64,000 bases of DNA from Eledone cirrhosa (taxonomy: Eukaryota): the NCBI GenBank assembly GCA_964016885.1, contig OZ024741.1, forward strand, positions 203,484,001-203,548,000. The letters are read 5' to 3'. Made by a program: the position numbers and the translations under genes. Numbering within the stretch: position 1 is the first letter of the stretch; the number at the start of each line of letters is the position of its first letter. Shown one piece after another: positions 1 to 64,000 of the stretch. Below the pieces are notes generated by a model. That model made no database searches. It was given only the letters and a program-made list of their open reading frames with translations, and was not told where the DNA came from.

Positions 1-22
1 ATATATATATATATATATTATA

Positions 23-96
<74 letters not shown>

Positions 97-102
<6 letters not shown>

Positions 103-763
103 TATGAAGAGAGAAGAAACATTTAGATATAATTAGTAATAAAATGTATCATACCTAAACTGTTCCTAAATTCCTCGACTACGTAGTTTCGTGGCATAAA
201 CAAAAACAATATATCAAAGATATAGAGTCCTTGCGAGGTCTGCCGACTTATCAAGAGGATACCTCATTTTACTAATCTCAAGAACGCGTCTACACGACGT
301 GAGAAAGAATCCCAAAAGGCGGAGGGGGAGATAGTCACGCGATATAACGGTCGAGAAACAGAGCTAAGCCTCTTATAACCACGAAGAAAATACCACGGAG
401 GCGGAGGGGGTATTCATATCGAGGCCGCAGAAGAGGTAGTGAAGAAGGCGAGAAGTATGAGTAATGGAAGCTTTCCAGTTGTCCCCACACTTCAAAGATT
501 GCTTCTCGACCGTTATATCGCGTGACTATCTCCCCCTCCGCCTTTTGAGATTCTTTCTCACGTCGTGTAGACGCGTTCTTGAGATTAGTAAAATGAGGTA
601 TCCTCTTGATAAGTCGGCAGACCTCGCAAGGACTCTATATCTTTGATATATTGTTTTTGTTTATGCCACGAAACTACGTAGTCGAGGAATTTAGGAACAG
701 TTTAGGTATGATACATTTTATTACTAATTATATCTAAATGTTTCTTCTCTCTTCATAATGTAT
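97..763. repeat. Fold-back (inverted repeat), ~260-bp arms 97-357 / 503-763; probable PLE pLTR-derived fragment
   Basis: The arms are near-exact reverse complements (e.g. CTACGTAGTTTCGTGGCATAA vs TTATGCCACGAAACTACGTAG). Each arm carries an HHR-like motif, and the left end abuts (TA)n. Confidence 0.85.
601..688 (+). ncRNA. Degenerate minimal type I hammerhead ribozyme (mirror copy 172-259, - strand)
   Basis: Stem I TCCTC/GAGGA; core TTGATAA (2 changes from CTGATGA); stem II GTCGGCA...TGCCAC; GAAA; palindromic stem III CTACGTAG; GTC cleavage triplet. Confidence 0.55.
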
Positions 764-919
764 TTTTAACTCTGATACTGGTTCAGTCTGGTTCAAACTG
801 AATTGGTCTGTCCCAGTCATTCATTGAGCAACATCGGTGAAGTTGGCACCCTTAACTCACAGTTGGGTGCGGATGCATTCATGTATATATGTGTGTGTCC
901 GCATGTATCTGTGTGTTTC

Positions 920-957
<38 letters not shown>

Positions 958-959
<2 letters not shown>

Positions 960-1362
960 TTGTACTTGGGGAGAGTCATATTGTAATAATATTGCCAGAA
1001 ATAATAACAGAACACACTCAATGTTTGGTTGGTTTTCGCTTCTGTATCTTTGATATGTATGTATATATATGTATGTAAAATGTAAACAGAAATAACAACA
1101 CAATCGGCACAGTATACAGTATATGGAAGGGATATATTAGGTTAACGCTTGATATAGCAGGAAGAGGGTCTTAACGTTTCTGACGCTAGTCCTTCATCAG
1201 AAGAAAGAATGAGAAATAGGTTAGATTGAGGGGACGGGCGAAATAGGAGAAAATGTCTTTAGATAAAAATAACAGGTCCATTCATGTTGACATCTCTTGC
1301 AAAACTGTTGGTGCTGGCGTTTTGCGTATGATTTATTTTGTGAAAAGTGGAAGATGGAGCGC

Positions 1363-1365
<3 letters not shown>
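958..1365 (-). mobile_element. PLE pLTR-like dispersed repeat (other copies 2495-3075 +, 56415-56700 +; tail shared with 42590-42700 and 45430-45525)
   Basis: Several diverged copies lie in the window, bounded by (TA)n. It contains an HHR, and its tail GGGGAGRGTCATA..TTGCCAGAA matches the 3' end of the PLE at 42590. Confidence 0.7.
1169..1204 (-). ncRNA. Minimal type I hammerhead ribozyme
   Basis: Reverse complement reads TCTT CTGATGA A GGAC TAGC GTCA GAAA CG TTA AGA. Stem I is TCTT/AAGA and stem III is the palindrome AACGTT. Confidence 0.7.
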
Positions 1366-1420
<55 letters not shown>

Positions 1421-1512
1421 TATATATAGAGTTATAAACTCAAACAGTCTTTTACAATTAAATAGCTCAAAGAAAGAGATATTTCTGAGCCCTGAAATAC
1501 AAATTAATAGAT

Positions 1513-2098
1513 GATAAACACTAATACAAGTATATAAGTGTTTGTATTGCAAATGACCAAGTTAGCTAGATTGAAAAATACTAATTAAATTAATACAGTT
1601 TGCCTGTCTCGATTTAAAATAATAAATCAATAAAAACAAACCCATATTGGCAATAGCCGTGATACCTGGACAAATTTAAATTTCAAAACTCAAATCTGTT
1701 TCGCAACAATAAGTGAAAATTCCATTTCTAGTCCCATAAAAACGGCTGCTATTTCTGGCGGCACGAGTATAGGACTGGCTAGACGCTGGGACACCATGTG
1801 CGTTCAACAACACAGTTCTCTCAGTCTTCCTAAGTATTTTGAAGTGAAACATACCAATTTCTGGATACCTGCAGCTGAGCACAGAAATGGAATTTTCACT
1901 TATTGTTGCGAAACAGATTTGAGTTTTGAAATTTAAATTTGTCCAGGTATCACGGCTATTGCCAATATGGGTTTGTTTTTATTGATTTATTATTTTAAAT
2001 CGAGACAGGCAAACTGTATTAATTTAATTAGTATTTTTCAATCTAGCTAACTTGGTCATTTGCAATACAAACACTTAAATACTTGTATTAGTGTTTAT
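1513..2098. repeat. Fold-back, ~215-bp arms 1513-1729 / 1884-2098
   Basis: Near-perfect reverse-complement arms (ATAAACACTAATACAAG...CCATTTCT / AGAAATGG...GTATTAGTGTTTAT), near (TA)n tracts. Confidence 0.85.
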
Positions 2099-2099
2099 G

Positions 2100-2207
<108 letters not shown>

Positions 2208-2416
2208 TGACAATAAGGAGGGACACCTATAATTTGAGCTTGTTTATAGAATTCTTTCTGCCTTTGTCAGTCTAAGTAAAGCTTTAAAGAATTGGCTTTT
2301 AAAGAATTCCCCTTTCTTTAAACCCATCAACCATGACTGACCTCCACCCATCCCACTCCGCACCCTCTCCTACCACCAGAAAAGTTTTAAATACCACCAT
2401 ATTTACTTGGACAGTC

Positions 2417-2467
2417 AGATTGCTGATGATTTCTCACGAATGAAACAGTTCTAGTCCTGTAGAATCT
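2417..2467 (+). ncRNA. Type I hammerhead ribozyme (degenerate copy at ~34675-34720)
   Basis: AGATT G CTGATGA T TTC TCAC GAA T GAAA CAG TTCTAGTC CTG TA G AATCT: intact core, three stems and a GTA cleavage triplet. Confidence 0.65.
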
Positions 2468-2654
2468 CTTATATATATATATATATATATATATACGCGC
2501 TCCATCATCCTCTTTTCACAAAATAAATCATACGCAAAACGCCAGCACCAACAGTTTTGCAAGAGATGTCAACATGAATGGACCTGTTATTTTTATCTAA
2601 AGACATTTTTTACTATTCCGCCCGTCCCCTTAATCTATCTTATTTCTCATTCTT

Positions 2655-2690
2655 TCCTCTGATGAAGGACTAGCGTTCGAAACGTTAAGA
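2655..2690 (+). ncRNA. Minimal type I hammerhead ribozyme in pLTR-like repeat
   Basis: TCCT CTGATGA A GGAC TAGC GTTC GAAA CG TTA AGA. Confidence 0.65.
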
Positions 2691-2856
2691 CCCTATGCCT
2701 GCTATATCAAGCGTTAACCTAATATATCCCTTCCATATACTGTACCGATTGTGTTTTTATTTCTGTTTACCTTTTACATACATATATATACATACATATA
2801 AAAGATACAGAAACGAAAACCAACCAAACACTGAGTGTGTTCTGTTATTATTTCTG

Positions 2857-3024
2857 TATCGGTAGAGGGTTAGACGCCATGCTTTCTAGCATAGTTACGT
2901 CCCATTACGGTCTGAATTCAAATCCCGCCAATGTTAACTTTGCCTTTCATCCTTATGGGGTCGATAAAATAAAATACCAGTAATGCACTGGGTAATAGCT
3001 GGCCTTGTGCCTAAAGTAGAAACA
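2857..3024 (+). mobile_element. tRNA-derived SINE (family 1) inserted into a pLTR-like repeat with a 10-bp TSD
   Basis: B-box-like GAATTCAAATCC and body CTTTGCCTTTCATCCTTATGGGGTCGATAAA. ATTATTTCTG is duplicated at 2847-2856 and 3025-3034. Further copies at ~45205-45305 (-), 47400-47550 (-), 48095-48235 (+), 52930-53040 (+). Confidence 0.75.
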
Positions 3025-3068
3025 ATTATTTCTGGCAATATTATTACAACAATATGACCCTCCCCAAG

Positions 3069-3110
<42 letters not shown>

Positions 3111-3111
3111 T

Positions 3112-4507
3112 ATTTGTGAAATGGGCGGTGGTTGAAATTCTGATGTGCACGGTTAAATGGTAGTAGACGTGGTCGGACGGACATGAAAATTTACAAATTT
3201 ACACACCTATGTAAAAAGTGCCAAGGAAGCAAATAGACGAGGTTTCAAATCTCTAACTTGAAAAAGGTGGTCTCTGGGGCCGAAAACTATTGCGTTCGGT
3301 GAGTTATTTCCCCCTGTTCTAATACTTTTGTGTTATTTACAATTTCATACAAATTTTTAAACTCATCAACGTTCTTTCGCTGTTAACATACAGTACCAAT
3401 AATTTGAAAATTATTATTGAAAGTTTATTATAAATAAGCAGTTTGAGGGAAAAAATAGAAATATGCACTTGGGGCTGGACAGCGTACAATGAGAAGTGGA
3501 GCGACGTGAAAAGCGTTGTTTATTATCAGCGAAATAGCAATGTCGATGATATGCAAGTTTGAAAATGCAGATTAATAAAGTGTTGCCTTCTACAGTACGT
3601 TTCATGTTCATTTTTCAATTAGAGTTGCTGTATATTAAATTTAAATACTTCTATAACGATCATACAGTACCGTAAATAAAACCCTTACATTGCGAACCCC
3701 CTGTTCTAATACTGGGGTTAATTATTTTCTCCTCTTCTAATAAACGTCTAATTGAGTTATTTCCTCCTGTTCTACTAATTTCAATATTCATTGTTTTAAT
3801 TACAATTTCATACAAATTTTTTAACTCATTCATTTCTTTCGCTGCGTTCTTTCGCAGCGTTCTTTCGCTGTTAACATACAGTACCGTTTTATGAAATCAA
3901 TTCTGCAGTACCATTTTACGAAATGCCAAACCGAAAACAGTCACTGTTTTCCATCAAAAGAAATAAAACCCTTAAATTGTGAAGAAGGGAGTCATGTTCT
4001 CAAGTACGTTTTTTCAGATATCATTTTCATTTTAATTCTAATACATGTTAACCACCACTAACAATAAGTAGTATTTTTCAATTCATTGTCTTATTTAAAA
4101 TAACATATCAAAGACAACGTTATTTCGCTGTTAATAAACTTTTGGCTTCTACAGTACGTTTCATTTTTAGTTTAAAATTACATTTGCTCTATATTAAATT
4201 TAAATAATTCTATAATGATCATACAGTACTGTTTTATGAAATCGATTCTGCAGTAGAATTTTACGAAATTCCAAACCGAAAAAGGTAAGTGTTTTCTAAC
4301 AAAAGAAATAAAACCCTTTCATTGCGAACCCCTTGTTCTAATACTGGGGTTAGTTATTTCCTCCTCTTCTAATAAACATCTAATATATAGAGGCCCCTAT
4401 TTGCTTCCTTGGCACTTTTTACATAGGTGTGTAAATTTTCATGTCCGTCCGACCACGTCTACTACCATTTAACCGTGCACATCTGAATTTCAACCACCAC
4501 CCATTTC

Positions 4508-4513
<6 letters not shown>
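3112..4513. mobile_element. Non-autonomous element with ~120-bp terminal inverted repeats (3112-3236 / 4397-4513) in (TA)n
   Basis: The termini are reverse complements. The interior is non-coding with repeated blocks (TTGCGAACCCC.TGTTCTAATACTGGGGTTA; CATACAGTAC). Confidence 0.6.
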
Positions 4514-4557
<44 letters not shown>

Positions 4558-4561
4558 GTTT

Positions 4562-4690
<129 letters not shown>

Positions 4691-4745
4691 GCAACGGGTC
4701 ACTTTGTGGCTCAATGAAGAGTTAATAAATAAAACAATCAGAGCT

Positions 4746-5347
4746 ATATATCATAAAACATGTCTATAGAATCACCAGATAAAATATATACCGTTTCCTC
4801 TCCCAATTAGCATAATTAACCATATAAAAAATCAATTAGACCAAGCTATAAGAATAAAGGCTCCTATGAAGAAATCTCCGACAAATAACCGAAAGCAGCC
4901 CTTCGCGGCGGTTGCGACGGAGTATTTATCGAGTATTTCGACAGCGTGTATAAATCGACCAGATATACAGTCAACTAAACAGAATTAGGTGTAAAATAAA
5001 CTAGGAGAAAAGTGAACATATTTAGTTACCTCTACCATGGTTTAGTCCGCATTTTAAGATATCCGATAACATTGGAAATCTGGAGCACCGGACTCTTCAG
5101 GAGTTAGCTCAAATTTAGACAATTAATTTTCTAAACTGATCGCGCCAAGAATACATTAAAAAATGGCTAAGAATCGTGACGTGACAGCGGTCAAGTTAGA
5201 AAGAATGTGATTAGTTGCTTACGGCTGGTGGCCTTTATTCTTATAGATTGGTCTAATTGATTTTTTATATCGTTAATTATGCTAATTGGGAGAGGAAAGG
5301 ATATATATTTTATCTGGTGATTCTATAGACATGTTTTATGATATATA
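4746..5347. repeat. Fold-back, ~115-bp arms 4746-4860 / 5232-5347, with an HHR in the spacer
   Basis: Reverse-complement arms CATAAAACATGTCTATAGAATCACCAGATAAAA / TTTTATCTGGTGATTCTATAGACATGTTTTATG. Confidence 0.8.
5028..5104 (-). ncRNA. Hammerhead ribozyme, probably inactivated (GAAA>TAAA)
   Basis: Reverse complement: CTC CTGAAGA GTCCG...CGGAC TAAA CCATGG TA GAG, with palindromic stem III CCATGG. Confidence 0.6.
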
Positions 5348-5357
5348 TTTTTTTGAA

Positions 5358-5571
5358 CGATCGACTTTCGTCAAATCGGACCGAGGGAACAATGTTTCCG
5401 TTGGTCTTTCCAATTGCTAATACTATCTATCGGTCGCAACTCCAGGTAGAAGGAGCAACGTGAAATAAAGTGTCTTGCTCAAGGACATAACGCATCGCCC
5501 GGTCCAGGAATCGAACTCACAACCTTACGATTGCGAATCCAATTCTCTAACCACTCAGCCACACGCCTTCA
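5358..5571 (-). mobile_element. tRNA-derived SINE (family 2); copies at 45014-45188 (+), ~60735-60830 (-), ~60915-61030 (+), 61088-61220 (-)
   Basis: Reverse complement has A box TGGCTGAGTGG, B box GAGTTCGATTCC, then the conserved core GTCCTTGAGCAAGACACTTTATTTCACGTTGCTCC. Confidence 0.8.
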
Positions 5572-5576
5572 CTATA

Positions 5577-7819
<2,243 letters not shown>

Positions 7820-7981
7820 TAATAAAGTAATGAATAAACAAAGAAACAGTTCCTTATATTAAAAAAATTCATCATTTTACGATCGTTTCTAGGATATATA
7901 TGTGTTAGTGTTGGTATGCATATTCTATAGATCTATATATATATATATATAAGATCAAAAGATGGTTAAAAGAGTTCCATG

Positions 7982-8723
7982 TATTTTATTATGCGCATTT
8001 CAAAAACAAATATCATCATGCAATAATATTTGTGTTTGCATCAGATAAAATAGGAAGACATGATGTGAAGGTTAAAAAACACTTGTGAATAGTGCAGTTT
8101 TGAATCAACATATGAAAAGTAGTTTTAGATTGATGTGTGATATTGGGAAAAAAAATGTTGAGGGGGGTGGGGGTGGAAAGGATGAAAAAGAGGAGGAGAT
8201 GAGAGTAAAAAGTGGAGGAGGAGGAGTATAATGAGGAAGGATGAGATAGGAGGAGAGATGGGTGATAGAGAGAGCGAGATAGCTTTTATAACTGAGAAAA
8301 ATATATTGTTTTACATAGAGAGGTTGAAAAACCGTTGGAAGATAATGTTTAAATTAAAATTTTAATTTATACATTATCTTCCAACGGTTTTTCAACCTCT
8401 CTATGTAAAACAATATATTTTTCTCAGTTATAAAAGCTCTCTCTCTCTATCACCCATCTCTCCTCCTATCTCATCCTTCCTCATTATACTCCTACCCCTC
8501 CACTTTTTACTCTCATCTCCTCCTCGTTTTCATCCCCCCCCCCAAACATTTTTTTTTCCCAATATCACACATCAATCTAAAACTACTTTTCATATGTTGA
8601 TTCAAAACTGCACTATTCACAAGTGTTTTTTAACCTTCATATCATGTCTTCCTATTTTATCTGATAAAAACACAAATATTATTGCATGATGATATTTGTT
8701 TTTGAAATGCGCATAATAAAATA
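7982..8723. repeat. Spacer-less palindrome with ~370-bp arms centred at 8359/8360 and an HHR at each outer end
   Basis: Centre AAATTAAAA|TTTTAATTT; the arms are reverse complements with few indels. Confidence 0.9.
8653..8723 (+). ncRNA. Type I hammerhead ribozyme (mirror 7982-8052, - strand)
   Basis: 8-bp stem I TATTTTAT/ATAAAATA; core CTGATAA (mirror copy CTGATGC, consensus CTGATGA); long stem II ACAAATATT/GATATTTGT; GAAA; palindromic TGCGCA; ATA triplet. Confidence 0.7.
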
Positions 8724-8989
8724 TTTATTTATTTATTTATTTATTTATTAAAATAACAGATTATAGTTTAACCAAAGAATCGCTGCTTTCACTCTTAATG
8801 GGATCTTCTGAAACTCTAATCTGTTATTTTAATAAATATTTGCTCTGGGGTCCTTATACATTTTATATATATTTATCCTTATCGAGCCCTCTTTGGATTT
8901 AAGTCTTCACATTTATTATTATTACTATATATATGTGTATATATATATCTTGGTTGTCCATCGTAAACGATGATGACATCTTCTTTATT

Positions 8990-9601
8990 TTATTTTATTT
9001 CCCGTCTGCCGTGGACACGAAGGTGGCAGTGGAAGCCGATCGTTGATTTGCAGGTCCGGGGACAGTGGGGGCAAGGGAAGAGACCGGAGTCGCTAGGGGC
9101 AGCTGTTGATGCCTTTCTCCTCCTTTCACGGGTCTCAGTGACCTCTGCCCGTCTCTTCTCTTCAAAAGAGTCCTTGGTGCGTCTGGTAAGGATTCGCCTC
9201 TCAGTCCTGTCCTGAGCATGGGACTCGAGTTGTTTTGGGGTGATTCCAGTGTTGTTGATACTGGAATTCACGCAGTCTTTGAACCTCTTGAGAGGCCTGT
9301 CCAGCTTTCGTTTCCCTGAACTGAGTTCCCAATACATCAGTTGCTTCGGAAGTCTGTGATCGTCCATCCGGATGACATGTCCCACCCATCGAAGTCGGCT
9401 CTTCAGTATCATAGCTTCGACACTGGTTGTCTCAGCCATGTCAAGAACTTCGAGTTTGGAGACCATGTCCTGCCATTTGATGTTCATGATTGACCGGAGG
9501 CTGCGCATGTGGAACCGTTCCAGCTGCTTCAGGTGCCTTCTGTACAGGGTCCATGTCTCACATCCGTAGCAGAGGCTGGTGAGAATAACCGCCCTGTACA
9601 C
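8990..9601 (-). pseudogene. RTE ORF C-terminal fragment with C2H2-like motif
   Basis: YGCETWT, RLRWVGHVIRM, CPHCPRTCKSTIGFHCHLRVH. Confidence 0.88.
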
Positions 9602-9678
9602 CTTGAGCTTGGGGACTGCCTGATGTTGTGCTGGTTCAGGACGCGTGTCCTCAGGCAGCCAAGGGCTTGACTGGCCTT

Positions 9679-10371
9679 TCAGATCCTGGCATTTATCTCC
9701 TTGTCGAAGCTTCCATCGCTGCTGATGACACTGCCGAGGTACTTGAAGTCGTCCACCGTCTTTAGGTGGGTGCCTCCAATGGTGATGGAAGGAGGGTGAG
9801 TGATGGTGGAAGGTGCAGGCTGGAACAAGACCTCAGTCTTTCCAAGACTAATTGTGCGACCGGAGGGGAAGGAGGCCTCCGCGAACTTGTTGACGATGAC
9901 TTGGAGGTCAGGTTCCCTGTGGGGCATGAGGGCACAGTCGTCAGCAAAAAGTGCCTCCAGGACGAGCCTCTGCACGGTCCTTGTCTTGGCCGTCAGGCGC
10001 CGCAGGTCAAACAGGGAGCCGTCCAGTCTGTATCGCAGATACACTCCGGGCTCGTGGTCTCTGACGGCATGATTGAGCACGCAGGTGAAGAACAGGTTGA
10101 AGAGAGCCAGCACGCATCCTTGCTTGACGCCGTTGGTGATTCCGAACGGTTCTGATGCCTCTCCGCCCGAGTGCACCTGCCTGGTCATGTCGTCATGGAA
10201 TTGGCGTATCAGGCTCACAAACTTTGTCGGGCATCCAAACTTCGACAGTATCGACCAGAGGGCCTCCCTGTTGACAGTGTCGAAGGCCTTCGTCAAGTCT
10301 ATGAAGACGGCAAAGAGGTCCATGTTCTGCTCGACACACTTCTCCTGCACCTGGCGTACAGAGAAGATCAT
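9679..10371 (-). pseudogene. RTE reverse transcriptase core fragment
   Basis: DLTKAFDTV, GVKQGCVL, LFADDCAL, FKYLGS. Confidence 0.9.
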
Positions 10372-10540
10372 GTCGATCGTGCCGCTGTTTGGGCAGAACT
10401 CACACTGGGCCTAAGGCAAGTTGTCCTCCGAGATGTTGGCGATGAGGCGGTTGAGCATGACCCGAGCCAGGACCTTCCCAGCAATGGACAGGAGAGAAAT
10501 GCCCCGATAGTTGCCACAGTCAGTTTTGCTGCCTTTGTTC

Positions 10541-11749
10541 TTAAAAAGCGAGACAACTGTGCCAACCCTGAAGTATTTGGTCACCTCTTCTTTCTCCCAT
10601 ATGCTGACGAGGAGGGTGTGGAAGGCCCCCAGGGCAGCTAGACCGGTCGACTTGAAGATCTTGGCAGGAATCCCGTCCTTCCCAGGGGCCTTCCTGAGCT
10701 GGTCTGGTTGATTGACTTCGTGACTTCATCCAAAGTAGGGGGAGATCGAGGCTGCCGACTACGGGCATCTGCGGGACCTGGTCGAGGACGGTAGTGTCGA
10801 CAGTGGAGGGCCTGTTGAGCAGGTTGCTGAAGTGCTCTCTCTCCACCTCGAGTTGATGCTGCTTCTCCTTCAGCAGGATCGAGCCGTCAGCAGGCTGCAG
10901 CGGTGTGGTGATAGGCTTGGAGGGTCCGTAGACGCCCCCGGTGGCGCTGAAGAACATCTTGGAGTTCTTTGTGCCAGCGTATCTCTCAACTTCTTCGGCC
11001 TTCTTTTCCCACCACTTGTCCTGCATTCTGCGTAGCGCTGCTTGGGTCTGCCTCTGGAGGTGCTTGAAGCGGTCGCGCTTCGAGGTGGAGGAGTTGTTAT
11101 TCTGCCACTCAATGAAAGCCCTCCTCTTCTCGTCCAGGAGTTGTCTGATGCGCTCATCGTTCTCATCAAACCCGTCCTGGTGAACTCTCTTTCTCGGCCC
11201 GATGGTTGCCTTGGCTAACTCTGTCACCAGCGACCTGAACTGTTCCCACTGTTGAGTTGGGGGTCCGGTCAGTGGTCCATGGGCAGTCAGCCGGCCGTCC
11301 AGGTCTTCCGCGAACGCATCACGATGCTCTGGCTGCTTGAGTCGTGCGACGTCGAAAGCTGGCCTACAGACTTTCGGTGTCTTGCGATGCGTCGGGGTGA
11401 TGTGCAATGACAGGATGGTCCTGACAAGGCGATGGTCGGTCCAACACTCTGCACCACGCTCAACCACAGGTATTGAGAGGTCTGGTAGCTGCTTGCAGAG
11501 CGAAGTCCTGATGGCCAGGCGTACCCAGTGGATTCTGTCCTCGTCCTTTTCATTGCCCTTCCGGAAGAAGGTGTAGCCTCCTTTTGGTTCTACTATTGGT
11601 CCTTTCTCGGCGAGTCTAGTCCCGCTGAGGGCGGCTATGTCGATCCGGTAGCGAGCTAATTCCCTCGCTATGAGGGCAGTTATTCTCTCTGGCCTCAAGG
11701 AGGTATCCCTATCCATGAGGGTGCGAACATTCCATGCGCCAAGAATCAA
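10541..11749 (-). pseudogene. RTE ORF fragment: APE endonuclease (internal deletion near 11460) and linker; frameshifted
   Basis: MILGAWNVRTLMDR...; the reading jumps from PVVER to GAECWTDH, lacking the TWMHPRSK..HLID block present in the second copy. Confidence 0.85.
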
Positions 11750-12639
11750 GTTCTTCTTTCTATTATGTTGGTTTCGACCGCTTGCAAGGGTAAAACCGCC
11801 AGCCGCGGTAGACTGGCCGGCTTCGTGTGGGACGAGCGTTTATCGCCCCTCTCCTCGTGCGAGGGTGAGCTGTGCTCCCCTGAAAAGGGCTGCTCAGTCA
11901 CCCGGTGGAACGCCTGATCTGCTCTGTCATCCCAGGGTGAGGAGAACAACTTGCGCATCCAGGCAGCCCACCTGTGGATTTGAGACTGGCAACTCCCAGA
12001 GGTTACCTCCACCTGTTACCTCCGCCTCTCGCCCATCACCGCAGGACTTTGGGAGTGCACACTAAAGAAGAAACCTGTGCGGGAAAGGTTTATAGAGGGA
12101 GGTTCAGTGCACAGTGACGGTCCCCCTCATTCGGCCGCAGAAGCCAGAATCCGGTGGTACGGAGGACCGTCAGGACCAGGGACTTCCTTGGCTGCAGTGG
12201 ATGGCCACGACGTCTGTAATGCCTTGCCATGCCCAAGCGCTCCACACCGCTTGTTGTCGCCGCCTTCGTGACCGTTGGGAATATGTTGTCCTCCTCCACT
12301 CACTCCGTCGGTTCCAGTCTTCGTATGCAGGGGCAGGAATCCCCTATCTAACACATCGGGGGGTTTCAGACCCGTCCGGCTACCCTCAACCTGGTTCGGC
12401 CCGCCAGCCAAGGCGGTTTACAAGGGTGTGGTCGCTGTCGCATGCTACAGCTTCTTGGGGCCATAGGTGAGAGCTGAGTGTCAGGTGGGACCCAATGCAG
12501 GACGAGCTGTCCTGAAAAGGGCATGGCTAGCCCACCCCCTCCCCCCTACAGAGGTACATGCCCCTCCCTGAGACTCCAGGAATATACAGCCGTATATACA
12601 TACACATACATATGTACATGTGTATATACATATTTACAC

Positions 12640-12825
12640 ATTTTTGGATGGCCGTTGACTCTTATCAGTTCTTCCGCCCTTTCTCAGGTTTTGTTTTTGT
12701 CCTGCAGGGTGTCCAAAATCACCTTCCTCACCAAGTAAACTTGGTGGGGTTGCCAATGCGACAGCTTGTACTGGTTTACGTGTTACCAGTAGCATTGAAG
12801 AGTGACCTGACAATAGTATATATAT
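12640..12825 (-). mobile_element. Fragment of an RTE-5'UTR-like repeat (longer copy 37230-37830)
   Basis: Shares GGATGGCC.TTGACTCTT...TCCTCACCAAG.AA.CTTGGTGGGGTTGCCA with 37650-37755. Confidence 0.5.
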
Positions 12826-12826
12826 T

Positions 12827-12869
<43 letters not shown>

Positions 12870-12874
<5 letters not shown>

Positions 12875-13860
12875 GAAATATCCACGGTTAGTTGTGGGGT
12901 CTAGTCTGCATGAAGAACTCAATGTAATCCATATGTTGAAAATGTTGTAGGTTAAAATAAATCCCGGAAAACAATAAAACATCAAAAGGAAAACAGAGTC
13001 ATGATATAAGTTAAAACAATAAAATAAAAATTCAAGTCATTAGATATATACTTCACTGATTTACGATCGTTTCTAGGTGATTTATAATACATCGTACGCA
13101 TATTTCGTTATCGATCTATGTAGGGTTAGTTACAAAATATCAAATAAGGAATATATTTACCTACGTGTCAAAAGCCGCTGTCAAAAGCAATGAACATTTT
13201 ATTCAAAATCAATAGTAAATTGAGTTCAATGAATTATGTAGGTACCCCCAACAACCATCTTACGTATGTTCGTAATTGCAGAAATAGAAGCGTTTGCCCC
13301 TTAAATGGCAACTGTTTGATTAATAATGTAATATATAAATGCACTGTGTCTACTACTGACTCCAACAAATCATATATAGGATCTACATCGAACACATTTA
13401 AGAAAAGATATTACGCACACTACAGTAGCTTTAACAATACTAAACTAGCTAACACCACATCTTTAGCTGAAGCTGTAAATAACTATAAAATGAAAAAAAT
13501 AGATTTCAACCTATCGTGGGATAACATTCTGCAAAGAACTCCATATCTTGGGAACAGGAGAGAATGCAGATTATGTTCCGCGGAGATCTTGGAAATTAAT
13601 ATATCTAAGGACGATTTATTGAATAAAAGACAGGACCTGATTATAGCTTGTAATCACCGTATACGAAAAACATTTAAGTAATATAAACCTAATTAAACAT
13701 TCTAAATGGCAACTCACTATAGTTCTATGTGACGTACCATTTGTTAGTATCCCCTTCACCTAATTATACGCTTTCCTGTTTATTTTTAACCTTTTAATTT
13801 TTTAGCTTCCATAGATTCATGCGTTACTGACTAAGGTACATAACCACCTGTAATTGTATG
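12870..13860 (+). mobile_element. 5'-truncated Naiad-like Penelope element with inverted pLTR piece at its 5' end
   Basis: GIY-YIG ORF. Segment 13040-13165 is homologous to the inverted HHR-bearing pLTR of the 5738 element (TTTACGATCGTTTCTAGG). Confidence 0.75.
13190..13681 (+). pseudogene. PLE GIY-YIG endonuclease domain, 5'-truncated
   Basis: (R/C)NCRNRSVCPLNGNC (CxCx5C-like), VIYKC...SYIGST, FKKRYYAH, CRLC..E, LLNKR. Confidence 0.85.
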
Positions 13861-14096
13861 GGTATACATGTATCTATGTATGATAAGAGAATATATATAT
13901 ATATGTATATATATATATGTGTGTATATGTGTATGTGTGTGTATATGTGTATGTACATGTATGTGTGTACATGTATATATGTATGTATAAGTGTGTGTAT
14001 ATATGTATAAATATATATATATATATATGTTTGTGTGCGTGTATGTATGTATATGTATATGTTTATATCTATGTATGCTTATGTATGTTTTTAATG

Positions 14097-17000
14097 TTTA
14101 TCGTTTTCGGTGCGCCCGGCCGATTAACTCACTCGATATGCAAATTAGGCTGCTCAGCCGTTAATATGCATAAGGATAGTATATACTTTCAGACGTTCAA
14201 TCATCTGGCAGGAATGTATACGGTGCTGCCGATAGCTAATAAGCTTGAAACTAGTACATCGTTCCTTTGTCAGCGTTGAACAAAAGGGCAACGATGGTTG
14301 CTAAACACTGTACGGCTTAATTCGGGATGTTGGTTCACAAACAAACTGGGCATTATAATAAATGTTCGGTAAATCCATACGTACATATATATATGTGTGC
14401 ATGTATGTATATATATATACATACAACTGTACGTCTGTATACATATATGTATGTACGTATACATACTTATATTTAAGTAACAGCCATACTAACAATGAGA
14501 AATGAAATTTCGTTTCATTTTTTCCATTTATCGTTTTCGGTGCGCCCGGCATATTAACTCACTTCATATGCAAATTAGGCTGCTCAGCTGTTACTATGCA
14601 TAAGGAAAGTATATACTTTCAGACGTTCAATCATCTGGCAGGAATGTATACGGTGCTGCCGATAGCTAATAAGCTTGAAACTAGTACATCGTTCCTTTGT
14701 CAGTGTTGAACAAAAGGTCAACGATGGTTGCTAAACACTGTACGGCTTAATTCGGGATGTTCGTTTACAAACAAACCGAGCATTATAATAAATGTTCGGT
14801 AAATCCATACGTACATATATATATGTGTGCATGTATGTATATATATATACATACAACTGTACGTCTGTATACATATATGTATGTACGTATACATACTTAT
14901 ATTTAAGTAACAGCCATACTAACAATGAGAAATGAAATTTCGTTTCATTTTTTCCATTTATCGTTTTCGGTGCGCCCGGCATATTAACTCACTTCACATG
15001 CAAATTAAGCTGCTCAGCTGTTACTATGCATAAGGAAAGTATATACTTTCAGACGTTCAATCATCTGGCGGGAAGGTTTACGGTGCTGACGATAGCTAAG
15101 AAGCTTGAAACTAGTATATCGTTCCTTTGTCAGTGTTGAACAAAAGGCAACGATGGTTGCTAAACACTGTACGGCTTAATTCGGGATGTTTGTTTACAAA
15201 CAAACCGAGCATTATAATAAATGTTCGGTAAATCCATACGTACATATATATATGTGTGCATGTATGTATATATATATACATACTACTGTACGTCTGTATA
15301 CATATATGTATGTACGTATACATACTTATATTTAAGTAACAGCCGTACTAAGAGTGAGGAATGAAATTTCGTTTCACTTTTTCCATTTATCGTTATCGGT
15401 GCGCCCAGCCGATTAACTACCTTGATATGCAAATTAGACTGCTCAGAGTTACTATGCATAAGAAAATATATACTCTCAGACGTTCAATCATCTGGCAGGT
15501 AGGTATACGGTGCTGACGATAGCTAATAAGTTTGAAATTAGTACATCGTTCCTTTGTCAGTGTTGAACAAAAGGGCAATTATGGTTGCTAAACACTGTAC
15601 GGCTTAATTCGGGATGTTTGTTTACAAACAAATCGAGCATGATAATAAAGTTTCGGTAATTTCATTCGTACATATATATATATGTGTTCATGTATGTATA
15701 TATATATACATACAACTGTTCATCTGTATTGATATATTTATGTACATATACATACTTATATTTAAGTAACAGCCGTACTAAGAGGGAGAATGAATTTCGT
15801 TTCATTTTTTCCATTTATCGTTTTCGGTGGGCCGCCCGATTGACTCACTTGATATGCAAATTAGGCTGCTCAGAGTTACTATGCATAGGGAAAGTATATA
15901 CTTTCAGACGTTCAATCATCTGGCAGGAAGCTATACGGTGCTGCGATAGGTAATAAGCTTGAAACTAATACATTGTTCCTTTGTCAGTGTTGAACAAAAT
16001 GTCAACGATGGTTGCTCAACACTGTACGGCTTAATTCGGGATGTTTGTTTACAAACAAACCGATCATTAAAATAAATATTCGGTAAATCCATACGTACAT
16101 ATATATATATGTGTGCATGTTTGTATATATATACATACTACTGTACGTCTGTATACATATATGTATGTACGTATACATACTTATATTTAAGTAACAGCCG
16201 TTCTAAGAGTGAGAAAGAAATTTCGGTTCATTTTTTCCATTTATCGTTATGGGTGCACCCGGCCGATTAATTCACTCAGAAATGCAAATTAGGCTGCTCA
16301 GAGTTACTATGCATAAGGAAAGTATATACTTTCAGGCGTTCAATCACCTGGCAGGAAGGTATACGGTGCTGACGATAGCTAATAAGCTTGAAACTAGTAC
16401 ATCGTTCCTTTGTCAGTGTTGAACAAAAGGGCAACGATGGGTGCTAAACCCTGTACGGCTTAATTCCGGATGTTTGTTTACAAACAAACCGAGCATTATA
16501 ATAAATGATCGGTAAATCCATACATACATATATATATATATGTGTGCATGTATATATATATATACACATACTACTGTACGTCTGTATACATATATGTATG
16601 TACGTATACATACTTATATTTAAGTAACAGCTGTACTAAGAGTGAGAAATGAAATTTCGTTTCATTTTTTCCATTTATCGTTTTCGGTGCGCCCGGACGA
16701 TTAACTTTCTTGAAATGCAAATTAGGCTGCTCAGCCGTTAATATGCATAAGGAAATTATATACTTTCAGACGTTCAATCATCTGGCAGGAAGGTATACGG
16801 TGCTGACGATAGCTAATAAGCTTGAAACTAGTACATCGTTCCTTTGTCAGTGTTGAACAAAAGGGAAACTATGCTTGCTAAACACTGTACGGCTTAATTC
16901 GGGATGTTTGTTTACAAACAAACCCAGCATTATAATAAATGTTCGGTAAATCCATACATACATATATATATATATGTGTGCATGTATATATATATATACA

Positions 17001-20000
17001 CATACTACTGTACGTCTGTATACATATATGTATGTACGTATACATACTTATATTTAAGTAACAGCCGTACTAAGAGTGAGAAATGAAATTTCGTTTCATT
17101 TTTTCCATTTATCGTTTTCGGTGCGCCCGGCCGATTAACTTTCTTGAAATGCAAATTAGGCTGCTCAGCCGTTAATATGCATAAGGAAAGTATATACTTT
17201 CAGACGTTCAATCATCTGGCAGGAAGGTATACGGTGCTGACGATAGCTAATAAGCTTGAAACTAGTACATCGTTCCTTTGTCAGTGTTGAACAAAAGGGC
17301 AACTATGGTTGCTAAACACTGTACGGCTTAATTCGGGATGTTTGTTTACAAACAAACCCAGCATTATAATAAATTTTCGGTAATTCCATACGTACATATA
17401 TATATATGCATGTATGTATATATATATATACATACTACTGTACGTCTGTATACATATATGTATGTACGTATACATACTTATATTTAAGTAACAGCCGTAC
17501 TAAGAGGGAGAAAGGTTATTTCGTTTCATTTTTCCATTTATCGTTTTCGGTGGGACGGCCGATTTACTAACTTGATATGCAAATTAGGCTGATCAGAGTT
17601 ACTAATCATAAGGAAAGTATAAACTTTCAGACGTTCAATCATCTAGCAGGAAAGTATACGGTGCTGGCGATAGCTAATAAGCTTGAAACTAGTACATCGT
17701 TCCTTTGTCAGTGTTGAACACAAGGGCAACGATGGTTGCTAAACACTACGGATTAATTCGAGATGGTTATTTACAAACAAACGGAGCATTATAATAAATG
17801 TTCGGTAAATCAATAACGCACATATATATATGTGTGCATCTATGTATATATATACATACTACTGTACATCTGTATACATATATGTATGTACGTATACATA
17901 CTTATATTTAAGTAACAGCCGTACTAAGAGGGAGAAAAGAGATTTCGTTTCATTTTTTCCATTTATCGTTTTCGATGCGCCCGGCCGATTAACTCACTTG
18001 ATATGCAAAATAGGCTGCTCAGCCGTTAATATGCATAAGGAAAGTATATACTTTCAGACGTTCAATCATCTGGCAGGAATGTATACGGTACTGACGATAG
18101 CTAATAAGCTTGAAAATAGTACATTGTTCCTTTGTCAGTGTTGAACAAAAGGTCGACGATGGTTGCTAAACACTGTACGGCTTATTCGGGATGTTTGTTT
18201 ACAAACAAACCTAGCATTATAATAAATGTTCGGTAAATCCATACATACATATATATATGTGTGCATGTATGTATATATATACATACTACTGTACGTCTGT
18301 ATACATATATGTATGTACGTATACATACTTATATTTAAGTAACAGCCGTTCTAAGAGTGAGAATTGAAATTTCGTTTAATATTTTCCATTTATCGTTTTC
18401 GGTGCACCCGGACGATTAAATCACTTGATATGCAAATTAGGCTGCTAAGAGTTACTATGCATAAGAAAAGTATAAACTTTCACACGTTCAATCATGTGGC
18501 AGCAAGTTTTACGGTGCTGAAGATAGCTAATAATTTTGAATCTAGTACATCGTTCCTTTGTCAGTGTTGAACAAAAGAGCAACGATGGTTGCCAAACACT
18601 GTACGGCTTAATTCAGGTTGTTTGTTTACAAACAAACCGAGCATTATAATAAATGTACGGTAAATCCATACGTACATATATATATATGTGTGCATGTATG
18701 TATATATATACATACTACTGTACGTCTGTATATATATATGTATGTGCGTATAAATACTTATATTTAAGTAACAGCCGTACTAAGAATGAGAAGTGAAATT
18801 TCGTTTCATTGTTTCCATTTATCGTTTTCTGTTCGCGCGGGCGATTAACTCACTCGATCTGCAAGTTAGACTGCTCAGCCTTTAATATGCATAAGGAAAG
18901 AAAGTATAAACTTTCAGACGTTCAATCATCTGGCAGGAATGTATACGGTGCTGACGATAGCTAATAAGCTTGGAACTAGTAAATCGTTCCTTTGACAGTG
19001 TTGAACAAAAGGTTAACGATGGTTGCTAAACACTGTACAGCTTAATTTGGGATGTTTGTTTACAAACAAACCGAGCATTATAATAAATGTTCGGTAAATC
19101 CATACGTACATATATATATGTGTGCATGTTTCTATATATATACATACTACTGTACGTCTGTATATATATATGTATGTGCGTATATATACTTATATTTAAG
19201 TAACAGCCGTACTAAGAATGAGGAGTGAAATTTCGTTTCATTTTTTCCATTTATCGATCTCTGTGCGCCAGGCCGATTAACTCACCTGATATGCAAATTA
19301 GGCTGCTCAGCTGTTAATATGCATGAGGAAAGTATATATTTCAGACGTTCAATCATGTGGCAGGAAGGTATACGGTACTGACGATAGCTAATAAGCTTGA
19401 AACTAGTACATCGTTCATTTGTCAGTGTCGAACAAAAGGGCAACTAGGGTTGCTAAACACTGTACAGCTTAATTTGGGATGTTTGTTTACAAACAAACCG
19501 AGCATTATAATAAATGTGCGGTAATTCCATACGTACATATATATATATATGCATGTATGTATATATATACATACTACTGTACGTCTGTATACATATATGT
19601 ATGTACGTATACATACTTATATTTAAGTAACAGCCGTACTAAGAGGGAGAAAAGAGATTTCGTTTCATTTTTTCCATTTATCGTTTTCGATGCGCCCGGC
19701 CGATTAACTCACTTGATATGCAAATTAGGCTGCTCAGCCATTAATATGCATAAGGAAAGTATATACTTTCAGACGTTCAATCATCTGGCAGGAAGGTTTA
19801 CGTTGCTGACGATAGCTAATAAGCTTGAAAATAGTACATTGTTCCTTTGTCAGTGTTGAACAAAAGGTCGACGATGGTTGCTAAACACTGTACGGCTTAA
19901 TTCGGGATGTTTGTTTACAAAAAAACCTAGCATTATAATAAATGTTCGGTAAATCCATACATACATATATATATGTGTGCATGTATGTATATATATACAT

Positions 20001-23000
20001 ACTACTGTACGTCTGTATACATATATGTATGTACGTATACATACTTATATTTAAGTAACAGCCGTTCTAAGAGTGAGAATTGAAATTTCGTTTAATATTT
20101 TCCATTTATCGTTTTCGGTGCACCCGGACGATTAAATCACTTGATATGCAAATTAGGCTGCTAAGAGTTACTATGCATAAGAAAAGTATAAACTTTCACA
20201 CGTTCAATCATGTGGCAGCAAGTTTTACGGTGCTGAAGATAGCTAATAATTTTGAATCTAGTACATCGTTCCTTTGTCAGTGTTGAACAAAAGAGCAACG
20301 ATGGTTGCCAAACACTGTACGGCTTAATTCAGGTTGTTTGTTTACAAACAAACCGAGCATTATAATAAATGTACGGTAAATCCATACGTACATATATATA
20401 TATGTGTGCATGTATGTATATATATACATACTACTGTACGTCTGTATATATATATGTATGTGCGTATAAATACTTATATTTAAGTAACAGCCGTACTAAG
20501 AATGAGAAGTGAAATTTCGTTTCATTGTTTCCATTTATCGTTTTCTGTTCGCGCGGGCGATTAACTCACTCGATCTGCAAGTTAGACTGCTCAGCCTTTA
20601 ATATGCATAAGGAAAGAAAGTATAAACTTTCAGACGTTCAATCATCTGGCAGGAATGTATACGGTGCTGACGATAGCTAATAAGCTTGGAACTAGTAAAT
20701 CGTTCCTTTGACAGTGTTGAACAAAAGGTTAACGATGGTTGCTAAACACTGTACAGCTTAATTTGGGATGTTTGTTTACAAACAAACCGAGCATTATAAT
20801 AAATGTTCGGTAAATCCATACGTACATATATATATGTGTGCATGTTTCTATATATATACATACTACTGTACGTCTGTATATATATATGTATGTGCGTATA
20901 TATACTTATATTTAAGTAACAGCCGTACTAAGAATGAGGAGTGAAATTTCGTTTCATTTTTTCCATTTATCGATCTCTGTGCGCCAGGCCGATTAACTCA
21001 CCTGATATGCAAATTAGGCTGCTCAGCTGTTAATATGCATGAGGAAAGTATATATTTCAGACGTTCAATCATGTGGCAGGAAGGTATACGGTACTGACGA
21101 TAGCTAATAAGCTTGAAACTAGTACATCGTTCATTTGTCAGTGTCGAACAAAAGGGCAACTAGGGTTGCTAAACACTGTACAGCTTAATTTGGGATGTTT
21201 GTTTACAAACAAACCGAGCATTATAATAAATGTGCGGTAATTCCATACGTACATATATATATATATGCATGTATGTATATATATACATACTACTGTACGT
21301 CTGTATACATATATGTATGTACGTATACATACTTATATTTAAGTAACAGCCGTACTAAGAGGGAGAAAAGAGATTTCGTTTCATTTTTTCCATTTATCGT
21401 TTTCGATGCGCCCGGCCGATTAACTCACTTGATATGCAAATTAGGCTGCTCAGCCATTAATATGCATAAGGAAAGTATATACTTTCAGACGTTCAATCAT
21501 CTGGCCGGAGGGTGCACTGTGCTGTCGATAGCTAATAAGCTTGACACTAGTACATCGTTCCGTTGTCAGTGTTGAACCAAAGAGCAACGAAGGTTGCTAA
21601 ACACTGTACGGCTTGATTCGGGATCTTTGTTTACAAACAAACCGAGCATTATAATAATGGTTCGGTAAATCCATACGTACATATATATACGCGTGCATGT
21701 ATGTATATATACACATACTACTGTACATCTGTATACATATATATATGTACGTATACATACTTATATTTAAGTAACAGCCGTATTAAGGATGAGAAATGAA
21801 ATTTCGTTTCATTTTTTCCATTTATCATTTTCGGTGAGATCGGCCTATTACCTCACTCGATATGTAAATTAGGCTGCTCAGCCGTTAACATGCACAAGGA
21901 AAGAAAGTATATACTTTCAGACTTTCAATCATCTGGCAGGAAGATGCAACGTGCTGACAATAGCTAATAAGATTGAAACTAGTACATCGTTCCTTTGTCA
22001 GTGTTGAAAAAAAGGGCAACGCTCGTAGTAAAACACTGTACGGCTTAATTCGGGATGTTTGTTCACAAACAAACCTTGCACTATAATAAATGTTCGGTAA
22101 ATCCATACGTACATATATATATATATGTGTGCATGTATGTATATATATACATACTACTGTACGTCTATATATATATGTATGTACGTATACATAGTTATAT
22201 TTAAGTAACAGCCGTACTAAGTGTGAGAAATGAAATTTCGTTTCATTTTTCCATTCATCGTTTTCTGTGCACCCGGCCGATTAACGCCCTCGATATGCAA
22301 ATTAGGCTGCTCAGCCGTTAATATGCATGAGAAAAGTATATACTTTCAGACGGTCAATCATCTGGCAGGAAGGTATACGATGCTGACGATAGCTAATAAG
22401 CTTGAAACTAGTACATCGTTCCTTTGTCAGTGTTGGACAAAAAGGCAACGATGGTTGCTAAACACTGTACGGCTTAATTCGGGATGTTTGTTTACAAACA
22501 AACCAAGCATTATAATAAATGTTCGGTAAATCCATACCTACATATATATATATGTGTGCATGTACGTATATATATACATACTTCTGTACGTCTGTATACA
22601 TATATGTATGTACGTATACATACTTATATGTATTTAACAGCCGTACTAAGAATGAGAATTGAAATTTCGTTTCATTTTTTCCATTTATCGTTTAGGGTGC
22701 GTCCGGCCGATTAACTCACATGATATGCAAACTAGGCTGCTCAGCCATTAATATGCATAAGGAAAGTATATACTTTCAGACGTTCAACCATCTGCCAGGA
22801 AGGTACACCGTGCCGATGATAGCAAATATGCTTGAAACTTTTACGTCGTTCCTTTGTCAATGTTGAACAAAAGGGCAACGATGGGTGCTAAACACTGTAC
22901 TGCTTAATTCAGGATGTTTGTTAACAAACAAACCGAGCATTATAATAAATGTTCGGTAAATCCATACGTACATATATATATATATGTGTGCATGTATGTA

Positions 23001-25844
23001 TATATATACATACTACTGTACGTCTATATATATATGTATGTACGTATACATACTTATATTTAAGTAACAGCCGTATTAAGGATGAGAAATGAAATTTCGT
23101 TTCATTTTTTCCATTTATCATTTTCGGTGAGATCGGCCTATTACCTCACTCGATATGTAAATTAGGCTGCTCAGCCGTTAACATGCACAAGGAAAGAAAG
23201 TATATACTTTCAGACTTTCAATCATCTGGCAGGAAGATGCAACGTGCTGACAATAGCTAATAAGATTGAAACTAGTACATCGTTCCTTTGTCAGTGTTGA
23301 AAAAAAGGGCAACGCTCGTAGTAAAACACTGTACAGCTTAATTCGGGATGTTTGTTCACAAACAAACCGTGCACTATAATAAATGTTCGGTAAATCCATA
23401 CGTACATATATATATATATGTGTGCATGTATGTATATATATACATACTACTGTACCTCTATATATATATATGTATGTACGTATACATAGTTATATTTAAG
23501 TAACAGCCGTACTAAGTGTGAGAAATGAAATTTCGTTTCATTTTTCCATTCATCGTTTTCTGTGCACCCGGCCGATTAACGCCCTCGATATGCAAATTAG
23601 GCTGCTCAGCCGTTAATATGCATGAGAAAAGTATATACTTTCAGACGGTCAATCATCTGGCAGGAAGGTATACGATGCTGACGATAGCTAATAAGCTTGA
23701 AACTAGTACATCGTTCCTTTGTCAGTGTTGGACAAAAAGGCAACGATGGTTGCTAAACACTGTACGGCTTAATTCGGGATGTTTGTTTACAAACAAACCA
23801 AGCATTATAATAAATGTTCGGTAAATCCATACCTACATATATATATATGTGTGCATGTACGTATATATATACATACTTCTGTACGTCTGTATACATATAT
23901 GTATGTACGTATACATACTTATATGTATTTAACAGCCGTACTAAGAATGAGAATTGAAATTTCGTTTCATTTTTTCCATTTATCGTTTAGGGTGCGTCCG
24001 GCCGATTAACTCACATGATATGCAAACTAGGCTGCTCAGCCATTAATATGCATAAGGAAAGTATATACTTTCAGACGTTCAACCATCTGCCAGGAAGGTA
24101 CACCGTGCCGATGATAGCAAATATGCTTGAAACTTTTACATCGTTCCTTTGTCAATGTTGAACAAAAGGGCAACGATGGGTGCTAAACACTGTACGGCTT
24201 AATTCAGGATGTTTGTTAACAAACAAACCGAGCATTATAATAAATGTTCGGTAAATCCATACGTACATATATATATATATATGTGTGCATGTATGTATAT
24301 ATATACATACTACTGTACGTCTATATATATATGTATGTACGTATACATAGTTATATTTAAGTAACAGCCGTACTAAGTGTGAGAAATGAAATTTCGTTTC
24401 ATTTTTCCATTCATCGTTTTCTGTGCACCCGGCCGATTAACGCCCTCGATATGCAAATTAGGCTGCTCAGCCGTTAATATGCATGAGAAAAGTATATACT
24501 TTCAGACGGTCAATCATCTGGCAGGAAGGTATACGATGCTGACGATAGCTAATAAGCTTGAAACTAGTACACCGTTCCTTTGTCAGTGTTGGACAAAAGG
24601 GCAACGATGGTTGCTAAAAAGTGTACGGCTTAATTCGGGATGTTTGTTTACAAACAAACCAACTACTATAATAAATTTTCGGTAACTCCATACGTACATA
24701 TATATATATATGTGTGTATGTATGTATATATAAGTCTGTATACATATATGTATGTACGTATACATACTTATATTTAAGTAACAGCCGTACTAAGAGTGAG
24801 AAATGAAATTTCGTTTCATTTTTTCCATTTATCGTTATCGGTGTGCCCGGCCGATTAACTTTCTTGAAATGCAAATTAGGCTGCTCAGCCGTTAATATGC
24901 ATAAGGAAACAAAGTATAAATTTTCAGACGTTCAATCCTCTGGTAGAAAGGTATACTGTGTTGACGATAGCTAAAAAGCTTGAAACTAGTACATCATTCC
25001 TTTGTCAGTGTTGGACAAATGGGCAACGATGATTGCTAAACACTGTACGGCTTAATTCGGGATGATGTTTACAAACAAACCCAGCATTATAATATATATA
25101 CGTACATATATATATAAGTGTGCATGTATGTATTTATATACATACTACTTTACGTCTGTATACATATATGTACGTATACATACTTATATTTAAGTAACAG
25201 CCGTACTAAGAGTGAGAAATGAAATTTCGATAAATTTTTTCCATTTATCATTCTCGGTGCGTCCGGCCAATTAACTCGCTCGATATGCAAATTAGGCTGC
25301 TCAGCCGTTAATATGCATAAGGAAAGAAAGTATTAAATTTCAGACTTTCAATCATCTGATGGTTATTCACAAACAAACCGAGTATTATAATAAATGTTCG
25401 CTAAATCCATACGTACATATATGTACGTGTGAATGTATGTATATATATACATACTATTGTACGTCTGTATATATATATTTATGTACGTATACATACTTAT
25501 ATTTAAGTAACAGCTGTACTATGAGTGAGAAATTAAATTTCGTTTCATTTTTTCCATTTATTGTTTTCGGTGCGCCCGGCCAATTAACTCACTCGATATG
25601 CAAACTAGGCTGCTCAGCCGATAATATGCATAAGGAAAGAAAGTATAAACTTTCAGACCTTCAATCATCTGGCAGGACGGTATACGGTGCTGACGATAGG
25701 TAATAAGCATGAAACTAATATATCGTTCCTTTGTCAGTGTTGGACAAAAGAGAAACGATGGCTGCTAAACACTGTACGGCTTAATTCGGGGTGTTTGTTG
25801 ACAAACTAACCCAGCATTATAATAAATGTTCGGTAAATCCATAC

Positions 25845-25881
<37 letters not shown>

Positions 25882-28800
25882 TGTTCATGTATGTATATAT
25901 ATACATACTATTGTACGTCTGTATATATATATGTATGTACGTATACATACTTACATTTAAGTAACAGCCGTACTAAGAGTGAGAAATGAAATTTCGTTTC
26001 ATTATTTCCATTTACCGTTTTCGGTGCGCCCGGCCGATTAAGTCACTCGATATGCAAACTAGGCTGCTCAGCCGTTAATATGCATAAGGAAAGAAAGTAT
26101 AAACTTTCAGACGTTCAATCATCTGGCAGGAAGGTATACGGTGCTGACGATAGCTAATAAGCTTGAAACTAGTACATCGTTCCTTTGTCAGTTTTGAACA
26201 AAATGGCAACGATAGTTGCTAAACACTGTACGGCTTAATTTGGGATGTTTGTTTACAAACAAACCCAGCATTATAATAAATGTTCGGTAAATCCATACGT
26301 ACATATATATATATATGTGTGCATGTATGTATATATATATACATACTACTGCACGTCTGTATACATATATGTATGTATGTATACATACTTATATTTATGT
26401 AACAGCCGTACTAAGAGTGAGAATTGAAAATTCGTTTCATTTTTTCCATTTATTGTTTCGGGTCGCCCGGCCGATTAACTGACTCGAAATGCAAATTAGG
26501 CTGCTCAGCCGTTAATATGCATAAGGAAAGTATATATCTTCAGACGTTCAATCATCTGGCAGGAAGATACACCGTGCTGACGATAGCTAATACGATTTAA
26601 ACTAGTACATCCTTCCTTTATAAATATTCAACAAAAGGGCAACGATGGTTGCTAAACACTGTACAGCTTAATTCGGGATGGTTGTTCACAAACAAACCGA
26701 GCATTATAATAAATGTTCGTTAAATCCATACATACATATATATATGTGTGCATGTATGTATATATATACTACTACTGTACGTCTGTATATATATATGTAT
26801 GTACGTATACATACTTATATTTAAGTAACAGCCGTACTAAGTGTGAGAAATGAAATTCGTTTTATTTTTTCCATTTATACTTTTCGGTGCGTTGGCCGAT
26901 TAACTCACTCTACATGCAAATTAGGCTGCTCAGCCGTTAATATGCATAAGGAAAGTATATATTTTCAGACGTTCAATCATCTGGCAGGAAGATACACCGT
27001 GCTGACGATAGCAAATAAGTTTGAAACTAGTACGTCGTTCATTTGTCAGTGTTGAAAAAAAGGGCAACGCTCGTAGTAAAACACTGTACGGCTTAATTCG
27101 GGATGTTTGTTCACAAACAAACCGTGCACTATAATAAATGTTCGGTAAATCCATACGTACATATATATATATATGTGTGCATGTATGTATATATATACAT
27201 ACTACTGTACGTCTATATATATATGTATGTACGTATACATAGTTATATTTAAGTAACAGCCGTACTAAGTGTGAGAAATGAAATTTCGTTTCATTTTTCC
27301 ATTCATCGTTTTCTGTGCACCCGGCCGATTAACGCCCTCGATATGCAAATTAGGCTGCTCAGCCGTTAATATGCATGAGAAAAGTATATACTTTCAGACG
27401 GTCAATCATCTGGCAGGAAGGTATACGATGCTGACGATAGCTAATAAGCTTGAAACTAGTACATCGTTCCTTTGTCAGTGTTGGACAAAAAGGCAACGAT
27501 GGTTGCTAAACACTGTACGGCTTAATTCGGGATGTTTGTTTACAAACAAACCAAGCATTATAATAAATGTTCGGTAAATCCATACCTACATATATATATA
27601 TGTGTGCATGTACGTATATATATACATACTTCTGTACGTCTGTATACATATATGTATGTACGTATACATACTTATATGTATTTAACAGCCGTACTAAGAA
27701 TGAGAATTGAAATTTCGTTTCATTTTTTCCATTTATCGTTTAGGGTGCGTCCGGCCGATTAACTCACATGATATGCAAACTAGGCTGCTCAGCCATTAAT
27801 ATGCATAAGGAAAGTATATACTTTCAGACGTTCAACCATCTGCCAGGAAGGTACACCGTGCCGATGATAGCAAATATGCTTGAAACTTTTACGTCGTTCC
27901 TTTGTCAATGTTGAACAAAAGGGCAACGATGGGTGCTAAACACTGTACTGCTTAATTCAGGATGTTTGTTAACAAACAAACCGAGCATTATAATAAATGT
28001 TCGGTAAATCCATACGTACATATATATATATATATGTGTGCATGTATGTATATATATACATACTACTGTACGTCTATATATATATGTATGTACGTATACA
28101 TACTTATATTTAAGTAACAGCCGTATTAAGGATGAGAAATGAAATTTCGTTTCATTTTTTCCATTTATCATTTTCGGTGAGATCGGCCTATTACCTCACT
28201 CGATATGTAAATTAGGCTGCTCAGCCGTTAACATGCACAAGGAAAGAAAGTATATACTTTCAGACTTTCAATCATCTGGCAGGAAGATGCAACGTGCTGA
28301 CAATAGTTAATAAGATTGAAACTAGTACATCGTTCCTTTGTCAGTGTTGAAAAAAAGGGCAACGCTCGTAGTAAAACACTGTACGGCTTAATTCGTGATG
28401 TTTGTTCACAAACAAACCGTGCACTATAATAAATGTTCGGTAAATCCATACGTACATATATATATATATGTGTGCATGTATGTATTTATATACATACTAC
28501 TGTACGTCTATATATATATGTATGTACGTATACATAGTTATATTTAAGTAACAGCCGTACTAAGTGTGAGAAATGAAATTTCGTTCATTTTTCCATTCAT
28601 CGTTTTCTGTGCACCCGGCCGATTAACGCCCTCGATATGCAAATTAGGCTGCTCAGCCGTTAATATGCATGAGAAAAGTATATACTTTCAGACGGTCAAT
28701 CATCTGGCAGGAAGGTATACGATGCTGACGATAGCTAATAAGCTTGAAACTAGTACATCGTTCCTTTGTCAGTGTTGGACAAAAAGGCAACGATGGTTGC

Positions 28801-31800
28801 TAAACACTGTACGGCTTAATTCAGGATGTTTGTTTACAAACAAACCAAGCATTATAATAAATGTTCGGTAAATCCATACCTACATATATATATATGTGTG
28901 CATGTACGTATATATATACATACTTCTGTACGTCTGTATACATATATGTATGTACGTATACATACTTATATGTATTTAACAGCCGTACTAAGAATGAGAA
29001 TTGAAATTTCGTTTCATTTTTTCCATTTATCGTCTAGGGTGCGTCCGGCCGATTAACTCACATGATATGCAAACTAGGCTGCTCAGCCATTAATATGCAT
29101 AAGGAAAGTATATACTTTCAGACGTTCAACCATCTGCCAGGAAGGTACACCGTGCCGATGATAGCAAATATGCTTGAAACTTTTACATCGTTCCTTTGTC
29201 AGTGTTGAACAAAAGGGCAACGATGGGTGCTAAACACTGTACGGCTTAATTCAGGATGTTTGTTAACAAACAAACCGAGCATTATAATAAATGTTCGGTA
29301 AATCCATACGTACATATATATATATATATGTGTGCATGTATGTATATATATACATACTACTGTACGTCTATATATATATGTATGTACGTATACATAGTTA
29401 TATTTAAGTAACAGCCGTACTAAGTGTGAGAAATGAAATTTCGTTTCATTTTTCCATTCATCGTTTTCTGTGCACCCGGCCGATTAACGCCCTCGATATG
29501 CAAATTAGGCTGCTCAGCCGTTAATATGCATGAGAAAAGTATATACTTTCAGACGGTCAATCATCTGGCAGGAAGGTATACGATGCTGACGATAGCTAAT
29601 AAGCTTGAAACTAGTACACCGTTCCTTTGTCAGTGTTGGACAAAAGGGCAACGATGGTTGCTAAACACTGTACGGCTTAATTCGGGATGTTTGTTTACAA
29701 ACAAACCAACTACTATAATAAATTTTCGGTAACTCCATACGTACATATATATATATATGTGTGTATGTATGTATATATAAGTCTGTATACATATATGTAT
29801 GTACGTATACATACTTATATTTAAGTAACAGCCGTACTAAGAGTGAGAAATGAAAATTCGTTTCATTTTTTCCATTTATCGTTTTCGGTGCGCCCGGCCG
29901 ATTAACTTTCTTGAAATGCAAATTAGGCTGCTCAGCCGTTAATATGCATAAGGAAACAAAGTATAAATTTTCAGACGTTCAATCCTCTGGTAGAAAGGTA
30001 TACTGTGTTGACGATAGCTAAAAAGCTTGAAACTAGTACATCATTCCTTTGTCAGTGTTGGACAAATGGGCAACGATGATTGCTAAACACTGTACGGCTT
30101 AATTCGGGATGATGTTTACAAACAAACCCAGCATTATAATATATATACGTACATATATATATAAGTGTGCATGTATGTATTTATATACATACTACTTTAC
30201 GTCTGTATACATATATGTACGTATACATACTTATATTTAAGTAACAGCCGTACTAAGAGTGAGAAATGAAATTTCGATAAATTTTTTCCATTTATCATTC
30301 TCGGTGCGTCCGGCCAATTAACTCGCTCGATATGCAAATTAGGCTGCTCAGCCGTTAATATGCATAAGGAAAGAAAGTATTAAATTTCAGACTTTCAATC
30401 ATCTGATGGTTATTCACAAACAAACCGAGTATTATAATAAATGTTCGCTAAATCCATACGTACATATATATACGTGTGAATGTATGTATATATATACATA
30501 CTATTGTACGTCTGTATATATATATTTATGTACGTATACATACTTATATTTAAGTAACAGCTGTACTATGAGTGAGAAATTAAATTTCGTTTCATTTTTT
30601 CCATTTATTGTTTTCGGTGCGCCCGGCCAATTAACTCACTCGATATGCAAACTAGGCTGCTCAGCCGATAATATGCATAAGGAAAGAAAGTATAAACTTT
30701 CAGACCTTCAATCATCTGGCAGGACGGTATACGGTGCTGACGATAGGTAATAAGCATGAAACTAATATATCGTTCCTTTGTCAGTGTTGGACAAGAGAGA
30801 AACGATGGCTGCTAAACACTGTACGGCTTAATTCGGGGTGTTTGTTGACAAACTAACCCAGCATTATAATAAATGTTCGGTAAATCCATACGTACATATA
30901 TATATACGTGTGCATGTATGTATATATATACATAGTACTGTACGTCTGTATACATATATGTATTAGGTATACATACTTATATTTAAATAACAGCCGTACT
31001 AAGAGTGAGAAATGAAATTTCGTTTCATTTTTTCCCTTTATCATTTTCGGTGCGCCCGGCCGATTAACTCACTCAATATGCAAATTAGGCTGCTCAGCCG
31101 TTAATGTGCACACGGAAAGAAAGTATATACTTTCAGACGTTCAATCATCTGGCCGGAGGGTGCACCGTGCTGTCGATAGCTAATAAGCTTGAAACTAGTA
31201 CATCGTTCCGTTGTCAGTGTTGAACCAAAGAGCAACGAAGGTTGCTAAACACTGTACGGCTTGATTCGGGATCTTTGTTTACAAACAAACCGAGCATTAT
31301 AATAATGGTTCGGTAAATCCATACGTACATATATATACGTGTGCATGTATGTATATATACACATACTACTGTACATCTGTATACATATATATATGTACGT
31401 ATACATACTTATATTTAAGTAACAGCCGTATTAAGGATGAGAAATGAAATTTCGTTTCATTTTTTCCATTTATCATTTTCGGTGAGATCAGCCTATTACC
31501 TCACTCGATATGTAAATTAGGCTTTTCAGCCGTTAACATGCACAAGGAAAGAAAGTATATACTTTCAGACTTTCAATCATCTGGCAGGAAGATGCAACGT
31601 GCTGACAATAGCTAATAAGATTGAAACTAGTACATCGTTCCTTTGTCAGTGTTGAAAAAAAGGGCAACGCTCGTAGTAAAACACTGTACGGCTTAATTCG
31701 GGATGTTTGTTCACAAACAAACCGTGCACTATAATAAATGTTTCGGTAAATCCATAAATACATATATATATGTGTGCATGTTTGTATATATATAAATACA

Positions 31801-32617
31801 ACTGTACGTGTGTATACATATATGTATGTACGTATACACACTTGTATTTAAGTTATAGCCGTTCTAAGAGTGAGAAATGAAATTTCATTTTATTTTTTCC
31901 ATTTATCGTTTTCGGTGCGCTCGGCCGATTAACTCAGTCGATATATTAATTAGGCTGCTCAGCCGTTAATATGCATCAGGAAATAAAGTATAAACTTTCA
32001 GACGTTCAATCATCTGGCAGGAAGTTTGACGATAGCCAATAAGCTTGAAACTAGTACAGCGTTCCTTTGTCAGTGTTGGACAAAAGGGCAACGATGGTTG
32101 CTAAACACTGTACGGCTTAATTCGGGATGTTTGTTTACAAACAAAAAAAAGCATTATAATAAATGTTCGGTAAATCCATACGTACATATATATATGTGTG
32201 CATGTATGTATATATATATATATATATACATACTACTGTACGTCTGTATATATATGTGTATGTATGTATACATACTTATATTTAAGTAACAGCCGTACTA
32301 AGTGTGAGAAATGAAATTCGTTTCATTTTTTCCATTTATCTTTTTCGGTGCGTTGGCCGATTAACTCACTCTATATGCAAATTAGGCTGCTCAGCCGTTA
32401 ATATGCATAAGGAAAGTATATATTTTCAGACGTTCAATCATCTGGCAGGAAGATACACCGTGCTGACGATAGCAAATAAGTTTGAAACTAGTACATCGTT
32501 CCTTTGTCAATGTTGAACAAAAGGACAACGATGGGTGCTAAACACTGTACGGCTTAATTCGGGATGTTTGTTTACAAACAAACCGAGCATTATAATAAAT
32601 GTTCGGTAAATCCATAC

Positions 32618-32658
<41 letters not shown>

Positions 32659-34442
32659 TGTTCATGTATGTATATATATACATACTATTGTACGTCTGTA
32701 TATATATATGTATGTACGTATACATACTTACATTTAAGTAACAGCCGTACTAAGAGTGAGAAATGAAATTTCGTTTCATTATTTCCATTTACCGTTTTCG
32801 GTGCGCCCGGCCGATTAACTCACTCGATATGCAAACTAGGCTGCTCAGCCGTTAATATGCATAAGGAAAGAAAGTATAAACTTTCAGACGTTCAATCATC
32901 TGGCAGGAAGGTATACGGTGCTGACGATAGCTAATAAGCTTGAAACTAGTACATCGTTCCTTTGTCAGTTTTGAACAAAATGGCAACGATAGTTGCTAAA
33001 CACTGTACGGCTTAATTTGGGATGTTTGTTTACAAACAAACCCAGCATTATAATAAATGTTCGGTAAATCCATACGTACATATATATATATATGTGTGCA
33101 TGTATGTATATATATATACATACTACTGCACGTCTGTATACATATATGTATGTATGTATACATACTTATATTTATGTAACAGCCGTACTAAAAGTGAGAA
33201 TTGAAAATTCGTTTCATTTTTTCCATTTATTGTTTCGGGTCGCATTGTACGGCTTAATTCGGGATGTTTGTTTACAAACAAACCGGGCATTATAATAAAT
33301 GTTCGCTAAATTCGTACGTACATATATATATATATGTGTGTGTGTGTGCAAGTATGTACTGTAGGTTTATATATACATATATGTATGTACGTATACATAC
33401 TTATATTTAAGTAACAGCCGTACTAAGAGTGAGAAAAGAAACTAGTACATCGATCCTTTGTCAATTCTGAACAATAGGGCAACGATTGTTTCTAAACACT
33501 GTACGGCTTAATTTGGCATGTTTGTTTGCAAACAAACCGAGCATTATAATAAATGTTCGGTAAATCCATACGTACATATATATATATATATGTGTGTGCA
33601 TGTATGTATATATATATATACTACTGTAGGACCTCTATACATATATGTATGTACGTATACATACTTATATTTAAGTAAAAGCTGTACTAAGAGTGAGAAA
33701 TGAAATTTCGTTTCATTTTTTCCAATTATCGTTTTCGGTGCGCAGGCCGATTAACTCACTCTATATGCAAATTAGGCTGCTCAGCCGTTAATATGCATAA
33801 GGAAAAAAGTATATACTTTCAGACGTTCAATCATCTGGCAGGAAATTATACGGTGCTGACGATAGCTAATAAGCTTGAAACTAGTACATCGATCCTTTGT
33901 CAGAGTTGAACAAAAGGGCCACGATGGTTGCTAAACACTGTACGGCGTAATTCGGGATGTTTGTTTACAAACAAACCAAGCATTTTTAATAAATGTTCGG
34001 TAAATCCATACGTACATATATAGATATATGTGTGCATGCATATATATATATACTACTACTGTACGTCTGTATAGATATATGAATGTACGTATACATACTT
34101 ATATTTAAGTAACAGCCATACTATGAGTGAGAAATGAAATTTTGTTTCATTTTTTCCATTCATCATTTTCGGTGCGCCCGGCCGATTAACTCACTCGATA
34201 TGCAAATTAGGCTGCTCAGCCGTTAATATGCATAAGGAAAGTATATACTTTCAGACGTTCAATCGTCTGGCAGGAAGGTATACGGTGCTGACGATAGCTA
34301 ATAAGCTTGAAACTAGTCCATCGTTCGTTTGTCAGTGTTGAACAAAAGGTCAACGATGGTTGCTAAACACTGTACGGCTTAATTCGGGATGTTCGTTTAC
34401 AAACAAACCGGGCATTATAATAAGTGTTCGGTAAATCCATAC

Positions 34443-34477
<35 letters not shown>

Positions 34478-34478
34478 C

Positions 34479-34480
<2 letters not shown>
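14097..34480 (+). repeat. ~430-bp tandem satellite, ~48 units, nearly all with a minimal hammerhead ribozyme (retrozyme-like array); higher-order repeats
   Basis: HHR positions recur at 14221, 14651, 15081... 34283. Identical ORF pairs show periods of 1716, ~1294 and 5047 bp. Confidence 0.95.
16364..16404 (+). ncRNA. Representative satellite hammerhead ribozyme (minimal type I)
   Basis: CGGTG CTGACGA T AGC TAATAA GCT T GAAA CTAG TA CATCG: stem I 5 bp (one G.U), stem II 3 bp, palindromic stem III ACTAGT, GTA cleavage site. Confidence 0.85.
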
Positions 34481-34548
<68 letters not shown>

Positions 34549-34740
34549 CATATAAATATATATTTACGTACGTTATTCCGGGTTGAATCGGAGGTAACCA
34601 TGTTAAGTAAGGTACTCAATACATAGCAGAGTATAAATGTTTTAATATAAACGAGATTCTTCAGGACTAGAAATGTATGATGATTTCTAAAGAATGAAAC
34701 AATTCCAGTCCTGTAGAATATCATCTATATTAATACTATT

Positions 34741-35343
34741 CGTTGGCAAATCACTGATGAGGGACTCATTTTATAACATGTTATCCATGTGCAACCTGCA
34801 GTATTCTTCTCCCCATTTTTTCACATATATTTACCTAAACTGCGATTCTGTTTTTCTCTCTCTCTTACTTCTCCCTCGTTCTCTCTGTTTCTCTTACTTT
34901 CTTTCGCCCCCTCTGTTATGTCAGTTAACACTTTCTCTCTACTGACCTCTTCCTCACACTTCCACTCACTCACTCACTGTTTCTCCCCTTCTCACTTCAC
35001 CCCGTTCGCGACGAAAACAATTTCCTTCTTTCTTACATTTGGATTCATCTCGAAAGGTCTTCTTTCTACGCGCTCATATATTCACCCAGCTTATGCTGAC
35101 AGAATAACTATGTAGCTTGTGCCCTTCCTATCTACGGTTAGCTTTCCTCTTTGTTGTTACTTGTCTCACTGGCTTTACGCTTTTTAATTGTCCTAATAAC
35201 TTAATTTAGTTATTATTGCACCAACGTGAGGTATATGATTTTTAATGCAATGAAATATCTATGATCGTTGGCAAAACACTGATGAGGGACTCATTTTATA
35301 ACATGTTATCCATGTGCAACCTGCAGTATTCTTCTCCCCATTT

Positions 35344-35436
<93 letters not shown>

Positions 35437-35815
35437 TCTCTGTTTCTCCCCTTCTCACTTCATCCCGTCTGGCTCGTAGTGGGTCTCTTCTTGCTTACAT
35501 CTCACATACATCGGACGGTCTGTACCTCTCTAGCTCATGAAATCCGCCCAGGTTATGCTGACCGGACAACCATGTTGCTTGTTTATTTTCCTATCTTCGG
35601 TTTGCTTTTATCCTTCTATGTTGTTTACTTGTCCCCCTTGCTTTACGCGAATTAATTCACCCAATAACTTTTTTTATTTATTGCTCGCACCAACCTGATG
35701 TATCTGATATTTAATGCGATGAAATACCAATGTTGGTTGGAAAATCACTGACGAAGGACTATTTTTATCATATGTAACCTATGTGCAACCACGCAGTATT
35801 CTTCTTTCTTCTCAT
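34741..35815 (+). repeat. Diverged tandem units of ~470-525 bp (starts 34741, 35266, 35732) with CTGAYGA boxes
   Basis: GTTGG.AAA.CACTGAYGA.GGACT...ATGTGCAACC..GCAGTATTCTTCT is present three times. Confidence 0.65.
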
Positions 35816-35895
35816 GTTATATATATATATTATATACATATATATATAGTATAAAGAAAACGAAATGTCAGTGATGCATCTGGACTCAATTTATT

Positions 35896-35988
35896 GCGTG
35901 TTACAATTGTTTCGCCGGCAGGTAGCTCGATACATGGTCGCTGTATGGATCTGGCTGATTCTACGGCTGCAGGTTCCTTCAGACACGC
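35896..35988 (-). ncRNA. Type I hammerhead ribozyme with extended stem II
   Basis: Reverse complement: GCGTGT CTGAAGG ...GCAG..CTGC.. GAAA CAATTG TA ACACGC; perfect 6-bp stem I and palindromic stem III. Confidence 0.65.
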
Positions 35989-36126
35989 GTAGTTCGTTCG
36001 GAGCAAATTTTATCACTGGGGTGTTATCATCAAAAAACCTCTTCCACTCTTGTCATGCCACTGGCTGTTGTTACTCTACGTCATCTTAAGTTCTGGTCTC
36101 TATTTACTGCTACACGGGTCATCAGC

Positions 36127-36231
<105 letters not shown>

Positions 36232-37045
36232 ATACAATAACAGAGATAGTTTAAAGCTAAACTCTGACTGGTAACCATCTCACTCACATCTTAAGTTCTG
36301 GTCTCTATTTACTGCTACACGGGTCATCAGCCATTTTATATATATATATATATATATATAACGATAGTTATAGCTCTGATTTATTTGAATTATGGAGCCC
36401 TCTGCCGCTCATCTCGAATTTTGTTTATCGTGAACTCGTGCGCCGATTTTTCGATACTCGATTATTCTACTATATATATATTTAATACAATAACAGAGAT
36501 AGTTTAAAGCTAAACTCTGACTGGTAACCATCTCACTCAACAAACATTAGGTTATATTAAAATATAAACCCAATTTAAGTGTTTGGGGTGCTAACAATAT
36601 GTATAATGTGGAAAAACCAGTTGTATTATTTTATGAGATATAATTAAAGTTAAAGTATATCTCTCTTTCCAAACAATTGTTTCATTATAAGTTTTCTACA
36701 AGTTTGGGAGAATGTTTCCAGTTTATGTAGAAGCCTAATATATAATCATGTAAGAATATATTTAGGTGGGCACTTATAAATCATCAGTGGAAGCCCATTA
36801 AACATTGATATAAGAAAACAATTTCTTAACGCTGTCAAAAATCATGTCCGTAAAGTTGCTCTCTCTCACCTCGAATGACCGCCAAATTTGAAATTCCAGG
36901 AGTTTTTGACTGAGGAAGTATCATAGCGACACGAAGCGGGAAGGGGAGACAACCCACGATCCACGAAATGAGGACAAAAAATAATATACACGCGGGTTAA
37001 TTAGTTTTTTTGAAAACATTATCAATCCAACGTGTTTAAGAACTC

Positions 37046-37140
<95 letters not shown>

Positions 37141-37161
37141 TATATACATATATATATATGC

Positions 37162-37211
<50 letters not shown>

Positions 37212-37229
37212 GCATATATATATATACAT

Positions 37230-37830
37230 GGTGGCTGCCAACTCGTTTTCGAGTACGGCCACTACTTTATATCCATGTAGGCGAACCCCTACCGATGCGC
37301 TGAACGAGTGTGACTTTTTAGTCCAGCCAGCGACTTCAAAACTCTGGTACAAACACTTCACTTGTGACAATTATTGACACATAGTGCTGGCCCAATGGTA
37401 CCATGTGACGACAAGTGCAGAGAGATCTCCAGATATAAAGCAATGCCTGTGCTGTGAAGCTTTTATAGTGAGCAAAGGCACTGCACAAAGCCAGTTCCAC
37501 TCTCTTAACCAAGATGATATTTACCAAAAAGAAGAACAAGTCAACATCATTGGATACCATCAGAGTTGCAGGTGTTATATCAGAGTTTTCCTTCTCCTAG
37601 AATTCTGCCTTGACAAAGGCTAAGGGGTCATCTCTCCCGGTGATTTTGGATGGCCATTGACTCTTAAGAGCTCCTCTGCCCTTTGACAGGTTTTGTGCTG
37701 CAGCAGGATGTCCAAAGTCACCCTCCTCACCAAGAAACCTTGGTGGGGTTGCCAGTTTAGTCGCCAACGACCCGACCATGAGACAGGTTGTACTGGGATA
37801 CATGTTACCAGTAACATGTATCCCAGTACA
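37230..37830 (-). mobile_element. RTE-5'UTR-like non-autonomous repeat with terminal hairpin
   Basis: The reverse complement contains GGAGAAGGAAAACTCTGA, recalled as an RTE 5'UTR motif. Perfect hairpin GTACTGGGATACATGTTAC CA GTAACATGTATCCCAGTAC at ~37789-37828. Confidence 0.5.
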
Positions 37831-37916
37831 TATATGCATACGTATGTATCCCAGTATATATATACATACATATATATATATATATATAAAATGTTATATA
37901 TATATATTTTTTTTCC

Positions 37917-37950
<34 letters not shown>

Positions 37951-37956
37951 CTTTTG

Positions 37957-38161
<205 letters not shown>

Positions 38162-39267
38162 CGTTTCTGAATTTGTTTAGCAAGATTCTTTATTTGAAAA
38201 CGTGTGTTGAAACCGATATTGTTATACTTTGGGAGGGTCATGTTGCCAATAAGAAACACATGCACAAGTTGCTTTCACTTCAATTTATTATAATAAATTG
38301 AGGAATTTATAAATTTCCGGTTGGTTGGTTGGTTCCACAACCGGATGGTTGTTTATATATTGTCAAAGTTCTTTCGTCACACGTTCTGTGACCTCTTCAG
38401 TGACTGAGGATTCTTTTCTTTGTTTTTGTGCCCCTCATTTGTTCTGTCCTACGCCATTTTGTTTCTGTGTGTGTGTTGTGTGCTCAGTCTGCGCATGCTC
38501 CACATCCGGGTGTCTGCGTGTGTTTATATTCGTTTATTTATTTGTTTATTTACATGTTATAGGTTGGTTGTTTGTTCTATGTGCGTGTGTGTTTTCACTT
38601 TGTCCTTAATTGTAAGTTGTGATGTTGCTGTTCCACTCTTGTTTTCTATTTAATTTTGGTTGTAATTCTTTTATGTTTATTGCCTCTGTGATTTGTCTAA
38701 ACACTGCGTCTTTTCTGTGTGTGGATTCTATTTTTATTTCTATGTTCTCTAATTTACCCTTATGTTCTATTTTAGCATGTTGGTAGAGTACAGATGATTC
38801 TTTACTATCTTGAAGGTCTCGCCAGTGTTCATTTATCCGTTCCCTTACACTACGAGCTGTCTCACCTATGTACACTATATTTTTATCTCTACATTGTCCT
38901 TCAGTACATCTTATGCTAGATACTACATTTCTAGTTTTACATTTAATATACAGGTTATACATTTCTTATCTATACAGGTGGGTCTTTGAAAAGGGTAAGT
39001 CTTGCTAATAAGTGTTTTTATGGAGGTACCTGGTCTTTCTACTATCTTAATATTGAGTTTATGTTTATCTAGGGCCCTTCTAAATTTGTAAGCTAATTCA
39101 CCTCTAGGGGTTGTATCGATGAACATTAGACTCTGGTATTTATTGCTAACATACCATGAGTTTATTCTGTTAGCCTTATTCCTAGTTCTTTCAATTCTAT
39201 TCCAAAATTTGCTCCTATACAAGGGGCAGGTCCCATTTGTGTCATTATTTACCATTTTTTCCCATTT

Positions 39268-40228
39268 AGACACAGAGCTCTGGTTAGATACAATTAATAA
39301 CAAAAAACAAATCCTCCATTCCCATTATGCCAAACCCATGACTTCCAAATATCTGATCCACCGAAACTCAGCTGTTTCGGACCATACAAAAATCAACATA
39401 CTGATTGCGGATTTGGTACGGGTGATGACAAACGTGTCCCGCATGTGCAACCCCGAAGAACTAGAGAGACACATACAACACTTCATCCACCGTATGCAGT
39501 TCTCTGGTTACAATCAGAGAGATAAAATCAGAGTGTATAGAGGAGCCAGAACCAAATGGGAAAAAATGGTAAATAATGACACAAATGGGACCTGCCCCTT
39601 GTATAGGAGCAAATTTTGGAATAGAATAGAAAGAACTAGGAATAAGGCTAATAGAATAAACTCATGGTATGATAGCAATAAATACCAGAGTGTAATGTTC
39701 ATCGATACAACCCCTAGAGGTGAATTAGCTTACAAATTTAGAAGGGCCCTAGATAAACATAAAGTCAATATTAAAATAGTAGAAAGACCAGGTACCTCCG
39801 TAAAAACACTTATTAGCAAGACATACCCTTTTCAAAGACCCCCCTGTATAGATAAGACATGTATAACCTGTAAATTAAGCCCCCATATTAACTGTAAAAC
39901 TAGAAATGTAGTATCTAGCATAAGATGTACTGAAGGACAATGTAGAGATAAAAATATAGTGTACATAGGTGAGACAGCTCGTAGTGTAAGGGAACGGATA
40001 AATGAACACTGGCGAGACCTTCAAGATAGTAAAGAATCATCTGTACTCTACCAACATGCTAAAATAGAACATAAGGGTAAATTAGAGAACATAGAAATAA
40101 AAATAGAATCCACACACAGAAAAGACGCAGTGTTTAGACAAATCACAGAGGCAATAAACATAAAAGAATTACAACCAAAATTAAATAGAAAACATGAGTG
40201 GAACAGCAACATCACAACTTACAATTAA
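39268..40228 (+). pseudogene. PLE RT thumb + Cys linker + GIY-YIG endonuclease (open but 5'-truncated)
   Basis: LDTELW..HYAKPM..HRNSA; CIDKTCITC...C; [17 protein letters not shown]; EA.NI...PKLN. Confidence 0.88.
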
Positions 40229-40429
40229 GGACAAAATGAAAACACACACGCACAGAGAACAAACAACCAACCTGTAACATGTAAATAAACAAATAAATAA
40301 ACGAATATAAACACACACAGACGCCCGAATGTGGCGCATGCGCAGACTGAGCACACAACACACACACAGAAACAAAATGGCGTAGGACAGAACAAAGGAG
40401 AGGCACAAAAACAAAGAAAAGAATCCCCA

Positions 40430-40472
40430 GTCACTGAAGAGGTCACAGAGTGTGTGACGAAAGAACTTTGAC
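40430..40472 (+). ncRNA. Minimal hammerhead ribozyme in PLE family A pLTR (copies 38362-38404 -, 40869-40911 -, 42286-42330 +, 62511-62553 -, 63927-63971 +)
   Basis: GTCA CTGAAGA G GTCACA GAGTG TGTGAC GAAA GAAC T(T/A) TGAC; lies on the sense strand of the element. Confidence 0.82.
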
Positions 40473-40633
40473 AATATATAAACAACCATCCGGTTGTGGA
40501 ACCAACCAACCAACCGGAAATTTATAAATTCCTCAATTTATAAATTTATTATAATAAATTGAAGTGAAAGCAACGGGTGCGTGTGTTTCTTATTGTCAAC
40601 ATGACCCTCCCAAACATGACCCTCCCAAAGTAT

Positions 40634-40710
<77 letters not shown>

Positions 40711-40717
40711 TATATAT

Positions 40718-42540
40718 ATTGTTATACTTTGGGAGTGTCATGTTGCCAATAAGAAACACACGCACCAGTTGCTTTCACTTCAATTTATTATAATAAATTT
40801 ATAATAAATTTATAAATTTATAAATTTCTGGTTGGTTGGTTCCACAACCAGATAGTTGTTTATATATTGTCATAGTTCTTTCGTCACACACTCTGTGACC
40901 TCTTCAGTGACTGGGGATTCCTTTCTTTGTTTCTGTGCCTCTCCTTTGTTCTGTCCTACGCCATTTTGTTTCTGTGTGTGTGTTGTGTGCTCAGTCTGCG
41001 CATGCGCCACATCCGGGTGTCTGTGTGTGTTTATGTTCATTTATTTATTTGTTTATTTACATGTTACTGGTTGGTTGTTTGTTCTATGTGTGTGTGTGTT
41101 TTCATTTTGTCCTTAATTGTAAGTTGTGATGTTGCTGTTCCACTCATAATTTCTATTTAATTTTGGTTGTAATTCTTTTATGTTTATTGCCTCTGTAATT
41201 TGTCTAAACATTGCGTCTTTTCTGTGTGTAGATTCTATTTTTATTTCTATGTTCTCTAATTTACCCTTGTGTTCTATTTTAGCATGTTGGTAGAGTACAG
41301 ATGATTCTTTACTATCTTGAAGGTCTCGCCAGTGTTCATTTATGCGTTCCCCTACACTACGAGCTGTCTCACCTATGTACACTATATTTTTGTCTCTACA
41401 TTGTCCTTCAGTACATCTTATGCTATACACTACATTTCTAGTTTTACAGTTAATATGGGGGCTTATTTTACAGGTTATACATTTCTTATCTATACATGAG
41501 GGTCTTTGAAAAGGGTATGTCTTGCTAATAAGTGTTTTTACGGAGGTACCTGGTCTTTCTACTATCTTAATATTGAGTTTATGTTTATTTAGGGCCCTTC
41601 TAAATTTGTATACTAATTCACCTCTAGGGGTTGTATCGATGAACATTACACTCTGGTATTTATTGCTATCATACCATGAGTTTATTCTATTAGCCTTGTT
41701 CCTAGTTCTTTCTAGTCTATTCCAAAATTTGCTCCTATACAAGGGGCAGGTCCCATTTATGTCATTATTTACCATTTTTTCCCATTTGGTTCTGGCTCTT
41801 CTATACACTCTGATTTTATCTCTCTGATTGTAACCAGAGAACTGCATACGGTGGATGAAGTGTTGTATGTGTCTCTCTAGTTCTTCGGGGTTGCACATGC
41901 GGGACACATTTCTCATCACCCGTACCAAATCCGCAATCAGTATGTTGATTTTGGTATGGTCCGAAACGGCCGAGTTTCGGTGGATCAGATGTTTGGAAAT
42001 CATGGGTTTGGCATAATGGGAATGGAGGATTTGTTTTTTGATGTTAATGGTATCTAGCCAGAGCTCTGTGTCTAGTACAGGTAATCGATGGTTGGGGTGT
42101 TTACTTGGGTAGTCTATAGTAACTCTAATGCTCTGGTGGATGGAGTTTGCTATTAGCTGGATGCTTTCCATTGTGTTTTTCTCTAGTTCCTGACTGTTCT
42201 CTAGTGGGGGTGTCTTAACTACGATGTTTATATCATCAACGTAGCGGGAGTATATTATCAGGGTTAAGGGGTCTTCTAATTGTTCTGTCACTGAAGAGGT
42301 CACAGAGTGTGTGATGAAAGAACTATGACAATATATAAACAACTATCTGGTTGTGGAACCAACCAACCAACCAGAAATTTATAAATTTATAAATTTATTA
42401 TAAATTTATTATAATAAATTGAAGTGAAACAACTGGTGCGTGTGTTTCTTATTGGCAACATGACCCTCCCAAAGTATAACAATATCGGTTTCAATACACG
42501 ATTTCAGATAAAGAATCTTGCTAAACAAATTCAGAAACGA
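40718..42540 (-). mobile_element. Penelope-like element family A, 5'-truncated just upstream of YVDD, capped by an inverted pLTR (42286-42540)
   Basis: ORF 41113-42342 carries YSRYVDDI, RLPVLDTELW and VVYSIRC/YIGETAR. Its first ~19 aa come from the inverted pLTR. Confidence 0.9.
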
Positions 42541-42589
42541 TATATATATATAACTTTTGCCAATATATATATATGCATATATATATATT

Positions 42590-43815
42590 GTTATACTTGG
42601 GGAGGGTCATATTTGTGTAATATTGCCAGAATTAATAACAGAACACACTCAGTGTTTGGTTGGTTTTCGCTTCTCGCTTCTGTGTCTTTTATATCGGTAA
42701 TCTAACTTACTCGGTCCTCAATGTTGCCATTGACTGACCGACGGTCAAAAATAATACAGATACAATATAGACACAAACACATATATATAGTTTATCATAA
42801 ATCTTTCGTTGCACATCTGCAACATCGTCAGTGGTGCTATATTTTCCTCCTGTTGTATTGTATGTCTACGCCATTTTTATTCAGTCTGTCTATATATTTA
42901 TTTATTTATTTGCTTGTTTGTTTATTTTATTTTGTCTTCTTTGCGCATGCGTTTGCGTGTGTGTATAGTGTTTTGTTTGCTGTGTGATGGGTGACTAGTG
43001 TGTGTTTATGTGCTTGTTGTTATTGTGCTTGTGTATGTATTTATTTATTTATTTATTTTATTTTATTTACTTATTTATACTTCTCTTAGGTCAGTGTTGT
43101 TTGTTTGGGTGTTGTTGTTATTCCATTAATTCTTTCTGTTTAGTCTTGGTCTTCTAATTTCTGTTTCACTGGCCTCTCTGATTTGCCTATCTGCTGGGTC
43201 ATTTCTATGTTTAGATATTATTCTAATTTGTATGTTGTCTATGTTACCGTCATGTTGTTGTCTAGCATGTTCGTATAGTACTGACCCGTTTTTTCGTCCT
43301 TTTAGTTCCCCCCAGTGTTGGTCTATCCTTTCACCTATGCTACGAGCTGTCTCACCTATGTATGTTGTTGTCATGTTTCTGCAAGTACCCTCTGTACATC
43401 TTATGCTATAGACTACGTTTCTAGTTTTACAGTTTATCCGGGGGTTCACCTTACATATGATACATTTCCTATTGGTACAGTGGGTTTTCTTAAAAGGGTA
43501 GGTTTTGCTGATCAGGGATTTTATGGTGGTTCCTGGCTTTTCTACCACCTTTATTTTTAAGTGGGTCTTTCTCGGGGCCTTTCTACACTGGTTAGCTAAT
43601 TTCCCTCCAGGAGTAGCGTCCACAAACATGACACTCTGGTATTTCTGGTTGTCGTACCATGAGGTGGCTTTCACTATCTTATGTCTAGCCCTATCTAAGC
43701 TATTCCATGATTTGCTCCTGTATAATGGGCAAATTCCTTTCATGTCCAGTTCTATGAGGGTCTTATACTTCTCCATGGCTCCTTCGTATACTCTGACTCT
43801 GTCTCTCTTTGGTTG
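42590..43815 (-). mobile_element. Penelope-like element family B (related to A), 5'-truncated at (TA)n
   Basis: ORF 43126-~43815: [45 protein letters not shown]; the 3' pLTR carries an HHR. Confidence 0.88.
42795..42834 (-). ncRNA. Minimal hammerhead ribozyme in PLE family B pLTR
   Basis: Reverse complement: CCA CTGACGA T GTTGCA GATG TGCAAC GAAA GAT TTA TGA; perfect 6-bp stem II. Confidence 0.75.
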
Positions 43816-43893
43816 TAGCCATATATATATATGCATATATATATACATACATATATATATACATACATATATATATATATATAAAATTTTATA

Positions 43894-43985
<92 letters not shown>

Positions 43986-44029
43986 TATTTATATTTATAT
44001 ACATATATATATATACATATATATATATA

Positions 44030-44314
44030 CGATATATTAACAAATGGAAACTATATTTGTAAAACCATATTTATTTCATTATACATATTTCAAGGACACC
44101 AAGTCAAATTATGGTACGCTTTCATCAGATAAAATATAATATAGTCAGTTTTATAAATAAATATTGACATACCCTTAAAGAATGCGACCATTTCTTTTGG
44201 AAGCTCCCAGGAGCTTCCAACAGATATTATATCACATTTTATCTGATGAAAGCGCACCATAATTTGACTTGGTGTCCTTGAAATATGTATAATGAAATAA
44301 ATATGGTTTTATAA

Positions 44315-44318
<4 letters not shown>
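44030..44318. repeat. Short fold-back with HHR-like motif (44239-44293 +); related copy 56120-56330
   Basis: Arms ~44057-44135 / 44236-44315; TTAT CTGATGA AAG CGCACC...GGTGTC CTT GAAA TATG TA TAA. Confidence 0.6.
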
Positions 44319-44395
<77 letters not shown>

Positions 44396-46448
44396 GGAAA
44401 TTTAGTAAAATAGAATCTCTGGCGGTTTGCGCGCAAATTTGGCCTACTTATATGAAATGATGAGTTAGCAAAGCACTCGATAAGGTAGGCCCTTAGAGTA
44501 ATAACATACGTTTAAATAGCTTGACAAATCGAACATTGTGGTAGGCAAAATCTAACACACAATAATATACCAAAGTAACGATAGAACTAACAGGTTGAGA
44601 AAAATACACCTGGACAAATCAAACGATTATACGTTTAAAGTGTTTCTTTGAATCCGAAATCAAATATCAGACTTACGTGACTGGCAAGCTCGTGGTATTC
44701 ATGATCGAACAGAGGATTCAGTTTTTCAACAGGTTTTCGTTCTACCCAGGACGGGGTGATAGGCTAAATGTTGCCGCTAGATGCAGCGTATCGTATCTAT
44801 AGCTGTCACGTGTTAATTCCAACAAGGGAAATAACCCCCGGTTTTTGGCGGCTCATTCAAAATGTTAGACAAAGGAAATATTTTAATTTCCGCTAATCAT
44901 CATGATAAGCTCTCGACTAGATGTTATAAAACAAACACAAATAATTAACCAATCAACAGAATTGACTAATTAAATTAATTAGTTAATTATTAAATCTAGG
45001 AGAATAATATATAGTGAAGGCGTGTGGCTGAGTGGTTAGAGAACTGGATTCGCAATCGTGAGATGCGTTATGTCCTTTATTTGACGTTGCTCCTTCTACC
45101 TGGAGTTGCGACCGATAGATTGTATTAGCAATTGGAAAGACCAAAGGAAACATTGTTTCTTCGGTCCGATTTGACGAAAGTCGATCGACTTCTATATATA
45201 TATAATTGTTTCTACTTTAGGCACAAGGCCAGCAATTACCCAGTGCATTACTGGTACTTTATTTTATCGACCCTGTAAGGATGAAAGGCAAAGTCAACCT
45301 CGGCCTATATATATATAATGTTATATATATATATATATTTATATATATATGTGTCTCTATTATATCTGTATTTTTGAGTTGGTCAGTCAATGGCAACATT
45401 GAGGACCGAATAAATTAAATTAACCGATATAAAGACACAGAAGCGAAAACCAACCAAACAGTGAGTGTGTTCTGTTATTAATTCTGGCAATATTATTACA
45501 CAAATATAACCCTCCCCAAGTATATTTATATACATATATGTACTCTATGTGTTTTTGCATTTATTCATTTATTAGTTTTTTTCTTTTGTGTACGTTATAT
45601 CGTTTTTTTGTTTTGTTCCATGTGATGGAAATTCTAACTATGTACCCGACTAACTACTACTTCTCATACTGTAATTTACCCTCCGTTCTACTGTACGGTA
45701 CTATCGTTCAGTATGTAGATAATATAACTGTAACATTAATACCCATTTCAAAACTTCTTACTTAAACATCTCTCTGCATATTATTTACTCACTTCAATCT
45801 ATATTTTTTTTACTCACCTCAATCCAGATTCTCACCTGAAAAATGTTTAATTTTTAATTGTTAATTTTTAATTTCTAATTTTTAATATTTGATTTCTGAT
45901 TTTCGATTTTAAATTTTAATTTTCAGTTCTAATTTCCAACTCTCATTCATAACTTCCACTGTGAAACCATGATACCTAGAATTAAGTATATTTTCTCTTA
46001 GAGGTTGATGGTCAATTATACTGTCCATGCTTACTGAGAGGTAGTATTGAGACCTATAGATACTCACACTCTCCCATCCCCACTGGCTTTCGACTGACTG
46101 CCACGGACGGGATAGGTAGCAGTAAGCTATATTACAGGCCTAAATTGGTCATTGTTTGGCTGAGAGGGGGAACTGACTAAGCGAATTTCGTTGAAATCTG
46201 AGGTAGCTAATGGTCAACTTCCTTCGGACTTGCGCCTGCCCAGACCGGTGGGGGTGAATTGGTACTCACAGAGGAATGTCGATTCAATTTGGATTGCCTC
46301 GGAAACATAACCTTATTATGTAACAAGCTGTCTGACGATGTCGCGACACTGGCGCACGGAACAGTGTGGCCACTGTCGCCATTGAAATATATATCACAGC
46401 ATTATTATTAAAAGACTTGAACATCTGAAACTACTTCGCTTTTCCTTA

Positions 46449-46482
<34 letters not shown>

Positions 46483-46502
46483 GTGTGTATATATGCATGT
46501 AT

Positions 46503-46543
<41 letters not shown>

Positions 46544-46615
46544 AATTTATAAATATATGTATATATATATATGTATGTATATATATATATATATGTGTGT
46601 GTGTAAATACGTGTG

Positions 46616-46697
<82 letters not shown>

Positions 46698-46711
46698 TAT
46701 ATATATCTATA

Positions 46712-46753
<42 letters not shown>

Positions 46754-48942
46754 TATTTACACATATACTGCATTTAGTGTTAAGTGTGTGTGTTCCTTGT
46801 TCATGCAGTCCCTAGCACCGCTTCCCATTTTGGACAGGAAGCGCTTACTATTTTCGCTATATATAACCTCCTGAGAGAGTCTCGCACACTACATGAACCA
46901 CTTTCACCTCTTCTATCTCCACTGTCACCCACCACCACGAAAGCAAAGAATGTCTTTGTGCACCATACAGCAAAGAAACAGGATCTCCCAGCTTTCCCTT
47001 CTAATGCCTGCCGGTGTTGTTGGTCATTTGCCAGAAGGTTCACCATGAAGGCCCCCCCCCCCCACACACACACACATACACCTACAAAACTTCCCTCAAA
47101 CAAAGTGATTCTGTTAACTGTATCCAAAATAATAACAACGTTCCCATTGCACACACAAGAAATATTCCATATTTCAATTGCTCTTTCTCCATCCCATCGG
47201 TCACACTTTTGAGGGTATTTCAATAGTTTCAACACAACTACACGACTGGACATGATTGTTCCCCTTCTCTTTAAAACCAAACAGCTCACCCTAGAACAAT
47301 ATATTTTCTTTGTCAAACATTCAGTCTTTCTATGTATCTTGGGAACTATGAAGAATAACGATTTTTTATTTAGGCACAATGCCATTATTTTGAGGGAAGG
47401 AAAAAATCGACCCCAGTGCTTGACTGGTACTTTATTTTATCGAGTCTGAAAGGATCAAAGAGAAAGTTAACCGCGGCTAGATTTGAACTCTGGCCGTAAG
47501 GTGTTGTAACTAAATGCCGTAAAGCATTTTGTCCGAGGTTCTAACGATTCTGGACAGATCAAATTATCTACAAAATACCCTATCATCTTTTCTTTACAAA
47601 ATACCGTTTCATTCTATCTTTCTCAAAGAGGGCGACAAAAATGGTGCCATCAAGAAATAAGTGATAAATGTTAAGTGAAGTTAACAGTTTTTGAGTATGT
47701 TTTTAAATGGCTAAAATATCTCTTCCCGGTGTAATTTCTTTAGTTTCAACTCAGTCTCAGATATTTAGTTGGAATTATAACAAAACTGATTTGCTGCATG
47801 TATGTAGTCAGATTAATAACAAAATATGCCAAGAATTAGCTTCTATATTGTCAGAAAAAAGGAAAATAATGGGTTCCACTTTTGGCATAATGTCATCAAT
47901 TTTGCCGGGGGATGGGGCGATTAAGTTGGCCCCAGTATTTGACTGGTGCATTATTCTATCACTCTTGGAAGCATAAAAGGTAAAGTTGAACCTAGTCAGA
48001 TTTGAACTCAGAACATAAAGAATCGTAACTAAATACTGCATATTGTTTTGTCCCATGCTTTACCAATCCTAGCAATCCATGAAAATATTATTAGTAGTTA
48101 CGTCCCTTTACGATCTGAGTTCAAATCCCGCCGAGGTGGACTTTGCCTTTCATCCTTACGGGATCGATAAAATAAAAGTACCAGTAATGCACTGGGTAAT
48201 TGCTGGCCTTGTGCCAAAATTAGAAACAATTATTAGTCATTGTCTGAAACTGTTTTTTCATCACCACACATTCATTTCTAATCAGTCATTTAACGCTTTA
48301 TTTATTAAATATGATAACACTAATTTATTGTGTTTCATGCCGATGACACCTTTTTAAATAATTCTATTTTACTACACCAAAACTATCTCGGTACATAAAG
48401 GCAAACTATGCTTTGATGAGGTAAACTTACAGAAAATATGACCAGTAAATTGGCAGAGTGGTTAGGATATCGGATAGAATGTTTCATGGTATTCGTTTTA
48501 ATTCCTTGCGCTCTGAATTTAAATACCACTGATATCAACTTTGCCAATTTCGATGTCAATAAATTGAGAATCAGTCTGTCTAATATTGAGGTCAATTTTT
48601 CCCCTTTCTTCCCCCTATCTCCCCCTCTCTATTCCCATTTCTTTCCTCTTTTCCCCGAGAGAAATCAGCTTTGTTAAAATCTGGAGAGCTATGGGCTCAG
48701 CCAGGTTTTAAATACCAAAGACTTGCCGAGTATCACGACAGCGTCACTACTACTCCAACAGGAGTTAAGGGCTCATAGGAAAAATACTTTATGAATATCT
48801 GAAATCGCAAAAATGAAAAAAATATACACAGACACACACATATAAGGAGCGCCAAGAATATTCTTGTTAAAGGCTTTCACGTTTGATGCCTATATTACTA
48901 TAGTACAGGTAATATATACTATAGTACAGGTAATATATACTA

Positions 48943-50517
48943 CCAGTTGAGGTACCCAGCTTCGCCAAGGTTAACAAATAAGAGAAGACCGGCAGAAGAG
49001 AAAACGTCTGTATTGAATGCATTGTCTTGTTTACAGTGTGTGTGTATTGTGTGTGTGTGTGTATGTTTGTGTTTGTTTGTGTATATATATATATGTGTGT
49101 GTGTATGTGAGTGTTCGTGTGTGTGTGTGTATATATATGTGTGTGTGTGTTATATATATGTATGTGTGTGTATATATATATGTGTGTGTGTGTATATGTA
49201 TGTGTGTGTGTGCATGTGTGAGTGTGAGTGTGTGTGCGTGTGCGTGTGTGTGCGTGTGTGTGTAATCCAACGTTGGAATCGGAGACATAGGCCGCGAAAC
49301 ACGATCATCACTGACAACGAACTCGTAGAGAGAATCCCTTATGGTTGATTGCCAACCTGCTAGAAATAGCAGTCAGGTTGGTTAGCACACGTGGTATGTC
49401 TTTCTTCTTCTTTAGTGTCATAAAATTAGTGTCAATAAACTTTCCTGGATATACTCTTATCCCAATCCTGTACATACTTTCCGATTGTCACTTTTCGTTT
49501 TTTCGTGTGATACGCGAAGGAACCAACCAACAAACATCTCTCTTTTATATCTCTTTTATTTGTTCATTCAAAATATTTTTCAGCTAATTCTGTCGTACAA
49601 TATACATCAGCAATCGTTATCTAATGTTTAAAACATATGAATAACTGCGATATATGCGCCATATCAATCAAAAACGATATGAGAATTGAATACCACACTA
49701 AAGCGCCAGTAAGCTTGCTAAGAATCTGCAGATAGAAATGTTAATAAATACATTTGGCTTGGGTAAACTTTAAGATGTTCTTTCATTGTAGGTTTCTTTT
49801 CTCCTTCTCTTCTTCCTCTCCTCTTCCTTAGCTCACCCTAGAGCATCCTACATACAATTGACCATGGTTTTCTCAGATGAAGGCCACCCACTTTTAGGGT
49901 TTGACCCTGAGCTTTGTTGATGGTAATCGCGAAGCTTAGTCTCTCTGTTGCTCTAGAAACATTTTTTCTTCTGGAAAATCTGATCTTGCGGCCAGGCTAA
50001 GACTTTTTGGGTGGCATATCGGCAGTAACAATGACGATAAGCCGTCTGTGCTTTCGTGAAATAAATACGTTTGTTTATATTTTGTTTTTGTGTATGCAAA
50101 AATATCTATACACGAATACATAATTATATATACATATTAAAATAGCAGATTAAAGTTTAAGCAAAGAATCGCTGCTTTCACCCTTAACGGATCTTCTGAA
50201 ACTAAAAAAATCAATCTGTAGACGCAGAAGTAAATATTTCGAAAAACGTTGCAACCGAAAGAAAACAGGAAGATTATACTTTGGTTCGTGAATACATTAG
50301 GAATGTCGTATAACCGGAAGTGTTGACATTTGAAATTTTAAAGAAGTGAATATTTAAATAATCTCTTTAATCTTTTAACAAAATTAAGTAGACAAAAATA
50401 CTTCCACTTTCATACTTGGAAAAAGTTACATCTATGGTGCAAATTTGGTGCCGTTTGGTCCAGCCACTTGGCGGAAAGTTTGTTACATACATACACCCGT
50501 CATCTTTATATTATAGA
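48943..50517 (-). mobile_element. Non-autonomous Helitron inserted at A|T in a minisatellite
   Basis: On the minus strand it begins TCTATAATATAAA and ends with an imperfect hairpin + CTGG (CTRR). The flanks GTAATATATACTA|TGTGATT rejoin into the minisatellite unit with no TSD. Confidence 0.72.
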
Positions 50518-50875
50518 TGTGATTGTATTGAACCTATAGTTCTATTGTATAGGTAATATATAATATGAGATTCATTGAACTTATAATGTTATAGTATAGG
50601 TAATATATACTATGTGATTCCATTGATCCTATAATATAGTACTATAGTATAGGAAATATATCCTATGTGACTCCATTGATCCTATTCTACAGTACTATAG
50701 TATAGGTAATATATACTATGTAACTCCATTGATCCTATACTATAGTACTGTAGTATAGGTAAATATATTGATGAGTCCATTGATTCTATAGTGTAGTACT
50801 ATAACACCATATGTAGTATTTATCATTTGCATCCATTGATACTATCGTGTAGTAATATATATATTATGTGATTCC
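50518..50875. repeat. ~53-bp AT-rich minisatellite (left remnant 48897-48942)
   Basis: CCATTGAT recurs at ~50620, 50673, 50726, 50777; unit contains TATAGTATAGGTAATATATACTATGTGA. Confidence 0.75.
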
Positions 50876-51845
50876 GACGAACAATTAGAAGTCCTCTCTG
50901 GAGCTATAAATGTAGTTGTAATTAACGTCGCCAGTAACGTCGTTGCGCTGTTTTCAATCAACGAAAAGGAAATCGTGGCTTGTCTGGGGAATTTCACAAA
51001 TAATTATCAGTAAATCGCCAGTGCAATTATTTGAGGTTTGTATTGAAAGAATCCCAGCAGGATATTTTACAGCGCTTTGGGGTTCAACGCACAGTGTCTC
51101 TATGACAGCAGACGTACGACATGCCGCTTGCTGTATCAACCATAGAATAGAGCCATTCAATAGGAGCCCCTTCGAATGGCTTTGTTGCCCAAATTTAAGA
51201 CGCGTGTTTGGGGCTTGTCATGGTGTATATATGCCTGGATAGCTTCTCTGATACATTTTAGGGGCATGCTGGGACATCATTTCTGTTCTTTTTCTGAAAA
51301 ACTCAGCAAATTTGTTAGATATCGAGTCAGGGTAGAAAAAGAACAGGGAAGCGGAAAGAGTGAAGATTTTTAATTAATGAAGATATGAAGTAAGTGAGGA
51401 TGAGAAATAGTGGAAGAAGAGAGAGAGAGAGAGTAAGAGATAATGAAATAGAGAAGGGGGAGAGAAGGAGAAAGAAAGAGAGAGGAGAGGGAAAGAGAAA
51501 AAATGGAGAAAAAGAGAGGGAGAGGGAGAAAGAGAGATTGAAAGATAAACGGAGAGGTATATAAACAAACAATCAGATACAGTGATATATTTCTGTTATC
51601 AATCTTTTCTTTTCGCTATCCCACATCCATTTCATTCTTATAGCAAACCTCTCTCCTTATTTCTCTGCCTGTCCACTGCCTGCCATAGTTATATTCATTT
51701 ATGTATTTACTTCATTACACTTGCTGCACTTCTCGGCCCCGATAGATATATTGTAACAGTAATTCATCCCATATCTCTAACGATTCTATTCAAGAATCTT
51801 CCCCTACTAATGTAATATTCTTACCTAACTCTTCTGAACCGTATA

Positions 51846-52192
51846 CAGTAGTCTCCCGGTATTCGCGGGGTTGCGTTCCGAACGCACCCGCGAAGAGTGA
51901 AAAACCGCGAATATGTGGTCCATAAAAATTGATATTAACGTCAAAATATAACGTAAAATATAATAAAAAAAGAGGGAGGATCTAAGGCGTATAGGCGTCC
52001 AATAGGCTTGCAAATACGGTATATTGTTATTAATGATTTAGCGTTAAAAAATATATATTGCCACGAAAAAAGCCATTAAAAAAATCGCGGAAGATATTTA
52101 CGATTCCGCGAATATGCGGTGGTTTCTACGAACACTTAAGTTCTAAGGAAAATACCGCGAATAACTGGTACCGCGAACTCCGGGGTATAGTG
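51846..52192. mobile_element. Tigger/pogo-type (Tc1/mariner) MITE
   Basis: TA-flanked with imperfect TIRs CAGTAGTCTCCCGGTATTCGCGG / CCGCGAACTCCGGGGTATAGTG and repeated CCGCGAA motifs. Confidence 0.65.
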
Positions 52193-53049
52193 TAGTTTCT
52201 TTCTAGAAGCCATTTCTTGATCAAGGCTTCTTTCCTACGATTTTTACGCATATTTTTTTTTGCTATAAACTCTTTGTGTTAATTATCCTCTTTACGGTGT
52301 ATGCCTATGTACACATTATCCTTTTCCTTATATTTCTAATGAAAGACTGCCAATCATTTTGAAAATAGTCAAACATTTAGATAAGTTTTAGTAATATAAC
52401 TAACTTTCTCATTATTAAATTGATATTTTGAGCATAACTTAACAAAGGATCTTACACAAAATTATGACAAAATCTTTAGATAACTATAAACACTAGGGGC
52501 GGTTTCGGACTGTTTAGTATGAAAAGGTTAACCCTTTTGATATCTTCAGTATCAACATTACTATTTCATTCAATGTTTCACAGATGATTTCTCGTTGCCA
52601 CCACCACCCCCTCTTCCTCTCTGTGTAACACCCAAATCCTTTATCGTAGCCAGGGTGTCAATATCTTATAATTGTTATACATTGTGTGAGTTGGTGAGTG
52701 GTAAAAGAGCGGAAATGATTGTTCAGCGAGAGTGACTGCTAGAGATGTTTTGTCAGTTAATAGGATGTGGACGGCCATCAAAATAGGGAATCTTGTGCAG
52801 CTTGAAGGGAGCAAGCTATCATACAGCTAGGGAGTCTTGTACAGCTTGAAGGGAGCAGCTAGCAGGTGCGTTCCCTGCTGTGAACTATCGACCGAAGAAG
52901 ACACAAGTAACAATACAGTAGTAACAAAACATTGGATAGTATGTTTTTCGGTATTCGTTTCAGGTTACTACGTTCTGACTTCAAATCCCACCAAGGCCAA
53001 CTTTACCTTTCAGCCCTTGGGGGTTGATAATTAAAGTACCCGTCTCACC

Positions 53050-53538
<489 letters not shown>

Positions 53539-53561
53539 ACACACACACACATACACACACA

Positions 53562-53592
<31 letters not shown>

Positions 53593-53624
53593 GCATACAT
53601 ACATACATACATACATACATACAT

Positions 53625-55765
53625 GGTACAAAAAACTAATATTCTATCGGAGGTATCTTACTGACCTCTACCAACAAGTTCTTAAGGGAGATACACTTAT
53701 ACCAGAATGGTTGACATTAACACAAACGTTACTGGTCCCCAAGAACAAAGATACCCACTTGGCAAAAAACTACCGACCCATTGCATGCCAGAACCTGATG
53801 TATAAGATGTATACAGCCTGCCTCAACCTATTCCTCCAAGATCACTGTGAAAATAATAACATCATCACAGATGAACAAGCAGCTGGAAAGAAAAGGGTTT
53901 GGGGATGTGCTGAACAACTCCTAATCAACAAAACTGCGATGTCGGAGGTGCCACAACTTAGGAGGAATATGACTACAGTCTGGCTGGACTACAAGAAAGC
54001 TTTCGATTCTGTTCCCCACTCTTGGATGATAGAGGCCCTCCAACTTGCTAAAGTCCCAGACATTATTGTGAGAGCCATAGAGAGGCTGTCTTCTTCTTGG
54101 GCTACTATCCTAAGGTTAAAGACAGAGAGGGAGGACACTATTTTCACTGATAAAATAAAATATTGCAGGGGTATATTTCAGGGGGACAGTCTCTCTGTGA
54201 TATTGTTCATCTTGTCATTAAACCCCTTGTCCTTTCTGCTCAAGAAATGTGAGGGATACATCATTGGCTCACAGGAGGACAGAAATACAAACCTAACCCA
54301 TAACTTCTTTGTGGACGATCTGAAACTCTATGCCAAGAACATGGATGGGATGAAGAAAAATCTTGACCTGGTTACAACGTTCTCAAAGGATATAGGAATG
54401 GAGTTTGGCCAAGATAAATGCTCATACATAACTGTAAAGCGGGGGAAAACAACAACCCAATCTAGCAACATTGTCATCAATGGTCTAACTGTTTCACCGA
54501 TATCTGATGAGGACTGCTACAGATACCTGGGGATAGATGAGAACATATCCTATAATGGTATCTGTAATAAAGAACGCGTAACCAGGGAATACTACACCCG
54601 ATTAAGAAAGATCTGGTCATCGGAACTCTCTGCGCAAAACAAAACAGTGGCTCACAATGTGTTTGCTGTGCCTGTCCTAACACCAACGTTTGGAATACTC
54701 AATTGGACGATAGACGAAATCCGAGCAGTTGATGTTGGAACTCGAAAAATACTGAACAACACCGGAAACTTCCACATCAACAGTGACATAGACCGCCTTT
54801 ACTTGAAACGTAAGCAGGGAGGCAGAGGCCTAACATCAGTCCAGACAACATTTGAATGTCGCATCATATCTCTCCGACAACATCTACGAACCTCGAAGCG
54901 TAGGAGCCCGCTTCTCGAGCAAGTCTATCTGCATGAAACAGATAAGATCATGAGAGTTGGGAAGGAACTCCTTGAGAGATATTCCCTGTGTGATAATCAA
55001 AAACTCACACCCAGGGATGTCGCTCAGCAGTATGGCAGTGAATCCATGGATGAAAAACTGCATGCCTATCAGCAAAAAATCATGCATGGAAGCTCCAGAG
55101 TGAGAGTAATATAGATAAGGAAAGTAGTCTATCTTGGACCAACAACCGCTATATTGGCTCCCACTTTGAAGGATACGCTTTTGTAATCCAAGAACAGGAG
55201 ATTAGCACGAAATACCTGATTCACAAAAGAGATAGGGATGCAGGCAAAACACCTAGATGTGATAACAAGTGCAGACTCTGCATAACTAACATCGAGGATA
55301 TCACCCATGTCATCAGCAGCTGTCCAAAGATGTCGTCACGGTACTATCTACCCATGAGGCATGATGTTGTGGCCAAAACACTGTACAATGCAAACCGTAG
55401 AAAAGATAGCCCCGATAATAAACACATTAAAAGCTACAGTAATGACATCCATATACATAATATGAAAGAGTACTGGTGGAATGTTCCAGTAAAAACCCCA
55501 ATAAAATGCAGGAATAACAGACCAGATATTATGAAAAGGGACAGGGGAAAAGAAAGCATGCACAGTAGTGGAAGTTAGCTGTCCAGCAGATGCCAATATA
55601 ATATCAAAAATTAGCGAAAAGGAGAATATTTATGCAGAACTGATGAGCAATCTGCAGATACTCCAACCTTATTACACCTTCAGATTTATGCCTGTGATTA
55701 TTGGGGCACTGGGTTATGTTAGTAACTGCCTCAATACAAATCTTGAGAAGCTGGGCTTCACAGGA
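53625..55765 (+). mobile_element. 5'-truncated R4/Dong-like non-LTR retrotransposon (RT + CCHC + restriction-like endonuclease), frameshifted near the 3' end
   Basis: KNYRPIAC, WLDYKKAFDSVPH, GIFQGDSLS, FVDDLKLY, YRYLG; downstream frames give CRLC....EDITHVISSC, RHD, NRPDI and EVSCP..K...Y. Confidence 0.9.
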
Positions 55766-56581
55766 ACACGCACTTGTACATTCAGCCCTAGATTCCTATG
55801 GCTCTCTTATCGTCAGAAACATATACTCTTACAGCTAATACAGACCAACAAAATACGCACACTCCACTTTTCCCTTCACAGCTCTTTATACACACACACA
55901 CACCCTTATATTAACATACTTTTGCTCATAGCTTCGTACTTACAAACACACACACTGTTTTACTTAGATATATACATACACATATCCTCTTAGCTTCGTA
56001 CGGACGTATAATAACACACACATACACGCACGTGCGCATACGCACGCGTACAATGTGTGTTATTATATGTCCGTACGAAGCTAAGAGAATGTGTGTATGT
56101 ATATATATATGCATATATATATATATATTAACAAATGGAAACTATATTTATAAAACCATATTTATTTCATTATACATATTTCAAGGATACCAAGTCAAAT
56201 TATGGTATCAGACAAAATACAATACCAAGTCAAATTATGGTATCAGACAAAATACAATATATACCAGTTTTATAAATAGATATTGACGTACCCTTTCAAA
56301 ATGCGACCGTTACTTTTGGAAGACATCAGGATAGTTATAAAAATATTTACTTGTTGTATCCCAACAATTTAAATAGAACTTTTGCATATATATATATATA
56401 TATATATATTTATAGACGCGCCCCATCATCCACGTTTCTAAAAAAATATATCATACATAAAACGCCAGCATCAACAGTTTTCCAAGAGATGGCAACATGA
56501 ATGGACCTGTTATTCTTCTCTAAAAACATTTTTTCCAAATGCACCCCACCCGTCCACTCAATTATCTAATTTCTCCTTCTC

Positions 56582-56617
56582 TCTTCTGATGAAAGACTAG
56601 CGTCTGAAACGTTAAGA
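56582..56617 (+). ncRNA. Minimal type I hammerhead ribozyme, fully paired copy
   Basis: TCTT CTGATGA A AGAC TAGC GTCT GAAA CG TTA AGA. Confidence 0.8.
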
Positions 56618-57324
56618 CTCTCTTCCTGCTATTTCAAGCATTAACCTAATATATTCCTTCCATATACTGTACCGATTGTGTTGTTTCTGTTTACCTTTTG
56701 CACACACACACATACACACACGCACATATATATACACACGGTATATAGTGTATTTATAGCTTATATATATAGTGTATATATATACTTTGGGACGTACCTG
56801 CACTAAGCTGTATCGGTTTTTGTCTTTCCTTTGGACAACATTCGTGGTGTGAAAAGAGAGACTTGCATGCATGAGTGACCGTAGATATTTCGTTAAAAAC
56901 TTCTCTCAAGAGGGAACGTCCCATGTGTAGATTTTATGAAGGCCCCATGAAAAGTGTGTCTCTCTTGTTTGCGTATTGTTTCATATTCACATCTTTCGAG
57001 TGTCTGTTGTTTTTCATCACTTCGATATTGAGAAAATATATATCAATATCTTCGATTCATCTAAAGCAAGACAAGAGGACCCTTTTGGTCATGATCAGTC
57101 AAGGGCTTGCTCCTGGAAAGTTCTTCACCAAGACACAAGACTGGGAAAATGTTTTGTGGAAGAGCAACTGTCATATGTAGTTGCTCCCGTCTCCATGAAA
57201 CTAAAGTAGTCCAAAGGAAAGATAAAAGCCGACAGTTCGCCACATATATACACTAAATATACACTATATATGTACAATATATACACTATAAGCAATATAT
57301 ATATATATATACATTGAATACACA

Positions 57325-59900
57325 ATCTTGGTTATCCATCGTAAACGATGATGATATCTTCTTTATTTTAGTTCCCGTCTGCCATGGGCAAGAAGGTGGC
57401 TGTGGAAGCCGATCGTTGACTTGCAGGTCCGGAGACAGTGGAGGCAGGCGAAGAGACCGGAGTCGCTAGGGGAAGCTGCTGATGCCTTTCTCCTCCTTTC
57501 ACGGGACTCAGTGACCTCTGCCCGTCTCTTCTCTTCAAAAGAGTCCTTGGTGCGTCTGGTAAGGGCTCGCCACTCAGTCCTGTCCTGAGCATGAGACTCG
57601 AGTTGTTTTGGCGCGATTCCAGTGTTGTTGATACTGGACTTCACGCAGTCTTTGAACCTCTTGAGAGGCCTGTCTCGCTTTCGTTTCCCCGAACTGAGTT
57701 CCCAATACATCAGTTGCTTCGGAAGTCTGTGATCGTCCATCCGGATGACATGTCCCACCCATCGAAGTCGGCTCTTCAGTATCATAGCTTCGAAACTGGT
57801 TGTCTCAGCCATGTCAAGAACTTCGATGTTGGAGACCATGTCCTGCCATTTGATGTTCATGATTGACCACAGGCTGCGCATGTGGAACCGTTCCAGCTGC
57901 TTCAGGTGCCTTCTGTACAGGGTCCATGTCTTAAATCCGTAGAGGAGGCTGGTGAGAACAACGGCCCTGCACACCTTGAGCTTGGTGGACTGACTGATAT
58001 TGTGCTGGTTCAGGACGCGTCCTCAGGCGGCCGAGGGCTTGACTGGCCTTGCAGATTCTGGCGTTTATCTCCTTGTCGAGGCTTCTATCGCTGCTGATGA
58101 CACTGCCGAGGTACTTGAAGTCGTCCACCGTCTTTAGGTGGGTGCCTCCGATGGAGATGGAATGAGGGTGGGCGACGGAGGCAGGTGCAGGCTGGAACAG
58201 GACCTCAGTCTTGTCAAGTCTAATTGTGAGACCGAAGTGGCAGGAGGCCTGCGCGAACTTGTTGACGATGAGTTGAAGTCAGACTCCCTGTGGGGCATGA
58301 GGGCACAGTCGTCAGCAAAAAGTGCCTCCAGGACGAGCCTCTGCATGATCCTTGTCTTGGCCGTCAGACCGCGCAGATCAAACAGGGAGCCGTCCAGTCT
58401 GTATCGCAGATACACTCCGTGCTCGAGGTCTCTGACGGCATGATTGAGCACGCAGGTGAAGAACAGGTTGAAGAGAGCCAGCACGCATCCTTGCTTGACG
58501 CCGTTGGTGATTCCGAACGGCTCCAATGCCTCTCCGCCCGATCGCACCTGCCTGGTCATGTCGTCATGGAATTGGCGTATCAGGCTCACAAACTTTGTCG
58601 GGCATCCAAACTTCGACAGGATCGACCAGAGGGCCTCCCTGTTGACAGTGTCGAAGGCCTTCGTCAAGTCTATGAAGACGGCAAAGAGGTCCATGTTCTG
58701 CTCGACACACTTCTCCTGCACCTGGCGTACAGAGAAGATCATGTCGATCGTGCTGCGGTTTGGGCAGAACCCACACTGGGCCACAGGCAGGTTATCCTCC
58801 GAGATGTTGGCGATGAGGCGGTTGAGCATGACCTTCGCCAGGACCTTCCCAGCGATGGACAGGAGAGAAATTCTCCGATAGTTGCCACAGTCAGTTTTGC
58901 TGCCTTTGTTCTTAAAAAGCGAGACAACTGTGGCATCGCTGACGTGGAGAGTGTGGAAGGCCCCCAGGGCAGATAGACCGGCCGACTTGAAGATCTTGGT
59001 AGGAATCCCGTCCTTCCCAGGGTCCTTTCCTGAGCTGGTCTGGTTGATTGCCTTCGTGACTTCATCCAACGTGGTGGTTGGGGGGGGGGGGGTCGAGGCT
59101 GCCGACTACCGGCTTCTGTGGGACCTGGTCGAGGGCGGCAGGGTCGATAGTGGAGAGCCTGTTGAGCAGGTTGCTGAAGTGCTCTCTCCACCCCGAGTTG
59201 ATGCTGCTCTTCTCCTTCAGCGGGATCGAGCCGTCAGCAGACAGCAGCGGAGTGGTGACAGGCTTGGGAGGGGGGGGGGGGAGTTTCGTAGACGTCTCCG
59301 ATGGCGCTGAAGCACATCTTGGAGTTCTTTGTCGCAGCGTATCTCTCGACTTCCTCGGTTTTCTTTTCCCACCTCTTGTCGTGCATTCTGCGTAGCGCTG
59401 CTTGGGTCTGCCTCTGGAGGTGCTTGAAGCGGTCGCGCTTCGAGGTGGAGGAGTTGTCATTCTGCCACTCAATGAAAGCCCTCCTCTTCTCGTCCAGGAG
59501 TTGTCTGATGCGCTCATCGTTTTCATCACACCAGTCCTGGTGGACTCTCTTCCTCGGCCCGATGGTTGCCTTGGCTAACTCTGTCACCTGCGACCTGAAC
59601 TGTTCCCACTGTTGAGTTGGGGGTCCGGTCAGTGGTCCATGGGCAGTCAGCCGGCCGTCCAGGTCTTCGGCGAACGCATCACGATGCTCTGGCTGCTTGA
59701 GTCGTGCGACGTCGAAAGCTGGCCTACAGACATTCGGTGTCTTGCGATGCGTCGGGGTGATGTGCAGGGGACAGGATGGTCCTGACAAGGCGATGGCCGG
59801 TCCAACACTCTGCACCACACATGGCCCTCGGATGTCCCTCCAGCGGCATATGGCAAAATCAATCAGATGCCACTGTTTGGATCTGGGGTGCATCCATGTC
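57325..59900 (-). mobile_element. Second RTE LINE copy, same family as 8947-12580, 5'-truncated within APE and frameshifted
   Basis: ORFs 59234-59956 (TWMHPRSKQWHLID), 58134-59069 (RT, FADD) and 57363-57974; same 3' terminus (TCTTGGTTRTCCATCGTAAACG on +). Confidence 0.92.
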
Positions 59901-60026
59901 ATACAATATATATACGTTATATACACAATATTTACATTATATATGATGTTAACCAAAGGAAAGGCAAAGATCGATACAACATAGCACCAGTGTCGTTGTA
60001 AATCATTTTTACAGGATGCGTGGACC

Positions 60027-60724
60027 CAGGGCCGGATTCAGGACTTGGGGAGCCCGGGACACTTCAGGTTTTATTTTGGTGGGGGTGGGGCGGGGGGGGG
60101 GGGGTGATGCACCTCATACACAAAAAATTAAAGTACCCCACAAACCCCCAAGTTTACATTTCAAAGTTGGCTTGGCGCAAGTAATTGCAAATCCCAAGAT
60201 ATTAAATGAAAAAATCTGATCACAATTTTAAGTGCACTTTCCACACTTAAATGTACTTAAAAACACACTCAAACACACACACTTACCCAAATATATATAT
60301 ACATTTATAAATACACCCATGCACATATATAGACATGTACACATATATGCATATATAGACATGTACACTATATTTTTGCATAAAACTGGACGATCGCATC
60401 CTCTTTCCTTCTACAACAACCATGTGGTGCCGCAAAAGTATAAACATTTCGAAGAATTGCCCACGGTATTTTTTGTTAAATATTGTCTTGGTAATGATTT
60501 AATGCCTCTAAATTTCGATGAATTGACTACATAATTGACATTAATTACTTTTTGTTAAAAATTACTATTCTGGTTTGTCTAAAAGATAAAACCAAAAAGC
60601 CCATCAGAAGCACGCCTTTGGCAATCACAGGGCACGTTCATCTTATTCTTGCCGATAGGGCTCCCAGCTGATGGAGGGCCGAGGGAAATGCCCCCCACTC
60701 CGCCTCGCTAGAAATCCGGCCCTG
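60027..60724. mobile_element. hAT-type non-autonomous DNA transposon nested in a SINE
   Basis: 12-bp TIR CAGGGCCGGATT / AATCCGGCCCTG; degenerate 8-bp TSD CGTGGACC / CGTGAACT. Confidence 0.75.
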
Positions 60725-61719
60725 CGTGAACTGGAGAAACGTGATATAGTGCTTTGTAAAACGCGCCGCATAGTCTTGGAATCGAACTCACGCCTTTACA
60801 ATCGTGAGCTTAATATTCACTAAGGCACGCGTCTGCACTTGTTTAAAATATCTGTCCCATAATCTCAATGTTAATCACGCCAAATAAACTGTTGTAATAT
60901 TATATAACAGTGTAAGGAGCGTGTCTTAATGGTTTGTGTATACGGCTCACTATTGTGAAGTCTTGAATTCGATTCCCGGTGGACCATTGTGTCTTTGAGC
61001 AAGACAATTTATTTCTTGTTGCTTTAGTTCATTATGATCCCAGAACTCATTCGCTTCCATTGGCCTTTCCTTTGCTGGTACTATTACCGGTCGCAACTCC
61101 TGGCAGAAGGAGTAACGTGAAATGAAGTATCTTGCTCAAGAGCATAACGCATTCCCCTGTCCGCAAATCGAACTCACAACATCACAATTGTGAATCGAGT
61201 CCCCTAATCACTAAGCCACTTTAGCAAAAAGCAAATTGTTCCTGTAACTCAAAAGGCCAACCTTGTCATAAACTGTGTCATGCTGAATTTTCTAGAAAAT
61301 TATGTTAACCGTACAAGTGTCTGTGGAATGTGTAAGCACTTGAATATGACTTCCATGAGCAAGTTGTTCCGATGTTTGGAAAACTGGAATACTCATCATC
61401 GGAACCGACGGTAGTCCAACAATTACTCTGTGTTTACATAATGTTGTTTACATTAGTTGACATAAATATGTGTGTACAAACATACCATATGCGTATTTAC
61501 ACTGTATATGTATACTTATACACTATATATGTGTATATAAACTTTGCATGTGAGTATATGTACTATATATATGTATATATACTGTAAGCGTAAATAGATG
61601 TAAGTTATTGATACAAGTGTTGGGATCAAGAAATCAATTTTTCTATTTATTATTATCGAATCTGTCAGCCATTTTGTTCCCACCACCACCACCATCTCCC
61701 TTTCTCTTTCTGCGTATAT

Positions 61720-61782
<63 letters not shown>

Positions 61783-61822
61783 TATATACACATACAGTCA
61801 TCCACACAAATGCGCATATATA

Positions 61823-61951
<129 letters not shown>

Positions 61952-62233
61952 CTTTTGGTCGTTTTGGGAGCCTCAACAATGCAGATGGGTAATTCTCCGG
62001 GTAACAGGATCCGGTGGTGAAGAAAGAGATGTAAGGGAATGTAGAATGAGATGTATAGTGTGTAGAAGAACGTAGGAAAGAGCGTAAAAATAAAAATAAT
62101 AACACGAGATAGATCCTTGGGAGAGATTTAATTGTCCCTATATTTCGGATTCGCATCCAACTAGGGGTTTTTCCAGGGAGGAAAGGTTATATGTCGGAGA
62201 GGAATGGAACGTGTCCTCTGCTGTTGGCTGTAC

Positions 62234-62296
<63 letters not shown>

Positions 62297-62299
<3 letters not shown>

Positions 62300-64000
62300 T
62301 TCGTTTCTGAATTTGTTTAACAAGATTCTTTATCTGAAAACGTGTGTTGAAACCGATATTGTTTTTCTTTGGCAGGGTCATGTTGCCAATAAGAAACACA
62401 TGCAGCAGTTGCTTTCACTTCAATTTATTATAAATTAAATTATAAATTTAAAAATTTATAAATTTCCGGTTGGTTGGTTGGTTTCACAACCGGACGGTTA
62501 TTCATATATTGTCAAAGTTCTTTCGTCACACATTCTGTGACCTCTTCAGTGACTGGGGATTCTTCTCTTTGTTTTGTGCCTCTCCTCTGTCCTACACCAT
62601 CTTGTTTTTGTGTGTGTTGCGTGCTGAGTTTGCGCATGTGTTACATCCGGGTGTCTGTGTGTTTATTTGTTTATTTATTTGTTTATTTATATGTTACTAG
62701 TTAGTTTGTTCTATCTGTGTGTGTTTTCATTTTGTCCTTAATTGTAAGTTGTGATGTTGCTATTCCATTCATGTTTTCTACATAATTTTGGTTGGAGTTC
62801 ATTTATGTTTATTGCCTCTGTGATTTGCCTCTTTTCTGTGTGTAGATTTTTTTTTTATTTCTATGTTATCTAATTTGCCCTTATGTTCTGTTTTAACATC
62901 TTGGTGGATTACTGATGAGTCTTTTCTATCTTGGAGTTCTCGCAAGTGTTCATTTAATCGTTCACCTATGCTACGAGCTGTCTCACCTATGTACATTATA
63001 TTCTTATCTTTACATTGTCCCTTAGTACATCTTATGCTATATACTATGTTTCTAGTTTTACAGTTAATATGGGGGCTTAGTTTACAGATTATGCATGCAT
63101 TTCCTATCTATACAGGGAGGTCTTTGAAAAGGATATGTATTACAAATAAGTGTTTTTATGGATGTACCTGGTCTTTCCACTATCTTAATATTTAGTTTAA
63201 GTTTATCTAGGGCCCATCTAAATTTGTAAGCTAGTTCACCTCTAGGGGTTGTATTGATGAACATTACACTCTGGTATTTATTGCTATCATACCATGAGTT
63301 TATTTTATTTATCTTATTTCTAGTTCTTTCTATTATATTCCAAAATTTGCTCCTATACAAGGGGCAGGTCCAATTTGTATCATTATTTACCATGTTTTCC
63401 CATTTGGTTCTGGCTCCTCTATATACTCTGATTTTATCTCTCTCATTGTAACCGGAGAATTGCATACGGTGGATAAAGCGTTGTATGTGTCTCTCTAGTT
63501 CTTTGGGGTTGCACATGCGGGACACGTTCCTCATCACCCTTACTAAATCAGCAATCAGTATATTGATTTTGGTGTGATCCGAAACAGCTGAGTTTCGGTG
63601 GATCAGGTATTTGGAAATCATGATTTGTTTATTATTATTAATGGTTTCTAACCAGAGCTCTGTGCCTAGTACAGGTAATCGATGGTTGCGGTGTTTGCTT
63701 GGGTAGTCTATAATAACTTTGATACTCTGGTGGATGGAGCTAGCTATTTGCTGGATGCTTTCCATGGTGTTTTTCTCTAATTCCTGACTGTTCTCTAGTG
63801 GGGATGTTTTTACACACACAGACACCCAGATATAACACATGCGTAAACTAAGCACACAACACGCACAAAAATAAGATGGCGTAGGACAGAACAAAGGAGA
63901 GGCAAAAAACAGAGAAAATAATCCCCTGTCACTGAAGAGGTCACAGAATGTGTGACGAAAGAACTTTGACAATATATGAACAACCGTCCGGTTCTGGAAC
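62297..64000 (-). mobile_element. Penelope-like element family A, more decayed, 5'-truncated with inverted pLTR (63812-64000, runs off window)
   Basis: ORFs 63082-63972 and 62799-62996 are homologous to 41113-42342; HHRs lie at both ends. Confidence 0.88.

Follow-up and report, generated by a model that had tools for sequence, protein, structure and literature searches.

A 20-kb hammerhead array in Eledone cirrhosa: an ageing copy of a dispersed retrozyme-like repeat with insertion ends of Penelope type

Metazoan non-LTR retrozymes, described from coral, mussel and axolotl, are non-coding tandem units some hundreds of base pairs long that each carry one type I hammerhead. They are low in GC, have a highly paired predicted circle, and range from dispersed monomers to long arrays (PMC7229834; 10.64898/2026.07.22.740005). 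Reported monomers span 51–972 bp and reported arrays reach 300 units. In the parts of this literature compared here, the transcription of animal retrozymes and the enzyme that copies them have so far been proposed rather than shown. Copying by Penelope-like elements (PLEs) is the proposal of both sources, the compared parts of which give no genomic evidence of the kind presented below. Two hammerhead satellites, newt satellite 2 and Schistosoma Sm-alpha, carry a promoter inside the monomer, and their tandem layout is needed for that promoter to enter the cleaved RNA (PMC2220036, PMC6765202). The former uses a snRNA promoter read by Pol II, the latter a SINE-like Pol III promoter. PLEs, for their part, form tandem and inverted structures with a one-sided tail and a bias to (TA)n (PMC8557442).

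The array described here lies in a window of 64,000 nucleotides, the whole stretch of DNA that was analysed. Its features are collected in Table 1. The family to which it belongs, F1, resembles the retrozymes in all the general traits listed above: the unit is tandem and non-coding, falls inside ~150–1000 bp, has no LTR, PBS, PPT or ORF, and has a predicted circle that is 66% paired. It differs in its minimal, PLE-like type of hammerhead and in a U6-like element, which the compared parts of PMC7229834 do not mention. Expression and cleavage have been shown for retrozymes (PMC7229834) and are predicted for F1. Our verdict is that the unit belongs to the non-LTR retrozymes and that the genome holds evidence for the proposed PLE and circle route, with cleavage, transcription and circles being predicted. 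Taken together, we consider it probable that the array represents an ageing, extended copy of a dispersed non-coding repeat with a covarying hammerhead fold, that PLEs likely supply the enzymes, and that the template was probably a circular monomer cut by the predicted ribozyme.

Table 1. Positions of the array, its neighbours and example features, numbered from the first letter of the window
Feature	Position	Strand	Remarks
Left neighbour, 3' fragment of PLE-like element	13148..14088	+	weak GIY-YIG match, 3' UTR, TA/TG-rich tail
Tandem array, family F1 subfamily A	14097..34445 (right end approximate)	+	49 segments, unit ~430 bp, non-coding
Intact minimal type I hammerhead, example (unit 7; unit positions 124-166)	16797..16839	+	predicted cut after 16833 (GUA)
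First fixed insertion end (unit ~379), example	17040..17053	+	microhomology to (TA)n
Tail of ~50-55 bp	17054..17112	+	hairpin and T6 run (17099-17104); holds second fixed end
Exact block duplication, 1583 bp	18207-19789 = 19923-21505 (18207..21505)	+	recent
Unit with ~117-bp deletion	25244..25557	+	hammerhead lost; duplicated at 30291-30604
12-mer (unit 41-52), example	34199..34210	+	matches the -78 element that U6, U6atac and RNase MRP genes of the host carry
TATA-like box (unit 83-89), example	34241..34247	+	42 bp after 12-mer start
(TA)n tract at array right end	34447..34563	.	adjoins last unit

The initial annotation had counted about 48 head-to-tail units. The array is confirmed, with 49 segments at a period of 427–433, 44 of them near full length, and no RT or GIY-YIG ORF was found in it. 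The initial annotation had also spoken of a long monomer and a large array; neither length is unusual, both lying inside the reported ranges. The array consensus is that of dispersed subfamily A, from which the array diverges by ~6%. Positions in the hammerhead core have changed at the rate of the remainder of the unit (15/308 against 522/8288, p=0.40); selection on the hammerhead was not seen inside the array, which is not itself a conserved self-processing system. A core no better kept than the rest had been named beforehand among the points that would count against the proposal, and at this locus it is what is found.

The unit is a small protein-free element, scattered in thousands of places, with a predicted self-cutting motif. 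A genome-wide search gave 3,737 exact matches to a 20-mer and 9,640 to a 35-mer of the hammerhead (controls 0); 52 of 109 pieces are exact, giving a rough estimate of 2x10^4 copies. The 20-kb array is thus a decaying copy of a genome-wide mobile family and not a system particular to its locus. It is old, partly dead, and ordinary by itself. Searches of the main texts of the open literature listed no prior description in this lineage, apart from a count of 235 Rfam hammerheads in the giant squid, and no retrozyme with a U6-type promoter or with traces of editing.

The array grew after its insertion, as the exact duplication of 1583 bp demonstrates, and a second exact block measures 909 bp. For this locus only, an insertion of one to three units might have been expanded to 49 by unequal crossing-over in the style of an ordinary satellite, a reading to which we give not far short of an even chance. 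Both exact blocks agree with it, as do a 4-bp insertion found in 17/47 array segments and in 0/163 dispersed copies, the many variants common to at least 3 of 28 non-redundant units, and a like block pattern in a 62-unit array of a sister family, F2 (62% overall identity to F1). However, 172 variants are singletons, and the mean pairwise distance between the 28 units is 0.91 times what their distances to the consensus add up to, which is near a star, as if many units had been born together; moreover, one-step insertions of 20 units exist in F2. The final unit breaks off near unit position 300 with no canonical end, and neither an inverted arm nor a canonical 3' end is present at this array, so its own origin by PLE insertion is putative.

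A minimal type I hammerhead is present on the + strand of the array consensus. Stem I is there as annotated, although it is 6 bp long (ACGGTG/CATCGT), one more than the 5 first noted. The consensus also has the palindrome, the GTA triplet and, where stem II begins, the U.U mismatch; the same mismatch occurs at the helix II base of axolotl HHR_Amex2 (PMC7229834). The two variants singled out earlier, one with fully Watson-Crick stem I and one with GTC, are found in place, with predicted cuts after 22413 and 34318. It is no longer tenable that nearly every unit encodes a hammerhead: the region is retained in 45/49 segments, all core nucleotides in 23, and the core together with the stems is intact in only 19, while 13 pass a strict type I descriptor. 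Six neighbouring pairs of intact hammerheads occur in the array.

When one unit was dinucleotide-shuffled 20,000 times, the type I descriptor was never matched on either strand. Pair 127:163 is U.G in 64, G.U in 33 and A-U in 7 of 114 pieces, split by subfamily. Across seven variants of relatives, 7 of the 12 pairs change on both sides and pairing amounts to 96%, as against 0/500 shuffles and at most 43% in slid controls. The retrozyme-like hammerhead repeat of the initial annotation is supported by the descriptor and by this covariation, although the array itself is a decaying copy of a dispersed family. Rfam scoring, which had been suggested as a check, matched no hammerhead model: there were none in the whole window at gathering score, one unit at E<=10 gave only two unrelated snoRNA matches, and none appeared among the matches listed (150 of 186) for 14000-18000. 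The Rfam miRNA matches arise from the TA-rich part. In one study of Xenopus retrozymes, 1/9 dimers cleaved in vitro.

Upstream of the hammerhead is a 12-mer, exact in 23/47 array segments, which resembles an element of U6 promoters in the host itself and is a putative promoter. It stands at -77 to -79 in 5/5 host Pol III promoters (three U6 loci, MRP and U6atac), a count that leaves out 14 further U6 and 5 further U6atac matches without the 12-mer at -78, taken as pseudogenes from their flanks; it occurs in 0/13 U1/U2 promoter regions. The apparent match is to the U6/U6atac/MRP upstream element and not to U1/U2, in contrast to the snRNA promoter read by Pol II in newt satellite 2 and the SINE-like promoter of Sm-alpha. 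If it acts as a promoter, its place inside the monomer would parallel both satellites, including the need for a tandem layout.

There is a substantial chance, somewhat below even, that the 12-mer is a conserved hairpin arm or octamer and that transcription is passive Pol II read-through. Its start lies 42 bp from the TATA-like box in 162/163 dispersed copies, against 46–48 bp in host genes, so that the two are 4–6 bp too close. It doubles as one arm of a predicted hairpin, the upstream enhancer element common to host snRNA genes is absent from the unit, and the unit has T4 and T6 runs at which Pol III should stop before completing a monomer. On the other hand, the 12-mer is identical (12/12) in F1 and F2, despite their overall divergence, while its pairing arm differs; the TATA-like box keeps a fixed distance in both families; and the distribution among host genes is specific to Pol III. 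Among 20,000 shuffles, 52 reached 11/12 of the 12-mer, and one subfamily, amounting to 22/180 pieces, has a mismatch in it.

The ends of dispersed copies were mapped at 72 loci chosen by position, giving 132 arms and 49 head-to-head pairs. Two fixed sites in (TA)n account for 118/132 arm ends, 58 at unit positions 373-384 and 60 at positions of at least 426, the second site being unit ~430, extended by as many as 5 bases of the unit that follows. One of each end is found in 36 of the 49 pairs, two alike in 2, and another end in 11. Most arm ends are followed by (TA)n, a microsatellite target. The dispersed copies, although not this array, include partial tandems that are 5'-truncated, with an inverted 5' arm and one-sided tail. 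PLEs and non-autonomous Chlamys derivatives such as MRC1 (Craig et al. 2021, PMC8557442) have in common with F1 this truncation, the partial tandems, the inverted arm, the tail and the microsatellite target, and also multicopy head-to-tail non-autonomous forms. The differences are that F1 has no ORF, that its tail is ~50-55 bp rather than 30–40, and that a comparison with the two PLE types in the window found no autonomous partner resembling it at the 3' end. We conclude that these ends are a PLE footprint and that PLE enzymes likely supply the insertion. A cluster of 5' ends just past the cut site was seen in the best-scoring matches only, and is rejected because the position-ordered sample has 8/132 in 161-200 against 12 in 121-160.

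The nature of the template is indicated by arms that read through the cut site (99/132) or cross the unit junction (53/132), and by editing traces and evidence for a single template that come from F2, not F1. At one F2 locus (L237-238), 20 identical pieces with canonical ends, 7 in the inverted and 13 in the forward arm, all carry the same three private A>G changes. At another (L312), 11 of 14 locus-specific differences are A>G and are repeated in 2–3 tandem units, which is what repeated copying of a single edited RNA should produce. In a second F2 sample, 11/11 private A>G changes come from one locus, and two other loci show T>C. The A>G excess in F1 is not significant (2 vs 0 among 9 rare shared variants). 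It is unlikely that the template was instead a linear multimeric transcript of a parent array, which would involve the same element and PLE enzymes and make a circle unnecessary. Weak minimal hammerheads leave multimers uncut, arms reading through the cut site fit these equally, and young arrays show shared variants that come back block by block; yet the identical private A>G sets in each insertion (20/20 and 2-3/2-3 at the two loci) are unexpected if units were edited independently, unless the parent array arose from one edited RNA.

No sequence link was found between the unit and the PLE-like fragment to its left. The adjoining PLE type was rejected as helper, since its 3' UTR, compared at 20 loci (one misoriented), has no hammerhead and no similarity to the unit. 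The other PLE type in the window bears its own, different hammerhead; the 3' ends of the two types have no sequence in common with the unit, and a comparison of these two types revealed no autonomous PLE sharing sequence with it. It is quite improbable that the unit, rather than being an independent element, is a terminal repeat (pLTR) that has come away from an autonomous PLE still to be found, for although Xenopus retrozymes resemble pLTRs (24/57 families matched TEs) and PLEs typically have minimal palindromic hammerheads, mapped loci show the unit head-to-tail with itself and no common ORF-bearing 5' neighbour, and both PLE types of the window carry unrelated 3' ends.

Returning to a circular monomer copied by PLE enzymes, we hypothesise the following route. 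Pol III would start from the U6-like element near unit position 114, 10 nt before stem I, and would sometimes read past the T-runs into the next unit. The predicted hammerheads, probably as dimers formed through the palindromic stem III, would cut one unit after another, each after position 160, and so free a 430-nt monomer with the promoter sequence now inside, which a host ligase may close into a circle. A PLE endonuclease and RT would then open a (TA)n target and prime on either side of it, using two fixed sites that lie ~50 nt apart; the resulting head-to-head arms would be longer than one unit and run through the cut site, the footprint that is observed. Once inserted, the present array decayed neutrally, until it stood 6% away from the subfamily consensus, and was enlarged by duplication of blocks. 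More speculatively, and with rather more doubt than belief, F1 could be a self-sufficient RNA replicon: the circular monomer would carry the host's upstream U6-type promoter, and the PLE RT would roll round it from both sides of the (TA)n break, so that multi-kilobase satellite arrays would be written in a single step and ADAR edits become fixed in the genome. A normal Pol III transcript would leave an upstream U6-type promoter behind; tandem read-through, cutting and circularisation would bring it inside the RNA.

The family numbers ~10^4 copies, its ends are fixed and some of its two-armed insertions are very young, which makes both transcription and copying testable. It offers a substrate to an in vitro assay of PLE retrotransposition, such as is still lacking, and shows how reverse transcription can give rise to large satellite arrays. 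The initial annotation had missed the dispersed copies with their Penelope-type ends, and also the U6-like element. It is worth adding that sequencing run X17 (DNA or RNA not specified) contains the unit, which is no measure of expression, and that its contigs favour the A-U variant of stem I, with a depth of 1103 of 1590 at one place.

The array consists of units with a period of 427–433 bp, running from 14097 to about 34456 (Tandem Repeats Finder). It was cut into 49 segments, 44 of them near full length, and these were aligned. As proposed in the initial annotation, the repeat carries a type I hammerhead: the unit consensus has the minimal form, with a 6-bp stem I, CUGACGA, a stem II composed of U.U and three pairs, GAAA, a stem III formed by the palindromic ACUAGU, and the triplet GUA, and a cut is predicted after unit position 160. 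None of 20,000 shuffles matched the hammerhead descriptor; the Rfam check of the array did not detect the hammerhead. The feature is real and its class is already known, the repeat having the sequence characters of metazoan non-LTR retrozymes, as was also suggested. According to PMC7229834, cleavage and circles have been shown for coral, mussel and axolotl retrozymes, and copying of the circles by Penelope-like elements (PLEs) has been proposed. A 2026 preprint (10.64898/2026.07.22.740005) adds co-occurrence and pLTR similarity, and itself terms its life-cycle evidence limited. In the main texts of the openly accessible literature, no paper was found that describes such insertion ends, traces of editing or an element of the U6 type for retrozymes.

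The proposal that nearly every unit encodes a hammerhead fails, because the core is kept in only 23/49 segments, and core and stems together pass in 19/49. Better conservation of the core within the array was likewise not borne out (changed cells 15/308 in the core vs 522/8288 elsewhere, p=0.40, 28 non-redundant units). The array is decaying, and the mean distance of its 44 full units from their consensus is 6.1%. The unit tree is near star-like (ratio 0.91), with later block copies that are exact over up to 1583 bp. At its left edge the array begins with unit position 1 and follows the TA/TG-rich tail of a PLE-like fragment; the right edge lies near unit position 300, in (TA)n. The array consensus shows zero differences from that of dispersed subfamily A, one of the groups within the unit family (F1), and it is to this family, not to the array, that the mechanistic evidence belongs.

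This unit belongs to a mobile element found across the whole genome. Exact matches in 3.0 Gb number 3,737 for a 20-mer and 9,640 for a hammerhead 35-mer (controls 0), 13 of the latter being inside the window, and the rough genome total is 2x10^4. Insertion ends were mapped from the first 100 of the 3,737 20-mer matches (contig C1), merged into 74 loci; after removal of segmental duplicates (2 loci and 2 half-loci), 132 arms remained, an arm being a run of unit copies (pieces) in one orientation. The arms end at unit 373–384 (short end, 58/132) or at position 426 or higher (long end, 60/132), mostly passing into (TA)n via short TTAT microhomology, and their 5' ends are scattered. Of the head-to-head pairs, 36/49 have a short end on one arm and a long end on the other. 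Craig et al. (PMC8557442) list incomplete tandem copies, inversion of the 5' arm, one-sided tails and a bias towards microsatellites as features of PLE insertion, and in their account these are unseen for non-LTR elements. GIY-YIG PLE-like elements are abundant in the Eledone cirrhosa genome; among those compared, none had sequence in common with the unit.

The F1 arms read through the cut site in 99/132 cases and cross the unit junction in 53/132, and the template was therefore a circle or an uncut multimer. A sister family, F2, is younger and more informative. It makes up the bulk of the matches listed for a pattern built to exclude F1 (9,909 matches, control 5), and has a unit of 466–469 bp, 62% identical over the unit to F1. 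A-to-I editing of the + strand RNA would leave an A>G cluster on one strand. At the F2 locus L237-238, which has both canonical ends, an inverted arm of 7 and a forward arm of 13 identical pieces carry three A>G changes missing in 16/16 other pieces. Insertion-wide private variants in a first sample of 24 F2 loci (n=13) include 8 A>G and 1 T>C. Another 28 loci, sampled second, gave A>G in 11/17 such variants vs 8/87 unshared ones; all 11 come from L312, where they are among 14 locus-specific differences recurring in its tandem units, and T>C occurs in two other loci. The recurrence of such a cluster from unit to unit fits one RNA copied several times. The A>G signal in F1 was not significant. 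Older long arrays, which have 31, 16 and at least 62 pieces, also share variants in blocks, and thus array growth continues after insertion.

Long arrays of sister family F2
Feature	Position	Description
F2 array	G000:C1:5738094-5752742	31 pieces + inverted arm, at least 97.9% identity
F2 array	C1:30831610-30840864 (L237-238)	20 identical pieces in two arms
F2 array	C1:95620986-95649999+	at least 62 units

Subfamily A is distinguished from subfamily B by 10 positions, and two of these pair with each other in stem I (G.U to U.G); in a third group, A-U is found at this pair. Among seven hand-chosen variants, both sides change in 7/12 pairs while 96% of cells are paired, a level reached by 0/500 shuffles and compared with at most 43% in slid structures, bearing in mind that F2 was retrieved via the hammerhead core and that kinship among rows alone can outdo shuffles. 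The comparison argues that the hammerhead fold is selected in active lineages. In one further relative of the unit, the single such locus examined (L205:1490-1540, -), a C-G pair replaces the basal U.U of stem II, and GUU stands at the cut site.

Second-hand accounts report internal promoters in such repeats, for Pol II in newt and for Pol III in schistosome. A 12-mer at unit 41–52 is identical between F1 and F2, and is found with 0–1 mismatch at -77 to -79 of three U6 loci, the RNase MRP gene and the best U6atac match, each with TATA at -31. It occurs in 0/13 U1/U2 upstream regions, and 19 weaker U6/U6atac matches without it at about -78 were treated as pseudogenes. A TATA-like box follows it at a distance of 42 bp in 162/163 dispersed copies vs 46–48 bp in the host genes. 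The unit contains T4 and T6 runs, and lacks the upstream element common to host snRNA genes. Judged from these motifs, the unit is about equally likely to carry a working Pol III promoter or not. In the host snRNA upstream regions (L255-L301, L337), the 12-mer at -78 is Pol III-specific, U1/U2 have a TCAGT-like box near -55, and a TTACCTCCCTT-like element is shared at about -255 to -290, a layout useful for native U6 cassettes. Pseudogene-like U6 and U6atac matches begin right after (TA)n tracts at L281, L282, L338 and L339, which suggests that Pol III RNAs may be retroposed into the same target.

The window contains several other elements. Fragments of one PLE-like element, tandem and inverted, lie at 38230-42540, 42989-43821 and 62371-64000; its C-terminal part has a GIY-YIG match. 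This element, a candidate helper, has a tail of ~55 bp and a type I hammerhead of its own (42291, 63932), in which the core is followed by an extra G. A second PLE-like type, very abundant (59,775 first-look candidates), is present as 3' fragments (5845-6343, 13148-13890), with no hammerhead seen in its 3' UTR. At the retrieved genomic locus L108:1197-1290, 78 bp of the 3' end of this type are fused directly to the unit near position 150, after (TA)n, possibly through a helper/passenger RNA template switch or a nested insertion. A different short hammerhead-bearing element (44040-44312; cores 44128, -, and 44243, +) is present as two head-to-head copies flanked by (TA)n tracts, with a partial copy at 56140-56290; its 3' part recurs near many retrieved genomic loci. 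Reverse transcriptase matches mark broken LINE copies at 8990-12560 (-), 57364-59818 (-) and 53393-55993 (+).
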